Assembly (NCBI GenBank): GCA_963667315.1
Contig: OY763325.1
Location: 363,378 to 427,377 of the forward strand
Source: an uncultured Thermotogae bacterium
GTDB taxonomy: Bacteria > Thermotogota > Thermotogae > MWEM01
Direction of reading: 5' to 3'
DNA length: 64,000 nt
How positions within the stretch are numbered: position 1 is the stretch's first letter; the number at the start of each line of letters is the position of its first letter. Under the pieces are notes generated by a model that was not told the DNA's origin, did not search any database, and saw only the letters and a program-made list of their open reading frames with translations. Both the position numbers and the translations under genes were made by a program. Of this stretch, positions 1 to 64,000 are shown one piece after another.

Positions 1-775
1 TTTTTGAAATTTTTGTTTTATTCGTTGAATAAAGTTCTATAGAGGCGGTAAGAAACCATGAGGCGAGAAATCCCGCGCTTACGGTTAATTTCCTGAGGAT
101 GAGAAAAAAATCAATCGTTCCGGTAGATATTCTAAATCGATCGTCGTATAAAAAAATAGCCGTCAGTAACATACAAAATCCAAGATACAAAAAAAGTTTT
201 CTTGTTTTTTTATCTGAGATTCCAAGTATGATCAGTATAATACCAAGTATCAATGCGGCCCCCATAGAAATAAAAGGAATATAAGTTCTGAAGAGGTTCT
301 GCACATAGACTTTTGTATAAGTATTATCGAAATTTGTAAGAATGGGTGCTTTATCAATACCATGAGTATACATTGAATAGAGTTCAATAATGAGCTCGTT
401 TTTTTGAGTATTGAGTAAATGCTTATCAAGTGCGATCAAGTGAACATGATTCCAGACGTTTGCAGTCCCATGATCAATATCGCCGGTTTGATTGATCAAT
501 GTACCATTCAAATATATCCTAAATCCGCTTGAAGAAAGAAAGGGGAGTACAAGATACTTATAGTCACCGTCAAAGTAATATTGACAGTTGATAAATAAAC
601 TACGTTCAGTGATTTTATGAAAAGGGATATTAGTTTTAAAAGTTGGAAGCTTTGTATTTAAGGGATCAGATTTTTCACTTTCTGATACAACCCAGGTACC
701 ATCCAATTCCGTACCCGGGATGTTTAATGCCCATATTTCCGTTGAATAAAAAATAAAAAATAGTATCAAAGACAT
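1..775 (-). CDS. membrane sensor-like protein, N-terminal ~258 codons only (3' end lies beyond window start)
   Basis: Own translation of the minus strand: ATG at 775-773 preceded by GGAGG; the frame stays open to position 1, so it is absent from the ORF track. Product starts MSLILFFIFYSTEIWALN (signal/anchor), then ~190 aa of extracytoplasmic-looking sequence, then hydrophobic helices (YIPFISMGAALILGIILIILGI, LFLYLGFCMLLTAIFLY). Function not assignable. Confidence 0.45.
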   Translation of the reverse strand, partial: MSLILFFIFYSTEIWALNIPGTELDGTWVVSESEKSDPLNTKLPTFKTNIPFHKITERSLFINCQYYFDGDYKYLVLPFLSSSGFRIYLNGTLINQTGDIDHGTANVWNHVHLIALDKHLLNTQKNELIIELYSMYTHGIDKAPILTNFDNTYTKVYVQNLFRTYIPFISMGAALILGIILIILGISDKKTRKLFLYLGFCMLLTAIFLYDDRFRISTGTIDFFLILRKLTVSAGFLASWFLTASIELYSTNKTKISK

Positions 776-818
776 TAATCCTCCGAAGAGGATTGCTTTT
801 AGATTAATAACTAATTTT

Positions 819-1055
819 TTATTCCCAATCACTTTTTTTGTAACCTGAATAGATTTTAGAATCAAGTATCACAGGCAAATCAATACGATCAACACCAAAG
901 GCTTTTCTGATTGCAACGATCGATTGTTTCGCCTCTTTTGAAAGGGATTCTATCGGAATCTCGATAATATTGTGTCCCTTTTCTGTCAGGTCTTTTTTCG
1001 CCTGTTCACATTTGCTGCAATTCTCTTTACTCAATATAAATATGGCTTTTTTCAT
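819..1055 (-). CDS. glutaredoxin-like small redox protein (thioredoxin fold, CxxC)
   Basis: 78 aa with a CSKC motif near the N-terminus (ENCSKCEQAKKDL), the size and pattern of NrdH/glutaredoxin-like proteins; AAGGAG about 8 nt upstream of the ATG. Confidence 0.7.
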   Translation of the reverse strand: MKKAIFILSKENCSKCEQAKKDLTEKGHNIIEIPIESLSKEAKQSIVAIRKAFGVDRIDLPVILDSKIYSGYKKSDWE

Positions 1056-1118
1056 TCTTCATCTCCTTTATGAAATCCAGTCCAAAGTATTATACAGAAA
1101 AAAGCCTCTTTATAAAAA

Positions 1119-4100
1119 TTATTCTACATTTTCTCGCTTTATTTCTTTTTTTACGATGGCCCATTCTTCATCTAATTGCAGAATTAAATTTTTAATGTCT
1201 GATTTCTTTTCTTTAGATGCGATTTCTACTTCTCTTGCCATTTCTCCGAATTTGTTCAGACATATTTCAAGGGAACTGCCTTTGATTGCATGTGCTTCAA
1301 TTCTGATTATTTCATAATCCTTGATCTCGGCGGCTTCTTTTAGTTTTTTGATCCTTTCTTCAATATCATTTTCTGCTGCGTCAAGTAAAAGCATTAAAGT
1401 GTCTTTATCGTTTTCCAGTTTCTGCAATAGTTGTTCTTTGTCGAAATGTTTGAAGTTTTTTTCCTGTGAAATGATTTTTATTTCCTGTTGAATCATATCC
1501 GACGGGGATAAAAATTTTAACAAGGTTTTTTCAAGTATTGTCCTGTTGATAGGCTTGGTCAAAAAGTCATCCATCCCTGCATTCAGGCATTTTTCCCTTT
1601 CACCCGCCACAGCACCTGCTGTTAATGCAATGATCGGCGTTCTGATTTCTTTTTCGCTTTCCAGCTTTCTGATCAGCTTAGTTGCTTCAATACCATCTAC
1701 CTCAGGCATTTGAATGTCCATCAATATAATGTCGAATTTCTCATTAGCAACAGCCTCAAATGCCAACTTACCGTTTTCAGCGCTATAAATTCTCGGAGAA
1801 TTCAGAATCTGCTTAATAATTGTACTAATTAAAAGCATATTAATTCTGACATCTTCAACGATTAAAATCTTAGGAGACTTTTTCAAAGTGATCGGTTTGT
1901 GTATGCCATCGATATTATTTGGGAGTTGATTCTCAGCCCTTCTGAACAGATTTAAAAGTTCGTCTGTTTTAAATGGTTTAATGAGTGAATGGTCGAAAAC
2001 AGTTTTGCTAAAATTATTACGGTCTTCAGCGTTTATTAATAGAATAGTTTTTGGCTGATGATTTTTTTGCTTTAATTCAAGACTAAAAGCTGTAAGCTGT
2101 TCATGATCTTTTTGATGATAATCAATTATTAAGAAATCAAAAGGGATATCCCCTTTCTGTACTGACTTGAATTTTTCAATTGTATCAATTTGACTGGAGA
2201 CTACACCTACTTCTGAAAACACTTTATTGAGCATATTGAATAATGTAGTATTTTTTCCAATCAGAAGCGCGTTTTGTTTTGATTCAATAGATTTGTCAGA
2301 TAACCATGTTCTTTCATCGTATTTCGTTTCAACCTTGAAACTAAACGTAGACCCGGCACCTTCCGTGCTTTCGACCGATATCGTTCCGCCCATTTTATTG
2401 ACAAAATTCTTAGAGATAAACAATCCCAGTCCGGTTCCGCCATATTTCCTTGTCGTTGATGCATCAGCCTGCGAAAAAGACTTGAAGAGTCTTTTTTGTT
2501 TTTCTTCTGATATGCCAATCCCGGTATCTCTAATTGAAAAACTGAAAATTCCGGTATGAGAATCTGATGAAGCAAAATCAACAGCTAATTCCACTTCTCC
2601 TTCGTGTGTGAATTTTATGGCATTATTTAATAAGTTCAGAAGAATTTGTTTTAATCTTACCGGATCAAAATAAGCGTGTTCAGGCACTTCTGGAGATATG
2701 TTCAAAACAAGCTCTATCCCTTTTACTGAAGATTGATATTTTACCATATCAATACTTTGTTCCAATAATTTCGGGAGGTTTATCCTGATGATTTCCATTT
2801 CAATCTTTCCTGCTTCAATCTTTGAAATATCCAGGATGTCGTTGATGATTGCTAGCAGACTATGGGCTGAGTTTTTTAAAGTCGAAAGATACTGTTGTTG
2901 AAGATCATTGACTTCTGTCTCACTGAGTAAGGTGCTGAAACCGATAATACTGTTCAAAGGTGTTCTGACTTCATGACTGATATTTGCGAGGAATTCTGAT
3001 TTTGCTTTGTTCGAATTTTCAGCACTTTCTTTCTTTAATTTTAAATTCATACCCATAAGAATAAAATAAATAAGAACAAAAGCTATAATGATGTATAGTA
3101 AATATGCCCACCAGGTTTGCCAAGGCGGAGATGCGATGATTAATTTTATAGATGTACCGGTATCATTCCATATCCCATCATTATTTGCAGCTTTTATTCT
3201 GAAAGTGTAATTTCCGGGTTGAAGATTTGAGTAACTCATATAATTTCTGTTTCCACTGTAAATCCATTCTGAATCAACCCCTTCAAGTTTGTACGCATAT
3301 TGATTTTTTTCCGGTGAGAAGTAATCAATACCAATAAATTCAAAAGAAATGAAATTTCTGTTGTAAGGCAGGGTGATTTCATCGAGATTATAATAAGGGA
3401 TCTTTGTTTTAAAATTTTCATTCATTACTTTTATATCAATAATATGAATCTGCGGCTCATGAAAATTGATCATCTCAGGTGTTTGTTTGAAAACATATAT
3501 GCCATGCATGGCCCCAAAGTAAAGTGAACCGTCTTTTGCCTTTTCGTGCCCCTGATTGAATTCCATACCCCAAAGTCCGTCTTGTTCAGTGATATGCTTG
3601 AATTGATCAAGCTTATAATCATATATGTTTATTCCGTATGAGGTGGCGATCCAAATATTTCCCTTATCATCTTCCAAAATAGAGGAGATCGCATTATCGG
3701 ACAATCCGTCTTTTTTTGAGTAATGTGTGATCTTTCCCGTTTTTTCGTTCATTATGGTAATACCACCGCTTGACGTTCCAATCCAGATATTGCCTCTACT
3801 GTCTTCAAAGAGTGTTCTTACCGTATTGTTACTGATTGTATTTTTATCTTGTGGATCGTTGAAATACCTGACAAAATTATCGTTTTGTTCATCGTATCGA
3901 TTTAATCCATTATTGGTGCCAATCCATATATTGCCTTCAACATCTTCAATTAAATAATATACAAGGTTATCACTAAGTGTAGTTGAATCCTTTTCATCTG
4001 ATTTATAATTAACAAAACGGTTTTCTTCAAGGTTCCAAATATCAACACCATTTTTGTAATATCCGATCCAGAGATTGTTATGCTTATCTTCAAGCATTTG

Positions 4101-5486
4101 ATATACGATTGAACCCGTTGGATTTTTATCAGTGCCATCCGGAAGAAAACGTTTGAAACTATCAGTTTCAGGAAGGTATTTGTTGAAACCTTCGTTTGTG
4201 CCGATCCACAAATTATCCTGGTTGTCTTCGTAAATAAAAGTAACAATATTATTACTTAATGAAGAATCGTCATCTGGGATATTCACATATTTAAAGATCT
4301 TTTGTTCCTTTACATCGAATTTATTAAGACCTCCGTTATAGATTCCAAACCAAAGATTTCCCTCTGAATCTTCAAGAATAGAGTTAACTTTTCCCCTTGA
4401 TATCCCAAGTTCATCTTCAGCGCTGCTACTGAACTTTCTATAATCAATTTTTCGGCGGTTTAATTTATTCAGACCATTGCCATTGGTGCCAATCCAAATG
4501 AGACCGGAATCATCAATAAAGATTGAATAAACGGTATCATGACTGAGTGAACCGGGGTTTCTCTCATCATATCTGAACTCAAGGACGCTATCACTGTTAA
4601 AATCATATTCGTAAAGACCGCCTCCCCATGTCCCTGCCCAGATTGAACGATCTTTTTCAACTTTCAATGTATATATCGTATTATCAGCAATTTTGATTAA
4701 ATCGAATTGAAATGTTTTCGGATTAAATTTTAAGAGGCCATTTCCCCAGTTTCCGATCCAAATAATACCATCTTCATCCTGGTCAAGGGCCATGATGTAA
4801 TCAGTTTTAAAAATGGGATATTGTTTTGATGAAAAGAGCTGGAAAGAATCATTCTCTTTGTTATAGAGGTTTAACCCGGTTAACGTTCCCACCCAGATAT
4901 TGCCATCATTGTCCTTTAGCAAAGATCTTATCGTATTTCCACTGATTGATTTACTCTCATCATCTGATGCCGGGTATTTTTTTATCACACCGGTTTCCGG
5001 GTTCAGTACGTTTAACCCATTTAATGTTCCGACCCAGATATTGCCATCATTATCCTTTGTGATTGCTGTAACAACTTCATTGCTCAATGATGTGTCATCA
5101 TTGGGTATATGTTTGTAATGCGTAAAAGTTTCTGAATCAATGTCGAAACGTGCTAACCCATTATAGGTCCCAATCCAGAGGACATTGTTGTCATAGTCAA
5201 GATACATTGTTTGAATCAATCTGTGGGGTAATGATGTTTTATCGTAGGGATCATGTTCATAAGTTTTAAAATTTATACCATCAAAACGGTTAAGTCCTCC
5301 CTGGGTTCCAAACCACAGAAAACCATTTTTGTCTTGTATGATCGAAGAAACGGAAGAATTTGATAATCCTTCTTTTCTCCCGAGTCTTTCGAATATATAA
5401 TTTCCTGTTGCTGAGAAATAAGCAGAAACCAAAACAATGAAAATAATAAATATAAAATATAAGCGTCTATTCAAGATATCGATCAC
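1119..5486 (-). CDS. hybrid sensor histidine kinase/response regulator with periplasmic beta-propeller repeats and C-terminal HPt
   Basis: 1455 aa. N-terminal TM, then many repeats of the type NGxLWxGTxxGLNRFD (two-component regulator propeller / Y_Y_Y-like), second TM (WWAYLLYIIIAFVLIYFILMG), HisKA H-box SHEVRTPLNSIIGF, HATPase G-boxes (DTGIGI, GGTGLGLFISK), receiver domain (ILIVEDVRINML ... DIILMDIQMPEVDG), C-terminal HPt-like AHAIKGSS. Confidence 0.9.
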   Translation of the reverse strand: MIDILNRRLYFIFIIFIVLVSAYFSATGNYIFERLGRKEGLSNSSVSSIIQDKNGFLWFGTQGGLNRFDGINFKTYEHDPYDKTSLPHRLIQTMYLDYDNNVLWIGTYNGLARFDIDSETFTHYKHIPNDDTSLSNEVVTAITKDNDGNIWVGTLNGLNVLNPETGVIKKYPASDDESKSISGNTIRSLLKDNDGNIWVGTLTGLNLYNKENDSFQLFSSKQYPIFKTDYIMALDQDEDGIIWIGNWGNGLLKFNPKTFQFDLIKIADNTIYTLKVEKDRSIWAGTWGGGLYEYDFNSDSVLEFRYDERNPGSLSHDTVYSIFIDDSGLIWIGTNGNGLNKLNRRKIDYRKFSSSAEDELGISRGKVNSILEDSEGNLWFGIYNGGLNKFDVKEQKIFKYVNIPDDDSSLSNNIVTFIYEDNQDNLWIGTNEGFNKYLPETDSFKRFLPDGTDKNPTGSIVYQMLEDKHNNLWIGYYKNGVDIWNLEENRFVNYKSDEKDSTTLSDNLVYYLIEDVEGNIWIGTNNGLNRYDEQNDNFVRYFNDPQDKNTISNNTVRTLFEDSRGNIWIGTSSGGITIMNEKTGKITHYSKKDGLSDNAISSILEDDKGNIWIATSYGINIYDYKLDQFKHITEQDGLWGMEFNQGHEKAKDGSLYFGAMHGIYVFKQTPEMINFHEPQIHIIDIKVMNENFKTKIPYYNLDEITLPYNRNFISFEFIGIDYFSPEKNQYAYKLEGVDSEWIYSGNRNYMSYSNLQPGNYTFRIKAANNDGIWNDTGTSIKLIIASPPWQTWWAYLLYIIIAFVLIYFILMGMNLKLKKESAENSNKAKSEFLANISHEVRTPLNSIIGFSTLLSETEVNDLQQQYLSTLKNSAHSLLAIINDILDISKIEAGKIEMEIIRINLPKLLEQSIDMVKYQSSVKGIELVLNISPEVPEHAYFDPVRLKQILLNLLNNAIKFTHEGEVELAVDFASSDSHTGIFSFSIRDTGIGISEEKQKRLFKSFSQADASTTRKYGGTGLGLFISKNFVNKMGGTISVESTEGAGSTFSFKVETKYDERTWLSDKSIESKQNALLIGKNTTLFNMLNKVFSEVGVVSSQIDTIEKFKSVQKGDIPFDFLIIDYHQKDHEQLTAFSLELKQKNHQPKTILLINAEDRNNFSKTVFDHSLIKPFKTDELLNLFRRAENQLPNNIDGIHKPITLKKSPKILIVEDVRINMLLISTIIKQILNSPRIYSAENGKLAFEAVANEKFDIILMDIQMPEVDGIEATKLIRKLESEKEIRTPIIALTAGAVAGEREKCLNAGMDDFLTKPINRTILEKTLLKFLSPSDMIQQEIKIISQEKNFKHFDKEQLLQKLENDKDTLMLLLDAAENDIEERIKKLKEAAEIKDYEIIRIEAHAIKGSSLEICLNKFGEMAREVEIASKEKKSDIKNLILQLDEEWAIVKKEIKRENVE

Positions 5487-5745
5487 TTCTTTCTTTTTTT
5501 AAATCCTCTCATAATGATAGCATATTTTTTGTTCTCTATACCAGACATCGACTTTATTTGGGGGAAAAAGCAAATATGTTGGGAAATTTCAATTTATATT
5601 TACGATACAGACATATTATAAGCCTTTTCTTATGAGATTCTGATTTAAAAAATGATATTATATTAGTATGGTTTGAAAAATATCGGACTATTAGGTAACG
5701 TTGGTGGATTTGTGTCAAATCAATTGTTTTTGTGGAGGTGTAAGC

Positions 5746-6333
5746 ATGAAAAAGATTCTTTTGCTGTTATTGCTGATTGTTATTTTATTCACAGGTTGTA
5801 TCAGGTACATACCGTTCCGAGAGGATTTCTTTACTCTGGAAATCATTAAAGAAGCAAGAGATAGAATTCTTGCCGAAAACCCGGGTGTGGCATTGCAGTT
5901 CTATGAGTTTACTGGTGGGATCAGACCTGAAGATGGAACCGAATATGATGGTATGGTAGCTAGAGGTGCAAAAACAATAGAAGATCTCATTTGGTGGGAA
6001 TTTGTTTTTGCGGCTGATGTAGGCGATACAGCCGTTATCACGAAGATGAATGGAGAATGGGGAACTTCCGAGATTGTAGCTGAACCATGGCTTGAAGATC
6101 AGGTCTATAATCCGGAATATCTCAGAATAGACCTTGATGATGCTGTTGAAATTCTGAAAATCTACCTCTGGGGGGATACGGCACCCTTGGATATCTTTGA
6201 CTTTGTTGTATTCAGACAACCTTTAAATCCAGAAGTAACAGAGCCCTATTACATCTTTACCGTTGCGCCCGGAGAATATGTTTTTGTTGGTGCAATAACC
6301 GGTGGGATAAAAACGGAAAATGATAATCCATAA
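5746..6333 (+). CDS. lipoprotein, unknown function
   Basis: ATG at 5746 with GGAGGTG 7 nt upstream; MKKILLLLLLIVILFTGC signal peptide with lipobox Cys. The ORF-track start at 5701 is probably an N-terminal over-extension. Confidence 0.7.
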   Translation: MKKILLLLLLIVILFTGCIRYIPFREDFFTLEIIKEARDRILAENPGVALQFYEFTGGIRPEDGTEYDGMVARGAKTIEDLIWWEFVFAADVGDTAVITKMNGEWGTSEIVAEPWLEDQVYNPEYLRIDLDDAVEILKIYLWGDTAPLDIFDFVVFRQPLNPEVTEPYYIFTVAPGEYVFVGAITGGIKTENDNP

Positions 6334-6362
6334 AAAAAAGACAGGGTTTTTTACCCTGTCTT
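6331..6362. terminator. intrinsic terminator hairpin (mainly for the minus-strand lysine operon)
   Basis: gacagggt-ttttt-accctgtc stem-loop at 6340-6360, flanked by an A-run at 6332-6339 that gives a U-tract on the minus strand. Confidence 0.6.
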
Positions 6363-7497
6363 ACTTCAACAATTCGTTTAATTTTTCTGTTATTATCCGG
6401 ATCTCTTCAAAAGTGATATTTAAAGCCGGTAATAATCGTATTGTCTTATCTTTGATAACGTTTATCAACAGTCCTGCTTCCAATGCTTTGTCACGTAAAT
6501 GAGGATCTTCGTTAAAAAGTTCTATGGCTATCATTAAACCTTTATGCCGAATTTCTTTAATCTTTGGCACCGGGATTATTGCATCAGCAAAAAACGCACC
6601 TTTTTCAACAATATCGCCTAATAATTGATCAATATGGGTTACAACGACTTCCCCCCCTGCGAGGGAAACGGGGTTCGGCGCAAAAGTAGAACCATGATCG
6701 CCTTGCTGGAATATCTCTTCCGAACCGTTTAAAAAGATCGTTGCTCCCAGAGGCAATCCACCGCCAATAGCTTTTCCGAGTGTTATGATATCCGGGTTGA
6801 GATGATAATGCTGATAAGCATAGAATCTTCCGGTTCTACCGATTCCGGATTGTATTTCATCGATTACGAGTAATATTTCCCTGTCTGATGTTAATCTGTT
6901 GATCGATTCGGAGAGTGCTTCACAGAGGGGGACAACACCACCGGAGCCAAGAATCGGTTCCAGAAAAACTGCGATAATATCATTTTCGTTTTCGGAAAAA
7001 ACGGTTTCAAATGCCGTTCGATCATTAAAGGGTATCCTGATGATATTTTCCAGTAGTGGTTCAAAAGGTTGTCTGAGTTTTTCGAAACCGTTTAATGATA
7101 GAGAACCAAGTGTTCTCCCGTGGAAGGCACTTTCAAATGTAATGATTTTTTTCTTATCTGAAATAGCCATTTTTTTCTTCACAGCTTTTAAAGCCGCTTC
7201 AATTGCTTCAGTTCCCGAATTTGTGAAAAATACCTGTCCCGTTCTGCCTGTGTTTTCAACCAGAATTTTTGCAATGGATTCTGCCTTATCCTGAAAGAAG
7301 AAATTTGATATATGTTCGAATCTTGTCATCTGTAGCTTTTGAGCGGTAAGCACCTCATCGTTTGAATGACCGAGAGCAAGCACACCTATTCCGCTGAATG
7401 TGTCCATATATTTGTTTCCTTTGTCATCCCAGATATAAATGCCCTTAGTTTTTTTTACATTGAAGTCATATTCGTTGTACATTTTCATTCTATACAT
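6361..7497 (-). CDS. class-III PLP aminotransferase (ArgD/DapC-like); by context the N-acyl-diaminopimelate aminotransferase
   Basis: 378 aa with an acetylornithine-aminotransferase-like sequence (GIGVLALGHSNDEV, FFTNSGTEAIEAALK, DEIQSGIGRTGRF, the Lys-containing TLGKAIGGG). Last gene of the asd-dapA-dapB-dapH-lysC cluster. Confidence 0.8.
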   Translation of the reverse strand: MYRMKMYNEYDFNVKKTKGIYIWDDKGNKYMDTFSGIGVLALGHSNDEVLTAQKLQMTRFEHISNFFFQDKAESIAKILVENTGRTGQVFFTNSGTEAIEAALKAVKKKMAISDKKKIITFESAFHGRTLGSLSLNGFEKLRQPFEPLLENIIRIPFNDRTAFETVFSENENDIIAVFLEPILGSGGVVPLCEALSESINRLTSDREILLVIDEIQSGIGRTGRFYAYQHYHLNPDIITLGKAIGGGLPLGATIFLNGSEEIFQQGDHGSTFAPNPVSLAGGEVVVTHIDQLLGDIVEKGAFFADAIIPVPKIKEIRHKGLMIAIELFNEDPHLRDKALEAGLLINVIKDKTIRLLPALNITFEEIRIITEKLNELLK

Positions 7498-8690
7498 AGA
7501 TCGAACTCCTCTGCTAAAAAATCAACCGCGTCTTTGAGATAATTTTCAGCAATCAGTGCAGAAATCTTTATCTCAGAGGTAGTTACCATCCGTATAATGA
7601 TCTCCTTTTTTGAAAGTGCTCTAAAGAACCTTGAGGCAACACCGGATTCAGTTCTCATCCCCAGACCCACAACTGAAATTTTAACATATCCGGGTTGAGT
7701 TTTGATCTGTACACCATCGTATTTCTCAAGCAGTTCCTTATATGTCATTTTAACATCTTTTATCTTATTTTTTATAACGGTAAAAGAAACATCAAATTTA
7801 TCATTGACTTGAATGACAGAAATCATATCAATGTTCATATGATTTTTTGAGGCAATTTCAAAGATGTCATTATGCATCATAGTATTCATTGGCAGACCTG
7901 AAAGCGTTATCTGCGTCTGATCTTTCATGATACTTAATCCCGTTACGACCGGTGCTTCAATATTTTCATCCGTCACAATAGTCCCCCCTTTATCTTCAAA
8001 AGTAGAAGCGCATCGAAGTTTTACGGAAAATTTCTTTGCAATTTCAACGGATCGGCTGTGAAGTACATTTGCCCCGAGTTTTGCCATCTCAAGCATCTCA
8101 TCATAGGTAACAATCTCAAGTTTTCTAGCACTTTTTTTAACCCTTGGATCAAGCGTGAATATTCCGTCATAATCGCTGAATATTTCACAGTCACATTTCA
8201 GAACTGCGGCAAGTGCAACTGCTGATGTATCTGAGCCACCTCTTCCCAATGTTGTAATTTCATTATCTTCGGTTATTCCCTGAAACCCGGTGACAACAAT
8301 AACATCTTTGGAAGACAGGAGGGTTTTGATTTTAAGGCTGTTAATACTCTTTATTTTAGCTGATGAAAAAATAGAATTTGTCTTGATCCCTATTTGAAAA
8401 GCATTTACGGATACGGCAGAAATTCCCATTTTATGTAAAGCCATAGTGACAAGAGAAGCTGAAATCTGTTCGCCAGTCGATACGAGCATATCGAGTTCTC
8501 TTGACACCGGATTTGAATCTATTTCTCTTGCCTTGTCGAGCAGCTCATTCGTGGTATTACCATTTGCCGATACAACAACAGCGAGCTTATACCCGCTTGA
8601 AACTCTTTCAGCGATTCTTTCTGCAACCCGTTTGATTTTTCCGGTATCTGAAAGTGAACTACCACCGTATTTCTGAACGCACAACATCAT
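7485..8690 (-). CDS. lysC: aspartate kinase
   Basis: 401 aa; N-terminal VQKYGGSSL kinase motif and C-terminal ACT-like region; overlaps the neighbouring genes in operon fashion. Confidence 0.9.
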   Translation of the reverse strand: MMLCVQKYGGSSLSDTGKIKRVAERIAERVSSGYKLAVVVSANGNTTNELLDKAREIDSNPVSRELDMLVSTGEQISASLVTMALHKMGISAVSVNAFQIGIKTNSIFSSAKIKSINSLKIKTLLSSKDVIVVTGFQGITEDNEITTLGRGGSDTSAVALAAVLKCDCEIFSDYDGIFTLDPRVKKSARKLEIVTYDEMLEMAKLGANVLHSRSVEIAKKFSVKLRCASTFEDKGGTIVTDENIEAPVVTGLSIMKDQTQITLSGLPMNTMMHNDIFEIASKNHMNIDMISVIQVNDKFDVSFTVIKNKIKDVKMTYKELLEKYDGVQIKTQPGYVKISVVGLGMRTESGVASRFFRALSKKEIIIRMVTTSEIKISALIAENYLKDAVDFLAEEFDLCIE

Positions 8691-8692
8691 TC

Positions 8693-9391
8693 TTATAAGT
8701 CCCTCAACGCCTGAATGACTTGCGTTTTGGATGCGGTTTTATCATCTACATCTTTTATTTTCTTTGCTGGGACCCCCGCATAAACTGTATTTCCCGGTAC
8801 ATCTTCGAGTACGATAGCACCCGCTGCGATTACAGAATTTCTTCCAACCCTTACACCTTCTGCAACAACCGCATTTGCTCCAATCAACACGTTATTTTCT
8901 ATGATAACCGGGTCCGCACTCGGTGGTTCGATGACCCCTGCTAATACACTTCCAGCACCAATATGGCAATTATCTCCAACCTTTGCACGTCCCCCGACGA
9001 CCACATTCATATCAATCATGGTTTTTTCCCCGATTTCCGCTCCAAGGTTAATGACCGCTCCCATCATTATGACTGCACCATCCCCGATTGAAACATACTC
9101 CCTGATGATTGCACCCGGTTCAATTCTGGCGTTATATTGAGTCAGATCTGAAAGTGGGATAGCTGAGTTTCTTCTGTCGTTTTCTACTTTATAGCTGATA
9201 ATCTCGGAAGTATATTCCTCTTTGATCTGATTCCATTCATCAAGTGAGCAGAAGAGGATGCCTGAATCTTCATTACCGAAATAGCCATTTTTTTCAATGA
9301 TCTTTTCATTTATCATTCCTTTGAGAAAAACTTTCACCGGTGTTTGTTTTTCTGATTTTGCGATTAAATTTATCAGTTCATAACTATCCAT
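8693..9391 (-). CDS. dapH: 2,3,4,5-tetrahydropyridine-2,6-dicarboxylate N-acetyltransferase (DapH-type)
   Basis: 232 aa; N-terminal domain followed by left-handed beta-helix hexapeptide repeats ([20 protein letters not shown] ... [13 protein letters not shown] ... [14 protein letters not shown]); sits between dapB and lysC. Confidence 0.85.
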
Positions 9392-10052
9392 TGTCGATTT
9401 CCTCCATTTCCATATGACAGATTTGATCGAATGTATAAAAACCCTGATTGAGACGGATTATTCTTTCAGCGGCAAAACAGGCACCTTCTGCAAACGTTCT
9501 GGGAGAGATGGCCTGATGTTTGATCTCAATCATCTCACCCAAACCGGCGATTAATACTGAGTGTTCACCCGGGATACCTCCTGCTCTGATACTTGAAGTA
9601 GGAACATCAAAATCAAAGCACTCTGCCAGCATCTTTGCCGTTCCGGAGGGTTTGTCTTTTTTAAATCTATGATGTTTTTCGATGATTTCTATATCCCAGT
9701 CAGATATTCTTCCCGACAACCCTTTAATGATCTCTTTCATGATCAATACACCTTTTGAAAAATTTCTGGCGTAAACGACACTCTTTTTCGTTCCATAATC
9801 CTTTAAACGCTGAATATCCTCAATATTCAAAGCGGTTGTTCCCACTACAAGAGAACAGTTAAATTTTTCTGCCATAACCATTGTTTTGTTAAAAGCTTCA
9901 GGAAGTGAAAAATCTATGAGTACTTCAGGCATCCCGATTTCGTCTTCCGTGTTCATGTCACATTTATATACAAGTGTATGGCCTCTTTCTGAACAGACTT
10001 CCTGAATCAATTTACCCATTCGTCCGGAATATCCCATCAAACCATATTTCAT
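9384..10052 (-). CDS. dapB: 4-hydroxy-tetrahydrodipicolinate reductase
   Basis: 222 aa; N-terminal Rossmann motif [14 protein letters not shown]; typical short DapB. Confidence 0.9.
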
Positions 10053-10939
10053 TCTTCATCACCTAATCTTTGCATCTCCAGGTCAATTAAATCTTTTAAT
10101 TCATCCGAGGCTTCCGTTAAAGGCAATCTTAAGACATTTTCGCAATATCCGAGTTTTGAAACGGCATATTTTACAGGAATAGGATTAACATCCTTAAAGA
10201 GAAGAGTCATAAAGTTCAGGTACTTTTTCTGTATTTTTCCAGCTGTCTTAAAATCTCCGTTTAATGACAGCATTATCAACTTATGCATAATATCCGGGAA
10301 GACGTTTGAAAAGACCGATATTACACCATCCCCTCCAAGACTGATTAATGGCAGTGCCTGATCATCGTTACCGGAATATAATCTCAACCCTTCCGGTTTC
10401 ATTGATGCGAGTCTTGTCATCTGAGAGATATCACCGCTGGCTTCTTTTATACCAATGATTTTTCGGCAGTCTTTATAGATTTTTATAACGGTTTCCGGAA
10501 GTAAATTAACACCCGTTCTTGATGGAACGTTATAAAGAATGGAAGGGAGGTTGGTCTTATCATCTATCATTTTAAAATGTCTGAAAAGTCCTTCCTGACT
10601 TGATTTATTATAATATGGTGTGACAAGTAACAAACCATCCGCCCCGAGTGTTTCAGCACTGAGGCTCCATTCAATACATTTTTCCGTATCGTTTGTTCCT
10701 GTCCCGGCAATGACCGGAACCCTTCCGTTAACTGTGTCAACAACTGTTTTGATAATCAAGTCCCTTTCTTTTTCTTTAAAAACGGGCGCTTCACCGGTAG
10801 TGCCAAGAACAATGATTGCGTCAACTTTTTGTCCTATCTGGAACTCACAAAATCGGCTTAAAGCGTCATAATCCACTTCGTTTTTTTCATTTATTCTCCG
10901 CATTGGCGTAATTATTGCGGTACCGACACCTTGAAACAT
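10049..10939 (-). CDS. dapA: 4-hydroxy-tetrahydrodipicolinate synthase
   Basis: 296 aa; GVGTAIITPM N-terminus, GTTGE motif and active-site Lys region (IIGIKEASGD) of the DapA/NAL aldolase family. Confidence 0.9.
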   Translation of the reverse strand: MFQGVGTAIITPMRRINEKNEVDYDALSRFCEFQIGQKVDAIIVLGTTGEAPVFKEKERDLIIKTVVDTVNGRVPVIAGTGTNDTEKCIEWSLSAETLGADGLLLVTPYYNKSSQEGLFRHFKMIDDKTNLPSILYNVPSRTGVNLLPETVIKIYKDCRKIIGIKEASGDISQMTRLASMKPEGLRLYSGNDDQALPLISLGGDGVISVFSNVFPDIMHKLIMLSLNGDFKTAGKIQKKYLNFMTLLFKDVNPIPVKYAVSKLGYCENVLRLPLTEASDELKDLIDLEMQRLGDEE

Positions 10940-10941
10940 GT

Positions 10942-11931
10942 TTATCCACCTCCGTTTATCCTGTGATGTTCCAATAATATTCTGACTGCATTTGTAGCAG
11001 CTCCAACTCTTATGTTATCCGCAACGACCCAAATCATAAAGGTATTTTTATCCATCTTTCTGATTCTGGAGATATATGTAGTATCTGTACCGGCTGCATC
11101 TATGGGGGTTATCAACTCTTCAGAACAAATTACACCCGGTGTTTTTGAGACCTTTTTGATAAAGGTTTCCTTATCGATATCTTCCCTCAATTTGATCAAC
11201 ACTGATTCACCATGAGAATATCTCGTCGCGACTCTTGCTGTAAAGGGATAAACTGTTATAGACTCATCCCTGAAAATCTTTCTCGTTTCATTGACCATCT
11301 TATAATCTTCGTTACTGATTCCGCTATCATCTTCTATCGCCCCGATTAACGGGATGACATTTTCTGCTATTTGTTTTGGGAAAACGGCGTTCTCCTGATA
11401 GATTTCTTTTCCTTTTGCCGATAATTCGTTATCATACACATTCAAGGCCTTTTTCCCAGCTCCCGAAATTGATTGATAGGTTGAAACGACAATCTCGTTT
11501 ATTCCGAATTCACGAAGCCCGTTCAATGCAAGAACCATCTGTATCGTTGAGCAGTTTGGATTTGCGACGATTCCACTGTAGTTTTTCAGAAGATCCCCGT
11601 TTATTTCCGGAACAACAAGCGGGATTTCTTTTAAACTTCTGAAGGCAGAAGAATTATCTATTATTGTATTTCCTACCTTTGCAGCAACCGGTGAAAATCT
11701 TTTGGAAGTTCCACCACCTGCAGAAAATAGCAGATAATCGTATTTTTCCTTCATGACATCATCCGTTAGTTCTTCGACTATATATTCTTTTCCGTTAAAT
11801 TTTAATTTTTCTCCTTTCGATCTGGCGGACGCAAATACTCTCAGTTCCTTTACCGGTACCTTGTATTCCTCCATAACCTTTAACATCATTCTACCTACTT
11901 CTCCAGTAGCTCCTGCAACACCAATTTTCAT
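10942..11931 (-). CDS. asd: aspartate-semialdehyde dehydrogenase
   Basis: 329 aa; MKIGVAGATGEVG NAD-binding N-terminus and the catalytic-Cys region (ANPNCSTIQMV); first gene of the operon, GGAGGTG RBS upstream. Confidence 0.9.
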   Translation of the reverse strand: MKIGVAGATGEVGRMMLKVMEEYKVPVKELRVFASARSKGEKLKFNGKEYIVEELTDDVMKEKYDYLLFSAGGGTSKRFSPVAAKVGNTIIDNSSAFRSLKEIPLVVPEINGDLLKNYSGIVANPNCSTIQMVLALNGLREFGINEIVVSTYQSISGAGKKALNVYDNELSAKGKEIYQENAVFPKQIAENVIPLIGAIEDDSGISNEDYKMVNETRKIFRDESITVYPFTARVATRYSHGESVLIKLREDIDKETFIKKVSKTPGVICSEELITPIDAAGTDTTYISRIRKMDKNTFMIWVVADNIRVGAATNAVRILLEHHRINGGG

Positions 11932-11949
11932 CTGTCCACCTCCGAAAAA

Positions 11950-11980
11950 TTTAATAAAAAAAAGACGCTATTAAGCGTCT
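11950..11980 (-). terminator. riboswitch expression-platform terminator (hairpin AGACGCU-UAAU-AGCGUCU plus U8)
   Basis: On the minus strand: AGACGCTTAATAGCGTCTTTTTTTTATT about 20 nt upstream of the asd RBS. The 5' arm GACGCT is also complementary to AGCGTC in the 3' strand of the aptamer closing helix, giving an alternative antiterminator pairing. Confidence 0.6.
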
Positions 11981-12054
11981 CTGTCTATATAGGTTCTCAA
12001 TCAAGAATCTATCCTGCCTCATTAACGGATACAATTAATCAATCCGAATGAACC

Positions 12055-12225
12055 AATACCAACCGACGCTCCACGAATTTCGTGACAGTAATATGAGTAT
12101 TTCTCATATTCCCAGGAATACATTTCTTTTGGGGGAGATTTGTATCCTTCGGTGATCTCGCCTTTCGATCCGAACGTTCCCCGTTTCATGTTCAGACTTA
12201 CTGATCTCGACCACGCCTCCGATTA
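12055..12225 (-). promoter_or_regulatory. lysine riboswitch (L-box) aptamer in the asd operon leader
   Basis: Minus-strand sequence carries the conserved L-box blocks in the correct order: GGAGGCG ... GAAACGGGGAACG ... CACCGAAGG ... CUGUCACG ... UGGAGCGUC (compare B. subtilis lysC leader AGAGGUGC ... GAAAGGGGAGCG ... GCCGAAG ... CUGUCAAG ... UGGAGGGCU). Confidence 0.75.
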
Positions 12226-12253
12226 TTATATTCAATTTTCAAACGCACCATTC
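12225..12253 (-). promoter_or_regulatory. putative promoter of the riboswitch-asd operon (-10 TATAAT)
   Basis: TATAAT on the minus strand at 12230-12225, a few nt upstream of the riboswitch 5' end; no convincing -35 hexamer. Confidence 0.35.
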
Positions 12254-12529
12254 CCATGGCGACGCATCAGTATAACATGAAATTGTAAAAAAACAAAATG
12301 AATAGTTATTTGTTGAAATGTAAGGTATTTGAAAAGAAAAAAATTTATGACTTGTTTGGAAAAAAATTACAAACTTTATTGAATAATAACAGGATATGAT
12401 TGTAAATAATATCCGAATGAAAAGAAACAATGTTATCATTATAGTAGAGGATCTTTTTTTAAAACTCGTGATATCGTTTTATTCGTTCTCGATTTATAAC
12501 ACTTCTAAATCTATTGGAGGTGAATTATA

Positions 12530-13807
12530 ATGAAGAAGAGTCTCTTAGTGTTCTTGTTGTTGATATTGACGGTCTTTTTTGTTTTCATAATCGTATCCTG
12601 TGCCGGAGGGGTAATCGGGTTTAACCTGACTCAGGCAAAAGCAGCCTTTGTTACCTGGATAGGGAACCAGGCGGGGGTCCCACCGGAGGCAGTTGGTGCT
12701 TATGTCGGAGCTTTTAATGCGGGAGATCTCATTTCATCTGAAAATCCGGCACCTGTTGCGGGAATTTCACCGAGACAGTCTCCTCCCATGACGGAAGCGG
12801 GGTGGCTTTTTTACCTTGATGAGCAGCCCGGAGCATTTTACTCTCATCCCGGTAAAATCTTTGCTGTCGGTCAAAGTGGTCAGATTTTATTCAGTGAAAA
12901 TACGCAAGGGTGGCCAACCATTAATGGGACACCGCCTGATTATGTTTTGGAAAAAGCGAGTACGAGAATTGCCAGTGAAACAAATACAATTACAGTCTAC
13001 AATCCTTCGCATGTGTATGTACCGGTAGGGATCATCAGATGGCCAGGTGTTATTGCCCATTTAATCAGAAGCGGTGCTGTGGTCACAAATGGTTTGACAC
13101 CAACTCAGAGTTTGTACTATGAAGCCTCTCAGGCGCATGATATGATGACGAATGCGATGGAGGACCTTATGGGTGTAACATATGTTCAGGCGGTGGATTA
13201 TCCGGATAATACCCCTACAGATGTGGCAAGTGCCGTCAGCTATCTCGTCAACACGATGAAAGTATCCAATATTACGATGTATTTTATCGCGCATGGAAAT
13301 ATTGAACTGATGAACGTTGGCGGCGTGTATTATTACGCATCGACTCTTAAAGCCCTTATCGATACCTATCCGAATGTTCGATTCAATCTGATTTTTGAAA
13401 CCTGTCATGGTGGAAGCTGGACAGATTATTTCCAGACACTTGGAGCGGCTGGGGTACCGAATGTTGATATGAGTATTTCATCCACATCCAGGACGAAGGG
13501 GGCATACCCGGACTGGGACTACAGTAGTGGCCTGACGGATTACAATGCCGCACAGGATGAATTTGTGGAATTTACGAGCGATTTCATCCTTCAGATGGAA
13601 TACTATACAGCGACAGCCAACTGGCCTACAGTAACCGGATTAACGACGCCCGCTTTGGCGAATAATAAACTGAGACTTTATTATTTATGTTTTACAAATG
13701 CGAGAAACAGGAATTATCCCGTTGCCGGTACACCGTCATCGGATTCCTATGTTTTGACTGAACGTACACCTATCAGTATTCAGGAACCACAGATCTACTA
13801 TCAATGA
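12530..13807 (+). CDS. secreted lipoprotein with a clan-CD (legumain/C13-like) cysteine-peptidase His...Cys motif pair
   Basis: 425 aa; signal peptide with lipobox (IIVSCAGG); YFIAHGN (candidate catalytic His-Gly) and IFETCHGGSWTDYF (candidate catalytic Cys), spaced as in legumain (HG ... E-A-C-E-S-G-S) and caspase-like clan CD; GGAGGTG RBS. Confidence 0.65.
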   Translation: MKKSLLVFLLLILTVFFVFIIVSCAGGVIGFNLTQAKAAFVTWIGNQAGVPPEAVGAYVGAFNAGDLISSENPAPVAGISPRQSPPMTEAGWLFYLDEQPGAFYSHPGKIFAVGQSGQILFSENTQGWPTINGTPPDYVLEKASTRIASETNTITVYNPSHVYVPVGIIRWPGVIAHLIRSGAVVTNGLTPTQSLYYEASQAHDMMTNAMEDLMGVTYVQAVDYPDNTPTDVASAVSYLVNTMKVSNITMYFIAHGNIELMNVGGVYYYASTLKALIDTYPNVRFNLIFETCHGGSWTDYFQTLGAAGVPNVDMSISSTSRTKGAYPDWDYSSGLTDYNAAQDEFVEFTSDFILQMEYYTATANWPTVTGLTTPALANNKLRLYYLCFTNARNRNYPVAGTPSSDSYVLTERTPISIQEPQIYYQ

Positions 13808-13828
13808 TCATGCGATAGATTAAAAAAT

Positions 13829-13875
13829 CCTCCGTATTATCTTATGAATGATACTTACATAATTGAATACGGAGG
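13829..13875 (+). promoter_or_regulatory. 10-bp perfect hairpin whose 3' arm contains the Shine-Dalgarno of the second peptidase gene
   Basis: cctccgtatt (13829-13838) pairs with aatacggagg (13866-13875) across a 27-nt loop; GGAGG at 13871-13875 is the RBS for the ATG at 13884. Confidence 0.4.
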
Positions 13876-13883
13876 TGTTTTAG

Positions 13884-15128
13884 ATGAAAGGTTTAAAAGT
13901 AATGATCGTACTTGTTGTTTTTTCATTGGCGGTAATAATGGTTTCTTGTAGTGGTGGACTTGCAGGTGGCGTTAACATACAATTCGAGCTTGCAAAGCAG
14001 ACGTTCCTTGATTGGGCAGAAGCAGAAGCGGATCCCCACAGTGTGGGGATAGTCATCGGAGAGGTAAAAGCCGGTGATACGGTTGGCTCTGAGACGGTTG
14101 GTGTATTACAGTTGTTATCTTCCGAAAGGGGAACTCAGTTAAAGAAGGATGGTTGGGTATTTTACCTTGATGAGGCTCCGGGAGCCTTTTATTCCCATCC
14201 CGGTAGGATATTGGTTATAGACGGATCCGGTGAGATTTTGCACGAATCGGAAACAAATGGCTGGCCAACGGTTAATGGAGAAACACCAGATGTTATGAAA
14301 CTGTCTTTGAATGAAAGATTTTCAGCTGTACATGCTATCTGGAATCCAAGGAAAATCCTGATTCCGGTCTATACAATGATCAACCCCAATATCATCATGT
14401 ATTTAAGAACGCATGGTGCAGTTGTTGTCCAGGGGCTGACACCAAGTCAGAATCTTTATTCTGAAGCTGGTGATGCACATGATGATATGGTGACCGCTAT
14501 GAATGGATTGATGGGGGTATCAAATGTAACAGCGGTGGATTATCCGAATAATTCGCCATCGGATGTTGAATCTGCTGTTGAAGCGCTTCTAGACTCTTCT
14601 GCTATGATGCAAAATATAACACTTTATTTTATCGCACACGGGAATTATCAATACATGAATATCGGAGGGTATGGCTTTACCGCAGGGATGTTAAAAAATA
14701 TGATGGATGAATACCCTGATATTCACTTCTCGGTTATTATTGAAACCTGTCATGGCGGAAGCTGGACGGATTATTTTGCTGCACTCAGTCCGCAGCAGGC
14801 AAATCTGGATATGTTTATTTCCTCTACAAGTGCCGATAAAAGTGCATATCCTGATTATGACAGTTATTATGGGGTTTCAGATCATAACGGGGCAGAAGAT
14901 CAGCATGTAGAGTTTACAAGTGATTTCATTCTTCAGATGGAATACTATACCGATCCGTCAAACTGGCCAACCGTTACCGGGATGACATATCCAACATTCT
15001 CAAATAATTATTTAAAATTATATTATTTGGCATATAAAAAGGTTATTTCGAATAATCCTTCAGCGAATTCATTGGTTATATTTCAGCGAACACCGCTATT
15101 CTTCCAATCCCCTCAGATTCATTTCTGA
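13884..15128 (+). CDS. paralogous clan-CD (legumain/C13-like) peptidase lipoprotein
   Basis: 414 aa; lipobox IMVSCSGG; shares long blocks with the upstream gene: FYLDEAPGAFYSHPGRI, GWPTVNG, YFIAHGN, ETCHGGSWTDYF, EFTSDFILQMEYYT. Confidence 0.65.
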   Translation: MKGLKVMIVLVVFSLAVIMVSCSGGLAGGVNIQFELAKQTFLDWAEAEADPHSVGIVIGEVKAGDTVGSETVGVLQLLSSERGTQLKKDGWVFYLDEAPGAFYSHPGRILVIDGSGEILHESETNGWPTVNGETPDVMKLSLNERFSAVHAIWNPRKILIPVYTMINPNIIMYLRTHGAVVVQGLTPSQNLYSEAGDAHDDMVTAMNGLMGVSNVTAVDYPNNSPSDVESAVEALLDSSAMMQNITLYFIAHGNYQYMNIGGYGFTAGMLKNMMDEYPDIHFSVIIETCHGGSWTDYFAALSPQQANLDMFISSTSADKSAYPDYDSYYGVSDHNGAEDQHVEFTSDFILQMEYYTDPSNWPTVTGMTYPTFSNNYLKLYYLAYKKVISNNPSANSLVIFQRTPLFFQSPQIHF

Positions 15129-15164
15129 AAATAAAAACGGGCGAATTGCCCGTTTTTATTTTTG
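15128..15164. terminator. bidirectional intrinsic terminator
   Basis: aacgggc-gaatt-gcccgtt hairpin (15136-15154) flanked by an A-run on the left and ttttatttt on the right, between convergent genes. Confidence 0.7.
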
Positions 15165-15181
15165 AATCCATTCACTTTCGC

Positions 15182-15910
15182 TTAATAATAAAGTTTTACC
15201 TTTCGATTTTTTATTTCGTGAGAATATGAATTTTCGGCTGTTTTACGCGTATGAACGATGACATGTTCTCCGTATGTGGTTTCTTTTTTATAATACAGTT
15301 TGATATGTTTGACGATATGTGTGTCGGTAAAGTTTAAAGGAAGAGATTCATAGATCCATAAAGGATATATGGCATTATTGACATGATGATAATAATCAAC
15401 ATCGAATTTTCTGATTTCAAACGCCTTTGAAAAATCACTGTTGTCAACATCAAATGCTTGCGGGTTATTAATTTCAAAAGGGGCTTCCGTTGACGTGACC
15501 CCGTAAAGATCATACATATAGCTTCTTGCTGAGGTCGGTCTGCGTTTTTCAACATTAAAAAGAATCCATTTTGATTTTGCCGAGGTGATCAGTTTATTGT
15601 TTTCATCATAGATTAAAAATTCTCTAAAAGCAATAAAACGATCGATTGCATGTGCAATTGTTTGGACATGGATGTGTTCTCCGTATTTCGGATATCTTTT
15701 GACATCTATTTCCCAATTTAATATAACCCATGCAATGGATTCCTCTTTCAGGATATCTTTTTCCTGTTCATAATATTTACCCGCCAGACGAGCCATTTCA
15801 CTGAAATAATTGATGATACTGACAATGTTTGCCTGGTTTTTATAAAATGTGTCTCTGTAACCCACTCTGAACTTCTCACTCACTTTTTGATTTATAATGA
15901 TCACCTGCAT
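15182..15910 (-). CDS. acyl-ACP thioesterase (tandem hotdog fold)
   Basis: 242 aa; two hotdog-like halves, the second with the D-x-x-H-V-N-N-x-x-Y motif (FDVDYYHHVNNAIYPLW) typical of FatA/FatB-type acyl-ACP thioesterases. Confidence 0.65.
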   Translation of the reverse strand: MQVIIINQKVSEKFRVGYRDTFYKNQANIVSIINYFSEMARLAGKYYEQEKDILKEESIAWVILNWEIDVKRYPKYGEHIHVQTIAHAIDRFIAFREFLIYDENNKLITSAKSKWILFNVEKRRPTSARSYMYDLYGVTSTEAPFEINNPQAFDVDNSDFSKAFEIRKFDVDYYHHVNNAIYPLWIYESLPLNFTDTHIVKHIKLYYKKETTYGEHVIVHTRKTAENSYSHEIKNRKVKLYY

Positions 15911-17147
15911 TTTTAAGTTTAAGAAATGGAAAAGTCAACAAAATTAAAATGGCAAAGAGTATCAGACCGATGCCGATACCGAATTGATCTGCCAGGAAAC
16001 CTATCAATGGTGAAAATAAGGCTATTAAAAGGGTTGTTAATTGAGATTCGATAGACAATCCTGTTGACAACTTCTCTTCAGGAATTATATCACTGATCAG
16101 TGATACGTTTAAAGGCCTTCGCAAATTCTGGATGATAAATATGAGAAGAAACATGATAACAGCCCCTATTTCAAATGAAAGAACATTAAAAATTCCAGCG
16201 AAAAGTATAAAAACTATCCCTGCAATCATCGTCAGGTTTAAGGCATGATGAAGGGTCTTCATTCTTTTCTGAATGAGATACGCATATTTTGAAGAGTAGG
16301 AGGTTAAAAGATAAATGAAGAAATACGTTAACCCCAGAATGAACGCAGTTTTCTTTTCTGAGTTGATCGGGATGAAAAAAGGAATTGAAACGGCAAAGAT
16401 TTCTAGTATTGGCTGAAGGAAATCTTTAGAAGATTTAAAAAAAGCACTGAAGACTGAGGAATTTAAATAGACGCGAAGATATTCGGATTTTCTGAGGTCT
16501 GATAATGGCTTTATAATTTCTTTAAGTGTTGCTCTTTTTGTTCTTTTCCGTATCACATCATCCAATTGGCTTGGATAGGTTAAAAGATTGAACAGATTTA
16601 TAATATACGGCACAATTGCCGCGAGAAAAACGATTCTGTAATTTCCTGTAAAAAACACAAGTGAAGCGGCGATTAAGGAATTTATTGCCGATCCTTTCTG
16701 TGAAAAACTCCTGGTTAATCCATAATATTGGACTTTTGCCGATTCCTTTTTAGTGAGTTTTAAATAACTCAGGATTAACGATTTATGAGTACCTGATCGT
16801 AAGGCTTCTCCAAAACCAAAGAAAATCATTGCAAAGATGTAAAGAACCATGTTCTGTGTAGTGAAGAAAATAATGAAAGAAACGATATAAGCGATCATAG
16901 AGAAAACCATGGTTATTTTTCTTCCAACATAATCCGCTAAAATACCGGTTGGGATTTCTGTCAGATTAGTCGATAATTCTCGGATCATGTATAGGATACC
17001 AATATTTAGAAATGAAAAACCCTGGTCACGGAAGAATAATATCATGAACGGTTCGAAGAACCTCAAATTTTTCAGAAATCCATACAGGGCAAATTTATAA
17101 AACTGTTTATCACGTTCAAATGATTCATTTTTCAAATTTATCACCAC
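15876..17147 (-). CDS. MFS transporter
   Basis: 423 aa, about 12 predicted TM helices; MFS signature in loop 2-3 (GILADYVGRK). Confidence 0.85.
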   Translation of the reverse strand: MVINLKNESFERDKQFYKFALYGFLKNLRFFEPFMILFFRDQGFSFLNIGILYMIRELSTNLTEIPTGILADYVGRKITMVFSMIAYIVSFIIFFTTQNMVLYIFAMIFFGFGEALRSGTHKSLILSYLKLTKKESAKVQYYGLTRSFSQKGSAINSLIAASLVFFTGNYRIVFLAAIVPYIINLFNLLTYPSQLDDVIRKRTKRATLKEIIKPLSDLRKSEYLRVYLNSSVFSAFFKSSKDFLQPILEIFAVSIPFFIPINSEKKTAFILGLTYFFIYLLTSYSSKYAYLIQKRMKTLHHALNLTMIAGIVFILFAGIFNVLSFEIGAVIMFLLIFIIQNLRRPLNVSLISDIIPEEKLSTGLSIESQLTTLLIALFSPLIGFLADQFGIGIGLILFAILILLTFPFLKLKNAGDHYKSKSE

Positions 17148-17256
17148 CTGAAATCAGCAGATGATTATAACATGTTGTGCCCTTATGTTGACAATCCATC
17201 TTGTTTATGATACCATCATATTAATCGATAGTATTCGTATCGAAATTTCTATTTTT

Positions 17257-17466
17257 AAGGAGGGCGATCCCGATATGATTATAATATGTGTGTTTGGACA
17301 TGTTATGTCAGGAATAGATGAAAACTGTATTGGGATAATGCCGTCTGTTTTCATGTAGAAACCGATTTGTTTTAATTATAAATTGTACATAAGGACCACG
17401 GTGTTAAAAATCAGACGACAGTCTGAATTTTTTTTGCGATTATATCGTATACGCCGTGGTCTTTTT
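17257..17466 (+). promoter_or_regulatory. putative leader peptide (27 codons, 17275-17358) plus terminator-like hairpins in the 5' leader of the MFS gene
   Basis: AAGGAGG (17257-17263), then ATG at 17275 encoding MIIICVFGHVMSGIDENCIGIMPSVFM and a stop at 17356. Downstream: tcagac-gaca-gtctga hairpin plus T8 (17411-17436), nested inside an 8-bp outer stem gaccacgg/ccgtggtc (17394-17401 / 17454-17461) followed by a T-run, then the GGAGG RBS of the transporter. Confidence 0.35.
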
Positions 17467-17480
17467 AATTGGAGGAAATA

Positions 17481-18728
17481 ATGAACACGATAAAGAAAAA
17501 GTTAAAGCATAATATTGGGAAAAATTATTTATTCACATTTGTGAAGAGTATTGACTTTACGAGGGGGCTTTGGATGCTTTATCTCGCATTCAGAGGAATG
17601 AGTCTGCTGGAAATTGGGGCACTTGAAGGAATATTTCATATTACATCACTGTTGATGGAAGTGCCGACGGGTGCTGTAGCCGATCTTATGGGGAGGAAAT
17701 TAAGCCGGGTTATGGGAATGATCATCAGTCTTTGTTCCCTTTTCATCCTGATGTTTTCTGATTCATTCTGGCTATTTGCACTTTCTTTTGTTTTTTCAGC
17801 CTTGTCCTATAATTTGGATTCGGGTTCAGGTGAAGCACTGGTTTATGATTCGATGAAGTCTTTGGGGGAAGAGAAAGGGTATACAAAAGTGCTTGGGAGA
17901 AATGAAGCGATCTTCAATATTGCATCCATTTTATCATTATTTATTGGTGGAATGCTTGGAGAAGAAAGTTTTATGCTGGCGTATACATGTTCTGCAGTGG
18001 TTGGGATCATTTCCCTGATTATTTCAACGACTTTCTATGAACCGCCTATTGAAAAAATAGTCAATTCTGAACACTCTTTAAAGAATTTTTTTATTCATAC
18101 CTATAAAAGTTTTAAGACACTCTTCTCGAATGGGGAAGTAGCTTTTCTAACCGTCTTTACAACGATATTTTCCGCTTTTGCGACGGTTATCTTCTTTTAT
18201 ATTCAGAATTATTGGAGAAGCGAAGGTATTAGTGTTTCTCAGGTTGGTATATTTCTGGCCATTGGATCCGGTGTATGTGCATTGAGTACGATAAATATGG
18301 AGAGAATCGAGTCTTTTCTCAGAAAGAGGAAGTGGTCGGTAATTTCAGAATATCCGTTCTTATTCTTCGGCCTGATGATATTTTCAGGGATATTTGGCTT
18401 GGCAATACTTGGGATTTTCAGGAATATCACACTATTATCCTTGATTTTTCTGGTCTTTACAATGGTTGGGGAATCAGGTATGTATGTTATGTTTAACAGT
18501 TTTTTAAATAAGCATATTCCTTCTCATCAGAGAGCAACGATTATCTCGATAGACAGTATGTTGTTTAGTATTTCAATGATCGGTGTTTTTCCCTTTTTTG
18601 GATGGATTGCAGATGCGTTTTCCTTTTATCACGCCTTTATCGTTTTGATTTTTATATCACTTGCATTATTAATTCCATCAGGATTTATCATCAGGAAGTT
18701 TTTGAGAAAAAGAGTTGTCAATGTATAA
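17481..18728 (+). CDS. MFS transporter (paralogue of the divergent upstream MFS gene)
   Basis: ATG at 17481 with GGAGG at 17471-17475 (the ORF-track start at 17469 is TTG); about 12 TM helices; GAVADLMGRK signature. Confidence 0.85.
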   Translation: MNTIKKKLKHNIGKNYLFTFVKSIDFTRGLWMLYLAFRGMSLLEIGALEGIFHITSLLMEVPTGAVADLMGRKLSRVMGMIISLCSLFILMFSDSFWLFALSFVFSALSYNLDSGSGEALVYDSMKSLGEEKGYTKVLGRNEAIFNIASILSLFIGGMLGEESFMLAYTCSAVVGIISLIISTTFYEPPIEKIVNSEHSLKNFFIHTYKSFKTLFSNGEVAFLTVFTTIFSAFATVIFFYIQNYWRSEGISVSQVGIFLAIGSGVCALSTINMERIESFLRKRKWSVISEYPFLFFGLMIFSGIFGLAILGIFRNITLLSLIFLVFTMVGESGMYVMFNSFLNKHIPSHQRATIISIDSMLFSISMIGVFPFFGWIADAFSFYHAFIVLIFISLALLIPSGFIIRKFLRKRVVNV

Positions 18729-18755
18729 TAATATAAACAAATGGAGGTGTAAGGT

Positions 18756-19580
18756 ATGGGGATTAAGATATTTCAGGTTGATGCATTTACGAATGAGTTT
18801 TTCAAAGGGAATCCGGCTGCGGTCTGCGTTCTTGAGAAGGCTTTATCGGAAGAACTTTATCAGAAAATTGCAATGGAGATGAATCTGTCAGAAACAGCTT
18901 TTGTTATTGAAACAGCTGATGAAAACAAATTTAAGTTAAGGTGGTTTACATCGGAATGTGAAGTTGATTTATGCGGTCATGCAACACTATCCGCAGCACA
19001 TTGTCTTTTTGAGAAATTTGGTTTTCAGGGTGAACTCTGTTTTGAAACGAAGAGTGGTGTGCTGAAAGCTCAGGAGCATTATGGCAATATTCAGTTGGAT
19101 TTCCCTGCAAATAAACCGGAGAGCGTTGAACGACCGATTGAGGATATACAGGATGCCTTGAATTGTTCTGATTATTTTGAAGTTTATTACTCAAAGACGA
19201 GTGATTTTCTTTTGCTGCTGTTTGAAAGCGAAGAACAAATAGTCATGTTGAAGCCTGATTTTATGAAGATGAAAGCTCTGGAATTTGATTTAAATGTACA
19301 TGGTCTGATCGTAACGGCAAAAAATAACAGGGAAGCTGAAAATTACGATTTTTGTTCCAGGGTCTTTGTACCGTGGGAAGGAATCAACGAAGATCCGGTA
19401 ACCGGCTCTTCGCATACGCTTCTTGGACCTTTTTGGTCAGAAAGGTTGGGGAAGACTCTTGTTAGAGGTTATCAGGCTTCCTCAAGAGGCGGATATGTTA
19501 ATGTAGAGCATATGGAGAAAGGCAGAGTCACCCTAACCGGTGAAGCTGTAATAATACTGGAGGGAATTTTAAATGTTTAG
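18756..19580 (+). CDS. PhzF-family isomerase-like protein
   Basis: 274 aa; N-terminus IFQVDAFT ... GNPAAV and internal SETAF are hallmarks of the PhzF/YddE family. Confidence 0.8.
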   Translation: MGIKIFQVDAFTNEFFKGNPAAVCVLEKALSEELYQKIAMEMNLSETAFVIETADENKFKLRWFTSECEVDLCGHATLSAAHCLFEKFGFQGELCFETKSGVLKAQEHYGNIQLDFPANKPESVERPIEDIQDALNCSDYFEVYYSKTSDFLLLLFESEEQIVMLKPDFMKMKALEFDLNVHGLIVTAKNNREAENYDFCSRVFVPWEGINEDPVTGSSHTLLGPFWSERLGKTLVRGYQASSRGGYVNVEHMEKGRVTLTGEAVIILEGILNV

Positions 19581-19929
19581 CAATTTGACAATTAATGAGA
19601 AGCACGGTTATGCGATTTTTCCCGCGGATTACGAAATAAAATCCGTCAACGAATTGAATGATCTGTTGGGAAATTGTTATTATAATCATATTGAGAAAGT
19701 TCTAATCAATGAAAATAATCTCAGTGATACGTTCTTTGATCTTAAAACGAAAATTGCGGGAGATTATCTGCAGAAACTGGTTCTTTATCAATTTAAAGCT
19801 GCATTTGTGATTTCAGCGGAGAAAAACACGGGAAGGTTTTCGGAAATGGTACTGGAATCAAACAAAGGTAATCGCATCAATTTCTTTTATACATTTCAAG
19901 ATGCGGTGAATTGGCTGGAAACTATTTAG
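19573..19929 (+). CDS. hypothetical protein (possibly a DUF4180-type small protein, tentative)
   Basis: 118-aa ORF overlapping the PhzF stop by 8 nt (translational coupling); no motif I can name with confidence. Confidence 0.55.
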   Translation: MFSNLTINEKHGYAIFPADYEIKSVNELNDLLGNCYYNHIEKVLINENNLSDTFFDLKTKIAGDYLQKLVLYQFKAAFVISAEKNTGRFSEMVLESNKGNRINFFYTFQDAVNWLETI

Positions 19930-19933
19930 TGAA

Positions 19934-19969
19934 TAAAAAAAGGATGAATCTTATGATTCATCCTTTTTT
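19934..19969. terminator. bidirectional intrinsic terminator
   Basis: aggatgaatc-ttat-gattcatcct hairpin with an A7 run on the left and T7 on the right, between the + strand gene and the minus-strand tRNA cluster. Confidence 0.75.
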
Positions 19970-20044
19970 TGGAGCGGAAGACGGGATTCGAACCCGCGAC
20001 CCTCTGCTTGGCAAGCAGATGCTCTACCACTGAGCCACATCCGC
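19970..20044 (-). tRNA. tRNA-Gly (anticodon GCC), CCA encoded
   Basis: Minus-strand sequence GCGGATGTGGCTCAGTGGTAGAGCATCTGCTTGCCAAGCAGAGGGTCGCGGGTTCGAATCCCGTCTTCCGCTCCA; cloverleaf foldable by hand; anticodon loop UUGCCAA. Confidence 0.9.
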
Positions 20045-20053
20045 AGAAAACTG

Positions 20054-20137
20054 TGCGAGTGATGGGAGTTGAACCCATACGAGATCATTCTCACTGAATT
20101 CTAAGTCCAGCGCGTCTGCCAATTCCGCCACACTCGC
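20054..20137 (-). tRNA. tRNA-Leu (anticodon UAG), CCA not encoded
   Basis: 84-nt minus-strand sequence GCGAGTGTGGCGGAATTGGCAGACGCGCTGGACTTAGAATTCAG ... TGGGTTCAACTCCCATCACTCGCA; long variable arm; anticodon loop CUUAGAA; perfect 7-bp acceptor stem. Confidence 0.85.
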
Positions 20138-20155
20138 GCTTCCCAAAACTCTGAA

Positions 20156-20231
20156 TGGTGAGCCGCGAGGGACTTGAACCCTCGGCCCCATGATTAAAAG
20201 TCATGTGCTCTACCGACTGAGCTAGCAGCTC
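20156..20231 (-). tRNA. tRNA-Lys (anticodon UUU), CCA encoded
   Basis: Minus-strand sequence GAGCTGCTAGCTCAGTCGGTAGAGCACATGACTTTTAATCATGGGGCCGAGGGTTCAAGTCCCTCGCGGCTCACCA; anticodon loop CUUUUAA. Confidence 0.9.
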
Positions 20232-20338
20232 TCCCGCTTCGGAAACTCTCTTCCCTCCCGAAGCGAAATGATTCTAACATACTTTTTCAGAAAATGCAAG
20301 TCTAAATAAGACAATTATGAAAACAAATCTATATAATT

Positions 20339-21151
20339 TTATGAAAATGGAATGGTTTTCTCCATAATGACCTTTATATTCTCCACAAGAAGCGATTGCA
20401 TCTTACGATCTCTGAAATTTTTATCCTGACCAAGTGCTTCAACGATGTTTTCGGGATGGTTTACAAATTCCTTTATAGCGATTGTTTTCTGAAGATATGA
20501 CAGCATCCTATCGATTTCAAGTTTGTTGCAAACTTTACCATGTCCGGTTATGAACCATTTTGCCTTTTCTCTCTTTAACTGCTTTAATATTTTTATCCAT
20601 TTTTCAATATTGCTGTCTACGACAATTTCCGGGTGATATTCGCTGACCAGTAAATCGCCAAGAATGACAATCTTTCTTTCAGGTATTCTTACAATTGTAG
20701 AATCCGGTGTATGTCCACCAACCAATTCAAATTCAATTTTCAGATTACCGAGTATGAGAGTGTGTTCCTTTTTAAAAGTCATGGCAGGGTGTACGATCTT
20801 TATATCTTCTTCAATTAATGCCCCATCTTTCATGATGACCTGGTCGATATAATCATGATTCATCATGGAAAGATAATTTTCTGTTTTTTCTGATGCGATT
20901 AAAGGGGCATTGATTCCTGAATTACCGAATGAATGATCGGGATGATAATGTGTGTTTGTCATCATGATCACTTCAGATTTCATTAACCGCTTGATATATA
21001 ATACGATTTCGGATGCTTTTGAAGGAAAAAGCGAACTGTCTACCACTAAAGTCCCTTCAGCTGTCGTGATAGTCGTTATATTTGAACCGCCATATGGGTT
21101 ATCAAATACAATAATACCTTTTTCAAGTTCTCTCAATTTGTTCAACTCCAA
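20339..21151 (-). CDS. MBL-fold metallo-hydrolase
   Basis: 270 aa with an HxHxDH zinc motif (THYHPDHSFG) and downstream His/Asp ligands. Confidence 0.8.
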   Translation of the reverse strand: MELNKLRELEKGIIVFDNPYGGSNITTITTAEGTLVVDSSLFPSKASEIVLYIKRLMKSEVIMMTNTHYHPDHSFGNSGINAPLIASEKTENYLSMMNHDYIDQVIMKDGALIEEDIKIVHPAMTFKKEHTLILGNLKIEFELVGGHTPDSTIVRIPERKIVILGDLLVSEYHPEIVVDSNIEKWIKILKQLKREKAKWFITGHGKVCNKLEIDRMLSYLQKTIAIKEFVNHPENIVEALGQDKNFRDRKMQSLLVENIKVIMEKTIPFS

Positions 21152-21285
21152 TATCCTTTATCAATTTATTATTCTATACATTTCTTTTATTTTCCCTTTA
21201 CCTTTTCATAACGTCTTATGAAAAATATTTCAGATTACGAATCGATAGCCTTGTTTTTTGAAATTGAATATGATAGAATCCTGTC

Positions 21286-22626
21286 ATGAATATATATAAG
21301 AGACTTTTTAAGATTGCTTTACCAATTGCAATACAGCAAATCATCCTAACTAGCATGAACTTCGTAGACATGTTGATGATTGGACAGCTTGGGGAGGTAT
21401 CCATAGCAGCTGTCGGTTTATCCAATCAATTATTTTTTATCTTCAATGTTGTCACATTTGGTCTCGTTTCAGGTGGTGCTATTTTTATCGCACAATTTTG
21501 GGGAACAAAACAGGAGTATAATATTTCACGAACCACTGCTTTAATGTTGATTTGTTCTACACTGATTTCAATTTTCTTTTTTATCTTGGCGTTTTTCTTT
21601 CCTGAACAGACACTTAGAGTCTTTTCACCGGATCAACTTGTTATTAATGAGGGGGCTGGATATCTGAATGCCATAGGCGTTAGTTTTCTTGCCTTTGGTG
21701 TTACCATGACTATTTCATTTGTGTTGAGAAATACAGAGAATGCAGTTATTCCAATGGTCATCAGTATTGTTTCAATTGGTTTGAATGTGTTGCTCAATTA
21801 TTCTCTGATATTTGGAAACTTCGGGTTACCAAAACTGGGTATCAGAGGTGCCGGGATCGGAACACTTATTTCCAGGATTTTTGAAATGATCCTGATTCTG
21901 ATCATCGTCTATCGTAAAAAATTACCTGGCAGAGTTCACCTTGAACATTTTACAGGTCTCTCCAAAGATTTTGTGAAGCGATTTTTAAAATACACTTTTC
22001 CAACCGTTGCAAATGAGCTGTTTTGGTCAACCGGTTATTCCATGTATTCAATCATCTACAGTTATATGGGCACTGGATTGCTTGCGGCGACAAGGATCAT
22101 GAACAGTATTGAGCGATTTTCATTTTCGGTTCTTCTGGCACTGGCAAATGCGGCAGCTGTCGTTATTGGTCAGGAACTTGGCAGATCATCCTATGATAAA
22201 GCGAAACATATGTCAAAGAAGATCATCAAACTTGATCTTGGGATAGCGTTTGTTTTGATTATTCCCATGATAATATTCGCCCCTCAGTTTGTTTCACTTT
22301 TCAGTGTAACACCGGAAGTAAAAAAATTATCAATACTTTTACTGAGGTTATCGATGCTGTATTCTCCGGTAAAGATAATGAATGGACTATTTATCGTTGG
22401 TATTTTAAGAGCCGGAGGCGATACGAAATTTTCCTTTGCAGTTGAAGCAGGGTGTTTATGGCTTGTCGGTATTCCGGTTACTGCACTGGCAGGACTGGTC
22501 CTCAATTGGGATTTTCCAATTGTATATTCTTTGTGCATGGTGGAGGAAGTTTTAAAGTTAATCATATTGATAAGGCGGTATAAGAAAGGCTCCTGGCTTA
22601 AAAATGTCGTCGAAAATATGCAGTAA
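21286..22626 (+). CDS. MATE-family efflux transporter
   Basis: 446 aa, 12 predicted TM helices, duplicated 6-TM halves and conserved MATE N-terminus (LPIAIQQIILTSMNFVDMLMIGQLG). Confidence 0.9.
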   Translation: MNIYKRLFKIALPIAIQQIILTSMNFVDMLMIGQLGEVSIAAVGLSNQLFFIFNVVTFGLVSGGAIFIAQFWGTKQEYNISRTTALMLICSTLISIFFFILAFFFPEQTLRVFSPDQLVINEGAGYLNAIGVSFLAFGVTMTISFVLRNTENAVIPMVISIVSIGLNVLLNYSLIFGNFGLPKLGIRGAGIGTLISRIFEMILILIIVYRKKLPGRVHLEHFTGLSKDFVKRFLKYTFPTVANELFWSTGYSMYSIIYSYMGTGLLAATRIMNSIERFSFSVLLALANAAAVVIGQELGRSSYDKAKHMSKKIIKLDLGIAFVLIIPMIIFAPQFVSLFSVTPEVKKLSILLLRLSMLYSPVKIMNGLFIVGILRAGGDTKFSFAVEAGCLWLVGIPVTALAGLVLNWDFPIVYSLCMVEEVLKLIILIRRYKKGSWLKNVVENMQ

Positions 22627-22656
22627 AAAAAGGGATCCTAAAGGATCCCTTTTTAT
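22624..22656. terminator. bidirectional intrinsic terminator
   Basis: agggatcc-taaa-ggatccct hairpin flanked by an A-run and a T-run, between convergent MATE and GT4 genes. Confidence 0.75.
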
Positions 22657-22673
22657 TGTGAATTAACATATTT

Positions 22674-23705
22674 TTATTCTGAGATGAGATCAGAGTAAAA
22701 ATTCTCCCAGATTTTCATGACATTTTTCTCGGAATAGTAATCTGAAATTTCTATGGACTTTTCTTTAATTTTATTGAACAGTTCTTTGTTTGTATATAAT
22801 TCATTGAGTTTCTTCGTAAAATCATCTGCATTGTTTCCTGACATATATTTTCTAAAGAGTATTTCTTCATATAATTCGATATCCCTGACGAGAAGTGGTA
22901 ACTGGCAGTTACAGGCTTCAAGGATAGTCATAGGGAACAATTCCTGATATGAAGGCAGAAAAAGAACATCAGCGGCATTAAAATAGTCAGCGACTTTTTC
23001 CCTTTCAACAATCCCGGTGAAAATAACATTTTCAGGAGGATTCTCTATCATCTTTTTATATTTTTCATAGCCATCTGTAATTTTACCGAACGAAAAACCA
23101 CCAACCCAGACAAATTTAAATTGGGGGCACTTTTTGGCTGTTTTAATGAAATCGTCAATTCCTTTTCTCTTCTGAACCTGTCCGGCTCCAACGATGACAA
23201 ATTCATCTCCCGATAAACCAAAATCATCTCTCAAATCCTGTTTACGTTGTTCATTAACCGGTTTAAACACCTCTCTGGATACATAATTCGGAATATAATA
23301 AACCTTATTTTCAGGTAACCCGAGTCTTATGAGTTCCTGTTTGTAAAAAGAATTAACAACAACAAGTCTGTCTGCCATAGAGTAAAAGCTGATCATGTAC
23401 TTTACCAGATATTTCAATATAAAACCCGGAATTTTCAAAGAGCCTTCCAGTGAATCGGGCATAACATGACAGGAAATGACCGTTTTTTTACCTCTATTCT
23501 TGTACTTTTTCAGCAACGATCTGGAACCCAGATCAAACGTGTGTGCATGAACAATATCAAATATTCTGTTATCATTAACATGGACATCCAGTACATCGGA
23601 TTTTTTCAGTAATTTTGCCTGTTCTTTAAAAGCGGAGTCTACTCCCTGCCCTTTTGCCATCTCCGATACCGAACGTATGTTCAAACTGATTGACACCAAT
23701 ACCAC
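22674..23705 (-). CDS. glycosyltransferase family 4 (GT-B fold)
   Basis: 343 aa; C-terminal GT4 signature region (GGFSFGKITDGYEKY ... FLPSYQELFPMTILEACNCQLPLLVRD). The true start may be the internal MAKGQG (about 23657). Confidence 0.8.
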   Translation of the reverse strand: MVLVSISLNIRSVSEMAKGQGVDSAFKEQAKLLKKSDVLDVHVNDNRIFDIVHAHTFDLGSRSLLKKYKNRGKKTVISCHVMPDSLEGSLKIPGFILKYLVKYMISFYSMADRLVVVNSFYKQELIRLGLPENKVYYIPNYVSREVFKPVNEQRKQDLRDDFGLSGDEFVIVGAGQVQKRKGIDDFIKTAKKCPQFKFVWVGGFSFGKITDGYEKYKKMIENPPENVIFTGIVEREKVADYFNAADVLFLPSYQELFPMTILEACNCQLPLLVRDIELYEEILFRKYMSGNNADDFTKKLNELYTNKELFNKIKEKSIEISDYYSEKNVMKIWENFYSDLISE

Positions 23706-23727
23706 TCCTTCATTTTAACCTGGCAGA

Positions 23728-24243
23728 TTATAACATAGATGTACCGTTAAAAAAATGATTATTTTCTGCCCATTCTTTGAATAACATCAGTATTCGTCCT
23801 GTTGCTCCCCAAATAAAAAAATCTTTGAAATCCCAGACAGGTAAAGAGATGAACCTGTTGTTATACGGAAATCGTTTCATGGTCATCTTTGTTTTCATGA
23901 AAGTTTTAAAAGGGATTGTATGAATACTCTCAACCTCGTTCGGATTAATAATAAGATCTCCCGTATCAATGATACCTATAAACGGTAAGATGTTGTGGTC
24001 TGATACATAAGTCAAAACAGGTTGAAGAGAATCGATTATTTTCAAAATATCAGCATTGATTTCCTCTTTTGTTTCTCTTTTAACTGCTTCTATAGGACGC
24101 TCATTCGTTTCAATCTTCCCCCCGGGGAAAGATATCTCACCCGGATGATGTTTCAGGGATCGGCTTCTTTGCGTAAAAAGAATCTCGTATTGATCGTCTT
24201 TCAAAAAGATCGAAACGAGTACAGTTGATGTGATCGACTTCAT
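23728..24243 (-). CDS. NUDIX hydrolase (CoA-pyrophosphatase-like)
   Basis: 171 aa; Nudix box GGKIETNERPIEAVKRETKEEINA (G-x5-E-x7-REUxEExGU pattern). Confidence 0.8.
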   Translation of the reverse strand: MKSITSTVLVSIFLKDDQYEILFTQRSRSLKHHPGEISFPGGKIETNERPIEAVKRETKEEINADILKIIDSLQPVLTYVSDHNILPFIGIIDTGDLIINPNEVESIHTIPFKTFMKTKMTMKRFPYNNRFISLPVWDFKDFFIWGATGRILMLFKEWAENNHFFNGTSML

Positions 24244-25472
24244 TTTACCTTTTCTTTATTGTGCTTTGTAAAGATATAATTATAATATTTATTCAGATCT
24301 TCATCATCCATTTCTTCTATATTCTGAAAATAATTCACGTTGAAGCTTTCTTCTTCATCCAGAGAATCGGAGTATTCATCAATAGAAACCCATTGTTCAG
24401 ACGTATCCTCATCAACTTCCTCACTATCCATTGATTCAATAAGTTCATAGGCTTTTGAAATTGCCGAGTTAACGTCGAAATCATCCGGGATATTATCAAG
24501 GTGCTCATATTTAGGTGTGTAAGAAGCGACATTATTCTCTCTTAATTCGCTCTCTTCGGAACTTTCAGATTCATCTTCATCCAAAACAGCGTTTAATATT
24601 GAACTTCTTGCGTCATCAAACTCATCTGTGATATTTTCTTCAAAGTTCACGGATACATCCCGCTCAACTTCAACTGATTCCTCTGTGGGAGTCTCTTCGA
24701 ACAGTGGCTCATCATCTCCGAAAAATTTTGAAAGTTCTCTGATATCTTTTGAAGCCATTTCTTCAATATTTATCTCCTCATCAAAAGGTGTATCAAGTAA
24801 ATCTTTATCGTTTATTTCAATCGCTTCTTTCGTTTCCTCGGCTGAATCTTCCTCAGAAAAACCCGAATCGGCAGGTTTAGTTACATTATGCTGCCCGTTT
24901 AAAATATCTGGAGAAACACCTACCAGTTTAAGGGCGAGTTTACTGAACGTATTTATTTTTATTTCAATGAACAAACCGATTGCAATAATCAATACACTGA
25001 CAGCACTTAAAAGGATTATCGGTGTTAAAGTGTTTCCACTTTCCTCAGTTACGGTTGATGAAGCGGTTTGAAGTGCTGATTTACTCGCTTCATTTGTAAA
25101 TTTCTCCTCCATATCATTGTAATAGAGGAAACCCTCCGGTAGCGTTGCCTCGTGTTCATCAATTTTCTTTAAAAGGTCATCGGCTATAGGATTGCCTGTA
25201 AAAAGGTAAAGATATGTCTTGGCTGTTTTGTAATCATCATTGTTAAAGGCACTGACCCCGAGCATATATTTAATGTTAGGGGCTTTTGCCTCTATATCAG
25301 GGTTTTTGATTAGAGCGGAATGAAAATATCTTTGAGCATCAAAATAGTTACCGGAATTATAGGAATCTTTACCGGAAAAGTAAAGGGACATCGCCTCGTC
25401 CTGGTCAGAACCTGCGAATATTAAAATCGGTAACAGAATAATGCAAATTACAAAGAGTATTTTCTTGTTCAT
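24240..25472 (-). CDS. hypothetical single-pass membrane protein with TPR-like N-domain and a very acidic C-terminal tail
   Basis: 410 aa; signal/anchor MNKKILFVICIILLPILIFAG, TPR-like segment, TM helix LTPIILLSAVSVLIIAIGLFI, then about 200 aa rich in D/E/S. Start overlaps the stop of the upstream 971-aa gene by 4 nt. Confidence 0.65.
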   Translation of the reverse strand: MNKKILFVICIILLPILIFAGSDQDEAMSLYFSGKDSYNSGNYFDAQRYFHSALIKNPDIEAKAPNIKYMLGVSAFNNDDYKTAKTYLYLFTGNPIADDLLKKIDEHEATLPEGFLYYNDMEEKFTNEASKSALQTASSTVTEESGNTLTPIILLSAVSVLIIAIGLFIEIKINTFSKLALKLVGVSPDILNGQHNVTKPADSGFSEEDSAEETKEAIEINDKDLLDTPFDEEINIEEMASKDIRELSKFFGDDEPLFEETPTEESVEVERDVSVNFEENITDEFDDARSSILNAVLDEDESESSEESELRENNVASYTPKYEHLDNIPDDFDVNSAISKAYELIESMDSEEVDEDTSEQWVSIDEYSDSLDEEESFNVNYFQNIEEMDDEDLNKYYNYIFTKHNKEKVK

Positions 25473-28384
25473 TCAAGTATTGCCACCTTTTTAAGGAAAT
25501 AATGTGCATCTTTTTTGGTTAAGACCATCATATTGCCATTCGACATAACGGCATCTTTTATTTTCTCGTCATCCGGTATATCAAAGTAGGTTCCTTTTGG
25601 CTGTTTATACTGATAATCAATGATATTGAATTTATTTTTACCGACCACAATAACCTGCTGTGGGTTTTTCAGAACTTTTATGCCTCCTGTGTTATTAGAC
25701 GTTAAGAGCAGTTCTTTTTTACCGTCAAGGCTTATGACCCTTAAAGAATAATCCGAAGCAATCACATACAGTGAATCCTGTGCTATTATACCCGTTAATA
25801 AATTGATATCATTACTATATGGTCTGTATATCTCATGACATTCCTTTCCGTTAAAGAGATAAACTGCTTCATCCGTAATAATATAAGGATACATGCCATG
25901 CATGATTATTTCTCCGTAATGACCATCAAGTTTGAAGGATGAAAAAGGTGTTTCAAGTGTCAAACCATTATAATGAAGGAGGTAATATTGGACAGAATCG
26001 TTGATACCGATGGATAAAACCGGGGCATCAAACATCAGATATTCCATTTTAACCGGTTCACCATTTATATACTGTGTCAGGATATTGTCATGAACTGAAA
26101 AAAGACTTCCGGAATAGGTTGTATAAGCAAAGCTTTGATTGTCATTGATTCGATTAAAAATTCCGTTGTTAAAATAGACAATCCCCTTGTTGTCAAAAAG
26201 ATATAGCGAACCGTTGACACTTGTCATTCCATACGGCTCTATATCATCAGGTATTTTAAACTGATTATAGTTGTACACAATCATATTATTTATGTTGCTG
26301 AATTTCTGCGGTATTTCAGTACCATTCCACATAGATGAATCCGGTTGATATGTTTTAAGATCTCCGGTGTGATTATTTTTAGAAATTGTGTCTGTAGAAT
26401 TACTGGTGTTATTTATATCGTTGAGAATAGAAACGATAGTGTCAATTCTACTATTGTCAGCTATAGCTGATTCACTTGCCGGAGATGTTGTCCCGGAAGA
26501 ACTGGCAGATATCGTGTTGTCAGTATCCTGATGATTTGAAGTATTATTGTTGTCGGAGGCTGTATTGGATTCAGATGTTTCACTTTCCGTTGTTGTTGAA
26601 GTTACGGTTTGATTATTGTTATTAAAAAACTGATTTCGCCAGCGTTCAAGATCCGAATCAACAGAATCTGTTGCGCTTTTATCAGATATCTGTTCCGTTG
26701 CAGAACCGGTTGTATCGGTACTGTTCAAATCAACAGAACTTTCAGTTGAATTTTGATCAGTATCGGGTAATCGGATGTCTTCGTTCGCCGTTAAAGTTGA
26801 CCCTGTATCGAATAACCATTCTTTAAAAGTATCATCCTTAAATTCAGGAACTTCTACAACTTCTATTCCCTGTTCAAGGAATGCAAATATATACTGCAAG
26901 GTCTGTTGCTGCATGAATATATCAAAGAAAGAGAAAGGGAAAGTCTTGAACGTGATATTTTCCATATTATTTGTTGCTTCATCAACTGCAGGGGCAATAG
27001 CACTGTAAACCGAAACGATTCCGTCACCTTTTTCAAGAGTGTTTTCAGGGTAAAATTTCGCAAATTGTGAATCCTGAAGATCGGCATTAAAATCAGGTTT
27101 GCTACCTGCAACGAAGAAATATTCTATATCTTCTCTAATCGAAGTTTGTAAAGTGTTAATTGTTTCGGAATATGGCAGTATATCGATATAAAATGTGTTG
27201 ACCTTTTCAAGATAACTTAAATTATTCCTTTCAAGGTATCGAATTGTATCTGATGTCAGACCATATATTTTCGAAAGAATTTCCGGATCCTTTCCATAGA
27301 TTAAATTTAAAAAAGAAGGGTTTACGATGTTTGAACCTGAATTTGGAACAGAAACCAAAACCATCTTTCTGACATTGGTAATTGGATAATTTTCTACGGC
27401 ATATCTCGCAATGATTCCACCGATACCGTGTGCGATAATGTCAAAGGTTTTATTTGATGAAAGTAGTTTTTGAGCGAGTTTATCTGCTTCAAAACGAACA
27501 TAACTTTTCATCGATATTGTATTGAAAAAGGTTTTAGCTTCGGTAACATAATCCATTGTACGGGTTTCAGTCAAGGGATACTGATAGACCCATATACTTC
27601 TATCGGGGAAAGTAACTTCCCATAAATTATTTCCTTGCGGGTTTGAATTTGAAATCGTATTTGGGAGAAAACCTTTGAAATTTGAATCAATTCCCGGAAT
27701 TAGCATAAGATCAGGCTTAAGTGTATCTTCTTTTTCGATTATTTCCTTTAAACCAAGTTCGGGTTTTACCGGATTGCTGATTCTCAGTCCAATTAAGGAG
27801 CCATGAAACCCTTTTGCCCGGAGGACCGGCTGACTATTGCTGTTTTCATAAATCTCTCCACCCGAAAAGACTCTAACGACGGGGTTCTCTTTATCCTCAA
27901 TGTAGATGAGTTCCGCATTGTTAAATTCTTTTCCAAAATAGAACTCACCGGGAATTAAATAGTCGTACGTCATAGGTTCCAGGGCAAGATCGGTTCTCCC
28001 GTCGACTGGTGTTAATTCATAAATATCTCCATAAAAATTTCCGAGCTGCTTGAAGTTGTCATACGCTGCATTCCTTGGGATTTCTTCTATCCTGAATTTT
28101 TTAGGGTATGGGAAAGCATTTTCAGGTATGGTAATTGAAAGATCTTTTATATCGGTTTTTACCTGCGTTTGATCTTCTCCGGTACTTTCTATTTCAGCTT
28201 CAGCATCTTTCATAGATAGAGTGAGTACGATTATTATAACGACTACGGCCCCAACAGCTGAAAGATAAATAATACTCATCAAGCGATGTGTTTTAAAATA
28301 TTGGATCAGATTTTTTATACTAAATTTTTTGAATGCTTTTGGGATATCCTTTACTTTATTCAGGAGACTTTTAAAAAAAGACAA
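25469..28384 (-). CDS. large membrane-anchored protein with a degenerate lipase-like (PGAP1/DUF676-type) alpha/beta-hydrolase domain, S/T/N-rich linker and C-terminal beta-rich domain
   Basis: 971 aa; N-terminal TM (IIYLSAVGAVVVIIIVLTL); FDIIAHGIGGIIARYAV sits where lipases have GHSMGG (nucleophile Ser replaced by Gly) and LMLIPGIDSN where the oxyanion-hole HG motif is expected; low-complexity S/T/N linker; paralogous to the 629-aa ORF at 55839-57545. Confidence 0.65.
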   Translation of the reverse strand: MSFFKSLLNKVKDIPKAFKKFSIKNLIQYFKTHRLMSIIYLSAVGAVVVIIIVLTLSMKDAEAEIESTGEDQTQVKTDIKDLSITIPENAFPYPKKFRIEEIPRNAAYDNFKQLGNFYGDIYELTPVDGRTDLALEPMTYDYLIPGEFYFGKEFNNAELIYIEDKENPVVRVFSGGEIYENSNSQPVLRAKGFHGSLIGLRISNPVKPELGLKEIIEKEDTLKPDLMLIPGIDSNFKGFLPNTISNSNPQGNNLWEVTFPDRSIWVYQYPLTETRTMDYVTEAKTFFNTISMKSYVRFEADKLAQKLLSSNKTFDIIAHGIGGIIARYAVENYPITNVRKMVLVSVPNSGSNIVNPSFLNLIYGKDPEILSKIYGLTSDTIRYLERNNLSYLEKVNTFYIDILPYSETINTLQTSIREDIEYFFVAGSKPDFNADLQDSQFAKFYPENTLEKGDGIVSVYSAIAPAVDEATNNMENITFKTFPFSFFDIFMQQQTLQYIFAFLEQGIEVVEVPEFKDDTFKEWLFDTGSTLTANEDIRLPDTDQNSTESSVDLNSTDTTGSATEQISDKSATDSVDSDLERWRNQFFNNNNQTVTSTTTESETSESNTASDNNNTSNHQDTDNTISASSSGTTSPASESAIADNSRIDTIVSILNDINNTSNSTDTISKNNHTGDLKTYQPDSSMWNGTEIPQKFSNINNMIVYNYNQFKIPDDIEPYGMTSVNGSLYLFDNKGIVYFNNGIFNRINDNQSFAYTTYSGSLFSVHDNILTQYINGEPVKMEYLMFDAPVLSIGINDSVQYYLLHYNGLTLETPFSSFKLDGHYGEIIMHGMYPYIITDEAVYLFNGKECHEIYRPYSNDINLLTGIIAQDSLYVIASDYSLRVISLDGKKELLLTSNNTGGIKVLKNPQQVIVVGKNKFNIIDYQYKQPKGTYFDIPDDEKIKDAVMSNGNMMVLTKKDAHYFLKKVAILE

Positions 28385-28401
28385 TGTATATCATCCTTTC
28401 G

Positions 28402-29289
28402 TTATTTTTTTTCCAGTGTTTTCCATGTCTGAGAGATATATTGACAAAGGTTTGAATAATCAGTTCCATCAAATGCTTTTATTTCTTCAAGGATTTCAAA
28501 GAATTTTTCTTTACCTTTCTGTATTTTCTTTTTTGCTTTTTCTGTCCCCAGAATTGAAGTCATCGTGTTTTTATTACCTTCAATATCCTTACCCGGCGTT
28601 TTTCCGATATCCTCAAATTTGCCTTCAATTCCTTTAAGATCATCCATTATTTGAAATGTGATGCCGAGTATTTCTCCGGCTTTAGACAATTTTTCAATGT
28701 GTTCTGATTTTCTGCCGGATATGATTGCCGGTGAAATAATCGGGAATTGAACAAGTCTTGCCGTTTTTAATCGGTACATATTTTCTATGAGTGAAAGATC
28801 ATTATTTTCACTCTTTTCATATTGAATGTCAAGATACTCGCCATAAACAAGGTCCATTGCAATTTCTGAAAAATAAGTATTCAAGGTTGTGTTTTTAATC
28901 TGTGAAATGTATTTAAATGCGAGAAAGAAAATATAATCAGCTGCGATAACGGCATTTCCCTGCCCATATTTTTTGTGATGAGATGGAATGCCTCTTCTGA
29001 AATCATCATTGTCTATCTCGGGAAGATCATCATGAATAAGCGAAGCAGTATGTATTAGTTCAACAGCAGTTCCGATTTTGTAAAGCAATTTATGATCAAT
29101 CTCAAGATCAATCCCTGTGTTATAACACAGAGCCGGTCTGAATCTCTTCCCACCGGCTTTGATAGAATATAAAATCTCATCTTTCCAGTTTTTATCTTTT
29201 GTGATTCCTAAATTTAAGTCCAGGGAGTTGTAAAGATATTCCTCAAAATCTGTTTTAGACCATTTCTTCACACATAAAACCCCTTTCAA
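28402..29289 (-). CDS. polyprenyl diphosphate synthase (trans-isoprenyl diphosphate synthase family)
   Basis: 295 aa; first Asp-rich motif IHDDLPEIDNDDFRRG and second motif FQIMDDLKG. Confidence 0.85.
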   Translation of the reverse strand: MKGVLCVKKWSKTDFEEYLYNSLDLNLGITKDKNWKDEILYSIKAGGKRFRPALCYNTGIDLEIDHKLLYKIGTAVELIHTASLIHDDLPEIDNDDFRRGIPSHHKKYGQGNAVIAADYIFFLAFKYISQIKNTTLNTYFSEIAMDLVYGEYLDIQYEKSENNDLSLIENMYRLKTARLVQFPIISPAIISGRKSEHIEKLSKAGEILGITFQIMDDLKGIEGKFEDIGKTPGKDIEGNKNTMTSILGTEKAKKKIQKGKEKFFEILEEIKAFDGTDYSNLCQYISQTWKTLEKK

Positions 29290-29329
29290 TTATGAGCTCT
29301 TTTCTATTTTAACATGTATCTAAACAATT

Positions 29330-30682
29330 TTATAAATAATTTTCCTGTATGATCTTTTTTAAATACCCGATAACATATAACGAACCTGTAATAAGTATCG
29401 GTGCATCGAGTTTTCTTGATAGCTCAACAGCTTTTTCACAAGCCTTTATATGTTCCGGTTCATAATGTACATCATGAGCGTCCCTAATCTTTTTATAGGC
29501 ATCAACAATTAATCTGGTATCCGTTTCCCTTGGTGCATTGGGTTCTGTTACGATTACTTCCTTTGAAATGGATGATAGCTGTGATGTCATAAAAGCGTAA
29601 TCCTTTCCACTGAGCATTCCTGTTAGAAGGACAGCTTTTTTTTCTGGGAAATAAATGTTCCAGTTTTTGATCAATGCTTTAATTCCTTCCGGATTATGCG
29701 CGCCATCAACGATAACAGGGTTTTTCTCAGTTTCGTTCAGTACCTCAAATCGTCCGGGCCAGTATGCCTTCTTTAATCCTTTTCTCAATGCGTCAATATC
29801 CGGATCTATGGTATTTTTCTCACAATAGGCAAGATAAGCCATGATGGCTGTTGATGCATTCTGGAATTGATGAATACCGTTCATTGTTAATTCTATATTA
29901 TCTAAAGTTAAATTTTCAGAATGGAAAGTGAAGCGATTTGAATTGATCTGATTGCTGAGCGCTTCGAAAGAATAATCCCTGTTCACGAGATACATTTTTG
30001 CGTTTTTTTCATTAGCAACATGCGCAATGATTTCAACGGCATCCTTTTTGGTTGTTCCGCAAACCAGTGGCACTTCTTCTTTGATAATGCCTGCTTTTTC
30101 AGCTGCAATCAAAGGTATCGTATCCCCAAGAGTTTTGGTATGATCGAGACCTATTGAGGTGATGATGGTTACATCGGGTGTGAGTGCTGTTGTGGCATCC
30201 AGTCTTCCACCGAGTCCAACTTCCACTGCTGCCACATCTACTCTCTTGTTTTTAAAATATTTAAATGCCATTGCGGTTGTACATTCAAAAAAGCTGGGCT
30301 TCATTTCATCGGATTGAGCATCCATTATGGCAACTGCTTCACTAAGTTGATTGGCTACGGTTACAATATCTTCATCACTGATCATTTCGTTGTTGAATGT
30401 AATTCTTTCATTGAATTTTACCAAATGCGGTGAGAAATTTGCCCCTGTTCTGAGCCCAAGTGTAGTGAAGATGGTAGATAATATTCTTGTGACAGACCCT
30501 TTTCCGTTTGTTCCCGCAACCTGAATGGCTTTGAAAGAATTTTCGGGATTTCCGGCATTTCTCAACAAGGTTTTAATTCTTTGAAGACCAAGCTTAATTG
30601 TTCCATGTGGTCTGGATTTAAAAAAATACTGTAATGTATCATCAATGTTTTCAAATTTTATGATTTCAATTTCTTTTTTCAT
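29330..30682 (-). CDS. folC: folylpolyglutamate synthase / dihydrofolate synthase
   Basis: 450 aa; Mur-ligase P-loop VAGTNGKGSV, folC-type overall pattern. Confidence 0.85.
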   Translation of the reverse strand: MKKEIEIIKFENIDDTLQYFFKSRPHGTIKLGLQRIKTLLRNAGNPENSFKAIQVAGTNGKGSVTRILSTIFTTLGLRTGANFSPHLVKFNERITFNNEMISDEDIVTVANQLSEAVAIMDAQSDEMKPSFFECTTAMAFKYFKNKRVDVAAVEVGLGGRLDATTALTPDVTIITSIGLDHTKTLGDTIPLIAAEKAGIIKEEVPLVCGTTKKDAVEIIAHVANEKNAKMYLVNRDYSFEALSNQINSNRFTFHSENLTLDNIELTMNGIHQFQNASTAIMAYLAYCEKNTIDPDIDALRKGLKKAYWPGRFEVLNETEKNPVIVDGAHNPEGIKALIKNWNIYFPEKKAVLLTGMLSGKDYAFMTSQLSSISKEVIVTEPNAPRETDTRLIVDAYKKIRDAHDVHYEPEHIKACEKAVELSRKLDAPILITGSLYVIGYLKKIIQENYL

Positions 30683-30984
30683 TTATTTTTGAACCCTCCA
30701 AGTTGATATACGTAAACTATTACCTCCGCAACTGCTTTATAAAGTTCAGGAGGTATTTCAGAATAATAATCCAGTTCAAGAAGCTTTTCCACGAGCTTTT
30801 CATCAGAGTAAATAGGAATATCATTTTCAATGGCAATCTCAACAATACGCCGTGCAAGTTCTCCTTTTGCCTGTGCAATCAGTCGAGGGACAGGCCCTGC
30901 CTCAGGGTCATATTTTAAAGCTGCGGCTTCTGTTATCTCATCTTCAAGTATATTCTTTCCAAATTGATTTTTTTTAGGTGTCAT
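30679..30984 (-). CDS. FlhB C-terminal-domain-like small protein (EscU/YscU/FlhB cytoplasmic-domain homolog, YlqH-like)
   Basis: 101 aa; PVPRLIAQAKGELARRIVEIAIENDIPIYSDEKLVEKL matches the conserved core of FlhB/YscU C-domains; no TM region and no NPTH autocleavage site seen. Confidence 0.65.
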   Translation of the reverse strand: MTPKKNQFGKNILEDEITEAAALKYDPEAGPVPRLIAQAKGELARRIVEIAIENDIPIYSDEKLVEKLLELDYYSEIPPELYKAVAEVIVYVYQLGGFKNK

Positions 30985-33584
30985 GCCAGTTTAATAAACC
31001 CTCCATCTCTTTTGTTATCGGTATACAGCTTCACTTTATGTTTAAGGATATCATTTTGATTAGCTTTTTCGCGGATTAAAAGACTTCTTAGCTTATAATC
31101 GGTTTCTTTTATTCTTTTAGAAAGAACCGACGAGTGATTGGTAAATTCACCGGTATGTTCCTGCCCGGCATATATATAGATATCAAGATTTTCACCGCTG
31201 ACAATCGTATCAATAAATACATTTCCAAACCGCTGAGTATCTGTTTCAATATAAACCCTGTACATTTCGGTTTTATCATAACCGCTTTTATTGACACTCT
31301 GCTTTTGAAAATCAACGGCAAACGGTTGCCCGTTAAAGTTCAATAATGCAGAGTATACATGATTGAACTCGTTTTTATCTGAAGTGATGTTTAACATTTT
31401 TAAAAGTTTTTCGGAATTGATTTCATTTTTTTCGGATAAACCCGACTGCAAAGGTTTATCTTCTGTTGTTTTTAACTTTGAATCTAAAGTAGTTTCTTGC
31501 GTTGTTCGATCATCTTTTATTACCGGTGATTTTTCCTGATCAGCGGCTGCTATATTATTTTTAAGTGTAATGGCTTCTTTTCCTCTTGCATTTAGGGATT
31601 TTGATTCTTCAAGTGTATTGACTATCTGTTTCTTTTCTGATGATGAAAGATTGGCAGCTATTTCTTTTGGCAGCTTTGTTAATTGTTTGGTTTCTTGATA
31701 TGGATCATTCTTGATTTGGGAGTTCTTTTCCAAGCCCGCGCTTTTAGAGGTCGTTTCCTGTTTCATTTCCGCTTGCGTATTGGTGTCCATTTTTCTTTGA
31801 CTCTGTGAAGGAGAATTTCTATTTGAATCCGTATCATCCGGTGATGAAATTAATTTTTGAACGAAATCTTTAACAATAATATACGCTTTCTGTGAAAAAG
31901 ACTGTATTCTTGAAATTAAAGATCTTTCATCTGATTGGGCAACTTTGTTGTCAATAATCAACTGAGGAAGTTTAAGTTTAAGGTAGTTTTTTAAAGAATT
32001 GGGGAAAATATTCTGAGCCGTATCCGGTTCTTTAAATGATCTGACAGCTATATTGACAATATCATTTGCGATTAAGACGGTTTCTTTTGGTGGAATACCG
32101 AGTCCATTCAACTGACGCAGTATATTTTTAATCTCAAACTTCAACATAGGATCATTTTTAATGGTTTCAAAGGAGAATTCCTTTGAGATTAAACGCGAGA
32201 AAACTTCTCGGTTTATCTTGATGGACTCAAAATTAATCTGCTCCTCATTTCCCGCTTTTACAAGTTTATTGAGGACAGTCAAGATATTTTTATCCTCAAG
32301 TGGCAGATTATTCTGTTTAATGGTTTCTTCCAATCTTAAATGGAGAGGATGAGTCACTTTTTCTGTTAATAAAGGAGACGTATTGCCCGATATTTTGAGA
32401 GATTCAAATTTTTCTGAGATATGATTTAAGTTTTCATGATTTTTCTCAAGATTTATAGGCTTGCTGATTAGCTCTTTCAAAAGGCCTTTCAATTCGTTAA
32501 CAGTGTTTTTAATCAACTCTTCTTTTGATGCGGGGTCTGTCTGAGTCGATTGATATTTTACATTGAATATGTGTTTGGAAACTGTGCCGGTAATTTGTTT
32601 TTGAATACGGTTCTTTTCCGTATTCACTGTATTTGATGTCTGATTTTCCTCTTGAATCACTGCCTTACCCGTAAAGGTAGAAGGCGGTTGTTCTTTGTTT
32701 TCAACCATTCCTTTGTTTGATGATGTTTTATTTAAAGAGAATGATGGTTTCAAAAGGGTTTCAGAGGCATTTTGAGCAGTCTGTTTGATAACGTTTTTAT
32801 GGGGAAAAGGCTTATCAAAAGAGGGTTTATCTTTTGGCTCAATCAACTTGGAGTCTGAAGATTTAATCTTTTTATCAGAATGATTCCCTTTTTCAGATTC
32901 ATCCTGTATATTTTGCAAAAGAACCCCAGATTCCTTTTTACCGGAATCGGATAGGATCTCAGTTTTTTCTGAATCCCCTTTTAATATTTTTTTGAAATCA
33001 AAGAGAACAAATTCCTTGATGATTTCCTTTTTAATCTTGTCAGGTATATAATCCCATGCCTTGCCCATTGCCTTTGCCTTCAATGAAATTTCTATCAGGC
33101 GTCTGTTAAACGGAAGACGTGAATCATATAAATCGAAGGCATTTTTTGTGTTTTCTACACTCTCTTTTATTTCAATATTAAAATCCTCTTTCAGAATGGA
33201 TTCAGCAAGGTTGGAAATTTGATTCGAGACATGAGCAAATCTCATTTTTTCCGATTGTGGCATTTTATTGATTAAGGTTTCCAACTCCTGTGAAGTCTTA
33301 AACGGTAACGATAGAGAATAGACGTCTATCAGCTTTGCACCGATTTTCTTTAATACTTCACTTGAAACTTCTTGGGGAAGATCTTTACCAAAAAAAACTT
33401 GTATCATATCACCGGTTTTAATCTTTCCGACATTTCCGGGCTCTATTTTATATACTTTATCCTTTATTAAAACCTGTATTTCCTTCCCGTTTTTGGAAAT
33501 AACTTTACCGAGTTGGGCTTCTCCTTTAGTTTTAGAATCAGCCTTTTTTATGTTAATCGGGATTGATATTTGTGAGATATTCAT
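30981..33584 (-). CDS. large protein with FliK-like (hook-length-control type) C-terminal domain
   Basis: 867 aa; the C-terminal approximately 100 aa (FAVDFQKQS ... RFGNVFIDTIVSGENLDIYIYAGQEH ... LSKRIKE) follow the alternating-hydrophobic pattern of the FliK C-terminal domain; stop overlaps the start of the FlhB-like gene (ATGA). Confidence 0.45.
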   Translation of the reverse strand: MNISQISIPINIKKADSKTKGEAQLGKVISKNGKEIQVLIKDKVYKIEPGNVGKIKTGDMIQVFFGKDLPQEVSSEVLKKIGAKLIDVYSLSLPFKTSQELETLINKMPQSEKMRFAHVSNQISNLAESILKEDFNIEIKESVENTKNAFDLYDSRLPFNRRLIEISLKAKAMGKAWDYIPDKIKKEIIKEFVLFDFKKILKGDSEKTEILSDSGKKESGVLLQNIQDESEKGNHSDKKIKSSDSKLIEPKDKPSFDKPFPHKNVIKQTAQNASETLLKPSFSLNKTSSNKGMVENKEQPPSTFTGKAVIQEENQTSNTVNTEKNRIQKQITGTVSKHIFNVKYQSTQTDPASKEELIKNTVNELKGLLKELISKPINLEKNHENLNHISEKFESLKISGNTSPLLTEKVTHPLHLRLEETIKQNNLPLEDKNILTVLNKLVKAGNEEQINFESIKINREVFSRLISKEFSFETIKNDPMLKFEIKNILRQLNGLGIPPKETVLIANDIVNIAVRSFKEPDTAQNIFPNSLKNYLKLKLPQLIIDNKVAQSDERSLISRIQSFSQKAYIIVKDFVQKLISSPDDTDSNRNSPSQSQRKMDTNTQAEMKQETTSKSAGLEKNSQIKNDPYQETKQLTKLPKEIAANLSSSEKKQIVNTLEESKSLNARGKEAITLKNNIAAADQEKSPVIKDDRTTQETTLDSKLKTTEDKPLQSGLSEKNEINSEKLLKMLNITSDKNEFNHVYSALLNFNGQPFAVDFQKQSVNKSGYDKTEMYRVYIETDTQRFGNVFIDTIVSGENLDIYIYAGQEHTGEFTNHSSVLSKRIKETDYKLRSLLIREKANQNDILKHKVKLYTDNKRDGGFIKLA

Positions 33585-33618
33585 AGTTACACCCCTATAC
33601 TATTCTATTCTATTATCG

Positions 33619-34011
33619 TCATAATGCGGGGTTTCTGAAAATATCTTCCAGGCGTTCCCAGTTTTTACTGAGAAAAAGATACCCGATCAATGTTTCAAAT
33701 GCAGTAGCATATCTGTAGTCAATATCATTGCCTCTTTTTTTTGCACCCTTTGAATTTAATCCCTTTTTTACGATTTCTTTTTCTTCTTTATTTAACCTTT
33801 CCATACAATCTTCCAATAATTGTTTTTGACCGGATGCACGTTTTAATTCAACCCCACGACGGTTTGCCAGGATGGTTTTTGTCCTGCCGTCTTTTATCGA
33901 CAAAAAAGTTGCGATGAGATTAAAAAAGGAGTCCCCAATATACGCATAGATATCCGTAGGGATTTCATTTTTATTTTTTACAATTTTATCGAAATCAAAA
34001 AGACTTTCCAT
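33619..34011 (-). CDS. mrnC: Mini-ribonuclease 3 (Mini-III)
   Basis: About 130 aa from the internal MESLFDF start; RNase III catalytic signature AYIGDSFFNL and conserved C-terminal ATAFETLIGYLFL. The ORF-track N-terminus (to 34083) would overlap pilT and is probably not used. Confidence 0.75.
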   Translation of the reverse strand: MESLFDFDKIVKNKNEIPTDIYAYIGDSFFNLIATFLSIKDGRTKTILANRRGVELKRASGQKQLLEDCMERLNKEEKEIVKKGLNSKGAKKRGNDIDYRYATAFETLIGYLFLSKNWERLEDIFRNPAL

Positions 34012-34018
34012 CGTTGTA

Positions 34019-35092
34019 TTAATATCTGAATGTTCCAAATTTTTTCCCCACTTTTTCGGTATCCCTGCAATATTGCATGACACTTTCTTTTGTTATCAAT
34101 TTGTTTTCATATGCCTCGATTAAAGCATCATCAAAGGACTTCATCCCAAACTTTTTCCCCGTTTCCATCAGCGTTCCTATCTGATGAAGTTTCTGTTCTC
34201 TGATCAGATTTCTGACGCCGGGTGTTGCGAGCATGATTTCAGCAACAGGAAAAAAACCCTCGTCGTCAGCTTTTCGGACTAAACGCTGATATAGAACACC
34301 AATGAGAGAATTAGCGAGCTGTAGTGTAATCTGTTTTTGCTGATGAGCCGGAAAAACATCGATAATTCTTTCCGGTGCTGTTGGCGCGGAATTTGTATGA
34401 ATGGTTCCGAATACAAGATGTCCCGTTTCTGCTGCTGTCAAAGCGAGTGCCATCGTATCAAGATCCCTCATTTCTCCCACGAGTATAACATCCGGATCCT
34501 GCCTCAAGGCGTATTTCAATCCGTCTTTAAAAGAGTCGGTATCCAATCCGAGTTCCCTTTGATGAACAAGTGCTTTCTTGCTTTCAAATATATATTCTAT
34601 CGGGTCTTCTACGGTGAGGATATGAACATTTTTGATCATGTTGATATGTTCAAGCATCGCTGCCATAGAAGTTGATTTACCACTTCCGGTGGGACCTGCA
34701 ACGAGGATCAGTCCGCTTTTTTTCTCGCTCCATTCTTTTAATACAGCGGGTAGTTTTAGCTCCTCAAGTGTTCTGACTTTCTTTGTGATAATTCTGAAAG
34801 CGGCAGCTGGATTTCTTCTTTCGTAATAAATGTTCGCTCTGACACGAATGACATCCTTAATTCCGAATGAAAAATCAAGTTCTTTCTGTTCACCTTTTTT
34901 AAGATTAATTTTTTCATAAAGGTATTCAAGGCTTTTTTCCAATTCCTCTTTGCTAAAGATCGGAACATCCTGAAGGCGCTGTAATTCACCAAAGACCCTG
35001 TAAACAGGGTGCTCGCCAACAGAAAGATGCACATCTGATGCATTAAGTCTGTGTGCATGATAAATAAGTTTTGGTATATCAATAATTGCCAT
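34019..35092 (-). CDS. pilT: type IV pilus retraction ATPase PilT
   Basis: 357 aa; PilT N-terminal signature ASDVHLSVGEHPVYRV, Walker A GPTGSGKST, Asp box, Walker B DPDVILVGEMRD, His box GHLVFGTIHT. Confidence 0.9.
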   Translation of the reverse strand: MAIIDIPKLIYHAHRLNASDVHLSVGEHPVYRVFGELQRLQDVPIFSKEELEKSLEYLYEKINLKKGEQKELDFSFGIKDVIRVRANIYYERRNPAAAFRIITKKVRTLEELKLPAVLKEWSEKKSGLILVAGPTGSGKSTSMAAMLEHINMIKNVHILTVEDPIEYIFESKKALVHQRELGLDTDSFKDGLKYALRQDPDVILVGEMRDLDTMALALTAAETGHLVFGTIHTNSAPTAPERIIDVFPAHQQKQITLQLANSLIGVLYQRLVRKADDEGFFPVAEIMLATPGVRNLIREQKLHQIGTLMETGKKFGMKSFDDALIEAYENKLITKESVMQYCRDTEKVGKKFGTFRY

Positions 35093-35096
35093 ATAA

Positions 35097-35960
35097 TCAC
35101 CTCAAGATTGTTAGAATTTCACCTGATTTTAATCCGCTAACCAGAATTAAATCATCTTTTCTCTCGATTATTTCGACAGTTATAAGTGTCCCATCAGCTA
35201 ATCGAACGGTAGAATCAATCAGGTATTCAATCGGAATCCACGCCAAATCGTCGCTATGATAACTGATCTGAACTTTTCCATAAAGAAAATCTAAATTAGC
35301 ACTGTTGATTTCTTCAAGTTTCAGAGGAATTTTAATGAGTAAATCACTTTGCTGTTCTTTTATATCATCAGGGTTAATCATCATTTTGATGTTCTCAGGC
35401 TTAATTTCAAGGCTGAGATATTCAGCTCTTTGAATAAAATTTCTGTCATTTTGAGTATAGACTAAATACATTTCACTGTCAGCTTCAATCAGAGAAAACA
35501 AAGTTGTTCCTTTTTCAGTAAACAGATTTTCACGCGCCTTCATTCCAACAATATATCCATCAACGGGAGAGATCACTTTGGTATTCGAAAGTTTCTTTTC
35601 GGCAAGGGCGATCGCCTTTTTCTTTTCGTCCTGAATAGCACTTCCGGAATTCAAAACGGCCATTGCATATTCATTTCTTGCTTTTGACAAAAGGAATTCT
35701 TCTTCATCACTTTCGAAGTTCATCAGAATGGAACCTTTATGTACAAAATCTCCTCTTTTCACATATGTTCTTTCAATGAAATCATCGTTAGCTGCTTTAA
35801 TCTCAACGGTTTTGTTGAATTTTATCTTTTCCTCAAAAGAATAGACTTCCAATTTCTTAAAAGTAGATACTTCGAATTGAGAATCCTGATTAAAATAGAC
35901 GATGGAGATGATAATGGATACGATGATGAAGATACCAAAAAATACCGGGATTTTTTTCAA
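35097..35960 (-). CDS. single-pass membrane protein with HlyD/membrane-fusion-protein-like fold (tentative)
   Basis: 287 aa; N-terminal TM (IPVFFGIFIIVSIIISIVYF), biotinyl/lipoyl-like hairpin (VKRGDFVHKGSILMNFES), coiled segment, beta-barrel-like VISPVDGYIVGM. No cognate transporter adjacent. Confidence 0.45.
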   Translation of the reverse strand: MKKIPVFFGIFIIVSIIISIVYFNQDSQFEVSTFKKLEVYSFEEKIKFNKTVEIKAANDDFIERTYVKRGDFVHKGSILMNFESDEEEFLLSKARNEYAMAVLNSGSAIQDEKKKAIALAEKKLSNTKVISPVDGYIVGMKARENLFTEKGTTLFSLIEADSEMYLVYTQNDRNFIQRAEYLSLEIKPENIKMMINPDDIKEQQSDLLIKIPLKLEEINSANLDFLYGKVQISYHSDDLAWIPIEYLIDSTVRLADGTLITVEIIERKDDLILVSGLKSGEILTILR

Positions 35961-35971
35961 ATTTACACCTC

Positions 35972-38485
35972 TTAAACGGGAAGACCAATACGCTTCATGA
36001 AATCTTCCAATTGCATAATCATGGCACCGGAATTTCTGGCTATCGGTTCTAAATGTTTATAACTATCATCAAATATAGCGATATCCGGTTTGTATGCCAA
36101 CCCATCCCGGAGTTCAAATCCAAGCATTTTAGACATCATTTCAATTTTTAGCCAGTTTTCCTCATTCTCTGTTAACACCGATATGATCTTTCCCGACAAA
36201 AGATTTTCTTCATCCTGTGCATCATTGCTTTTTGGATCTCCTAGAGTGTCTTGAAGGGTATCTTCTCTTCGTTCTTCATTTCCGGGAAGGTTCGTCGATC
36301 GGTTCACTTCTGTTGAATGGGAATCTAAATCATTGCGTTCAGAAGGCATATCGGAATCCGAGGAAAAATTATTTTTTATTATTTCAAAAATTTCCCGATG
36401 TGCGATATCTTCTTCGGAACTGTCTTTATTTTCAAGCGTTGGTGGCAGCGTTTCATTTATTACAAAGTTTCTATCTTTATCCGTTGCGTCAATATTTGTG
36501 TTCTTATTTAAAGCGAAATTTTCCTCTTCTTGTATATCGGAATCTTCAACGATAAGACCTGCGAGTAAAGAATCTTTCAAATTATCATAGTCGCCACCTG
36601 ATACTGTATCCGCGATATGAGCATCTTTCTGTTCGCTGTCCGCTTTTAACGTTTCTGACAACTCATGTGAACTTTCCTGATTCATTATCAAGGTGTCAAG
36701 CGAATGTATTGCTTCTGCTGCTTTATCACCGGTCTTTGCTACTTCAGCCTTATCACTGTCGGAGTGGGCTTCAGTAGTCTTTATTGCTGTTTCCTCGTTT
36801 TTTACACCATTTTCTTTTTTATTGAGAAGCTTTTCATCTACTTCGGTCAATAATGCTGCATCAATATCCTCCCTTAATCGAGAATATTCTTTATGACTAC
36901 AGACAGGATTTCTTGTAATGATACTGTTTTCACCCTCTGTGTTTATGATAAACAAGTCGGTTTTTTCAATCTTTGTGAGGAAATGACTGAATGCTTCATC
37001 TGTTGAGTGATGTGAATAGTATCCCGAATCGACGATCGTTGAATCAAGAATTCTGATGAGATAATGGATTTCTTTTTTGTTTAAAGTTTTTATATCAATT
37101 ATTCTTAATTTATGAAGCGAATCGTGAGGTATTTTTGGCTTTTCAGTTGAGCTAGTCTGTTTTTGCTGATCTTTATTATTTTCATTAACGATCATGGAAT
37201 CGAGGAATTTTAAAGGTTCGGAGGGTTCTATTTTTTTCTTTTTTCTCTCTTTTTCTATTCGACTGTTGCTTTTTTGGTCAGTAAATTTGTCTGTGTTGGT
37301 TTTCTTGTTCATTTCTATTTCATTTTTAGATGCTGTTATGCTGTCAATCGTTTCATTTTCTTCTTCTTCTTCTTCTTCTTCTGTTTTTTCCGGAATCGGT
37401 GAATCTGCGATTATCTGTGTCTCTTCATCTTGTGGTGGCTTTTTTGGGGCCTTTTTGTTTTTGAGAAATTTGGTATCGTCCGCTTCGTGCTCAGCTTTAA
37501 TTATTTTTTTCAGAGCTTCTATTTCCCCTTCTGATAGGAAAGAATAGTTTTCCCGAACCAAAATGTCAAAACTCATTGCAGGTGACTGTTCCCCTTCTTT
37601 TTCTATTTGCTGCCTGATTATCTTTAGATCAAGCCAATTTTCGGGGTAAAAACTGATAAATTCAGAACCCGTTATCGGTGAGAATTTATAAACTTCCTGC
37701 ATTAATTTCTGAAGAGCTTCAAAATCAATTGAGGAGAAAAAAACTTTATAAGCTCTTGTTTTTTCAATTTCTTCTTTTGTCAGGATTAACTTGCCGGCTT
37801 CTTGCAAAAGAAGAGAAAAAGCGGTTGTAATAATATTTTCTGCCTCTTCTTTTTTTAGTTCTTTAGCAGAATTGGTAAACATCATCTTTTTTACCTTTTT
37901 ACTCTCTGTATCATCAATATTTTGAGAGATCCCGAAAATATTTAGGATTTCATCACTCATAATTACATTTGTTTCTGGAACTAAAAATCTGCAAAGGTTT
38001 AGCATTATCGGCATATTTCTTGAGCCGTCATCAAATCGAACCAGAGGGGACAATTTCCTTTCAATCTCCGATTTTAGGATGCTGAGATTGACCTCACGAG
38101 AACCTGAAATCTCCTGAAGAAATTGATAGGTTTGATTTTCGTTTGAAAGGTATGACATCACGTTTAATTGACTTTTTATCAATCTGTCAAATAGATCACC
38201 ACGCAGAAAAACATAATCACCGTTGCTGTTCGTGCCGGTAAGTATGAGATCCAATTCCGATTTTTCAACGAGTTCTGCGATCCATCTTGACAAAATATGC
38301 TGGAGTTCTTTATCTTTGATACGGAGTTTGTTAATGATGTCTTTGGATGTGAACTTATCTTTTAATGATTCGGTATATCTCCTGACTAATTGTGCGTATT
38401 CTTCATTAAGTGTTAAATTTTCACTTGCATCGAATCTGATGTTTTCAGGTGCTGAATTTTCTTTCTTTTTAAATAAATTCATCAT
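35972..38485 (-). CDS. hypothetical large acidic protein (poly-Glu tract)
   Basis: 837-aa ORF directly upstream of the HlyD-like gene and pilT; D/E/K-rich with an E8 run; no enzymatic motif recognised. Confidence 0.65.
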   Translation of the reverse strand: MMNLFKKKENSAPENIRFDASENLTLNEEYAQLVRRYTESLKDKFTSKDIINKLRIKDKELQHILSRWIAELVEKSELDLILTGTNSNGDYVFLRGDLFDRLIKSQLNVMSYLSNENQTYQFLQEISGSREVNLSILKSEIERKLSPLVRFDDGSRNMPIMLNLCRFLVPETNVIMSDEILNIFGISQNIDDTESKKVKKMMFTNSAKELKKEEAENIITTAFSLLLQEAGKLILTKEEIEKTRAYKVFFSSIDFEALQKLMQEVYKFSPITGSEFISFYPENWLDLKIIRQQIEKEGEQSPAMSFDILVRENYSFLSEGEIEALKKIIKAEHEADDTKFLKNKKAPKKPPQDEETQIIADSPIPEKTEEEEEEEENETIDSITASKNEIEMNKKTNTDKFTDQKSNSRIEKERKKKKIEPSEPLKFLDSMIVNENNKDQQKQTSSTEKPKIPHDSLHKLRIIDIKTLNKKEIHYLIRILDSTIVDSGYYSHHSTDEAFSHFLTKIEKTDLFIINTEGENSIITRNPVCSHKEYSRLREDIDAALLTEVDEKLLNKKENGVKNEETAIKTTEAHSDSDKAEVAKTGDKAAEAIHSLDTLIMNQESSHELSETLKADSEQKDAHIADTVSGGDYDNLKDSLLAGLIVEDSDIQEEENFALNKNTNIDATDKDRNFVINETLPPTLENKDSSEEDIAHREIFEIIKNNFSSDSDMPSERNDLDSHSTEVNRSTNLPGNEERREDTLQDTLGDPKSNDAQDEENLLSGKIISVLTENEENWLKIEMMSKMLGFELRDGLAYKPDIAIFDDSYKHLEPIARNSGAMIMQLEDFMKRIGLPV
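37358..37381. repeat. (TTC)8 / (GAA)8 trinucleotide repeat encoding the E8 run
   Basis: Perfect 24-nt TTC repeat on the + strand, inside the 837-aa coding region. Confidence 0.9.
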
Positions 38486-38498
38486 GAAAAATCCTTTC

Positions 38499-39338
38499 TC
38501 AAAGAGTTAGTAAAGATTTTAATGAATCAATAACGAAATCAGGTGAATAATCATATTTTTGTAGATCACCGATACCGGTTTCTCCGCTTAGAACAAGAAC
38601 AGAAGTGATGGCATTATCAACAGCCATCTTAATATCTGTATACATCCTGTCACCGAAGAATACCGTCTCCTCTTTTTCGCAATTTCCGAGTTTCATTGCA
38701 AAATCCAACACTTCGATTGAAGGTTTACCGAGTGTTTTGTCCGGGTATCTTCCCGTTGAAGCGGCAAACATTTCGATGAACGAACCAACATCGGGTATTC
38801 CGCCAATTTTTGAAGGACAGTTGATGTCCGGATGTGTTGCGATATATGAAATCCCCTTATTAAGAAAATAGGCGAAAACTTTTATTTTTTCATAATTAAT
38901 ACCCGTATCATAGGCGAGCAGCGCAACGGTAGCCTTTTGGTCAAGATTTTTTACATACGAAGGGATTACATTTACGTTAAATTCTTTCATCTCCTGAGAT
39001 GCCTCGAAATTTCCAAGATACAGTACCTTTGCCCCTGTATAGTGTTCATTGATATAATGAGCGGCAATCTGATTTGAACTGATGATGTTTTCTTTTTTGA
39101 TCGCCAATCCGATGCTTTTTAATTTAAAGACATAATCATTTCTGCTTTTAGATGAATTGTTCGTGAAAAAATAGACCTTTTTTTCATCATCATCTAAAAG
39201 ACTTTTTATAAAGTCCACTGCACCATCAATTGGCTGATCATCAATATAAATGGTACCATCCATATCAAACAGAAAAAGCTTCTTCTCTTTAAGAGCCAAC
39301 AGTAATTTTTCATTTTCTTTTGAGGATATCATCAACAT
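38499..39338 (-). CDS. HAD-superfamily hydrolase, subfamily IIA (NagD-like)
   Basis: 279 aa; HAD motif I FLFDMDGTIY, motif II region, C-terminal motif IV FFGDRMYTDI. Confidence 0.8.
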   Translation of the reverse strand: MLMISSKENEKLLLALKEKKLFLFDMDGTIYIDDQPIDGAVDFIKSLLDDDEKKVYFFTNNSSKSRNDYVFKLKSIGLAIKKENIISSNQIAAHYINEHYTGAKVLYLGNFEASQEMKEFNVNVIPSYVKNLDQKATVALLAYDTGINYEKIKVFAYFLNKGISYIATHPDINCPSKIGGIPDVGSFIEMFAASTGRYPDKTLGKPSIEVLDFAMKLGNCEKEETVFFGDRMYTDIKMAVDNAITSVLVLSGETGIGDLQKYDYSPDFVIDSLKSLLTL

Positions 39339-40686
39339 CTCCTTTTTTCAGGATTAAATATTTTTGATTGAATTTTTCCGGTTCAGTAATCCAGTTTTTT
39401 AAGACTTTTGTTGCTCTGCAATCATCTTCATTGTACAGTAATAAAGCCTCAAGGTGTTTGTTGTTACCGGTATTCAACCACCTTCTGTATTCCTGTATTG
39501 AGCTTCTACCGTCGAGCCCGACGCGCCATTTAAATCCCAGCCACTTGGCGATTGATTTTAACGAATAATGTCTTAATGGGGTATAGACTTTTTTTATAAA
39601 TAATTCATAAATGTCTATCATTTGCCTGTCAGCTGTAAAATCAATTTTTACTTCATTTGAGAGTTGTCTCAATATTCTGTTCTCGTATTCACAATAATGA
39701 TAAAGATTGCTTTGAATATTTCGAACATAGGATAAAATATCATTGATCTGATTCGTTCTACTGAATTTTTTCTCAAGTAAATAATATTTATAAGCATCAT
39801 CTTCCAAAAAACCAAACAAATAAGGTGATTCATCAGCCTCTATATCAAAGTATACACCGCTTTTATCATCATCTTTTATCATTTCTTCCGGGGGTAATAA
39901 AAAGAGTGCCGTATTGTTGACAAATGAATAAGCTTGAAGTTTAAATCTGACAATATTCTTAATCTCTTCAGAAAGTTCAGTTGTCAAAGGGATATCCAAA
40001 AGATCTTTCAATGTGAAAACACCAACATTATTTAGCATTTTTTCAACACTTGAACCGATACCTCTGATTTGAACCACCGGGAGGTTTTTTCTGTCATCCG
40101 TTTCCAGATTATGACATTTTTCCCAAAAAGAACAAAAATTACAGATTCTATTTCCGGAAGCAGTAGGGGGACCATCCAGATTCTCAAGATTTCTAAGTTC
40201 GTTAAAGAAAAAATCTAGTTCATTCTCGGTAATTCTCTTTGTTTTTAGACTTTTTTTTCTGAGAAAAAGAACATTTGTAGATACGGGAATATCATTTTGT
40301 TTTGCAATTTTAAGGAAAAGTGACGCCAAAATGAGATGTCTCTTACTAAGTCTTCTGGACAAATGAGAAATGACAAGATGAAATTTGTCTTTTTTCCATA
40401 ATAATGCGTGGATACTGAGTTTGAAATTTTCACCGTCAATCTGACCCTCCAGTAAGGGATTTAACATGTCTCTTCTGTTAAAAATAGCTCTCTCTGTAAT
40501 TTCAGGGTCTTTTTTCGAATCAACCCAGATAATGTTCTTAAAATATTCTCTAATGCTCATTACCCTGTCTTTTTCAAGTGCGTTTTCAACAACTACATCT
40601 TCTCTGTCCGATTTCAGATAAAAGTAAAACATCCTGGGACAAGTAAACAGGTAATATATCTCATTATTTCCAATTAAATTTTCCAT
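39310..40686 (-). CDS. TM0106-family RecB-like nuclease fused to an RNase-H-like (DEDD-type) exonuclease domain
   Basis: 458 aa; Cys cluster CNFCSFWEKC typical of Cas4/RecB-like PD-(D/E)xK nucleases; C-terminal YFDIEADES (exo I-like DIE motif) and YNEDDCRATKVL (exo III-like). Confidence 0.7.
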   Translation of the reverse strand: MENLIGNNEIYYLFTCPRMFYFYLKSDREDVVVENALEKDRVMSIREYFKNIIWVDSKKDPEITERAIFNRRDMLNPLLEGQIDGENFKLSIHALLWKKDKFHLVISHLSRRLSKRHLILASLFLKIAKQNDIPVSTNVLFLRKKSLKTKRITENELDFFFNELRNLENLDGPPTASGNRICNFCSFWEKCHNLETDDRKNLPVVQIRGIGSSVEKMLNNVGVFTLKDLLDIPLTTELSEEIKNIVRFKLQAYSFVNNTALFLLPPEEMIKDDDKSGVYFDIEADESPYLFGFLEDDAYKYYLLEKKFSRTNQINDILSYVRNIQSNLYHYCEYENRILRQLSNEVKIDFTADRQMIDIYELFIKKVYTPLRHYSLKSIAKWLGFKWRVGLDGRSSIQEYRRWLNTGNNKHLEALLLYNEDDCRATKVLKNWITEPEKFNQKYLILKKGDVDDILKRK

Positions 40687-40701
40687 TCAAATGATCATCC
40701 C

Positions 40702-42099
40702 TTATTTTCCAAGACAAAATGTAGAGAAAAGTGTATTGACAAGATCTTCCTCATAATCTCTTCCTGTTAGTCTATTTAAATCCTGTATTATCTCTCTGAT
40801 CTTTATGGCAACGAGATCTAATGTAAACCCCTCTTGAATATCTTCAATAGTGGAATTGGTTAAGCCATATATTTTTTCCAGAGTGTTTTTTTGTAATCTG
40901 TTGAATATCAGATCGTTCTCTTCCAATGATACGAGATCCTTTACCGCATCAAATATGTAGTTTTCAAGTTCTGCAATCCCTCTTTTTCTCAGGGCGGAGA
41001 TCTCATGAACATTGGCATAGGTTTCAAGTTCTTTTTTTATCATTTCATTTTTAGCGGTTTTGTCATCAATATCGTGTAAATCCATCTTGTTCAAAAGGAT
41101 CAAAATACTTTTATTTTCCAATCGCGCTTCTTCTATCAAGTTTCTGCTGTTTTCATCAATACTGCCCGTTATATCAAAGATGAACATGACAAATGGAGCC
41201 TGTCTGAACATATTGAGGCTTCTCTCTATCCCTATCGTTTCAACGGTGTCTTTGGATTCTCTAATACCGGCTGTATCGACCAGATTAAGAAGAATACCGT
41301 TGATATTTAATTCTTCTTTGATATAATCCCTTGTTGTTCCGGGAGTATCCGTGACAATTGCACGATCCTCTTTTAAAAGTGTGTTGAGTAAAGTTGATTT
41401 TCCTGCATTTGGAGGTCCTATAATGACAGTGTCTATACCATCTTTAACGCGAATGGAATTTGCAGCACCATTTAGGACATTTTCAAGTTGAGTTCTTACA
41501 CTGAACAATGCCTGAAGAATCTCGTCCGTTTCACTATGTTCAAATATTTCATCGGGATAATCAATCTGAACTTCAATCATCGCAGCTATTTTCGTAAAAC
41601 CATTTTGTATATTTTCGATAAGGGCAGACAATTTTCCTTCAAGACCTTTGGCGAGCAATTTTGCCCCTTTTCTTGTTTTTACGTTGATTAAATCATTAAT
41701 GGCCTGTGCTTTTATTAAGTCAACTTTACCATTTAAAAAAGCTCTGAAAGTAAATTCGCCGTTTAAAGCCGGTTTACAGTCGTTCATTAAACTTTCCATG
41801 ATCATATTTGTGACAATTTGACCACCGTGACACATGATCTCTAGCATTTCTTCACCTGTATATGAAAAAGGCGCTTTGTAATAGATGATCTGTACTTCAT
41901 CAATCATTTCATTTCTTTCATTGAGCCATTTGCCATAATAAACCTTTCTGGGAGTAAATGCATCTGTACTCCCTGAAAAGTGTTTTTTCAATATGGAAAG
42001 ACTGTCATGTCCCGTAAGTCTTACGATTGATATTGCCCCGTTTCCGAAAGGGGTAGCGATTGCTGCAACAGTATCTGTCCTGTTCATTCCTGTTGGCAT
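40702..42099 (-). CDS. mnmE: tRNA modification GTPase MnmE
   Basis: 465 aa; N-terminal DTVAAIATP, G-domain GPPNAGKSTLLN, DTAGIR, NKMD, C-terminal CLGK. Confidence 0.9.
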   Translation of the reverse strand: MPTGMNRTDTVAAIATPFGNGAISIVRLTGHDSLSILKKHFSGSTDAFTPRKVYYGKWLNERNEMIDEVQIIYYKAPFSYTGEEMLEIMCHGGQIVTNMIMESLMNDCKPALNGEFTFRAFLNGKVDLIKAQAINDLINVKTRKGAKLLAKGLEGKLSALIENIQNGFTKIAAMIEVQIDYPDEIFEHSETDEILQALFSVRTQLENVLNGAANSIRVKDGIDTVIIGPPNAGKSTLLNTLLKEDRAIVTDTPGTTRDYIKEELNINGILLNLVDTAGIRESKDTVETIGIERSLNMFRQAPFVMFIFDITGSIDENSRNLIEEARLENKSILILLNKMDLHDIDDKTAKNEMIKKELETYANVHEISALRKRGIAELENYIFDAVKDLVSLEENDLIFNRLQKNTLEKIYGLTNSTIEDIQEGFTLDLVAIKIREIIQDLNRLTGRDYEEDLVNTLFSTFCLGK

Positions 42100-43778
42100 T
42101 AAATCTGCTCCATCTTCTGTGGTGCATCAACTCCTATAAGAGAAAGTGCATCGGCAATAACGGTTCTGACACCAATGGCAAGGTTCAATCTTGCATTTGA
42201 AGTCTGTGCATCTTCAGGATTGACAAATACGTTCGAGTTGTAGTATTGATGGAACATAGCGGCTATATCATGGATATAATTTGTCAATTTGTGAGGCGAA
42301 TTGGTACTGATCATCTCATATAAGCTGTCGACATAAAGCAGAAGGTCCCTAATCATAAGGTTATCAGCTCTTGAACCAAGTTTTTCAAGATTTTCCCCTC
42401 TTTTGAACGCAATGCCTTTTCTCTCAGCATTTTCAATCAAACTACAGATTCTTGCATGAGCGTACTGAACATAATAAACAGGGTTTTCCATCGACTGACT
42501 CTTGGCAAGATCGATATCAAAAATAAGTTGTGCATCCTTATCTACCATGGCATAGAAATATCTCGTTGCATCTTTCCCTACCATCTCAACGAGTTCGTCA
42601 AGCGTTGTAAAAGTTCCCGCTCTTGTTGACATCTTGACAATTTCGCCACCTTTTTTCAATGATACCATTTGATGAAGAATCACGTTGAAAAAATCATCTT
42701 CAATACCAAGCGCTTTCATGGCGGCTTTCATTCTTGGAATATGCCCGTGATGATCCGCGCCCCATATATCAAAGACTTTTCTGAATCCTCTTTCACGCTT
42801 TTTATAATGATTGGCAATATCTGTAAAGAAATACGTAGGCATACCGTCTGATCTGATTAAGACTTTATCCTTTTCGTCGATAAATTGTGAAACCTTTAGC
42901 CAGAGTGCCCCATCTGATTCATAAACAAGATCGTTATCGGTAAAATATGCTTTAACTTTGTCAACCGTACCGTCCGTGAAAAGAGATCCTTCTGAAAAAT
43001 AAACATCAAAGACGATACCGAGTGTTTTTAACGTGTTTTTAATGTGGTCAAACATTTCATCTTTAGCTTTTGCAAGACAGTCGGCGTCTGCTTGCTCATT
43101 CCATATGTTTTTATACTTTTCTCCAACTTCTTCCCGGAAATCCTTCGCCAGATCAATGATATAATCTCCGTGATAGCCACCTTCAGGAATTTCATTCTCG
43201 ATTCCGAAAAGTTCATTGTAACGAACCCATAATGACCTGGATAGTTTCTTCATCTGTTTTCCCGCATCGTTGAAATAGTATTCCCTGGTAATCTGATAGC
43301 CAAATCTTTTGTATACCGAAGATAGTATATCGCCAATAATTGCCTGTCTCCCGTGACCAACGGTTAATGGTCCCGTTGGATTCGCGCTGACAAATTCTAT
43401 CTGAACTTTTTCGTTTTTTCCGATATTGTATTTAAAATAGTCAGCGCCTTTCTCAGCGTTCAGTATTTCAAGGAGTTTTTGTGTATAAAACTCAGATTTG
43501 AGAAAAATATTAATAAACCCGGGACCGGCAATTTCTGTTTTCTCAACGGCCTGATTTTTTTCAAGTTCTTCGGTTAGTTTTTCTGCAAGTTTTCTCGGAG
43601 CTGTCTTTGCTGACTTTGCACATACCATCGCAGCGTTTGTTGAAAAATCCCCAAAATCTCTGTTAGGCGGAACCTCCACTCTGATTCTTGAAGCAGCATC
43701 TTCAATTCCAATTTTCACAAGACTATCGTTTACGATGTCCGTTAACCAGTTTTTCATCATTTTTGCCAATTCATTCAC
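42099..43778 (-). CDS. argS: arginine--tRNA ligase
   Basis: 559 aa; class-I HIGH-type motif region SANPTGPLTVGHGR and ArgS-type N-terminal and anticodon-binding domains. Confidence 0.9.
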   Translation of the reverse strand: MNELAKMMKNWLTDIVNDSLVKIGIEDAASRIRVEVPPNRDFGDFSTNAAMVCAKSAKTAPRKLAEKLTEELEKNQAVEKTEIAGPGFINIFLKSEFYTQKLLEILNAEKGADYFKYNIGKNEKVQIEFVSANPTGPLTVGHGRQAIIGDILSSVYKRFGYQITREYYFNDAGKQMKKLSRSLWVRYNELFGIENEIPEGGYHGDYIIDLAKDFREEVGEKYKNIWNEQADADCLAKAKDEMFDHIKNTLKTLGIVFDVYFSEGSLFTDGTVDKVKAYFTDNDLVYESDGALWLKVSQFIDEKDKVLIRSDGMPTYFFTDIANHYKKRERGFRKVFDIWGADHHGHIPRMKAAMKALGIEDDFFNVILHQMVSLKKGGEIVKMSTRAGTFTTLDELVEMVGKDATRYFYAMVDKDAQLIFDIDLAKSQSMENPVYYVQYAHARICSLIENAERKGIAFKRGENLEKLGSRADNLMIRDLLLYVDSLYEMISTNSPHKLTNYIHDIAAMFHQYYNSNVFVNPEDAQTSNARLNLAIGVRTVIADALSLIGVDAPQKMEQI

Positions 43779-44112
43779 CTTTCCTTTTACTGATCAATCC
43801 GAATTCTATATTTTTAAACTTATATCTTTCTTTGTACTTTTCATCAACCACTATCTCATAGATCTCAACCGATAGTTCTTCAGATATCCGATAAGTTCTT
43901 ATGGGTAACAGATTGTTGTCGATAACATACAATTCCTTATGCGTAAGTGCACAAGTTATTTTATTTCTTAATTTTATTATATCAGATGAATCCACTCTTC
44001 TGACATTGAGAACTTCTATTCCTTTAAATAAAGTCAGCATACAAATAGAAACTATCAAGACTGATATTATCATATCTACAAGGATAAAAAAAGCCGCTCT
44101 CTTTTTTATCAT
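43771..44112 (-). CDS. hypothetical small membrane-anchored protein
   Basis: 113 aa; one N-terminal TM helix (AAFFILVDMIISVLIVSICMLTLF); overlaps the Hsp70-like stop and the argS start. Confidence 0.55.
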   Translation of the reverse strand: MIKKRAAFFILVDMIISVLIVSICMLTLFKGIEVLNVRRVDSSDIIKLRNKITCALTHKELYVIDNNLLPIRTYRISEELSVEIYEIVVDEKYKERYKFKNIEFGLISKRKGE

Positions 44113-46136
44113 AGGAAATCAATGATGTTGGAATAACTTATTTTTTCAATCTGTTCTTCGATAAGCCTTTCAAGTTTCTTCTTGTTAGAATCCAGTATAT
44201 TGTTAGCTTTTTTTGTCAACTCTTCTCTATTCTGATTTAGAGAAGTCCTTAAAGACTTGTCAGAACGTCTGATAATCGCTTTTTCATTGATCATAAGTGT
44301 TTTTAACAGCCATTTTGGTATCCGCATATTTTTAATTCCCTTTGTCATCTTTTTTTTGAACCCTGCCATTGATGCGAATAATATCGTGATTGATCCGATA
44401 AATACCGTTAACCAGGCGATTGGTCCAAAAAAACTTGGGATTAAAATGGTGGATCCAAACAACGAACTTGTCACAATGCTGACGATCAAAGATGAGAGGG
44501 TGGAGAGTCGAAGGAATAACGTTTCGCTGATAGCTTCAAGATCATTTTCAGAAGAAATTCGATCCGCGCCGGTTAATAAACCTTTCTGTGCAAATTCAAA
44601 TTTGATCATCGATTTATTAAACCATTTACTCAACTCATTTTTTGTTTTATTTTCGATAAGAAAATTAACCTCGCTCATAAAACCGGAAGTTGTGTTCTCA
44701 ACCATCACTTTTTGTTCTTTTACGGCCTCTTTTAGTGATATTTCAAATTCGTTCAACGTACCACTGTTCTCAAAGAAATCGGTGATTGTTTTTGATACAG
44801 CAGGTTTGTAAATATCAAACAGTCTGTCAAAATAATTGTTAAGACTGCTGTTGAATATTTTTTTGTACGCTGTTTGAAGTTTAGTGATGAGTTCACTTTT
44901 TGTTTCTCTGAGTTCATTCCGAACCTTTTCTTCATATTGTCTTGCCGAGTAACAAAGACCCAATCCTCTACTGATCGTTGCTTCAGGATCGGCAGATGAG
45001 ACGATTCGTGTATATGGGAATTCGTCAGAAATCATATCCATAAAGAATTGCCATCGACTGCTTCCCCCCGTCAGTATAATTAATGATACAGAATCTTTTG
45101 TTATATTAAATTCTTTTCCGCTGCGTTGTATCTCGTTTTTAAGCGTTTCTATCAGATTGATCTTCCCTTCTTTGATAAGTCCGGAAAAATCTGATAGTCC
45201 CGCCATATCTCTTATCATCTCATTACTCGGAATATACTCTTTCATCCTGTTAAAAATAAAGTCATCACTTTCTATGAAAAAGGATCCGAATGAAGAGGTG
45301 GCGAAAGTGACGTTTTCGCGGAAAGCGTTTTTCATAGAAGCTGAAAGCAACGAAGAATATTTTTCTTTCAGATTTTTAAAATAAACCGTTCTCAGATAAC
45401 CGTCCAATCCCTCATCTTCTATCTCTTTTCTTATTCCTTTGTTCTGTTCGAGAAAGAGATTATAGAACAAATCGTCAAACAGGACCCCACCAATCACCGG
45501 GGATCCCCATACCTTTTGAATCCTGAAATTCTTCAAATAGGCGAAATCCAGGGTTCCACCTCCAAAATCAACAACGAGAACCCCTTTAGAGGCATCCTCT
45601 TTTGTAATATCTTTACGATTCAGATGATAGAACAATGCACCAAGTGGTTCCTCTATAAGAACCGGATGTGAACCGGTAGATTTCTCAAGAATAGAAGACA
45701 TCAGACTGACATGGTCTTTCACGGTTTTTGACGGAATTCCACAGGTTAATGCGTAGTGTTTTGCGTCGCTGATATCAGAAATCAGTTTTTGTCTGTAGAG
45801 CGTATTGAAGAGCACCGTTAAAAACATCTCCGTTTCAGTCTGTGCACGTTTGTTAAATGCCAACCGCTGTTTAAAGCCGCTGCCAAGCGTGAAGCGCTTC
45901 TTTTCACTTTTATTCATGGAATACCATTCTTCAATTGCCGGTTGTCCGAATCCGATGATTTCAAACGTCCTCTCATCATAAAGTATAACGGATGGGATTG
46001 AGGAATTTGAATTGATCTTGACATCATCGACTATCGGATTACTGTCGCCTGAAGTTGAAAGACTCAGATGGGTATTGGATGTACCGAAATCAAGACCGTA
46101 AATCTGTTTTAAATCTTTATTTAGTGTATGCATCAT
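44109..46136 (-). CDS. Hsp70/actin-fold ATPase lacking a canonical substrate-binding domain, with two C-terminal TM helices
   Basis: 675 aa; phosphate-1 GLDFGTSNT, phosphate-2 VLVVDFGGGTLDF, adenosine motif ILTGGSSR at Hsp70-like spacing; then a coiled region, hydrophobic hairpin LSTLSSLIVSIVTSSLFGSTILIPSFFGPIAWLTVFIGSITILFASMAGF and a basic tail. Confidence 0.7.
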   Translation of the reverse strand: MMHTLNKDLKQIYGLDFGTSNTHLSLSTSGDSNPIVDDVKINSNSSIPSVILYDERTFEIIGFGQPAIEEWYSMNKSEKKRFTLGSGFKQRLAFNKRAQTETEMFLTVLFNTLYRQKLISDISDAKHYALTCGIPSKTVKDHVSLMSSILEKSTGSHPVLIEEPLGALFYHLNRKDITKEDASKGVLVVDFGGGTLDFAYLKNFRIQKVWGSPVIGGVLFDDLFYNLFLEQNKGIRKEIEDEGLDGYLRTVYFKNLKEKYSSLLSASMKNAFRENVTFATSSFGSFFIESDDFIFNRMKEYIPSNEMIRDMAGLSDFSGLIKEGKINLIETLKNEIQRSGKEFNITKDSVSLIILTGGSSRWQFFMDMISDEFPYTRIVSSADPEATISRGLGLCYSARQYEEKVRNELRETKSELITKLQTAYKKIFNSSLNNYFDRLFDIYKPAVSKTITDFFENSGTLNEFEISLKEAVKEQKVMVENTTSGFMSEVNFLIENKTKNELSKWFNKSMIKFEFAQKGLLTGADRISSENDLEAISETLFLRLSTLSSLIVSIVTSSLFGSTILIPSFFGPIAWLTVFIGSITILFASMAGFKKKMTKGIKNMRIPKWLLKTLMINEKAIIRRSDKSLRTSLNQNREELTKKANNILDSNKKKLERLIEEQIEKISYSNIIDFL

Positions 46137-47248
46137 CTTACCTTCCTGACTTTGCCCCTGATGACTGTATTTCCAGCGGAATCTACCCAGGCATGATAAA
46201 GCTGTTGTACTGTATCTCCCTCGGAAATAATACCAAAAGTATCAAAGTATTTTTTTTCGTCTTCAGTGAAAGGGAAGACATCTTCTCTATCTATGGGCTT
46301 TATACCCTGTGATTCCAATGCGTTTATAAAACTCTTTGCCGAGATAAGCGCATCCTGTGCGTTATCGCTTTCTGATGCTGTATATAATTGCTGCATTGAA
46401 GGGATTATCTGTTTCGAAGAGACAAGCGAAACGGGAATTTTATGATCCGCTTTAAACTGATCTTCAGGTATCCTTTTCATGATAAGATTTTCAGAGGGCT
46501 TTTCAAAAAGAATCTCATTGAGTTTTTCACCAAAAAGCCGGATTTTGTTTTCAACAAAAACTGTAATCTGGCTTTCAAGTGCTTTTTTTATTTCAACTCT
46601 GTTTTTTATCTTTACAGGTTTGAATATATGAAGCATCCAGAAAATCATAAAAGTGATGATTGCAGCCAATAGCCATTGAACAAAATTCAACTTATTCTTA
46701 CCAAAAAAAGAACTGCGTATATTCGAAAACACGGTACCGATTGTAAGGGTTGCAAACCCAATAACTGCAGCCCATTTAATCGTTTTGGCAATCTTCGGAT
46801 GTCTGATAGCTTTTGAAAAAAGCCATACAAATAACCAGGCACCTATGGGCATACCGATCAGGGCAGCATGATAGTCACTTTTGAAAAAACCGCCAATCAG
46901 AGAATAAAATAACCAGCCGAAAAGAACGGCACCGATAGCAGCGGGGATCCCCAGGCGTTCGAATTTCCTGAATTCAACCGTATCGGAAGGAAGATACAAA
47001 TAATCCAATTCGGAAATATCGGAAAATTCCCCGGTCGAAATCTCATATTTAATTCTGTTTTTTCTTTCAAAATCAGTTTCGTCAACTTTTTGTTCTATTA
47101 AGTCATCCAGTAGATCTTCAAAGAGTACACGGGTTGAATTCTTTTTTATGGATGCTTTTATTTCATCGAGAGAGCCATTAAAATCAACATCGGTAATACG
47201 ATTTATATATTGATCTTTTAATTCCGTATTTAAAATATTCATTCTCAT
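46133..47248 (-). CDS. polytopic membrane protein with GrpE-like C-terminal domain (tentative)
   Basis: 371 aa; about 100-aa N-domain, four predicted TM helices, then a C-terminal region ending YHAWVDSAGNTVIRGKVRKVR, which resembles the GrpE C-terminal motif GYxLxDRVLRPAMVKV; stop overlaps the Hsp70-like start (ATGA). Confidence 0.4.
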   Translation of the reverse strand: MRMNILNTELKDQYINRITDVDFNGSLDEIKASIKKNSTRVLFEDLLDDLIEQKVDETDFERKNRIKYEISTGEFSDISELDYLYLPSDTVEFRKFERLGIPAAIGAVLFGWLFYSLIGGFFKSDYHAALIGMPIGAWLFVWLFSKAIRHPKIAKTIKWAAVIGFATLTIGTVFSNIRSSFFGKNKLNFVQWLLAAIITFMIFWMLHIFKPVKIKNRVEIKKALESQITVFVENKIRLFGEKLNEILFEKPSENLIMKRIPEDQFKADHKIPVSLVSSKQIIPSMQQLYTASESDNAQDALISAKSFINALESQGIKPIDREDVFPFTEDEKKYFDTFGIISEGDTVQQLYHAWVDSAGNTVIRGKVRKVR

Positions 47249-47360
47249 AAAATCATCTCCAGAATCTTCAGAAACTTGCTATGATGATTATAACCTAAAT
47301 ATGGTAAAATCATGCAGAAAAGTTTACAAAAGAAAGAAAATTTCTGAGGAGATGTTAGAA

Positions 47361-48362
47361 ATGAACGATTTTAACGTAGACATACATTTTGATTTGCTAA
47401 TGCTGGTGGAAGAAGAGAGAAGAAAGGGGAGGCATAATGTTATCAGGGAAGACTTTCTCCCATCAATAAGAGAGGGTGGATTTAGAGTGATCGTTTCCTC
47501 ACTTTTTATCGATGATATTTTTATTCCGGAAATGGCATTGCGTCATGCACTTGATCAAATCAGCAGCCTTTATCAGGAGATAGAAGAATCCGATCATGAA
47601 TTAAAACTCTGCAAAAACTATCAGGATATCGAGTCGTTAAAAGATCATCAGATTGGGATTATGTTAGCTTTTGAGGGAATTGAACCTTTGTACAACGACA
47701 TAAACCTGCTGGATATTTTTTATGAACTTGGTGTCAGAATTGTTGGCATGAACTGGTCCAGAAGAAATTATGCGGCAGATGGCTGTTTTTTCAACGAACA
47801 GCGGGAAGGGAAAAAAGGTGGCCTTACACCATTTGGCGTTCAAATAGTTGAGAGAGCGGAAGCGCTTGGAATGATCATCGATGTTAGTCACTTGAACGAT
47901 GAAGGGTTTTGGGATGTCATCAAATTTTCAAAGAAACCTGTTCTCGCAACACATTCAAATTCCAGATCCCTTACTTCTGTGATGCGGAATCTAACCGATG
48001 AACAGATCAGGGCAATTGCAGAAAAAGATGGGCTAATCGGCATCAATTCAGCGAGTTCATTCGTCAGTGATAAAGATGAAACTTCTAATATCACAGCGTA
48101 TGTTAATCATATAGAAAAAATGAAAGAACTCGTCGGTATCGATTATGTGGCTCTTGGATTTGATTTCTGCGATTCAAGTATATCGGATAAATTTGAACCG
48201 ATTAAATTTAATAACGGCAGAACTTTTTTCAACGTTGTCAGAGGTCATTCGGATGCACAAAATGTTAAAAAAGAAATGTTGGAAAGAGGTTTTACAAAAG
48301 TGGAAACAGAAAAAGTATTCTCTGAAAATTTCTTGAGACTTGTGAAGAATCATATCAAATAA
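47361..48362 (+). CDS. membrane dipeptidase (peptidase family M19)
   Basis: About 333 aa from ATG 47361 (GAGGAG 9 nt upstream); zinc-ligand pattern VDIHFDL ... AFEG ... DVSHLN ... THSNSR as in renal-dipeptidase-like enzymes. Confidence 0.8.
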   Translation: MNDFNVDIHFDLLMLVEEERRKGRHNVIREDFLPSIREGGFRVIVSSLFIDDIFIPEMALRHALDQISSLYQEIEESDHELKLCKNYQDIESLKDHQIGIMLAFEGIEPLYNDINLLDIFYELGVRIVGMNWSRRNYAADGCFFNEQREGKKGGLTPFGVQIVERAEALGMIIDVSHLNDEGFWDVIKFSKKPVLATHSNSRSLTSVMRNLTDEQIRAIAEKDGLIGINSASSFVSDKDETSNITAYVNHIEKMKELVGIDYVALGFDFCDSSISDKFEPIKFNNGRTFFNVVRGHSDAQNVKKEMLERGFTKVETEKVFSENFLRLVKNHIK

Positions 48363-48368
48363 TGGATA

Positions 48369-48409
48369 ATCAGCATATGGGCAGGTCTTGCACCTTCCCA
48401 TATGCTGAT
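48369..48409. terminator. long near-perfect hairpin between convergent genes (terminator-like, no strong U-tract)
   Basis: atcagcatatggg (48369-48381) pairs with cccatatgctgat (48397-48409); the 15-nt loop itself contains aggt/acct. Confidence 0.5.
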
Positions 48410-48417
48410 TTTAAGAT

Positions 48418-48729
48418 TTACGCCAGAATCTTCCACCCGAAAATCTTCAAATCGATTTTGTCATTATGAAAAACGACTCCTTCGGCTTCAAGCATATTCC
48501 TCTGAAGGATTTTTGATTCTTCGTCTCCCAGGCTTATCTTCCCCTGAGAATTTATCACGCGATGCCAGGGAAGTTTCATATCAGAAGAGGATTTTGAGAG
48601 TGCATAACCGACCATCCTTGCTGTACATCCTCCGTGAATGGATGCAATCATACCATACGATGCAACCTTGCCGGCAGGTATATTTCGAATTATTGAATAA
48701 ATTTCCGAGTAAATCCCTTCTTTTGTCAT
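48418..48729 (-). CDS. alkyltransferase-like protein (ATL; MGMT-fold DNA-binding protein without the active-site Cys)
   Basis: 103 aa; MGMT C-domain helix-turn-helix (AGKVASYGMIA) and PWHRV in place of the catalytic PCHRV. Confidence 0.8.
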   Translation of the reverse strand: MTKEGIYSEIYSIIRNIPAGKVASYGMIASIHGGCTARMVGYALSKSSSDMKLPWHRVINSQGKISLGDEESKILQRNMLEAEGVVFHNDKIDLKIFGWKILA

Positions 48730-48733
48730 TAAA

Positions 48734-49213
48734 TTACCTCACCGGTGCCTGTTTACCGGTTAATTCCCCCGGTATTATCTTCAAGATACAAGTCTTTTTC
48801 AGGGTAGAAGCGGGAAGGGGCTCAAGCTCCCGGTTGATGGTGTGCTTCAAGATGATCTTTAAGCCCTCATACCGTTCTTCCAGATCATCTATGATGAAAA
48901 TCTTACCGTTTCCCATTACACTCCTGAAATACGTCGTACATTCGCTGCTGTCTTCTACGATATGCAATTTCACGGAGTCCACGATTTCAAAAAAACAGGG
49001 TGTTCCCTTTTCCGCCTTATTCCGTCGGATGATATCCAATTTTTTACCCTCTACTGCGCAATGGAGAAAGAGATTTTCGCCGTCGAAACCGTAATTCATC
49101 GGAACAACATAGGGGATATTGTTATCCGCTAAACCCAGATGCAGTAAATTATTTTCCCTGATAATAGCTTTAACGGCAGTTATTTCGTGGATTTGCTTAT
49201 CTTTTCTTCGCAT
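48734..49213 (-). CDS. pyridoxamine 5'-phosphate oxidase-family FMN-binding protein (NimA-like split barrel)
   Basis: 159 aa; N-terminal pattern MRRKDKQI ... HLGL ... PYVVPMNY characteristic of PNPOx-like/general stress protein 26 family. Confidence 0.75.
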   Translation of the reverse strand: MRRKDKQIHEITAVKAIIRENNLLHLGLADNNIPYVVPMNYGFDGENLFLHCAVEGKKLDIIRRNKAEKGTPCFFEIVDSVKLHIVEDSSECTTYFRSVMGNGKIFIIDDLEERYEGLKIILKHTINRELEPLPASTLKKTCILKIIPGELTGKQAPVR

Positions 49214-49222
49214 AAGATCTCC

Positions 49223-50050
49223 TTAAACGTTCATGCCATTTCTGAAGGTTTCGTAATACCAGTCGAGTGCTTCAGCAGACATGGAATTTTTATGGATTTC
49301 CGGGATGTTTTTAAGATATTCTTCCTTCGAAGGGGTGTTTTCGATCAAGGCAGTCAATTCTGAGAATTTTGTATACATCTTTTCCATATCATTATGCTTT
49401 AGAACACCGCTGTGAGAGTCAATATAATATTCTGCACCATAACTCATCAACTTTTTCAAAAGATTCAAATAAACTTCCCTATGATAATAAAATCCTTTTT
49501 TATCATCTGAACCGACATAAAGACAATCTCCAAAGAAGAGGACTTTTTCGTTTACACTAAATACCACACAGCAATCATCCGTATGATCAGCCTGTACTTT
49601 TTCTATTATGAGGGTATCCGCTCCCGTTTCGATGGTCATTTTCTTTTCAAAGGTGATAGTCGGTAATCGGATTCCAATGTCGAAAACTCCATCTTCAAAT
49701 TCATTTTTTATCGGATAATCTTTTTCTGTTATCGTATTTTCCCAATCCGTATTTTCCATTTCTTTCATGATGTTTTTTGTGTTTTCATGGGCAATGATTG
49801 GACCATTCAGTTCTGATAACCCGAAGATATGATCCCAATGCCAATGCGTTAGCACACAATAATCGGGATGACTTAGATGATTTTCCTTCAGATGGTCCAG
49901 AAATTGCCTGATGTGTTTTATTGAAGTCCCGCCATCTATCATAACAGAACCGGTTTTGCCTTTAAAGTAACCCAACGCAGGTCTGTCTCTGTATTCTTCC
50001 TCTTCAAGATAATAAAAGTTTTCAGTTAGTTGTATAAATTTTTGTTCCAT
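49223..50050 (-). CDS. MBL-fold metallo-hydrolase
   Basis: 275 aa; zinc motif VLTHWHWDH. Confidence 0.8.
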   Translation of the reverse strand: MEQKFIQLTENFYYLEEEEYRDRPALGYFKGKTGSVMIDGGTSIKHIRQFLDHLKENHLSHPDYCVLTHWHWDHIFGLSELNGPIIAHENTKNIMKEMENTDWENTITEKDYPIKNEFEDGVFDIGIRLPTITFEKKMTIETGADTLIIEKVQADHTDDCCVVFSVNEKVLFFGDCLYVGSDDKKGFYYHREVYLNLLKKLMSYGAEYYIDSHSGVLKHNDMEKMYTKFSELTALIENTPSKEEYLKNIPEIHKNSMSAEALDWYYETFRNGMNV

Positions 50051-50090
50051 AGAATGCCTCCTGTTATTTCATGTGCATGATTATATCATG

Positions 50091-50133
50091 TAAAAAAACA
50101 AAAAAACCGCGGAACATTTCGCACCGCGGCTTT
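50091..50133 (-). terminator. intrinsic terminator downstream of the ABC ATPase gene
   Basis: ccgcgg-N11-ccgcgg hairpin (50107-50129) followed on the minus strand by TTTTTTTGTTTTTTT. Confidence 0.7.
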
Positions 50134-50150
50134 TAATAGATGTGAATCGC

Positions 50151-51263
50151 TTAAATCAATGCTTCTTCAGTGTTTGGATCAAACAATCTCATCTTCTTGA
50201 GATCAAATACAAGGTCCATCTTCATATCCGGTTTTGCACCTGTTTCAGGTAATACCGTTGCAACGAATTTTCCGTCTCCAACTTCAGCATGAATAAGCGT
50301 TTCGCTTCCGAGCGGTTCGATAACTTCAACCTTGACACTTACAACATTTTCGCCATCTACAGCATTCTTTGAGAATACCTTGTCGTAGATGTTTTCAGGT
50401 CTGATACCGAATACAATATCTTTATCAACAAAAGCTGATACCTTTTCTTCATAATCTGCGGGAACTTTAACCTTGAAGGCATTTGATTTTTCAACAACCC
50501 ACATACCCTTTCCGTCTTTTGTAATCTTACAGTCGGCAAAGTTCATTGGAGGTGTTCCGATAAATCCTGCGACGAAGATGTTTGCAGGATGGTTGTAAAT
50601 GGTGTATGGATCGCCAACCTGCTGTACGAGACCGTCTCTCATGATAACGATCTTGTCGGCCATTGTCATCGCTTCGATCTGGTCATGTGTAACATATGCG
50701 ATTGTTGCATCCAGCCTGTGATGAAGCTTCTTAAGTTCTGATCTCATCTGAACTCTGAGTTTTGCGTCGAGGTTTGAAAGGGGTTCGTCGAACAAGAAGA
50801 CCTTTGGGTTTCTAACGATAGCTCGACCAACGGCAACTCTCTGTCTCTGTCCACCTGAAAGTTGTTTTGGTTTTCTGTCGAGCAATGGTTCGATACTGAG
50901 AATCTGTGCCGCATTCTTAACTCTTTCTTCAATTTCTGCCTTTGGGAACTTTCTGAGTTTCAGTCCGAAAGCCATGTTATCGTATACGGTCATATGTGGA
51001 TAAAGAGCGTAATTCTGGAAAACCATTGCGATGTCTCTGTCTTTTGGTTCAACATCGTTTACAACTCTATCGTCAATCTTGATTTCTCCCTTTGTAATCT
51101 CTTCCAATCCGGCAATCATTCTAAGCGTAGTTGTTTTTCCACAACCGGACGGTCCAAGCAATACAACAAATTCCTTATCTCCAATAACAAAATCATGATC
51201 TTTAACGGCTTCTACGTTTCCGTCAAATATCTTCCATACATGTTCAAGTTTTACTTCTGCCAC
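50151..51263 (-). CDS. sugar ABC transporter ATP-binding protein (MalK/MsmX/UgpC type)
   Basis: 370 aa; Walker A GPSGCGKTT, Q-loop, signature LSGGQRQRVAVGRA, Walker B VFLFDEPLSNLD, H-loop, plus a C-terminal MalK-like regulatory domain; no permease or binding protein adjacent. Confidence 0.9.
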   Translation of the reverse strand: MAEVKLEHVWKIFDGNVEAVKDHDFVIGDKEFVVLLGPSGCGKTTTLRMIAGLEEITKGEIKIDDRVVNDVEPKDRDIAMVFQNYALYPHMTVYDNMAFGLKLRKFPKAEIEERVKNAAQILSIEPLLDRKPKQLSGGQRQRVAVGRAIVRNPKVFLFDEPLSNLDAKLRVQMRSELKKLHHRLDATIAYVTHDQIEAMTMADKIVIMRDGLVQQVGDPYTIYNHPANIFVAGFIGTPPMNFADCKITKDGKGMWVVEKSNAFKVKVPADYEEKVSAFVDKDIVFGIRPENIYDKVFSKNAVDGENVVSVKVEVIEPLGSETLIHAEVGDGKFVATVLPETGAKPDMKMDLVFDLKKMRLFDPNTEEALI

Positions 51264-51268
51264 TTAAA

Positions 51269-51529
51269 TCACACCTCCTGATTATTCTCATCAATAAAAT
51301 AGTCCAAATTCAATTTTTTGATTAAATTGATATCCTCATCGTCGCTGAGTTCCATGAGATATAGATCCTTGACTTTTGAAAGAAAATCCATTAATTTCAT
51401 ATATCTTTCATAATCCATCATCACCGAAACAGGCTTACCGTTTTTCGTTATGATGATCTCCTTTTCCTTACAGTCGTTGACGACGCTGGAAAACTTCTTC
51501 TTCGCATCTGCCAAACTGTAAAACGCCAT
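51269..51529 (-). CDS. Phd/YefM-family antitoxin-like small protein
   Basis: About 86 aa from the internal ATG (51529); LADAKKKFSSVVNDCKEKEIIITKNGKPVSVMMDYERYMKL matches the Phd/YefM N-terminal fold pattern; acidic C-terminal tail. No toxin gene downstream. Confidence 0.55.
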   Translation of the reverse strand: MAFYSLADAKKKFSSVVNDCKEKEIIITKNGKPVSVMMDYERYMKLMDFLSKVKDLYLMELSDDEDINLIKKLNLDYFIDENNQEV

Positions 51530-51854
51530 TTCGGAAAACTTTCTCAAAAACCTCACCTCTTGACCATAATTATAGTCATATTTTTATTGTAAATCAAGGG
51601 GGTTATGTAAAGATTTTGTAAATATATTTGAAGAGTAAAATAACACATCTGTTTTTTGAATTTGATTGAGATAAGTGGTTGTAAAATAGCCATATTTATT
51701 GGCTCTTTACAGAGCCAGATAGAATTGCTATCATTAAGACAAAGAGAGGATGCCTTGGAAGGGATTATTTAACTCATTTGAGCGATTGAAGTAAAACTTA
51801 CAGGGTATTCGTGTTAGCATATTCTGAAAATAGCCTTTTCATGAAGGAGTCTTT

Positions 51855-53240
51855 ATGTTTATCGAAATCAACAGGAACAAATCTGTTCCGATAAAAAAAC
51901 AATTATATGATGCGCTTACGTTAAAATTTCTGAACGGTGAGGTTGAAGGTGGGGTGAAAATGCCTTCTACACGTCGTCTTGCCGAGGATTTGAATCTTTC
52001 TCGCAATACTGTTCTGGAGATTTATGAACAGTTAATCGCTGAGGGATATTTGTATGCCGCAAGAGGGAGCGGGACTTTTGTTGCTGAGAATATTGCAAAG
52101 CGTAATGTGAGAAAGGAGATAAAAGATAAAACGGAAAAGAAGAACAGTTCCGTTTCCGGGATCAGCCTTGTAGCGGGAACACCTGATCTTGAAAACTTTC
52201 CTGTGAAAGCCTGGGAAAAAGCCCTTCATTCACTTTTATTACGAAATGAAACAGTTTTATTTGATTATGGTTCTTATGAAGGGTATCAACCTCTGAGGGA
52301 AAGTTTGTGTCAATACCTGGCTAATCATAAGGGGATTATCTGTGAATCCGATCAGATTATTATCACTTCCGGTGCAAAGGACGCCATGCGAATTCTCGCT
52401 TCGGCATTAAAGCCGTATTTTCAATCATTATTAATGGAATCACCCTGCATCGATTTCATAGAAGGTGTTTTTGGATATTACAGCTATCGTTTGCTGCCAT
52501 GTCGTGTGGATAATGAGGGACTTGTTGTTGACGAGATCAAAGAAAAGACCCCTTCGTTAATCTATACGTCTCCTTCGCATCAGTTTCCGCTTGGTGGAAC
52601 GCTTTCCGTTTCACGCCGTCAACAGCTTGTGACGATTGCTGACGAATTCAATCATGTCATTCTTGAAGATGATTATGATAGTGAATTTCGTTATAAGGGA
52701 GCCCCTTTGAATTCTATCTTTCAGTTAAACCCTGAGCGGGTTATTCATATCGGAACGTTCAGTAAAACACTGTCTCCGTCCTTGCGTATTGGGTATATGG
52801 TTGTACCGTATCATTTCTTGAAGAATATAAGAGGGTACTTTGAAAGGATTGGGAATTTCCCCTGCACTTTAAATCAGGCAGTAATGAATGAGCTGATCAT
52901 CAATGGAAGTTATGAGAAACATGTTTACAAGATGACAAGATTGTATAAGGCAAAGATGAGTTTGCTTGTCAAACGATTAAGGGAAATTTTCGGCAAAAGG
53001 ATAATCATTAACGGTGAGTACAGTGGATTGCATCTTGCAGTAATTTTCAAAGATGTTTTATTTTCCGAATTGGATCTGCCTTGTTTTAGATCAGGCGGCG
53101 TTGAGGTAGAGTTGTTAAGCTGCTATGATTATGGGAAAAAGATTTCAGAGACGAATATACTCATCATTGGGTTTGACATCTTGGGTTTGAAGAGATCGAG
53201 AATGCCGTACGTCGTTTGTTTTTTATCGTTGAGAAATTAG
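51855..53240 (+). CDS. MocR/PdxR-family transcriptional regulator (GntR wHTH fused to a fold-type-I aminotransferase-like domain)
   Basis: 461 aa; N-terminal GntR HTH (LPSTRRLAEDLNLSRNTVLEIYEQLIAEGYLYAARGSGTFV), long linker, PLP-domain with SKTLSPSLRIGY (Lys region). Confidence 0.85.
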   Translation: MFIEINRNKSVPIKKQLYDALTLKFLNGEVEGGVKMPSTRRLAEDLNLSRNTVLEIYEQLIAEGYLYAARGSGTFVAENIAKRNVRKEIKDKTEKKNSSVSGISLVAGTPDLENFPVKAWEKALHSLLLRNETVLFDYGSYEGYQPLRESLCQYLANHKGIICESDQIIITSGAKDAMRILASALKPYFQSLLMESPCIDFIEGVFGYYSYRLLPCRVDNEGLVVDEIKEKTPSLIYTSPSHQFPLGGTLSVSRRQQLVTIADEFNHVILEDDYDSEFRYKGAPLNSIFQLNPERVIHIGTFSKTLSPSLRIGYMVVPYHFLKNIRGYFERIGNFPCTLNQAVMNELIINGSYEKHVYKMTRLYKAKMSLLVKRLREIFGKRIIINGEYSGLHLAVIFKDVLFSELDLPCFRSGGVEVELLSCYDYGKKISETNILIIGFDILGLKRSRMPYVVCFLSLRN

Positions 53241-53331
53241 CCAATTGATAAGAGGTGTTCAAGAAATATTTCACTTGACATAGAGTGTCCTCTAATGTTT
53301 ATACTCACAGATAAGAAAGGAAGTGGTATTC

Positions 53332-54480
53332 ATGCAATATCGAAAGTTTGGGAAGACAAATGAAATGATCAGCATCCTCGGATTTGGAGCGATGCGGCTA
53401 CCGGTTATTGATCAGGATGATTCACAGATTGATATGGTAAAGGCAACGCAGATGGTGCGTTATGCCATAGATAAGGGGGTTAATTATCTTGATACAGCTT
53501 ATCCTTATCATGGGGGGAATAGTGAATCGTTCTGTGCTCAGGTGATGAAAGATGGCTATAGAGAAAAGATCAATATTGCAACTAAACTCCCCGTTTGGGA
53601 CGTAAAAACGCACGAGGATATGGAAAGGCTTCTTGATGAACAGCTGGAGAAACTGGAGGTAGATGTAATAGATTTTTATCTTCTTCATGCCTTGAGTAAG
53701 AAGTTTTGGGGTAATATCTGTGAAAATGACTACAAATCATTTCTCAATAAGGCAAAAGCGGATGGGAAGATTCGGTATGCCGGCTTTTCTTTTCATGATG
53801 ATTTTGATTTGTTCAGGGAAATAACAGATGATTATGATTGGGATTTCTGTCAGATTCAGCTGAATTATCTCGACGATAATTATCAGGCCGGGTTAAAAGG
53901 GATGCGATATGCAGCAGAAAAGAATCTCGGTACTGTCGTTATGGAACCTTTGAGAGGCGGTATGCTTGCCAAGACGGAACTTCCGGATGATGTTCAGGCT
54001 ATTTGGGACTCCTGTTCAATCAAGAGGAAACCAGCTCAATGGGCGTTGAAGTATCTTTGGAATTTTAAAGAAATTTCTCTTGTTCTCAGCGGAATGTCCA
54101 ATATGGAACAAGTTGTTGAGAATGTTGAGACAGCTTCAGATTCAAAACCCGATTCTTTATCTGCAGAAGAGAATAAGGCAATTGAAGAGGTCAAGAAGAT
54201 CTTTAACGAAAGAATGATCGTGAATTGTACGAACTGCAAATACTGTATGCCTTGTCCGGCAGGAGTCAATATTCCTGAAGTGTTCTGGGCATACAATCAT
54301 GCTTCAATTTTCAATGATCATGAGAAGGCGAAATTCTGGCTCAACAATTGGCTGACTGAGGAACAGAAAGCATCAAATTGTGTAAAATGCGGTCAATGTG
54401 AGTCTAAGTGTCCTCAAAATATCGAGATCATGAAACACCTTGAGATTGCGAAAGAAAAATATGAGCTTTCTGATGAGTGA
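53332..54480 (+). CDS. aldo/keto reductase with C-terminal 4Fe-4S ferredoxin-type domain
   Basis: ATG at 53332 (the ORF-track start at 53323 is GTG); AKR N-terminus ILGFGAMRLP ... YLDTAYPY; C-terminal Cys clusters CTNCKYCMPCP and CVKCGQCESKCP. Confidence 0.85.
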   Translation: MQYRKFGKTNEMISILGFGAMRLPVIDQDDSQIDMVKATQMVRYAIDKGVNYLDTAYPYHGGNSESFCAQVMKDGYREKINIATKLPVWDVKTHEDMERLLDEQLEKLEVDVIDFYLLHALSKKFWGNICENDYKSFLNKAKADGKIRYAGFSFHDDFDLFREITDDYDWDFCQIQLNYLDDNYQAGLKGMRYAAEKNLGTVVMEPLRGGMLAKTELPDDVQAIWDSCSIKRKPAQWALKYLWNFKEISLVLSGMSNMEQVVENVETASDSKPDSLSAEENKAIEEVKKIFNERMIVNCTNCKYCMPCPAGVNIPEVFWAYNHASIFNDHEKAKFWLNNWLTEEQKASNCVKCGQCESKCPQNIEIMKHLEIAKEKYELSDE

Positions 54481-54598
54481 TGTATTCCATCAAATGAAAT
54501 GAAATAACTTAAAAAATGAGTGGCATGTTGATTTGTAGTTGTTATTAAAGGTATAATAAACTGGGTGAAAAATAGTATGAAAAGGAATTTTATTTAAG

Positions 54599-55822
54599 AT
54601 GACTTCTACAAAAAGCATTAAAGGCAGGTCTTTTATTCAGCTTATCATAATTGTTTTAACTTTAGTCTGCTTGAACATTTTTGTCATAAACGGAACGGTA
54701 AAGGTTTCAATCTTCCTTTTTTTTATAATGCTGCCACTCTCATTTCTGTTTACTTCTGTCAGGATCAGATCGGTTAAAAAATACGAAAGAGAAAGTTATG
54801 CAAATAGACCTTATGATGTTTCACAAGAAATCTGTATCATAACAGCCTGTAAGAATGAAGGCGATACGATTATCAACACCGTTAAGCATTATCTGAGTTT
54901 TCCGGAAAATGTGAAATTTGTCCTTTATGATGATGGTTCAACGGACGGGAGTTATGAAGAACTGATAACAATCTCTGAAATTTATCCGGAAAGATTTATC
55001 CTCAAACCATTGAAACGCAGGGAAATTCATATTCATCCCAAGGCTTTTGCCCTTGAAGATGCCTTTGAAACGGTTAACTGCGATTATTTTCTTGTTATTG
55101 ATGCAGACAGTATGATTTCGAGGAGCGATTTTGAAAACGCAGTAGCTGCAATACAAAGCAGGGATATTGATGTCCTTCATATTACAAGAAGGAATACTGC
55201 GAAGAATAATTTAACCTATGGAATGAGCGATGTTGAGGAATTGATGTTTGGTGTCTTTAGATTGTTGAAGATTCAATCAACCATTTTCGAAGGGTCGGGT
55301 TTTTTTGTCAAATCAGATCTCGTCTCAAATTTTCGCTTTGAAGAAGACAGTTTTAGTGAGGATAATTATTTTTACAGTCAGATGAAAAAAAAGACAAATA
55401 AGATCGAATTTTTCTACACCCTTTATTCAGAAGAACGGGCAGCGGATACCTTGAAGCAATTTATCAGGCAGCGAATAAACTGGTTCAATATGTGTATCCC
55501 TTTTTTTATAACGCATGAATTCCTGAATTTGATCTTCTGGAATATCTTAATCACGGCGATTGCTTTAACCGTTTACAATCCTTTCAGTATGGGGTTGGTT
55601 TTAATTTCCATCGTAGCGGGGATAATCTTTGGGTTAGTTTCAGCTGTTTCACTGTTCTTAACCCCAACAAATATCTTTTTAACCCTGCTATACAGTTTAT
55701 GTCACACGCTCATGACTCAAATTATACTCATGCCGATATTTTTAGGTATTCAGATAAAAATATTGTTTGGAAAGAATAGAACGGAAATTGATAAAAATCA
55801 TATGGGCAAACATTCTGATTAA
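54599..55822 (+). CDS. membrane glycosyltransferase family 2 (GT-A fold plus C-terminal TM helices)
   Basis: 407 aa; N-terminal TMs, GT2 motifs ICIITACKNEG, YDDGSTDGS, VIDADS, then several C-terminal TM helices. Confidence 0.75.
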   Translation: MTSTKSIKGRSFIQLIIIVLTLVCLNIFVINGTVKVSIFLFFIMLPLSFLFTSVRIRSVKKYERESYANRPYDVSQEICIITACKNEGDTIINTVKHYLSFPENVKFVLYDDGSTDGSYEELITISEIYPERFILKPLKRREIHIHPKAFALEDAFETVNCDYFLVIDADSMISRSDFENAVAAIQSRDIDVLHITRRNTAKNNLTYGMSDVEELMFGVFRLLKIQSTIFEGSGFFVKSDLVSNFRFEEDSFSEDNYFYSQMKKKTNKIEFFYTLYSEERAADTLKQFIRQRINWFNMCIPFFITHEFLNLIFWNILITAIALTVYNPFSMGLVLISIVAGIIFGLVSAVSLFLTPTNIFLTLLYSLCHTLMTQIILMPIFLGIQIKILFGKNRTEIDKNHMGKHSD

Positions 55823-55838
55823 ACAGAAATAGCCTGAA

Positions 55839-57545
55839 TTAATCTATTCTCTCTCTTATCACTTGAAGGACAAGAGGGGCGTTTTTTATTTGTGCGTGAT
55901 CCAAATCATCAAAAATATATAGATTTTCTTTCCGAATACCTTCCTGATGGGGAGTTAAGTTCTGACTCCATTGTGTGACAAATCCATCGTTCAGAGTATG
56001 GTCACTTTCCGAGATGACTGCCGCAAAATTCTGAATAATAGTTGAAAGAACCCTTTGTATCATGTACTGAATAAAGGGGATATTTAAGAGTTGTGTGTCA
56101 CTCATCAAATTCTCCGAACCCGGTGTGAAGTTCATGAACTTCATCAATGCGGATGTTTTTTTCAGGAATTCCTCAGAATTTGAAGCATAAGATGTGATCA
56201 GGATGATTTTGTCTTTGTAGTGATGGGTCTTATTTAAAAGATTCAATTCTTCGTTGATGACGTAAGTGGTTCTGTTAAACGCAAATTCTTTTTCCAATTT
56301 TGTTAGAAATTCGGAAGACGTGTAACGCATTGACTTAACGCCTGCATAGGGAACAATTTGACCCCCGGTAACAGGAACATCATCAAAACTTGTTAGAAGC
56401 AGACATGAAAGAACGGGATTGTTGCGATAGAATTCAACAAACTGATCAAGAAAATACTGGACTTTTTCGGGATTAAGTAACAATTCAAAATAATTATTGA
56501 GCATTGAAAGAACTTCATACAGGAATGTATCCCTTTCATCATTGTAATTGGTATTAATCGCTTTTAACGAAGCTTCCCGTGTTATATACTCAAAAAGATA
56601 ATCGGTCAGATTAACAAAATACGTGCCTTCGAGAACACCGCCAATTAAGAAGAGATTTTTTACTTCGTCCCCTAGATATCCTGAATGATACGATAATTCT
56701 GAATTTAGAGCGTATTGACCAACCAGCGTCCCCATACTGTATGAAATGATATAGATTTCATCGTATGAATCGATTATTCCCGCTTTTTCTATCAATTCCG
56801 TCAACCTTTCCCCATAAAACTTTGAATCGTAAAAGTATGTATCATAATGATATTCAAAATAGTCAGTATTCTCAAATTGATAATACATTTTCCAGTAATC
56901 TCTTAACTCTTCACTTCTCCAACCGTCAAAATCATTTCCTTTTAAATTTGAGAGAATATTTTTATAGACGGCGTTTTGTAAACCATGAAGGAATATGACG
57001 GCTTTTTTATTCCCATTGTTTTTAAGACTTGGTGAGTTGTTTTCAGGTGTCCATATTGTTTCTATGACTCTCTTATTTTTCTCTTGATCAAATGATACTT
57101 TCATCAGTTCATAATATGATTCGAGCGGTTGATCATAATCAATAGCGATCTCGACTTTTTTTGGAAAGGTTTGTAGAAATCTGTTTTTCTCTTCCTGCGT
57201 CATCTCTTCAACGACTGACAATTGTGTTTCTTCGATCATCCACATAAAATGAATTAACGAAAAAAATTCTTCTTTGCTGTTGGTTAAGATGGGATAATAG
57301 GCTGAATGAGATTGAATGAATTGTTTGTTATCATTGTTACCGAAAAGTTTTATCTCGGCTTTTATCGCATAAACATTTTCAGGAACATCATGAAAGAAAA
57401 CAGGTATTACTGTAAATGGTGTTATGGCTTCTTGATATTCCAGTGAATATTCAAAGTCACTGGCGATGAGGAATGAAGTTGAGAGCAACAAAAAAAACAG
57501 TATAAATAATAGACTTATTCGAGAATGACAAAGAAAAAGACGCAT
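55839..57545 (-). CDS. secreted/membrane-anchored lipase-like alpha/beta hydrolase (PGAP1/DUF676-type)
   Basis: Preferred start is the internal ATG at 57545 (signal-like MRLFLCHSRISLLFILFFLLLSTSFLIAS); oxyanion motif AVIFLHGL and nucleophile-elbow-like IISYSMGTLVG. The first 61 codons of the ORF-track version overlap the hemolysin-III gene. Confidence 0.6.
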   Translation of the reverse strand: MRLFLCHSRISLLFILFFLLLSTSFLIASDFEYSLEYQEAITPFTVIPVFFHDVPENVYAIKAEIKLFGNNDNKQFIQSHSAYYPILTNSKEEFFSLIHFMWMIEETQLSVVEEMTQEEKNRFLQTFPKKVEIAIDYDQPLESYYELMKVSFDQEKNKRVIETIWTPENNSPSLKNNGNKKAVIFLHGLQNAVYKNILSNLKGNDFDGWRSEELRDYWKMYYQFENTDYFEYHYDTYFYDSKFYGERLTELIEKAGIIDSYDEIYIISYSMGTLVGQYALNSELSYHSGYLGDEVKNLFLIGGVLEGTYFVNLTDYLFEYITREASLKAINTNYNDERDTFLYEVLSMLNNYFELLLNPEKVQYFLDQFVEFYRNNPVLSCLLLTSFDDVPVTGGQIVPYAGVKSMRYTSSEFLTKLEKEFAFNRTTYVINEELNLLNKTHHYKDKIILITSYASNSEEFLKKTSALMKFMNFTPGSENLMSDTQLLNIPFIQYMIQRVLSTIIQNFAAVISESDHTLNDGFVTQWSQNLTPHQEGIRKENLYIFDDLDHAQIKNAPLVLQVIRERID

Positions 57546-58168
57546 ATAAAATGCGCAAAACTCCCGGCCAATACGAAAAGATGCCAGATAGCGTGATGAT
57601 ACGGTATTTTTCTTATGATGTAAAACGGTGTTCCCGCGGTGTATAAAATTCCTCCCAAAACCAGCCAAAATAAACCTCCTGAAGAAAGTGTTTCTGATAA
57701 TGGTCCGATTGCAAAGACAATCAACCAACCCATTGCTATATATAACAGTGTGGAAAAAACGACGAATTTCCTGATGAAAAAGATTTTAAAGATAATCCCA
57801 ATGAGTGTTAATCCCCAGACAATACCAAAAATTGACCACCCAACCGCTCCTCTTAAATTGACAAGTGTAAACGGTGTGTATGTACCGGCAATCAAGATAA
57901 AGATTGCAGAATGATCCATTATTTCAAAGATATTTTTGGTCTTTCCGGGTCTGAAACCGTGATAGAGGGTAGAAGCCAAAAAAAGTGCTATCAAACTGAC
58001 GCCGTAAATAACAGACCCGACTATTTTCCAGGCATCTCCTGTTAAACCTGAAAATACCGAAAGTAACACGAGTGCAGTGATTGCAAATACTGTTCCAGCA
58101 CCATGAGAAATACTGTTGAACAATTCTTCTTTTTTAGTAAAATGCTGTATATTTTCTATTTCCATCAC
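57515..58168 (-). CDS. hemolysin-III family (PAQR-type) membrane protein
   Basis: 217 aa, 7 TM helices; N-terminal EELFNSISHGAG and C-terminal HAIWHLFVL His motifs. Confidence 0.85.
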   Translation of the reverse strand: MMEIENIQHFTKKEELFNSISHGAGTVFAITALVLLSVFSGLTGDAWKIVGSVIYGVSLIALFLASTLYHGFRPGKTKNIFEIMDHSAIFILIAGTYTPFTLVNLRGAVGWSIFGIVWGLTLIGIIFKIFFIRKFVVFSTLLYIAMGWLIVFAIGPLSETLSSGGLFWLVLGGILYTAGTPFYIIRKIPYHHAIWHLFVLAGSFAHFICVFFFVILE

Positions 58169-58173
58169 CTCAA

Positions 58174-58911
58174 CTATCCTTTCAATTTGTTCAATCCTTT
58201 TTCCATTTGATCTCTTACATATGCTTCGTATTCTTCATATACCTTAAATTCTCCTGCATCAACGGGGTCCATGATAATAGCCTTAACCTTTGCAGGCCTT
58301 ACAACCCAACTCCCCTTTGGCATGGCATCACCTGATCCATTTATCAGAACAGGAACAATTTTCTTTCGGCTTTTGTGAGCTATCTTTAAGCTACCTTCAG
58401 CAAATTTTCCAAGTGAACTGTCTTTTGATCTTGTTCCCTCGGGGAATATGCCAATATTTTTACCGTTTTTAAGAAATTCCAGTATTTTTCTGAGTGATTT
58501 CACTGCTTTTGACGGATTGTGTCTGTCAATTGTGATACAGAAAAGTTGCATCGCTTCCTTGTAAAATGGGATTTTTTCCAGTTCTTCCTTTGCAAGGAGA
58601 AAAAGATCTTCTGCGATAAAACCGAGTAAAAGCATCGGATCAAGAAAACTCTGATGATTCATCACAATAATATAATTTTCATCTTTTGGAAGCTTATCTT
58701 TTCCAATAATTTCAGGTCGACACCCAAAATTTGAAAATATTTTTCTTGAAAAAGATGGTGATTTTGTTCGTATAAATGCCTGAGCTGCATCAAATCCTTC
58801 TTTTTCCTGTATCTTAAGTGCTTTCCTCATTTGAACGAGACCGTAAAGCAACATAATTATTGCAGCCGGAAAAAAGTAAAAGCTGTAAAAGAAAAGTAGT
58901 ATTTTTTTCAT
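58174..58911 (-). CDS. plsC: 1-acyl-sn-glycerol-3-phosphate acyltransferase
   Basis: 245 aa; N-terminal TM, acyltransferase motif I VMNHQSFLD (HxxxxD) and motif III FPEGTRS. Confidence 0.85.
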   Translation of the reverse strand: MKKILLFFYSFYFFPAAIIMLLYGLVQMRKALKIQEKEGFDAAQAFIRTKSPSFSRKIFSNFGCRPEIIGKDKLPKDENYIIVMNHQSFLDPMLLLGFIAEDLFLLAKEELEKIPFYKEAMQLFCITIDRHNPSKAVKSLRKILEFLKNGKNIGIFPEGTRSKDSSLGKFAEGSLKIAHKSRKKIVPVLINGSGDAMPKGSWVVRPAKVKAIIMDPVDAGEFKVYEEYEAYVRDQMEKGLNKLKG

Positions 58912-58931
58912 TTATCACCTCATAATTACAA

Positions 58932-58953
58932 GGCCTTCCCGAAAGGGAAGGCC
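58932..58953. terminator. stable GAAA-tetraloop hairpin between argF and plsC
   Basis: ggccttccc-gaaa-gggaaggcc; 9-bp GC-rich stem but weak U-tract, so terminator function is uncertain. Confidence 0.45.
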
Positions 58954-58986
58954 GGAATTAAAATTTATTCTAATAATTCTGAATCC

Positions 58987-59928
58987 TTACGGTGTAACGA
59001 GTGCAAGGATGGATTTGATTGAATGCATTCTGTTTGCAGCCTGATCAAAGATAACGCTTCTCGGGCAATGTGCCACTTCATGCGTACATTCTTCGCCATA
59101 ATGTGCAGGAAGGCAGTGCATAAAGATTGCTGTTGATTTTGCCTTGTTGAAGACATCAAGTGTAACCTGATAAGGCATGAAAGTCTTTTTCTTTTCATCC
59201 GCTTCGGCTTCCTGTCCCATGCTTGCCCAAACATCCGTATAAACGATATCGGCATCTTTGATACCATCTTCTATACTGTTTGTAACTTCAATGATTGAAC
59301 CTGTATCGTATCTTTCAGCAATTGCCTTTGCGCTGTTGATGACTTCTTCGGTGGGTTCGAATCCGGGTGCCGTGACAGCTGTGATGTGTGTGCCCATGAG
59401 AGCGGCTGAGAATATTGTTGAATTGCATACATTGTTTCCGTCTCCGATGTAACAGATCTTTAGCCCTTCAAATTTTCTGTATTTTTCATAGATGGTGAGG
59501 AAATCACCAAGTGCCTGAGTCGGATGTTCATAATCACAAAGTCCGTTAATGACAGGGATTGAAGCATATTCAGCCAGGTCCTGAACTGTTTTGTTTTCAA
59601 ATACTCTTGCCATGATAACATCTGCCATTCCTGAAAGAACCTTTGCAATATCTTCAGTTGTTTCTCTCTGACCGAGTTTGATGTCATCCGGTCCGAGGTA
59701 TATTCCATGTCCACCAAGATGAGTCATTGATGATTCAAATGATACCCTTGTTCTGAGTGATGGTTTCTGGAAAATTTCCGCGAGTGTCTTGTTTTTTAAG
59801 ATGTCCGGTCTCTGACCCATATTGAGTCCTGTTTTTAATGATATTGCTGTCTCAATAAACTGGAAGAATTCCTCTGGCGTAAGATCCTTAATACTGATTA
59901 GGTCTCTTCCTTTAAGATTTACTGACAT
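58987..59928 (-). CDS. argF: ornithine carbamoyltransferase
   Basis: 313 aa; carbamoyl-phosphate motif SLRTR, ornithine-binding region DVWASMG, HCLPA motif. Confidence 0.85.
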   Translation of the reverse strand: MSVNLKGRDLISIKDLTPEEFFQFIETAISLKTGLNMGQRPDILKNKTLAEIFQKPSLRTRVSFESSMTHLGGHGIYLGPDDIKLGQRETTEDIAKVLSGMADVIMARVFENKTVQDLAEYASIPVINGLCDYEHPTQALGDFLTIYEKYRKFEGLKICYIGDGNNVCNSTIFSAALMGTHITAVTAPGFEPTEEVINSAKAIAERYDTGSIIEVTNSIEDGIKDADIVYTDVWASMGQEAEADEKKKTFMPYQVTLDVFNKAKSTAIFMHCLPAHYGEECTHEVAHCPRSVIFDQAANRMHSIKSILALVTP

Positions 59929-59971
59929 GCCACACCTCCGTAGTGAAATTAGTTAATTTTTTTCTATATTG

Positions 59972-60907
59972 TTATTTTGTGCGTTCAAGGGCAACAGAAG
60001 CAGCTCCAAGAATTGCTCCCTTTTCCTTCAAATCACTCACAATTATATCATAAGAATTCACCAAAGAACCATACGTATGTTCATGAGCAACCTGCTTCAC
60101 TTCGTCAAGAAAAACATCTCCGGCTCTTGAGATACCGCCGGTCAGGATGATGATATCCGGATTGAAAATGTTGACAAGTGAACCGATTCCGATACCCAGA
60201 CCCCAACAGAACTTTCTTACGACAAGTTCTGCCATTCTATCCCCTTCTTTATAGGCATCGAAGATATATTTCGCCTGAACGGGTCCACCTTCAGCATATT
60301 TCAAAACCAGTGATTCAGGATAACGGGATTTGAAGATCTTCACCCATTCTCTCATCCCGCTGATGGATGAGAACGTTTCTAAACAACCTTTGTTACCACA
60401 GCTGCATATTGGTCCGGAAGGATCAACAATCATATGCCCGAGCTCGCCGCCATGGCCATGGCCGCCTACGATCATATGCCCTTCGGTATAAGCCGCCCCA
60501 CCAACACCTGTTCCGAGTGTAATCACGATGAAATTGTCAGATCCTTTTGCTCCGCCAAACCATCTCTCTCCATATCCTGCAGCTTTGGCATCATTTTCAA
60601 GGAATGTTTCAAAACCGGTTGCTGATTCAATTTCCTTAACGAGCTCAACTCCGTTGAGTGTCATGAGATTATTGGCATATATAATGATACCGTTTTCTCT
60701 GTCTATTGAACCGGGTGAACCGATCCCTACTTTTACCTGTTCACCGTCTGCAACATCTCTGATCAATTCAATCATCCTTGAACAGACGTTTTCTTTTCCT
60801 TCCTCAATAAGGGTCTTGATCGATTTTTGATTGGTTATATTACCATTTTCATCGACAAGTCCCCCTTTAATGTTTGTGCCGCCCAGATCAATTCCAACAG
60901 TTTTCAA
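59972..60907 (-). CDS. glcK: ROK-family glucokinase
   Basis: 311 aa; N-terminal GIDLGGTNIKGGLV, ROK zinc motif CSCGNKGCLE. Sugar specificity is inferred. Confidence 0.8.
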   Translation of the reverse strand: MKTVGIDLGGTNIKGGLVDENGNITNQKSIKTLIEEGKENVCSRMIELIRDVADGEQVKVGIGSPGSIDRENGIIIYANNLMTLNGVELVKEIESATGFETFLENDAKAAGYGERWFGGAKGSDNFIVITLGTGVGGAAYTEGHMIVGGHGHGGELGHMIVDPSGPICSCGNKGCLETFSSISGMREWVKIFKSRYPESLVLKYAEGGPVQAKYIFDAYKEGDRMAELVVRKFCWGLGIGIGSLVNIFNPDIIILTGGISRAGDVFLDEVKQVAHEHTYGSLVNSYDIIVSDLKEKGAILGAASVALERTK

Positions 60908-61497
60908 TGCTTTTCCTCCTCTTTAAACTGTTCTTTATGTTTATACATATCGATTCTTATCGTACCGTATTCATGTGATTTTATCAAGTCATACATTTTT
61001 GATTCTACTGATTCAAATCGTTTTTGTGTTTCTACTATCAAAAGCCCATTCTGATGAATAATATCATTTTTACATAATAAAGCGGACACCATTTTTTTAT
61101 ATAAACTTTCTATAAAGGGGGTATCGATAAAAACAATGTCAAATCTTTTGTCTGTTTTTCTCAGGAATCTGATCATGTCCTGTTTGATAATTTTGATCTG
61201 ATTTGATATCTCCAAAGCGTTAACGTTGTTTTTGAGCGTCTTGATAGAGAGGGGGGAAATATCGACAAAAGTACAGGTTCCGGCTCCACGGCTGATAGCT
61301 TCTATTCCGATTTGACCACTGGCCGCACACAATTCCAGGAAATCTGCTCCTTCGATCTCTATGTTTGAACTGATGATCGAAAAAAGAGAATTTTTTACTT
61401 TTGAGGGTGTATATCTCGTTCTTTTATCATCGACACCTTGAATCTTTTTTCCCTTTAAGTTACCGGAACTAATCGTAAATTTTTCCAAATTGATCAC
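60904..61497 (-). CDS. rsmD: 16S rRNA (guanine966-N2)-methyltransferase RsmD-like
   Basis: 197 aa; SAM-MTase motif I LELCAASGQIGIEAISRGA and DPPF-like FIDTPF motif with RsmD-type N-terminus. Confidence 0.75.
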   Translation of the reverse strand: MINLEKFTISSGNLKGKKIQGVDDKRTRYTPSKVKNSLFSIISSNIEIEGADFLELCAASGQIGIEAISRGAGTCTFVDISPLSIKTLKNNVNALEISNQIKIIKQDMIRFLRKTDKRFDIVFIDTPFIESLYKKMVSALLCKNDIIHQNGLLIVETQKRFESVESKMYDLIKSHEYGTIRIDMYKHKEQFKEEEKH

Positions 61498-62376
61498 CTA
61501 TTTTAAAAATTTCATCTGAGGAAAGATTATTTCATCCAGAACTCTGTCAACTTCCGATAGAGAGTTTTCAAATCTTACAAGGAAAACATCTATCATATGT
61601 AGCCATTTGGGAAGCATGGGAAACTTTATTTGAAAAGTGGTTAATATCATAGGAATCCCACTAATGGCGTCCGGATCGGAAAGTTTCTCAAAAATATTCG
61701 AATAAGATTCACTGACTACGGTCTTGACCATCGCGGCTACCGCACGACATTCAGATTCTGTATTGATGGCTTCCTTTTTTAATTTTAGTGAAAAAAACAC
61801 TTTTCCGCCGTTAAAATCGATCCTGTAATTCTTTTCATTCCATCGTTCATATGCTTTTAATAAATAGAGGAGTTTGTCTTCTGTAAATAGGCTTGAAACT
61901 GAAATTTTCTTTATTCCCAGTACATTTTCTTCTTTTAATAATTTGGCTGTTTCGTTTTTTTTCCCAAATACGGCAAACGATGAGACAGAAGTCGTTTTTT
62001 GATGGATATTGATAAACATCTTAATCTCTTTTTTTTCAGGAGGAACTGCGTTTATTTTTTGATAGAAGTTTCTGTAAAAATCAGAGAAATCTGACGGAGC
62101 TGTTACTATTTGCTGTTTTGTTGTTGAGTTGAATATTCCCCTTTCCGGAGACAGACCAATTAAATAAGGGCCTGTTTTGGAAATCAGGACGTATAGCGAG
62201 GGATATCCTTTTGCAAACATAAAAAGACTGATATTTTCACAAATATCATCTCGATAAGCATTAAAAAAAGATTTAAAAGAGAAAGTGCTTATGATATTAT
62301 AATAAAAGTATTCCAACTCTTCTACAAGCGTCCTGGTACCAAGACGAATGAAATTGTCAATCATTTGTTCCCTCAT
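61498..62376 (-). CDS. hypothetical protein
   Basis: ORF of about 290 codons between rsmD and recQ; no recognisable motif; start taken at internal MREQ to limit overlap with recQ. Confidence 0.5.
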   Translation of the reverse strand: MREQMIDNFIRLGTRTLVEELEYFYYNIISTFSFKSFFNAYRDDICENISLFMFAKGYPSLYVLISKTGPYLIGLSPERGIFNSTTKQQIVTAPSDFSDFYRNFYQKINAVPPEKKEIKMFINIHQKTTSVSSFAVFGKKNETAKLLKEENVLGIKKISVSSLFTEDKLLYLLKAYERWNEKNYRIDFNGGKVFFSLKLKKEAINTESECRAVAAMVKTVVSESYSNIFEKLSDPDAISGIPMILTTFQIKFPMLPKWLHMIDVFLVRFENSLSEVDRVLDEIIFPQMKFLK

Positions 62377-64000
62377 ATTCTTTAATTTCGCTGATAAAAA
62401 GTGCACCATATTTTTCCAGTTTCTTTTCTCCTACCCCTTTTATACGCAACATTTCTACTTCGTTTGCCGGTTTAATTGAACTCATTTCCTTGAGTGTATA
62501 ATCCGGAAAAACGACATATGGCGGGACATTTTGTGATTCTGAAATGGTTTTTCTTAATTTTCTCAGTCGATGGAATAACTCTTCATTCGGTTCTTTATCA
62601 GTGGTAATAATCATACTTGTCTTTCTAAGTACCTTTTTTTCACCACGAAGAACCATCCATGAATCTTTATTTAACCCGAGTAATGGAAACCTTCCGGGTG
62701 AAACATTTAAAAGTCTTTCAGCCGTCAGAAAATTGATCAGATCTTTTATTTCTTTTTCTTTAAATTCACTCATAATACCAAATGTTGAGAGTTTATCAAA
62801 TCCCTTCTGTTTTATCTTTGAAGAATTTGACCCCATTAAAACTTTAGCAACCATCAATGAACCATAAGACTGCTTTAATCTGTAGACACAGGACAATATC
62901 TTCTGAGCCTCAACGGTTATATCATATTGTTTGATAGCCGTATTCAGACAATTAAAACAGTTCTCACATTTTTCTTCGTTTTCCTCGTTGAAATATGTCG
63001 AGATATAATTCCAAAGACAATCATGTGTGTGACAAAAATTGATCATATCCTGAAGTTTCTTGCCGGCTACCAAAGTTCTTTCTTCCGATAAATCGGATTT
63101 CTCTATAAGAAATCTCTGAATATTTTTATCAGCTTCTGAAAAAAGCATATATGCCTGAGAATTCTCGCCATCTCTTCCCGCTCTTCCGATTTCCTGGTAA
63201 TAAGCTTCTATCGTTTTCGGCATATTCAGATGAACAATATATCTGATATTTGGTTTATCAATGCCCATACCAAAGGCGTTTGTTGCAATCATCAGATTGA
63301 TATCCTCAAGGATAAAAGCATCCTGCATTTCCTTTCTTTCAAGCGGTTCCATGCCACCGTGATATTTTCCAATATTATAGCCTTTTTTAAGAAGAAAATC
63401 ATAATATTCTTCAACGCTTTTTCTGGTGGCACAATAGATAATTCCGGCATCATCAGGACGTTTTTGTAAAAGATTTAATATAAAATTCTTTCGGTTTTCG
63501 CCTTTTAGGATTTCTATGTATATGTTTGATCTTCTGAGTCCAAGATTAAAAATTTCAGGTTTTTCAAGTTCGAGAAGCTTCTCAATATCTTTCCTGACAT
63601 TTTTGGTGGCTGTAGCCGTAAAAGCACTGACAACCGGGCGTTTTCTAAAACGTTTCACGAATTCGCTGATATTCTGATAACTGGGTCTGAAATCGTGACC
63701 CCACTCAGAAACACAATGCGCTTCGTCGACAGCTATTTGAGAGATATTAGAATTATAAATATCTTCCGAAAAATAAAAACTTCCAAGTCTTTCAGGTGCA
63801 ACATAGAGTATTTTATATTTATCGTTGATGAAATCTTCAGTTCTTTTGTATATTTCTTCATAAGACAGACTACTGTTGATAAAACTAGCCTCTATATCCA
63901 TGGCTTTTAAGCTGTCTACCTGATCCTTCATGAGAGAAATCAAAGGGGAAACAACGATGCTCTTTCCATCTAACAAAAGAGCGGGTATCTGAAAACATAA
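62357..64000 (-). CDS. recQ: ATP-dependent DNA helicase RecQ (5' end beyond window)
   Basis: Frame is open to the window edge (upstream codons read ...LCFQIPALLLDGKS, as in RecQ motif I/Ia); DEAH box VDEAHCVSEWGHDFRPSY; Zn-finger Cys cluster (CENCFNC); C-terminal HRDC-like region. Confidence 0.9.
   Translation of the reverse strand, partial: LCFQIPALLLDGKSIVVSPLISLMKDQVDSLKAMDIEASFINSSLSYEEIYKRTEDFINDKYKILYVAPERLGSFYFSEDIYNSNISQIAVDEAHCVSEWGHDFRPSYQNISEFVKRFRKRPVVSAFTATATKNVRKDIEKLLELEKPEIFNLGLRRSNIYIEILKGENRKNFILNLLQKRPDDAGIIYCATRKSVEEYYDFLLKKGYNIGKYHGGMEPLERKEMQDAFILEDINLMIATNAFGMGIDKPNIRYIVHLNMPKTIEAYYQEIGRAGRDGENSQAYMLFSEADKNIQRFLIEKSDLSEERTLVAGKKLQDMINFCHTHDCLWNYISTYFNEENEEKCENCFNCLNTAIKQYDITVEAQKILSCVYRLKQSYGSLMVAKVLMGSNSSKIKQKGFDKLSTFGIMSEFKEKEIKDLINFLTAERLLNVSPGRFPLLGLNKDSWMVLRGEKKVLRKTSMIITTDKEPNEELFHRLRKLRKTISESQNVPPYVVFPDYTLKEMSSIKPANEVEMLRIKGVGEKKLEKYGALFISEIKEYEGTND

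Follow-up and report, generated by a model that had tools for sequence, protein, structure and literature searches.

Much is known of the C13 (legumain-family) peptidases of animals, plants and parasites, which cleave after Asn or serve as peptide ligases in protein engineering. GPI8/PIGK and the plant peptide asparaginyl ligases are eukaryotic, and GPI8 is part of a five-subunit complex. To our knowledge, bacterial C13 relatives have not been characterized, and the literature that we searched contained no relevant work on Mesotoga C13 proteins or on legumain homologues of bacteria. Relatives from Mesotoga are automatically annotated as "C13 family peptidase" (e.g. WP_014731369 / UniProt I2F6L4 and WP_006488205). 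Here we compare with these enzymes the products of two adjacent genes found in a 64,000-nucleotide stretch of DNA from an uncultured Thermotogae bacterium (the window).

The gene pair and its flanking elements

The first-pass annotation had described two adjacent + strand genes of 425 and 414 aa, and our analysis confirmed both the coordinates and the lengths. The following features were located in and around the pair:

12530..13807, + strand: gene 1 (p1), 425 aa; lipoprotein signal peptide, N-terminal domain and predicted C13-like cysteine peptidase domain
13884..15128, + strand: gene 2 (p2), 414 aa; paralogue of gene 1 with identical architecture
12516..12522, + strand: Shine-Dalgarno sequence GGAGGTG of gene 1, read directly, 7 nt upstream of the ATG at 12530
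13829..13875, + strand: intergenic hairpin between gene 1 and gene 2, with the gene 2 Shine-Dalgarno sequence in its 3' arm
15123..15166, no strand assigned: intrinsic terminator hairpin after gene 2, flanked by an A-tract and, at its opposite end, by a T-tract

BLASTP aligned p1 and p2 at 47 % identity over 421 aa (E = 5e-137), and all the identical blocks listed earlier (FYLDE.PGAFYSHPG, GWPT.NG, YFIAHGN, ETCHGGSWTDYF and VEFTSDFILQMEYYT) were present in this alignment. Gene 2 was absent from locus L001 of an otherwise colinear sister genome, and p2 was placed in a separate clade of the family tree. Gene 1 and gene 2 are old paralogues. Both are preceded by GGAGGTG, 6-7 nt ahead of the ATG. 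The intergenic hairpin had a perfect outer stem of 10 bp (CCUCCGUAUU/AAUACGGAGG) and, in a 101-nt context, a dG of -22.1 with z = -2.6. The terminator, which lies between gene 2 and a convergent acyl-ACP thioesterase gene, had a dG of -21.6 kcal/mol (z = -6.0; 0 of 200 shuffles equally stable), and its position between convergent genes makes a bidirectional function plausible. The locus had been described as lying between a lysine riboswitch and a terminator, and both elements proved to be real. The riboswitch (12056-12229, minus strand; Rfam 81.7 bits) serves the divergent asd/dapA/dapB/dapH/lysC operon, and we rejected it as a regulator of gene 1 and gene 2 since it is encoded on the other strand and points towards the asd operon. 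In the window, the gene pair has genes for lysine biosynthesis, an acyl-ACP thioesterase and MFS proteins as its neighbours.

Lipoprotein signals

12530..12601, + strand: signal peptide and lipobox of p1 (MKK..FIIVSC); predicted lipidation at Cys24, codon 12599-12601

Both N-termini begin with a K-rich n-region; a hydrophobic core comes next, and then FIIVSC24 in p1 and IMVSC22 in p2. Each protein thus has a signal peptide that closes with a lipobox. This agreed with the lipoprotein signal peptides assigned earlier to both proteins, and the lipobox Cys was invariant across 38 aligned homologues. A PROSITE-like lipobox pattern was fitted by 31 of the 38 close homologues and by 37 of 47 sequences in a broader alignment; most of the homologues that departed from it have Asn or Pro at -2 (e.g. 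L-N-S-C). Sec export and lipidation would place p1 and p2 at the outer surface of the cytoplasmic membrane, beneath the toga, a location that we assume from the lipobox only.

Predicted peptidase domain and catalytic dyad

13067..13804, + strand: legumain-like (clan CD, C13-type) peptidase domain of p1, residues ~180-425 (~245 residues), assigned from the predicted fold and the legumain sequence alignment
13292..13297, + strand: codons His255-Gly256 of p1, predicted catalytic His, aligned to legumain His148
13403..13405, + strand: codon Cys292 of p1, predicted nucleophile, aligned to legumain Cys189
14637-14639 and 14748-14750, + strand: His252 and Cys289 of p2 (lipobox at Cys22), with residue numbers read off an ungapped block of the p1/p2 BLASTP alignment

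The ~245-residue domain of p1 and p2 is predicted to fold like legumain, with the caspase-hemoglobinase alpha/beta/alpha architecture of clan CD appearing in a high-confidence predicted structure. The dyad motifs are YFIAH255G and LIFETC292HGGS, and the model has strands before them at 247-253 and 284-290; as in other clan CD peptidases, the His-Gly thus precedes the Cys and each follows a hydrophobic beta-strand. The alignment to His148 and Cys189 bore out the earlier observation that the HG and Cys are placed like the legumain dyad. His255-Gly256 and Cys292 were invariant in alignments of 38 and 47 sequences, a conservation whose absence would, by the first-pass annotation, have refuted its reading, and were found in 131 and 123 of 134 distant representatives, respectively. 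Gly295 was likewise invariant in the 47 close and intermediate homologues.

Single-sequence searches of Pfam, NCBIfam and PDB with p1 and p2 gave no usable match, and PF01650 matched neither protein even at E <= 10 (gathering threshold 22.8 bits). PF01650 was the only peptidase family found among the 38 family members, 11 of which it matched at E <= 1; of 10 distant relatives that we sampled, 9 gave a match to it at E <= 0.01. Scores over the 22.8-bit cut-off were obtained with P0038 (28.0 bits) among the family members and with P0058 (46.9 bits), P0119 (33.5 bits) and P0060 (29.6 bits) among the distant relatives. PF00656 (C14) never matched any of the 38 members or the 10 sampled distant relatives. 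The proposed check against C13 profiles therefore succeeded for P0038, P0058, P0119 and P0060, which exceed the threshold, but not for p1 and p2, which lie below it. The link of p1 and p2 to C13 rests on the fold prediction, on intermediate sequences and on profiles.

A profile built from 47 family sequences found legumain among PDB sequences at E = 5e-06, and everything at E < 1e-4 was a legumain. The weaker matches were plant AEPs and GPI8; only C13 proteins appeared below E = 0.5, while metacaspases appeared at E >= 0.58. Alignment of the family with a legumain alignment by hhalign gave E = 2e-05 at a probability of 77 %, with the global alignment to legumain unreliable outside residues 243-327. 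Against a single legumain sequence the match was weak (E = 0.024), and the gain came with the broader alignment; a template-profile search from human legumain returned vertebrate legumains only (>= 84 % identity) and added little depth. C13 was thus the best-matching peptidase family, reached through family members and profiles. Cu_bind_CorA, which scored 18.8 bits against a 27-bit cut-off in only 2 of the 38 members, was rejected as chance, and TATA-binding protein, the sole match of a first, narrow family profile (E = 0.26), was also rejected. The predicted fold, the profiles and the PF01650 matches in relatives together supported the legumain-like clan CD interpretation made from the sequence at first.

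The candidate S1 pocket and the acidic loop

13505..13588, + strand: acidic signature loop of p1, residues 326-353, in L5; candidate S1 pocket and/or Ca2+ site

The Asn-specific S1 pocket of legumain is zwitterionic and is formed by Arg44, His45, Ser216 and Asp231, with Ser216 and Asp231 located in L5 (PMC4357240). We compared these positions with the family, taking the register of alpha1 and L5 from sequence and secondary structure rather than from superposition. Legumain Arg44 was replaced by Tyr and His45 by a variable residue, and at positions 188-202, the start of alpha1, none of Arg, His and Lys was conserved in the family alignments. Ser216 aligned to Ala325 in all three alignments, and the counterpart of Asp231 was either D337 or E347, depending on the alignment. 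The zwitterionic pocket of legumain was thus not found in p1 or p2, and with Arg44, His45 and Ser216 replaced, the P1 preference is probably for a residue other than Asn. The acidic loop reads Y-P-D328-W-D330 ... D337-x-N339 ... D343 ... E347-F-T-S, and D328, D330, D337, D343 and E347 were invariant in 47 sequences and 94-100 % conserved in distant representatives. By analogy with metacaspases, gingipains and clostripain, these five invariant acidic residues suggest that the enzymes either prefer a basic residue at P1 or depend on Ca2+.

The N-terminal domain

12614..13063, + strand: family-specific N-terminal domain of p1, residues ~29-178 (~150 residues)

This domain accompanied the protease domain in every family member. 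In p1 it was modelled as a single helix packed against an antiparallel sheet, with invariant D97, P100, H106 and P129. No relative of the ~150-aa domain was found in Pfam or PDB. PepSY/cystatin-like domains occur in the propeptides of M4 and M36 proteases and in YpeB and YpmB; comparison of the N-terminal domain with them gave marginal scores, Pfam PepSY (PF03413) matched 0 of 22 members, and the invariant D..PG..[FY].HP motif of the domain is not a PepSY feature. The domain would most likely regulate the protease, act like a prodomain or position the substrate.

Family spread and gene context

Genomes carried between 1 and at least 4 copies. In the wider family, 100 of 123 proteins had a signal peptide, and larger relatives carried GLUG, PKD, TIG, CarboxypepD_reg and VWA domains. 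Loci L027-L030 and the window had no conserved gene neighbours. Two loci have a DsbD_TM gene at a distance of 4-5 kb; it is not adjacent there and was not seen in the annotated part of the window. A role in anti-phage defence, as for CHAT, Craspase and similar proteins, was rejected on the basis of the lipoprotein signals, the metabolic and transport neighbours and a PADLOC search that found no defence-system match.

Proposed function and alternatives

We consider it likely, from sequence comparison and structure prediction, that p1 and p2 are extracytoplasmic lipoprotein cysteine peptidases of clan CD that form a distant bacterial branch of C13, the legumain/GPI8 family. The His-Cys dyad would cleave peptide bonds, and the most likely role would be to degrade or process proteins outside the cell or in its envelope rather than to mature one dedicated partner, since there is no conserved neighbour, copy number varies and the larger relatives bear cell-surface domains. 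From the extracellular processing or maturation role suggested by the first-pass annotation we therefore retain processing or degradation, while maturation of a single partner is disfavoured by the absence of a conserved neighbour.

The same observations bear on whether p1 and p2 could be transpeptidases or ligases like GPI8 or the plant peptide asparaginyl ligases, attaching or cyclizing envelope or secreted proteins, for instance in anchoring the toga. We regard this as improbable: no conserved partner or substrate gene lies beside any homologue, many relatives in this family of variable copy number are multidomain proteins with adhesion-type domains, and no recognizable sorting-signal system is associated. 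There is similarly little chance that the likeness to legumain reflects the shared clan CD fold only and that p1 and p2 belong with C14 metacaspases/caspases or with Arg/Lys-specific enzymes of the gingipain/clostripain type. All the sequence-level evidence favours C13, in that PF01650 was the sole peptidase family matched (11/38 members and 9/10 distant relatives) and PF00656 never was, and the family profile found legumains at E = 5e-06 as against E >= 0.58 for metacaspases. Finally, the proteins might be inactive pseudo-peptidases that function as binding or scaffold lipoproteins, given that activity has been reported for none of the members and that in 11 of the 134 distant representatives the Cys is replaced by Ser or by some other residue. 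We consider this very improbable, as the His-Gly, the Cys, Gly295 and the acidic loop residues were invariant in 47 of 47 close and intermediate homologues, a pattern expected under selection for catalysis.

Within the peptidase interpretation, the N-terminal domain and the acidic loop might together constitute a new clan CD zymogen design, in which a lipid-anchored PepSY/cystatin-like regulator, released by Ca2+ or a substrate cue, controls a non-Asn (possibly Arg/Lys) protease that processes toga proteins of Thermotogota. We offer this as speculation and think it rather unlikely; if it were true, the module would be common to > 500 sequence clusters in several phyla, without a characterized member. 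Current concepts are unchanged, the C13 label for relatives being already in databases. The locus does represent a well-defined bacterial subfamily that combines a lipoprotein signal, a new N-terminal domain and a C13-like domain with an S1 pocket that differs from that of legumain and an acidic loop that is invariant. It offers a naturally diverged pair in one genome, with orthologues in Mesotoga prima (genome-sequenced strain MesG1.Ag.4.2). Characterization would reveal the specificity and regulation of the ancestral bacterial C13 fold and could yield thermotolerant proteases or ligases.

Comparison with known C13 enzymes

The comparison with human legumain (MEROPS C13; PDB 4aw9) gave 13 % identity. 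Legumain has a C-terminal activation peptide and a death-domain-like LSAM prodomain, whereas p1 and p2 lack these: they stop ~75 residues past the L5 helix, their last strand (421-424) is modelled within the catalytic domain, and neither matches PF20985, which vertebrate legumains carry. Unlike legumain, p1 and p2 would be lipid-anchored at the N-terminus and have an additional domain there, and their loop L5 is longer and holds the five invariant acidic residues. Legumain, which is activated by acidification and cuts behind Asn, or at low pH behind Asp, acts in the acidic lysosome or vacuole, while p1 and p2 belong to a bacterial host and probably meet a neutral pH. GPI8/PIGK and the plant peptide asparaginyl ligases have the same fold and dyad as predicted for p1 and p2 and are membrane-associated C13 enzymes that act on exported proteins; their similarity to the family (E = 0.11-0.4) is weaker than that of legumain. 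The Mesotoga C13 proteins (P0038 and P0051), which were part of our alignments, are of 413-414 aa and have ~37-40 % identity to p1. They belong to another clade than p1 and p2 and reach the Pfam C13 threshold that p1 and p2 do not, but share with p1 the arrangement of lipobox, N-terminal domain and protease domain.

Results

We located the two adjacent plus-strand genes of the first-pass annotation exactly where it had put them, and all the blocks of identity that it quoted were recovered when their products, p1 and p2, were compared by BLASTP (47 % identity, 421 residues, E = 5e-137).

Features of the gene pair and its upstream region (window coordinates)
6361-11931, minus strand: complete lysine biosynthesis operon (asd, dapA, dapB, dapH-type acyltransferase, aspartokinase with ACT domains, class-III aminotransferase)
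11961-11982: terminator-like hairpin between the lysine riboswitch and asd
12056-12229, minus strand: lysine riboswitch (Rfam RF00168), 81.7 bits
12530..13807, plus strand: gene 1 (p1), 425 aa, ORF call
13829-13875, plus strand: intergenic hairpin CCUCCGUAUU...AAUACGGAGG, sequestering the Shine-Dalgarno of gene 2 and followed by UGUUUU; z = -2.6
13884..15128, plus strand: gene 2 (p2), 414 aa, ORF call

Both ATGs are preceded by GGAGGTG at a distance of 6-7 nt, and GC content and GC skew are higher across the two genes than in the flanks. The N-termini consist of a basic n-region and a hydrophobic core followed by IVSC in p1 (Cys24) and MVSC in p2 (Cys22). This lipobox cysteine was invariant in an alignment of 38 homologues, 31 of which matched a PROSITE-type lipobox pattern (the exceptions mostly had Asn at -2), bearing out the lipoprotein signal peptides that had been proposed for both proteins. 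The intergenic spacer of 76 nt forms a hairpin with the ribosome-binding site of gene 2 in its 3' arm, and this element could be either a translational control element of gene 2 or a weak terminator.

The locus had also been described as lying between a lysine riboswitch region and a bidirectional terminator. The riboswitch is present, and 3' of gene 2 a strong hairpin (dG -21.6 kcal/mol, z = -6.0) bounded by an A- and a T-tract separates gene 2 from a convergent acyl-ACP thioesterase gene, so that a bidirectional terminator is plausible. The riboswitch, however, serves the opposite strand: it lies on the minus strand and precedes the divergent operon asd-dapA-dapB-dapH-lysC-aminotransferase, and it was therefore rejected as a regulator of gene 1 or gene 2. 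Elsewhere in the window, a 1455-aa hybrid two-component sensor is encoded at 1119-5486 (minus strand) with Reg_prop beta-propeller repeats, Y_Y_Y, HisKA, HATPase_c and a receiver domain, an architecture typical of Bacteroidota hybrid two-component systems. Two adjoining large ORFs of 410 and 971 aa (24240-28384, minus strand), with a NUDIX gene on one side and a polyprenyl synthetase gene on the other, had no Pfam match at E <= 1e-5. Three tRNA genes (Rfam RF00005) are clustered at 19973-20231 (minus strand), a region strongly conserved (93-98 % in translated comparison) in L001, a locus of another genome carrying a homologue.

When p1 and p2 were searched as single sequences against Pfam, NCBIfam and PDB sequences, no significant match was obtained. 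A large protein database contained 42 homologues, and those with a name belong to Thermotogota, Kosmotoga and Mesotoga among them; a distant member had a precomputed match to PF01650 (C13, the legumain/GPI8 peptidase family of clan CD) and was named "C13 family peptidase". A confident AlphaFold2 model built from the 38-sequence alignment (mean pLDDT 89, pTM 0.84) had two domains after the signal helix and predicted the clan CD fold that had been anticipated, with legumain independently the top Foldseek match (E = 2.8e-07). Since the N-terminal domain modelled alone gave no clan CD matches in the fold search, the legumain-like match sits in the C-terminal ~245 residues.

In every one of the alignments with legumain, His255, Cys292 and Ala325-Tyr326 (p1 numbering) corresponded to His148, Cys189 and Ser216-Tyr217 of legumain, the reference sequence of which was confirmed against PDB entries, so that the HG ... 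Cys dyad is placed as the first-pass annotation claimed. The conservation on which that reading depended held up: His255, Gly256, Cys292 and Gly295 were invariant in the 38-sequence alignment and in one of 47 close and intermediate homologues, and, when 144 distant representatives were aligned to the family HMM, the counts were 131/134 for His, 128/134 for Gly and 123/134 for Cys. This pattern matches the predicted catalysis, and both fold and dyad place the proteins in clan CD.

PF01650 was found in 11 of the 38 family members at E <= 1, and no other peptidase family was matched; the Mesotoga protein P0038 scored 28.0 bits against a curated cut-off of 22.8. When 1.84 billion representatives were searched exhaustively with a profile, 512 clusters were found at E <= 1e-3, and nine of ten sampled distant matches carried PF01650 at E <= 0.01, three above threshold (P0058, 46.9 bits; P0119, 33.5; P0060, 29.6). 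P0058 aligned directly but marginally with human legumain (E = 0.014). The 47-sequence profile matched legumains in the PDB at E = 5e-06, plant AEPs and GPI8 more weakly and metacaspases only at E >= 0.58, and hhalign against a legumain alignment gave E = 2e-05 with a probability of 77 % over residues 243-327. Between C13 and C14 (PF00656, metacaspase/caspase type), the sequence evidence singles out C13 as the predicted family; homology was found through family members and profiles, but p1 and p2 themselves fell short of the Pfam cut-off for C13.

The N-terminal domain (residues ~29-178; pLDDT 87 modelled alone) is a single helix packed against an antiparallel sheet, with invariant D97, P100, H106 and P129 inside the motif LD-x-x-PG-x-x-[FY]-x-HP. 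No match to it was found by Pfam or PDB sequence search. Distant relatives of 500-2500 aa matched the profile mostly across both domains, at times with the N-domain scoring better, and bear a C13 match together with the cell-surface modules GLUG, PKD, TIG, CarboxypepD_reg and VWA. Since the match mostly spans both domains in C13-bearing relatives, the N-domain belongs integrally to this branch of C13. Metacaspases and gingipains have N-terminal self-inhibitory regions (PMC4357240), and by analogy the N-domain may have a regulatory or prodomain-like role.

Among 185,579 species-representative genomes we found 26 loci, all in Thermotogota (Thermotogaceae or Kosmotogaceae MAGs). L001, whose homologue is 78 % identical, aligns colinearly with the window on either side (64-7275 with window 6641-13807, 7432-13272 with window 15206-21046; 73-74 % nt identity); gene 2 and its flanks (window 13808-15205) are absent from it, with L001 7276-7431 in their place. 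In a neighbour-joining tree of homologues, p2 grouped with P0021 (73 %), P0023 and P0025, and p1 with P0002 and P0003. Because gene 2 is missing from a colinear locus and p1 and p2 fall in different clades, the pair represents two old paralogues and not a recent tandem duplication; gene 2 was either inserted beside gene 1 or lost from the sister lineage. Genomes elsewhere carry one to at least four copies, with three in tandem in Thermotogae bacterium ADurb.Bin062 (L011 4352-8858), two close together in another MAG (L014 5067-9436) and 3-4 at separate loci in several genomes. No conserved neighbour gene was detected among the compared loci and the window, and defence-system models gave no match. 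A 227-aa DsbD_TM (CcdA-like) protein is encoded 4-5 kb from a homologue in two unrelated loci (L027 1-1057, L028 799-1970), and in L027 its gene adjoins that of a 425-aa Peptidase_C14 protein, equal in length to p1; this nearness may be coincidence or may reflect a loose link between thiol-redox genes and exported clan CD proteases. A hydrophobic N-terminus in 100 of 123 full-length distant representatives, and a lipobox-like motif in 51, support a predicted extracytoplasmic role for the whole family.

Discussion

Automatic annotation already labels the Mesotoga relatives WP_014731369 / I2F6L4 and WP_006488205 as C13 family peptidases, and C13 is listed as occurring in bacteria (PMC4357240); p1 and p2 are therefore further, uncharacterised C13-type proteins. 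Their variant features are the predicted lipid anchor, the novel N-domain, the changed pocket and the acidic loop. The literature library searched yielded no experimental study of a bacterial C13 member. The overall first-pass reading, legumain-like clan CD lipoprotein peptidases, is supported by the fold, the dyad alignment and the C13 profiles. We consider it probable that p1 and p2 are exported, membrane-anchored His-Cys peptidases of the C13 lineage. Their specificity would be other than legumain's and they would most likely act on extracellular or envelope proteins, a role in which our confidence is much lower than in the enzyme class. For protease biochemistry the pair offers a solid starting point, though it is no surprise.

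The comparison with legumain proper, an asparaginyl endopeptidase, fails at the prodomain and at the S1 pocket. Vertebrate legumains carry the LSAM prodomain (PF20985) at the C-terminus, whereas p1 and p2 do not. The Asn specificity of legumain has been attributed to two residues that open helix alpha1, Arg44 and His45, and two in loop L5, Ser216 and Asp231 (PMC4357240). The Ser216 position is Ala in p1 and p2 and Ala or Ser across the wider family. The beta1-alpha1 stretch has the consensus G-L-T-P-x-Q-N-L-Y-x-E-A, with no conserved Arg, His or Lys at positions 188-202; N-L-Y-x corresponds to legumain N42-Y-R44-H45 by helix-start register, taken from secondary structure and not from superposition. 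Compared with that of legumain, loop L5 is extended; it contains N339 and the acids D328, D330, D337, D343 and E347, which do not vary among 47 sequences and are 94-100 % conserved in distant representatives. The counterpart of Asp231 is ambiguous, being E347 in the pairwise alignment and D337 in the global hhalign, with the register shifted again in the HMM alignment. We favour E347 over D337 because it begins the model helix 347-360, as legumain Asp231 likewise precedes its helix. Given the Ala at Ser216, the lack of a conserved basic residue at 188-202 and the acidic L5, legumain's zwitterionic Asn pocket is not retained. Most economically, the p1/p2 pocket may be acidic so as to accept a basic P1 residue, or the acids may form a Ca2+ site like those of metacaspases, gingipains and clostripain (Table 2 of PMC4357240).

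Follow-up and report, generated by a model that had tools for sequence, protein, structure and literature searches.

Most of the known leader-peptide attenuators that respond to signals other than amino-acid supply belong to a small number of pathogen resistance genes. To our knowledge, few nascent-peptide sensors have been characterized, and each new one is informative about the ribosome. In leaders of the ermC, ermB, cat86 and cmlA type, the peptide sequence probably programs a drug-dependent stall and an RNA rearrangement that unmasks the Shine–Dalgarno (SD) sequence of the resistance gene, control being translational. SpeFL (speF-potE) acts by blocking Rho-dependent termination. TnaC (tnaCAB) likewise blocks Rho-dependent termination, and stalls at the stop codon (PMC8429421). 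The mef(E)/mel [msr(D)] leader of Streptococcus encodes the Mef(E)L (MTASMRLR) and MsrDL peptides and contains a Rho-independent terminator; a drug-dependent stall on the leader blocks the terminator and gives read-through, control being transcriptional (Chancey et al. 2015, PMC4335068; Fostier et al. 2023, PMC10314930).

A leader of comparable design lies upstream of an MFS transporter gene in a 64,000-nucleotide stretch of Thermotogota DNA, the whole of which is referred to hereafter as the window. As in mef(E)/mel, a short leader ORF (uORF) is followed by an intrinsic terminator before an MFS efflux gene whose SD is not sequestered. The two differ in the leader peptide, which in the window is of 27 aa with the core VFGHV(I/M)SG, in the transporter, which is not Mef, and in an additional helix of the window leader that sequesters the SD and AUG of the uORF. 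The window locus is chromosomal and belongs to an uncultured Thermotogota, whereas mef(E)/mel is carried by a mobile element of Gram-positive pathogens. With the ermC, ermB, cat86 and cmlA leaders it shares a conserved short nascent peptide, the sequence of which, rather than codon supply, is probably decisive. Unlike in those leaders, the hairpins do not include the MFS SD, an intrinsic terminator serves as the switch, and the sequences show no similarity. TnaC and SpeFL are similar in length (24–34 aa) and are conserved at the amino-acid level, and their operons include a transporter of the sensed or a related compound, making them the model for a substrate-sensing version of our hypothesis. 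The window leader differs from both in its intrinsic terminator and in a geometry that needs a stall at or before codon 17. We conclude that a ribosome-dependent (leader-peptide) transcription attenuator probably controls the MFS–PhzF–DUF4180 operon. This type of switch is already known and the window's version is undescribed: our literature searches found no described equivalent of the window leader and no described leader-peptide attenuator in Thermotogota.

All parts of the proposed attenuator exist and adjoin one another: the promoter, the SD, the uORF, the terminator and the start of the MFS gene. A sigma-70-type promoter for the leader and the MFS operon occupies 17188–17216 (+ strand), with a −35 element TTGACA at 17188–17193, a 17-nt spacer, a TG at 17208–17209 and an extended −10 element TACCAT at 17211–17216; 10 of 12 positions agree with the consensus. 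The first-pass annotation had rightly noted a TTGACA promoter element but had placed it wrongly, at 17205–17210, its one error among the elements described, so that the feature starts about 17 nt 5′ of the 17205 given there. Transcription is predicted to start at about 17223–17225, some 50 nt 5′ of the uORF. The −35 element overlaps, back to back, that of the promoter of the divergent MFS gene, the upstream gene that had been proposed and that is indeed present on the minus strand at 15876–17147. Among related leaders, L001 has a promoter of the form TTGACA-17-TAnnAT with the TG, as in the window, and L003–L007 and L085 have TTGAC(T/A)-17-TATTAT. A scan of the + strand from 17216 to 17481 for promoter-like sites revealed none besides the promoter at 17188–17216, and RNA polymerase would thus reach the MFS gene only by passing the terminator. 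The whole leader (17225–17490) folds at −77.6 kcal/mol (z = −5.1), and no further copies of it were found within the window. Minimum-free-energy folds contain a 5′-terminal stem-loop, UCGAUA-GUAUUCG-UAUCGA, at 17225–17243 (+ strand), which may stabilize the RNA; it is conserved in the window and L001 and in none of the other leaders folded.

The uORF is preceded by a strong SD, AAGGAGG, at 17257–17263 (+ strand), 11 nt 5′ of the AUG, and runs from ATG 17275 to TAG 17356–17358 (17275–17358, + strand), encoding 27 codons (MIIICVFGHVMSGIDENCIGIMPSVFM); ribosome-binding site and reading frame are both exactly as first annotated. The uORF is kept in relatives with a coding-type substitution pattern, which was the conservation check proposed for it. 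Start, frame and length agree in nine of 10 relatives, the stop of L004 coming two codons earlier, and across nine aligned leaders AGGAGG and the AUG are invariant and the stop position is kept. Counted over the whole uORF, synonymous/non-synonymous codon differences were 209/448 in frame, compared with 66/587 and 47/588 out of frame. These substitution patterns favour translation of the uORF. One peptide block, V-F-G-H-V-M-S-G (codons 6–13; 17290–17313, + strand), is conserved at the amino-acid level: its counts are 102/48 in frame, compared with 8/134 and 18/141 out of frame. Codons 7–10 (F-G-H-V) show third-position changes only, seen in all four codons, and residues F7, G8, H9, V10 and G13 are invariant in a nine-peptide alignment and unchanged when L089 is added. 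We propose that this block may be a ribosome-arrest or sensor motif. The SD-to-AUG distance of the uORF is 10–12 nt and the SD is buried in the most stable fold; with so long a spacing and such burial, uORF translation could be poor. An alternative in-frame ORF of 65 aa from 17161 was rejected, as its start lies 5′ of the −35 box.

Downstream of the uORF, an intrinsic terminator folds as a three-way junction at 17391–17466 (+ strand), with an outer stem 17391–17404/17451–17464 and a U5 tract at 17462–17466. Its first inner hairpin (UCAGAC-GACA-GUCUGA, 17411–17426, + strand) is followed by an A and a U8 tract (17428–17435) and is itself terminator-like; a second inner hairpin is predicted from the fold at 17435–17449 (+ strand). 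The nested, terminator-like hairpins with U-tracts that had been claimed just 5′ of the transporter ribosome-binding site are therefore present and are stable in folding predictions, the terminator folding at −33.6 kcal/mol (z = −6.6) with none of 200 shuffled sequences equally stable. A terminator is kept in all 10 leaders compared. In L001 it has the same nested form, and in L002–L007, L085 and L089 it is a simple ACCACGGCG-GAAA-type hairpin followed by U7–U10 at the equivalent position. The MFS ATG is 15 nt 3′ of the U-tract, and the MFS SD starts 5 nt after the tract, outside the hairpins.

The end of the uORF has two alternative partners. Region 2 (codons 18–26, GGGAUAAUGCCGUCUGUUUU; 17327–17351, + strand) resembles the terminator 3′ arm. 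One part of it, 2a (17327–17345, + strand), is predicted to pair with region 1, a segment of SD, spacer and AUG at 17260–17276 (+ strand), thereby sequestering the uORF's own start site. The other part, 2b (17336–17344 and 17347–17351, + strand), is predicted to pair with the terminator 5′ arm, forming an antiterminator. The fold of 17255–17345, which contains the 1:2 helix, has an energy of −27.1 kcal/mol (z = −3.6). The 1:2 helix was found in nine of nine minimum-free-energy folds; its duplex ranged from −12 to −19 kcal/mol over nine leaders, and in eight of these it was matched by at most eight of 1000 shuffles. The antiterminator (17336–17344/17398–17406) was likewise found in all nine leaders examined, with 2:3 duplexes of −9 to −16 kcal/mol matched by at most eight of 1000 shuffles in six of the nine; the window's own antiterminator duplex is unremarkable, being matched by 106 of 1000. 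Folding of 17326–17420 gave z = −1.6, and 17 of 200 shuffles were equally stable. To prevail over the terminator, which at −33.6 kcal/mol is far more stable, the window antiterminator has to rely on kinetics. The terminator 5′ arm (17392–17406 together with 17411–17417) doubles as the 3′ strand of the antiterminator.

Comparison among leaders bears on both pairings. Codons 20–23 (GGGAUAAUGCCG), which pair either with the uORF SD/AUG region or with the terminator 5′ arm, are invariant including their wobble positions, save for codon 22, whose first position shows a single A-to-G change, and are, to judge from this pattern, under RNA-type constraint. For the 1:2 and 2:3 helices together, 94% of cells are paired across leaders, compared with 35–48% when the partners are slid by 1–3 columns. 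No double-compensatory changes were found in the 1:2 and 2:3 helices of the compared leaders; the informative changes are all one-sided (U-G to U-A, G-U to G-C and C-G to U-G), so that covariation neither proves nor disproves these structures.

Folding with and without a ribosome on the uORF, the check that the first-pass annotation had recommended, gave a pairing outcome that depends on ribosome position. With the P-site at or before codon 17, the terminator 5′ arm is held in the antiterminator with a probability of 0.66–0.97 over the codons that flank the motif (∼11–17, in nine of nine leaders); with the P-site at codons 18–21 the modelled antiterminator collapses in all nine. In the window leader without a ribosome the antiterminator pairing of the terminator 5′ arm has P = 0.29, and termination is predicted. 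For L007 and L085 the antiterminator has a predicted P of about 0.95 even when no ribosome is present, so that the untranslated default state may differ between sub-clades. Distant Thermotogota leaders with unrelated sequences (L008, L010, L011, L019, L024, L026 and L057) showed the same dependence on ribosome position. The last uORF codons are complementary to the terminator 5′ arm; the antiterminator would therefore be lost once a ribosome had reached the end of the uORF, but would survive a stall at or before codon 17. The uORF is laid out accordingly in three stretches: the peptide block (codons 6–13), a variable stretch of six codons (14–19), which is about half a ribosome footprint, and RNA-constrained codons from 20 onwards. 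This spacing fits a stall at codons 13–17, the place to which the layout as a whole points. Ribosome stalling, its place at about codons 13–17 and its trigger are points that we infer.

The comparative evidence (a coding-type uORF, a terminator that is the sole route to the gene and a complementary uORF end) supports the architecture of ribosome-mediated attenuation originally suggested for this leader, and the following scheme would account for it. Four segments would take part: region 1, the uORF SD/AUG; region 2, the last ∼8 uORF codons; region 3, the terminator 5′ arm; and region 4, the terminator 3′ arm with its U-tract. Region 2 would pair with either region 1 or region 3, the 2:3 antiterminator excluding the 3:4 terminator. 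In the untranslated window leader, the 1:2 and 3:4 pairings would form and expression would be off. During full translation to the stop codon the ribosome would cover region 2, and the terminator would form before the MFS gene, again giving the off state. A ribosome stalled on V-F-G-H-V-(I/M)-S-G (codons 6–13) would have its 3′ edge at about codon 18 and would block 1:2 pairing; region 2 would be left free for region 3, allowing read-through into MFS–PhzF–DUF4180 and turning expression on. The four-segment logic (1:2, 2:3 and 3:4) is that of the trpL, hisL, pheL, leuL and ilv leaders. In these, as proposed for the window, segment 2 is masked once the ribosome arrives at the end of the leader ORF, which favours the terminator, and an upstream stall favours the antiterminator; the predicted termination of the untranslated window leader resembles trp superattenuation. 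Segment 1 consists of regulatory codons in trpL-type leaders and of the SD/AUG in the window. Unlike trpL-type leaders, that of the window has no tandem regulatory codons, and it controls a transporter and an isomerase rather than a biosynthetic operon.

We considered whether the same hardware might respond to something other than a peptide-dependent stall. The regulated step could be initiation on the uORF, that is, loading of a pioneer ribosome before region 2 emerges, with temperature, the availability of ribosomes or initiation factors, initiation inhibitors, or RNA polymerase speed or pausing as inputs. In favour of this reading, no structure of the leader is more significant or better conserved than the 1:2 helix, which sequesters the SD and AUG; distant Thermotogota leaders carry, by eye, anti-SD-like ACCUC/ACCUG or complementary boxes near the uORF 3′ end, and L007 and L085 prefer the antiterminator when no ribosome is present. 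It leaves unexplained, however, the strong amino-acid-level selection on FGHV(I)SG with free wobble positions, since for a pure sensor of initiation any ORF of suitable length would do. In the window leader, moreover, it provides no on state, because without translation the terminator 5′ arm is held in the antiterminator with P = 0.29 only and termination is predicted, just as it is with full translation. We therefore regard control at initiation as improbable. The peptide block also bears on the idea that the leader is a ligand- or protein-binding RNA, a riboswitch or the target of an antiterminator protein, in which the ORF reading is fortuitous. A long-range 1:2 helix enclosing a multi-hairpin domain and followed by a terminator does resemble an expression platform, codons 20–23 are conserved at the nucleotide level, and there is a very weak bglG/LicT similarity (bglG-cis-reg, 22.7 bits against a gathering threshold of 80, E = 0.18), which we rejected as chance. 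No RNA structure, however, predicts that the most conserved interior block should vary at codon third positions only; the interior hairpins differ between window-type and L003-type leaders, whereas AGGAGG, AUG, frame and stop position are conserved. Rfam searches of the leader (permissive), of 20 related loci (gathering threshold) and of the whole window placed no family in the leader, with none at threshold in the window or the 20 loci, and the immediately neighbouring genes yielded no identified RNA-binding regulator, whether of the BglG/LicT type, the PyrR type or another. An RNA that works without being translated is, on this evidence, very improbable.

The conserved peptide could instead belong to a separate small-protein gene that has a terminator to itself and encodes a membrane partner of the transporter, a type I toxin or a peptide that is exported, the MFS gene being expressed by unregulated, leaky read-through. 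Small proteins that partner with transporters exist, the peptide is conserved and fairly hydrophobic, and burial of the SD by a long-range fold is seen in many type I toxin mRNAs. Yet no version of the peptide has a hydrophobic stretch of 20 residues, each being interrupted by D, E, N, K or T. The C-terminal third of the uORF is fixed at the nucleotide level and complementary to a terminator arm, features that a free-standing gene would not need, and the peptide changes fully across 80 loci in which the layout persists. The MFS SD lies 5 nt past the U-tract without a promoter of its own. Promoter-like sites were no more frequent than in shuffled sequence (eight found, 6.5 expected). A separate small-protein gene is thus highly unlikely, to the same degree as the untranslated RNA, and attenuation by a ribosome on the leader peptide is the reading followed below.

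Nine further distinct sequences from uncultured Thermotogota (L001–L007, L085 and L089) have a window-type leader 5′ of their orthologous MFS gene, and their transporters are 57–82% identical to that of the window. A blind metagenome scan with the uORF pattern only gave seven matches, and all seven were followed by a terminator and the same MFS gene. The arrangement extends beyond the conserved peptide: across 80 homologous MFS loci, 73 have an upstream terminator and 57 an SD-preceded uORF that ends before it, and the uORF-plus-terminator layout persists while the peptide changes entirely. In Clostridia, Fusibacter and C. butyricum, where the layout is on a megaplasmid at 2216–2460 of locus L088, homologous MFS genes have leaders that consist, as in the window, of an SD, a uORF (26–42 codons), a terminator and the MFS gene. 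These leaders are apparently undescribed. Their peptides differ from that of the window (e.g. ...EYLAYAHAITANFGxxGESVSKIK... and MNGMNGFFAELYMN...), and unlike the window leader those of Clostridia contain a conserved hairpin within the ORF and, past the terminator, a G-rich box. Homology between Thermotogota and Clostridial peptides, suggested by an 'A/G-H-x-I-S/T ... FG' motif, was dropped at an hhalign probability of 1.3%. A covariance model of the window-type leader found only the window's own leader and, weakly, L010 (22.5 bits, E = 0.008), and no Clostridial leaders. Six Thermotogota-type peptides, three of them of window type, gave no match in NCBIfam and Pfam at E up to 10. Three Clostridial uORFs gave sub-threshold matches to NF041642 'RAxF-45' (14–18 bits against 27), a name of which a literature search found no mention, and a protein database search with one Clostridial uORF peptide retrieved only two 'hypothetical protein' clusters. 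Leaders that combine a uORF with a terminator, and whose peptides differ by lineage, accompany an entire MFS subfamily of anaerobic Clostridia and Thermotogota. C. butyricum, C. punense and Fusibacter are among the carriers that can be cultivated, which makes the idea testable, and the window locus itself is a clean, computationally well-supported attenuator candidate in Thermotogota.

The absence of tandem regulatory codons disfavours amino-acid availability, one of the inducing signals put forward in the first-pass annotation. The leader peptides contain no tandem or enriched regulatory codons, the conserved block being heterogeneous (V-F-G-H-V-I-S-G); the sole tandem run of residues, an N-terminal I-I-I, occurs in the window and L001 and is not conserved. 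An amino-acid-sensing attenuator was therefore rejected. Our best guess at the trigger is a small molecule that acts on the ribosome during translation. It might be a ribosome-targeting antibiotic, or the signal might be general translation stress, a suggestion that we make tentatively, and such an attenuator for an efflux pump, if responsive to general translation stress, would be a routine addition to a known class. That the transporter's own substrate is sensed jointly with the nascent chain appears more doubtful. Either trigger would confine production of the pump to times of need, and the inducer, once found, would also reveal the substrate of the pump. It is similarly doubtful, though conceivable, that the V-F-G-H-V-I-S-G core is an unrecognized ligand-sensing arrest peptide, responding in the exit tunnel to the pump substrate or a specific natural product, and is a single branch of an extensive, still undescribed array of arrest-peptide attenuators that differ by lineage and accompany this MFS subfamily in Thermotogota and Clostridia.

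The putatively controlled gene (17471–18728, + strand, including the SD GGAGG at 17471–17475) encodes an MFS_1 transporter of 12 TMS and 415 aa that matches PF07690 at 2e-25. Its homologues are 409–413 aa long and cover 99% of the query, supporting ATG 17481 as its start; TTG 17469 was rejected as the start, since ATG 17481 has GGAGG 5 nt upstream and fits the homologue N-termini. Scores against the NCBIfam tetracycline-efflux MFS families (Tet(40), TetA(P), Tet(A–D) and HP1165) were 24–44 bits, below the cut-offs of 475–800, and the best PDB relative is NorA, a weak match (E = 5e-5); judged by sequence, the transporter resembles drug pumps only remotely. Of the genes directly around it, none was identified as encoding a transcription factor. 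Downstream, on the same strand, lie genes for a PhzF-family isomerase (18756–19580) and a DUF4180 protein (19573–19929), which are probably co-transcribed with the MFS gene. The same MFS–PhzF–DUF4180 order occurs in L001 and L090, and L091 has MFS–PhzF up to the end of the locus. In L003–L007, a PhzF gene lies ∼0.9 kb downstream.

The MFS gene (ATG 17481, + strand) is preceded by a leader promoter matching 10 of 12 consensus positions, with a -35 TTGACA at 17188-17193 and, after a 17-nt spacer, an extended -10 (TG, then TACCAT at 17211-17216). The first-pass annotation had rightly seen a TTGACA, but had placed it at 17205-17210. The RBS and 27-codon leader ORF (uORF) that it proposed were borne out in a reading of 16900-17700, as AAGGAGG at 17257-17263 and MIIICVFGHVMSGIDENCIGIMPSVFM from ATG 17275 to TAG 17356-17358 (+ strand), and so were its nested hairpins with U-tracts upstream of the transporter RBS. 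These hairpins form a three-way junction on the + strand, comprising an outer stem (17391-17404/17451-17464) that ends in U5, inner hairpin 1 (17411-17426), followed by A plus U8, and inner hairpin 2 (17435-17449). A check of stability gave -33.6 kcal/mol for the full fold (z = -6.6; 0/200 shuffles equally stable), and -77.6 kcal/mol for the whole leader (z = -5.1). The MFS SD, GGAGG (17471-17475, + strand), and the MFS start lie 5 and 15 nt, respectively, past the last U-tract. A promoter scan found no further promoter-like site on the + strand between 17216 and the MFS start, so the MFS gene would be transcribable only through the terminator.

Inner hairpin 1 lies between an A-tract and a U-tract (17405-17436) and was scored as a terminator for both strands. 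Transcription may first terminate here, ∼30 nt ahead of completion of the outer stem. The 5' arm of this hairpin, CAGACG, is complementary to CGUCUG of the last uORF codons. The divergent MFS promoter (TCAACA 17191-17186, TG, TATAAT 17169-17164, - strand) stands back to back with the leader promoter, the -35 boxes overlapping (17164-17216), and its gene lacks a leader, with a 5' UTR that is very short.

The same arrangement of promoter, AGGAGG, 27-codon uORF, terminator, GGAGG and MFS gene was found in the 360 nt upstream of MFS in the related Thermotogota loci L001-L007. A metagenome scan with a degenerate pattern from within the uORF only gave seven matches, 7/7 immediately followed by a terminator and this MFS gene, and yielded one new leader sequence (L085); a tenth, L089, comes from a contig whose MFS protein is 57% identical. 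The consensus peptide reads M-L-I-Q-x-V-F-G-H-V-I-S-G-T-x-x-T-x-x-G-I-M-P-S-G-L-M, with M1, F7, G8, H9, V10, G13, G20, I21 and P23 invariant in a nine-peptide alignment. Codons 7-10 (F-G-H-V) all vary, at the third position only (TTT/TTC, GGA/GGG, CAT/CAC, GTT/GTC/GTG). Pairwise codon differences over codons 6-13 were 102 synonymous to 48 non-synonymous in frame, versus 8/134 and 18/141 in the other frames (209/448 versus 66/587 and 47/588 for the whole uORF), counts that are descriptive, as the sequences represent roughly six lineages and are not phylogenetically independent. Such a pattern is the hallmark of selection at the level of the peptide. By contrast, codons 20-23 (GGG AUA AUG CCG) have zero wobble variation, their sole change being an A-to-G in the first base of codon 22. 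Between these two constrained blocks codons 14-19 form a freely varying spacer, and the distinction between a peptide-constrained and an RNA-constrained block within the 84-nt uORF is clear.

Alternative pairings are predicted for the RNA-constrained block. GGGAUAAUGCC paired with the SD, spacer and AUG of the uORF (region 1) in 9/9 minimum-free-energy folds (17260-17276 with 17327-17345 in the window, + strand); this 1:2 duplex had -12 to -19 kcal/mol and was matched by ≤8/1000 shuffles in eight of nine leaders. AAUGCCGUCUGUUUU (GCCGUCCGGUUU in L003-type leaders), which overlaps and follows GGGAUAAUGCC, resembles the terminator 3' arm. The antiterminator pairing of these last uORF codons (region 2) with the terminator 5' arm (region 3) would join 17336-17344 with 17398-17406 and 17347-17351 with 17392-17396, and in the window 17326-17333 could pair additionally with the 5' arm of inner hairpin 1 at 17411-17417 (all + strand). 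The antiterminator duplex had -9 to -16 kcal/mol and was matched by ≤8/1000 shuffles in six leaders; the corresponding numbers were 63 for L005, 85 for L001 and 106 for the window. Of the alignment cells in the two helices, 94% were paired, versus 35-48% when partners were slid by 1-3 columns. All variation in the 1:2 and 2:3 helices was one-sided, with no compensatory double changes on the alignment, so covariation gives no independent proof.

Ribosome position was modelled by deleting the RNA up to a point 15 nt beyond the P-site codon's first base and folding the remainder to the terminator loop. The probability that upstream sequence holds the terminator 5' arm was 0.66-0.97 over codons ∼11-17 flanking the motif in 9/9 leaders, dipped at earlier codons in several, and collapsed between codons 18 and 21 in 9/9. 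Without a ribosome, the window leader preferred 1:2 with the arm free (P = 0.29), so that termination is predicted when it is untranslated. L007 and L085 still formed the antiterminator without a ribosome (P ∼0.95), and the untranslated state may therefore differ between sub-clades. The same drop near the uORF end was predicted in distant Thermotogota leaders with unrelated uORFs (L008, L010, L011, L019, L024, L026 and L057; 43-45% MFS identity), which, in these models, come closest to supporting the design independently. A stall with the P-site near codons 13-17 would call for just such a layout, in which the conserved peptide (codons 6-13) is separated from the switch RNA (codon 20 onward) by six spacer codons, or about half a footprint; this step we infer.

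We conclude that a ribosome-dependent transcription attenuator of four segments probably controls the MFS operon. Full translation would mask region 2, allowing the terminator (3:4, region 4 being its 3' arm and U-tract) to form and turning the operon OFF. A ribosome stalled on VFGHV(I/M)SG would leave region 2 free while keeping it from region 1, and the antiterminator would form, with read-through into MFS-PhzF-DUF4180. In leaders of the window type, lack of translation would allow 1:2 plus 3:4, again OFF. The ribosome-mediated attenuation suggested in the first-pass annotation thus gains support from the pairings and from two checks proposed with it: the uORF is kept in related Thermotogota loci with a coding-type substitution pattern, and folding with versus without a ribosome gave pairing dependent on ribosome position in 9/9 leaders. 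Amino-acid availability, one of the two triggers that it suggested, is disfavoured; such a trigger is unlikely because the uORF is without tandem regulatory codons. Peptide-level conservation argues for a nascent-chain-dependent stall, which would be caused by a ribosome-targeting compound or a metabolite/substrate. Given an attenuator, antibiotic or translation stress is a possible trigger, proposed tentatively, and a specific metabolite a rather doubtful one.

A sensor of initiation that uses the SD-sequestering 1:2 helix is unlikely, while a riboswitch or protein-binding RNA in which the ORF is incidental is very improbable; wobble-only variation in codons 7-10 speaks against both of these RNA-only readings. 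We give little credence to the uORF being a free-standing small-protein gene, since its C-terminal codons are fixed at the nucleotide level and complementary to the terminator.

Rfam gave no family at threshold for the leader, in the window or related loci, NCBIfam and Pfam no match for the uORF peptide, and a full-text literature search no description of this leader. The attenuator shares its four-segment scheme with trp-type attenuators, whose defining codon runs are absent here. The erm and cat leaders act instead as translational switches, and SpeFL uses Rho. TnaC (PMC8429421) also uses Rho, unlike the window leader. Closest in operation is the mef(E)/mel [msr(D)] attenuator (PMC4335068; PMC10314930). 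From the absent matches and the mef(E)/mel and trp-type comparisons, the leader was filed in the known class of leader-peptide transcription attenuators and in no named family. It is a clean, testable case, only modestly new in kind.

The gene downstream encodes a 415-aa MFS_1 transporter (PF07690, 2e-25), followed after 28 nt by a PhzF-family isomerase gene and then an overlapping DUF4180 gene. Its resemblance to HP1165, Tet(40) and TetA(P)-type pumps is remote (24-44 bits versus cut-offs of 475-800), and its best PDB relative is NorA (E = 5e-5). The closest relatives are from MAGs of uncultured Thermotogota and Thermotogaceae (L001, 82% identity; L002-L007, 60-63%). An identical protein in a public gene call (P0001, JGI, 395 aa) begins 20 codons past ATG 17481; that start is probably wrong, because the longer form is favoured both by homologues 409-413 aa long and by the GGAGG 5 nt before ATG 17481. 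Upstream of the leader lie the divergent, distantly related second MFS gene and an acyl-ACP thioesterase gene; no regulator genes were identified among the immediate neighbours. Three tRNA genes (19973-20231, - strand) converge on the operon end, as in L001. Farther off are a lysine riboswitch aptamer (RF00168; 12056-12229, - strand; 81.7 bits, E = 8e-20) and two adjoining + strand ORFs of ∼415-425 aa (12530-13807 and 13884-15128) for which neither Pfam nor NCBIfam gave a match (E up to 0.001); a 55%-identical counterpart of the second is present in L001.

Among 80 homologous MFS loci, mostly from Clostridia plus Thermotogota, 73 had a terminator-like hairpin upstream and 57 also an SD-preceded uORF ending upstream of it, the peptides being lineage-specific. 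The largest Clostridial peptide group (...EYLAYAHAITANFGxxGESVSKIK...) showed no detectable homology to the window peptide (hhalign probability 1.3%), and a window-type covariance model found only L010, weakly (22.5 bits, E = 0.008). By sequence comparison, what travels with the transporter family is the layout, and leaders of the window type belong to a single Thermotogota clade, because the peptides are not detectably homologous and the model finds L010 alone. L010, from a distant Thermotogae, carries two tandem terminator-like hairpins between uORF and MFS gene (2742-3000).

Clostridial homologues (L009, L012, L013, L015, L020-L023, L025, L034, L036, L044, L063, L072 and others) have their own conserved leader, without an Rfam entry, ∼100-330 nt upstream of the MFS start (locus position 3001). 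Its SD-preceded uORF of 36-42 codons (...EYLAYAHAITANFGxxGESVSKIKxYVN...) contains a hairpin, UUUUGGAC...GUCCAAAA, with a compensatory change to UUUUAGAC/GUCUAAAA in L035 and L052. Sequence conservation of the terminator stem is unusually high (CCCUAAGUA...UACUUAGGG), and past the terminator lies a G-rich box, UUUGGACACAUUUGGUUGGGAGGGC, with complementarity to the uORF hairpin's 3' half. A Fusibacter and Acidaminobacteraceae variant has the uORF MNGMNGFFAELYMNAGDLGQxGRGLSKNR and a GAGGUCUG/CAGACCUC pairing across the terminator. Three Clostridial uORF peptides (from L014/L017/L018, L015 and L052) matched NCBIfam NF041642, 'RAxF-45 family protein', below threshold (14-18 bits versus a cut-off of 27; E = 0.002-0.03), and the family, curated as small proteins, may represent a related leader peptide; the name RAxF-45 appeared in no paper found. 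In the cultivable C. butyricum, a megaplasmid (NZ_CP033248.1; L088, 2216-2460) has an MFS gene of 38% identity, upstream of which lie a Cys-rich uORF of 31 codons that lacks annotation, MNGLGYKPVCSSSACSKTCCFELLQDYCALF, and a hairpin resembling a terminator, AAGAACGUAUG...CAUAUGUUCUUUUU; experiments could start from this locus.

What the first reader, a model, noticed from the sequence alone, without database searches (positions are those of the whole stretch)
30679..33584. FliK-like large protein translationally coupled to a soluble FlhB-C-terminal-domain homolog, without other flagellar genes
The 101-aa protein carries the conserved core of the FlhB/YscU cytoplasmic domain (PVPRLIAQAKGELARRIVEIAIENDIPIY) but no membrane domain and no NPTH autocleavage site. 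The upstream 867-aa protein ends in a segment with a FliK C-domain-like pattern. In flagellar and injectisome systems FliK-C and FlhB-C interact to switch export specificity; here the pair sits between folC and Mini-III/pilT with no other flagellar or type III secretion genes in 64 kb, so the function of this FlhB-C fold pair is unclear.
Basis: partly seen in the sequence, partly recalled or inferred. Interest (0 to 1): 0.5.

Follow-up and report, generated by a model that had tools for sequence, protein, structure and literature searches.

The report
Thermotogota copy of FliK2–FlhX gene pair
This is a divergent Thermotogota version of a two-gene module already known in other bacteria (a FliK-like "ruler" protein followed by FlhX, a free-standing copy of the last piece of the flagellar export-switch protein FlhB), so it is real but not a new kind of system, and what the module does is still unknown anywhere.

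Summary
Both ORFs exist as described: 867 aa (30981-33584, -) and 101 aa (30679-30984, -), overlapping by ATGA. The 101-aa protein is a clear homologue of the FlhB C-terminal subdomain (Pfam Bac_export_2 E 6e-17). It starts where FlhB has its NPTH cleavage site and has no membrane domain, which makes it an FlhX/YlqH-type protein. The 867-aa protein has no Pfam hit above threshold. Its conserved last ~142 aa are still best read as a FliK-type T3S4 domain, on four weak but agreeing results: sub-threshold Flg_hook hits, in-register profile alignments to Flg_hook proteins and to E. coli FliK, PscP switch domain as top Foldseek hit, and conserved pairing with FlhX. In six FlhX loci from other phyla, a Pfam-positive Flg_hook gene sits directly upstream of flhX, and none has a recognised flagellar structural or export gene within 6-8 kb. 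P. putida fliK2-flhX is already published. The "orphan" position is therefore the norm for this module. The pair and its neighbours are conserved in 15 Thermotogota MAG loci, and FlhX is one of the best-conserved genes there. I could not test whether the source genome has a flagellum. Verdict: new, divergent member of a known, functionally uncharacterised kind. Interest is low to moderate.

The parts
30981..33584 (-). Gene for the 867-aa FliK-like (YlqG/FliK2-type) protein; ATG at 33584, GGGGTG 5 nt upstream, 34-nt gap after the Mini-III-like gene
   Evidence: ORF list. Start confirmed by the conserved MNI N-terminus in 14 orthologues. Junction sequence.
32970..33584 (-). Conserved N-terminal region (aa 1-205): a beta-rich stretch (aa ~26-66) followed by helices
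   Evidence: Mean column identity 0.48-0.67. In-register hhalign match of aa ~6-65 to the N-termini of FlhX-linked Flg_hook proteins, P 0.005. AF2 model is poor for aa 1-70 and pLDDT 70-90 for the helical part. No fold match.
32520..32969 (-). Variable polar linker 1 (aa 206-355), rich in K/S/E/T/N, with many insertions and deletions between orthologues
   Evidence: Conservation 0.13-0.16; 75% polar or disorder-promoting residues. Length variation in A1.
31740..32519 (-). Moderately conserved middle region (aa 356-615)
   Evidence: Conservation 0.22-0.47; conserved blocks in A1. No family assignment.
31410..31739 (-). Variable polar linker 2 (aa 616-725)
   Evidence: Conservation 0.17-0.40; 72% polar residues.
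30984..31409 (-). Conserved C-terminal domain (aa 726-867), inferred FliK-type T3S4 / Flg_hook-like domain
30679..30984 (-). Gene for the 101-aa FlhX (YlqH-type) protein: a free-standing FlhB_CC homologue
   Evidence: Pfam Bac_export_2 6e-17, C-terminal 74 profile positions only. TIGR00789 1.1e-23. Alignment to FlhB. 74-88% identity across the clade.
30981..30984 (-). ATGA overlap of the fliK-like stop and the flhX start (translational coupling); GGAGGG at 30999-31004
   Evidence: Sequence read directly. The same 4-nt overlap is seen in most Thermotogota loci and in L030, L032, L033 and L035.
30679..30682 (-). ATGA overlap of the flhX stop and the folC-like start; GGAGGG at 30694-30699
   Evidence: Sequence read directly.

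Best explanation
The two genes are the Thermotogota orthologues of the FliK2/YlqG-FlhX/YlqH module, an accessory pair linked to the flagellar type III export apparatus.

Shown here:
- FlhX is a soluble copy of FlhB_CC, the piece of FlhB that NPTH autocleavage releases. It starts at the position of the cleavage site, so it needs no cleavage.
- It keeps the conserved AP/VP and AVAE positions.
- The upstream protein has ruler-like architecture: a conserved N-terminal region, variable-length polar linkers, and a conserved C-terminal domain that is best read as a FliK-type T3S4 domain.
- The genes are translationally coupled.
- The pairing is conserved across several phyla.

Inferred:
- FlhX can occupy the FlhB_CC position at the export gate, which is the 'spare part' activity reported for H. 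pylori HP1575. Alternatively it holds or buffers the T3S4 domain in the cytoplasm.
- Either way, the pair would modulate the switch from early (rod/hook) to late (filament) export substrates.
- Its place in a long housekeeping gene string (pilT-like, Mini-III, fliK-like, flhX, folC, polyprenyl synthase) suggests constitutive, low-level expression rather than control by the flagellar regulon.
For: FlhX identity. T3S4-like C-domain. Both ends of the large protein align in order and in register with FlhX-linked Flg_hook proteins (P 0.005 and 0.007). Coupling. Pair and synteny are conserved in 15 Thermotogota MAG loci. FlhX is 74-88% identical where FolC is 44-77% and the FliK-like protein 32-57% (the higher figures for L005 and L007 cover only ~23% of the query), which indicates strong purifying selection. 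A Flg_hook gene lies directly upstream of flhX in 6 of 6 loci from Acetivibrio, Synergistetes-like, Nitrospirae-like and other lineages. Literature: the P. putida fliK2-flhX operon is FliA-dependent, and FlhX partially replaces FlhB function in H. pylori (bioRxiv 10.1101/2021.08.29.457346, citing Pallen 2005, Wand 2006 and Smith 2009). An 'flhX-fliK' pair lies outside the main cluster in Nitratiruptor (PMC9321776). FlhX is treated as a flagellar T3SS-associated component in comparative surveys (PMC10746217).
Confidence: 0.7

Rival explanations
1. The module works independently of flagella. The T3S4-like/FlhB_CC-like pair is a stand-alone cytoplasmic complex with a housekeeping or regulatory role, and the lineage may have no flagellum at all.
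For: In this window and in the six other loci examined, no recognised flagellar structural or export gene lies near the pair. The neighbours are housekeeping genes: rimM-trmD-rplS-ylqF-rnhB in L030/L032, ylqF-rnhB two genes further upstream in L028, and Mini-III/folC here. The ATGA coupling to folC suggests co-expression with core metabolism. No flagellar genes were found among 40 window ORFs. FlhX is very strongly conserved.
Against: The only experimental data known are flagellar: H. pylori FlhX substitutes for FlhB_CC, and P. putida fliK2-flhX is FliA-dependent. In L033 and L035 the pair lies next to genes typical of flagellin glycosylation (MptE-like/Maf, NeuB, CTP_transf_3). From my memory of the TIGR00789 description, which I did not check here, the family was noted only in species that also have FlhB. 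Housekeeping neighbours are also seen in flagellated Firmicutes.
Confidence: 0.15
2. The 867-aa protein is the organism's only FliK, the true hook-length ruler, rather than a second FliK-like paralogue. FlhX would be its dedicated partner.
For: Ruler-like architecture with variable-length linkers; orthologues range from 806 aa (a partial sequence) to 1053 aa. A C-terminal T3S4-like domain. An 'flhX-fliK' pair is reported as the FliK locus in Nitratiruptor.
Against: In B. subtilis (from memory) and P. putida, a canonical fliK exists in addition to the FlhX-linked paralogue. The gene is not next to flgD/flgE or other hook genes. The well-conserved, apparently folded N-terminal 200 aa differ from the largely disordered FliK N-terminus known from Salmonella (established knowledge).
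Confidence: 0.1
3. The FliK-like resemblance of the large protein is due to chance. Only FlhX belongs to a known family, and the upstream gene is an unrelated lineage-specific protein.
Against: Independent weak signals all point to the same domain, at the same terminal position and in the same register. The control alignment of bona fide Flg_hook proteins to E. coli FliK is hardly stronger (P 0.014). The top Foldseek hit out of 350,542 chains is a T3S4 domain. The gene occupies the position, directly upstream of flhX and mostly with the same 4-nt overlap, that a Flg_hook gene holds in 6 of 6 other lineages.
Confidence: 0.05

Closest known systems
FlhX (H. pylori HP1575) / B. subtilis YlqH / NCBIfam TIGR00789 'FlhB-like flagellar biosynthesis protein'
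   Same: A protein of about 90-100 aa homologous only to the FlhB_CC part of FlhB. It has no membrane domain and no NPTH. It begins at the position of the FlhB cleavage site and keeps the AAL-Y-D strand, the conserved P, and the IPxELYxAVAE helix.
   Different: It has 12-20 extra N-terminal residues compared with other FlhX proteins. It scores below the curated TIGR00789 cutoff (83 vs 117 bits). It is also translationally coupled to folC downstream. Function is untested here.
FliK2 (P. putida PP_4328) and other FlhX-linked Flg_hook proteins (B. subtilis YlqG position; L028, L030, L032-L035)
   Same: Encoded directly upstream of flhX, mostly with a 4-nt overlap. Has a C-terminal FliK-type domain and an N-terminal beta stretch that aligns in register. 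No recognised flagellar structural or export gene lies nearby.
   Different: Two to three times longer: 867 aa here and roughly 800-1050 aa in the clade, against 330-554 aa. It has two variable polar linkers and an extra conserved middle region. Its C-domain has diverged so far that Pfam Flg_hook does not reach threshold.
FliK (flagellar hook-length ruler) and YscP/PscP (injectisome needle-length ruler) with their T3S4 domain
   Same: Ruler-like layout. The C-terminal domain aligns to E. coli FliK residues 264-320, and its model superposes on the PscP switch domain (rmsd 2.1-2.3 A over ~70 residues). The partner is a FlhB_C-type domain.
   Different: Not encoded with hook or needle genes. The inferred partner is a free FlhB_CC copy rather than the membrane-anchored FlhB/SctU. 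Secretion and length measurement are untested.
Full-length FlhB / SctU (YscU, EscU)
   Same: The same C-terminal fold family (Bac_export_2), 29-40% identity to the C-termini of FlhB proteins in L015-L026.
   Different: Lacks the four-helix membrane domain, the linker, the FlhB_CN strand and the NPTH autocleavage site. It is therefore not an export-gate subunit by itself.

Membership tests
FlhX / YlqH (TIGR00789, FlhB_CC-only proteins) | Homology restricted to the C-terminal (post-cleavage) subdomain of FlhB | tested here: met
   Pfam Bac_export_2 E 6e-17, profile positions 262-335 of 335. Alignment A6.
FlhX / YlqH (TIGR00789, FlhB_CC-only proteins) | Short soluble protein (~85-110 aa) without a membrane domain and without NPTH | tested here: met
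   101 aa. In A6 the FlhX proteins begin 5-20 residues before the column of the FlhB NPTH and have EITE or similar there.
FlhX / YlqH (TIGR00789, FlhB_CC-only proteins) | Score above the curated NCBIfam cutoff for TIGR00789 | tested here: not met
   83.2 bits against a cutoff of 117.35, although it is the best-scoring NCBIfam model. This is a formal annotation threshold, not a biological feature. Source databases annotate close orthologues as 'flagellar biosynthesis protein' or 'EscU/YscU/HrcU family ... switch protein'.
FlhX / YlqH (TIGR00789, FlhB_CC-only proteins) | Can take over FlhB_CC function at the flagellar export gate | not testable with these tools
   Known only for H. pylori HP1575 (title of Wand et al. 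2006; summary).
FliK / Flg_hook (T3S4-domain ruler proteins) | C-terminal Flg_hook (PF02120) domain above the Pfam gathering score | tested here: not met
   No hit for the window protein at E<=1. 5 of 10 orthologous C-domains hit below threshold, best E 0.0016. Distant members score 14-23 bits against a cutoff of 29.8.
FliK / Flg_hook (T3S4-domain ruler proteins) | T3S4 fold of the C-terminal domain | tested here: inconclusive
FliK / Flg_hook (T3S4-domain ruler proteins) | Profile-level homology to bona fide Flg_hook proteins / FliK | tested here: inconclusive
   hhalign P 0.007 to six Flg_hook proteins. P 0.077 to E. coli FliK residues 264-320, against a control of 0.014. Alignments are in register, but the statistics are weak.
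FliK / Flg_hook (T3S4-domain ruler proteins) | Encoded with hook/rod genes; secreted by the flagellar T3SS; sets hook length | tested here: not met
   The gene context is housekeeping. Secretion and length control cannot be tested with these tools.
FlhX-linked FliK paralogues (FliK2 / YlqG type) | Gene directly upstream of flhX on the same strand, usually with overlapping stop and start | tested here: met
   ATGA overlap. Same arrangement in 15 Thermotogota loci and in L028-L035.
FlhX-linked FliK paralogues (FliK2 / YlqG type) | Shared N-terminal beta stretch plus C-terminal Flg_hook domain | tested here: inconclusive
   N-terminus P 0.005, C-terminus P 0.007. Both are in the right order and register, and both are weak.
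Full-length FlhB / SctU export-gate subunit | N-terminal four-helix membrane domain and NPTH autocleavage site | tested here: not met
   The 101-aa protein aligns only to the last ~80 residues of 353-356-aa FlhB proteins. NPTH is absent.

The most novel reading that the evidence does not exclude
This Thermotogota clade has no flagellum, yet keeps the FliK-like/FlhX pair intact and under strong purifying selection inside a housekeeping operon. If so, the widespread T3S4 / FlhB_CC two-gene module has a flagellum-independent function. One possibility is a cytoplasmic switch or chaperone pair that predates, or was borrowed from, the type III export gate.
Probability: 0.12. Interest if true: 0.65.

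Novelty: new member of a known kind. Interest (0 to 1): 0.27.

Why it matters
FlhX and its FliK-like partner are conserved across several phyla and have been counted among flagellar genes since 2005, yet their role is still unknown. The Thermotogota version extends the family to proteins that current Pfam and NCBIfam models miss. It also shows that the pairing, the 4-nt overlap and the placement away from flagellar structural and export genes are ancient features of the module. That helps annotation: these 800-1050-aa 'hypothetical proteins' can be labelled FliK-like and FlhX-associated. It also supports the view that the two proteins act together. It does not in itself reveal a new mechanism.

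Tried and rejected
- **Pfam/NCBIfam on the full 867-aa protein:** nothing at E<=1.
- **C-domain profile against PDB sequences:** no hit at E<=10.
- **Word-indexed homologue search with the C-domain profile:** only three more fragments of the same family.
- **Exhaustive profile search (1.84 billion representatives):** 34 hits. About 14 are true family members. The multi-stretch hits I scanned (five of them) are TPR/NACHT proteins matching profile positions ~40-100, and I rejected this class of hit as spurious.
- **Full-length hhalign, A1 vs A4:** only the C-terminal match appeared. The N-terminal match needed sub-alignments.
- **AF2 of the N-terminal 201 aa:** low confidence for aa 1-70, and no meaningful PDB fold match.
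- **afdb50 fold search:** not available.
- **Looking up the source contig through the exact proteins:** The look-up of encoding contigs had no record. The cluster look-up showed only that the window proteins sit on a 3,981,887-bp NCBI/ENA contig.
- **Distant loci L015 and L018-L027 from the genome scan:** these are ordinary full-length flhB, in most of them followed by a ~700-aa ORF of flhA size. I used them only as FlhB references.
- **Sigma-70 promoter and terminator scan around the pair:** promoter-like sites no more frequent than in shuffles; terminator-like sites more frequent (16 vs 7.4), but none between these genes. Nothing informative for the pair.
- **Literature on ylqG/ylqH:** no functional study in the searchable library. 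Wand et al. 2006 is not held.


Full report
**Observation.** The mechanical ORF list confirms an 867-aa ORF at 30981-33584 (-) and a 101-aa ORF at 30679-30984 (-). The stop of the first overlaps the start of the second (ATGA at 30984-30981, GGAGGG 14 nt upstream). The stop of the second overlaps the ATG of the folC-like gene in the same way (ATGA at 30682-30679, GGAGGG 11 nt upstream). The 867-aa gene starts 34 nt after the Mini-III-like gene and has a GGGGTG Shine-Dalgarno sequence. The pair lies inside a long co-directional, tightly packed string of minus-strand genes: HlyD-like, PilT-like ATPase, Mini-III-like RNase, the pair, FolC-like, polyprenyl synthase, and a 971-aa hydrolase-like protein. 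Window GC is 34-41%.

**The small protein.**
- Pfam gives Bac_export_2 at E 6e-17 (62 bits, cutoff 24.4), matching only the last 74 of 335 profile positions.
- The best NCBIfam model is TIGR00789 'FlhB-like flagellar biosynthesis protein' (1.1e-23, 83 bits, below its curated cutoff of 117). Full-length FlhB and SctU models follow, matching only through their C-termini.
- I aligned it with eight other short homologues and five full-length FlhB proteins from loci fetched here. All short proteins begin 5-20 residues before the column where FlhB has NPTH. None has NPTH (the window protein has EITE there).
- All keep the following AAL-Y-D strand, the invariant proline, and the IPxELYxAVAE helix.
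- From memory, the conserved AP and AVAE positions correspond to the hydrophobic substrate-binding pocket of Salmonella FlhB_C. I did not verify this here.
- This is the FlhX/YlqH family, defined by Pallen et al. 2005. H. pylori HP1575 was shown to act as a 'spare part' for FlhB_CC (reference title; summary).

**The large protein: overall layout.** It has no Pfam or NCBIfam hit at E<=1. The word-indexed search found only 11 homologues, all from Thermotogota metagenome bins or unnamed metagenome contigs. An alignment of 15 orthologues shows five regions:

| Region | Residues | Character |
|---|---|---|
| N-terminal region | 1-205 | conserved |
| Linker 1 | 206-355 | very variable, polar, indel-rich |
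| Middle region | 356-615 | moderately conserved |
| Linker 2 | 616-725 | variable |
| C-terminal domain | 726-867 | conserved |

Protein length ranges from 806 aa (a partial sequence) to 1053 aa.

**The large protein: evidence that the C-terminal domain is FliK-like.**
- (i) Scanned alone, 5 of 10 orthologous C-domains hit Pfam Flg_hook below threshold, best E 0.0016.
- (ii) An exhaustive profile search of 1.84 billion representatives found about 14 family members. The most distant ones (P0020, P0021, P0023, P0043) carry sub-threshold Flg_hook hits exactly where they align to my profile (E 0.04 to 9e-5). The TPR proteins in that list are spurious.
- (iv) hhalign against six Pfam-positive Flg_hook proteins aligns the C-domains in register at P 0.007. 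The N-terminal beta stretches also align in register, at P 0.005.
- (v) Against E. coli FliK the profile aligns to residues 264-320, the T3S4 core, at P 0.077. The Flg_hook control alignment reaches only P 0.014 on the same segment.

No single result is decisive. Together with the gene context below, I put the probability that this is a divergent FliK-type domain at about 0.85.

**Context in relatives.**
- Fifteen Thermotogota MAG loci share the order PilT-like, Mini-III, large protein (roughly 830-1035 aa where it is complete), FlhX (93-110 aa), FolC, polyprenyl synthase, and a ~950-aa protein. Most have the same 4-nt overlap between the large gene and flhX.
- FlhX is 74-88% identical across this clade, comparable to the PilT-like ATPase (66-96%). 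FolC is 44-77% and the FliK-like protein 32-57%. FlhX is therefore under strong constraint and is not a decaying remnant.
- The next nearest FlhX homologues are from Synergistetes-like, Nitrospirae-like, Acetivibrio and other lineages, at 45-58% identity.
- In all six such loci I fetched, a protein with a recorded Pfam Flg_hook hit (330-554 aa) lies directly upstream of FlhX. Four of the six have a 4-nt overlap.
- None of the six has a recognised flagellar structural or export gene within the 6-8 kb fetched on each side. L030 and L032 show rimM-trmD-rplS-lepB-ylqF-rnhB-[Flg_hook]-[FlhX]-HD-UPF0102. L028 (Acetivibrio) has ylqF-rnhB upstream, with two unrelated genes between them and the pair, and UPF0102 downstream. 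L033 and L035 lie beside MptE-like/NeuB sugar genes.
- From memory, the ylqF-rnhB position is the position of B. subtilis ylqG-ylqH. YlqG has at least 457 residues.

**Literature.**
- The P. putida flagellar-cluster study names PP_4328-PP_4329 fliK2-flhX. It reports a FliK C-terminal domain in FliK2 and FliA-dependent transcription. It states that the function of fliK2 is uncharacterised and that of FlhX poorly understood.
- A Campylobacterota study mentions an 'flhX-fliK' pair lying outside the main flagellar cluster in Nitratiruptor.
- An Actinobacteria survey lists FlhX among the flagellar T3SS-associated proteins.

**What could not be settled.** The window proteins are identical to proteins on a 3,981,887-bp NCBI/ENA contig. 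I could not retrieve that contig or scan genomes again. Whether this organism has a flagellar regulon is therefore untested. Within the window, 40 ORFs scanned with Pfam include no flagellar, chemotaxis or type III family.

**Interpretation.** It is, however, a divergent Thermotogota member of the already known FliK2/YlqG-FlhX/YlqH module, whose normal habitat is outside flagellar clusters. The most likely mechanism is inferred, not shown:
- The T3S4-like C-domain of the large protein binds FlhX, as FliK_C acts on FlhB_C.
- FlhX either substitutes for FlhB_CC at the export gate or buffers the T3S4 domain in the cytoplasm, tuning the early-to-late switch in export substrates.

The main alternative is a flagellum-independent role, at about 0.15. 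It would be interesting, and it is directly testable by scanning complete genomes of this clade for core flagellar genes.

**Scores.** Interest 0.27. Novelty: new member of a known kind.

Noticed in passing
window 30679-30682: The flhX stop overlaps the start of the folC-like gene (ATGA), so FlhX is translationally coupled to a folate-metabolism gene as well as to the FliK-like gene. flhX-folC adjacency is conserved in the Thermotogota loci. It is overlapping in L001, L010-L013 and this window, but separated by a 10-20 nt gap in most others.
   Followed up: partly
window 35972-38485 (-): An 837-aa, very acidic, low-complexity protein with no Pfam hit at E<=0.001 lies four genes upstream of the 867-aa gene in the same gene string. 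Function unknown.
   Followed up: no
window 25469-28384 (-): A 971-aa protein has only weak alpha/beta-hydrolase-like hits (DUF7379, Palm_thioest) around aa 290-357 and a long S/T/N-rich linker. It is conserved (40-73% identity) and syntenic in the Thermotogota loci.
   Followed up: partly
window 34019-34083: The mechanically called Mini-III-like ORF (GTG start, 154 aa) overlaps the end of the PilT-like gene by 65 nt. Most orthologues are 139-147 aa, so the true start is probably further downstream.
   Followed up: no
window 1119-5486 (-): A 1455-aa hybrid sensor kinase has Reg_prop beta-propeller repeats, a Y_Y_Y domain, HisKA/HATPase_c and a receiver domain. This architecture is typical of Bacteroidota polysaccharide sensors and is unusual to see in a Thermotogota genome.
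   Followed up: no
window 19970-20231 (-): A cluster of three tRNA genes (Gly-GCC, Leu-TAG, Lys-TTT).
   Followed up: no
one search hits P0022, P0024-P0041: The C-domain profile (positions ~40-100) produced multi-stretch hits with E down to 7e-19. The five I scanned are TPR_12/TPR_10-rich NACHT/STAND proteins. This looks like a repeat-driven artefact and is a caution for anyone reusing the profile.
   Followed up: partly
L033 1-6059 and L035 1-4974: In two non-Thermotogota loci the Flg_hook-FlhX pair lies next to, and divergent from, nonulosonic-acid synthesis genes (NeuB in L035, CTP_transf_3 in both). L033 also has an MptE-like (Maf-type) protein. These genes are typical of flagellin glycosylation islands. 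This is the only flagellum-related neighbourhood seen for the pair.
   Followed up: no
source genome: The window proteins map to a single 3,981,887-bp contig. From memory, that is larger than any cultured Thermotogota genome (Mesotoga prima ~3 Mb). With ~36% GC and no close cultured relative among the FlhX hits, the lineage itself may merit a look.
   Followed up: no
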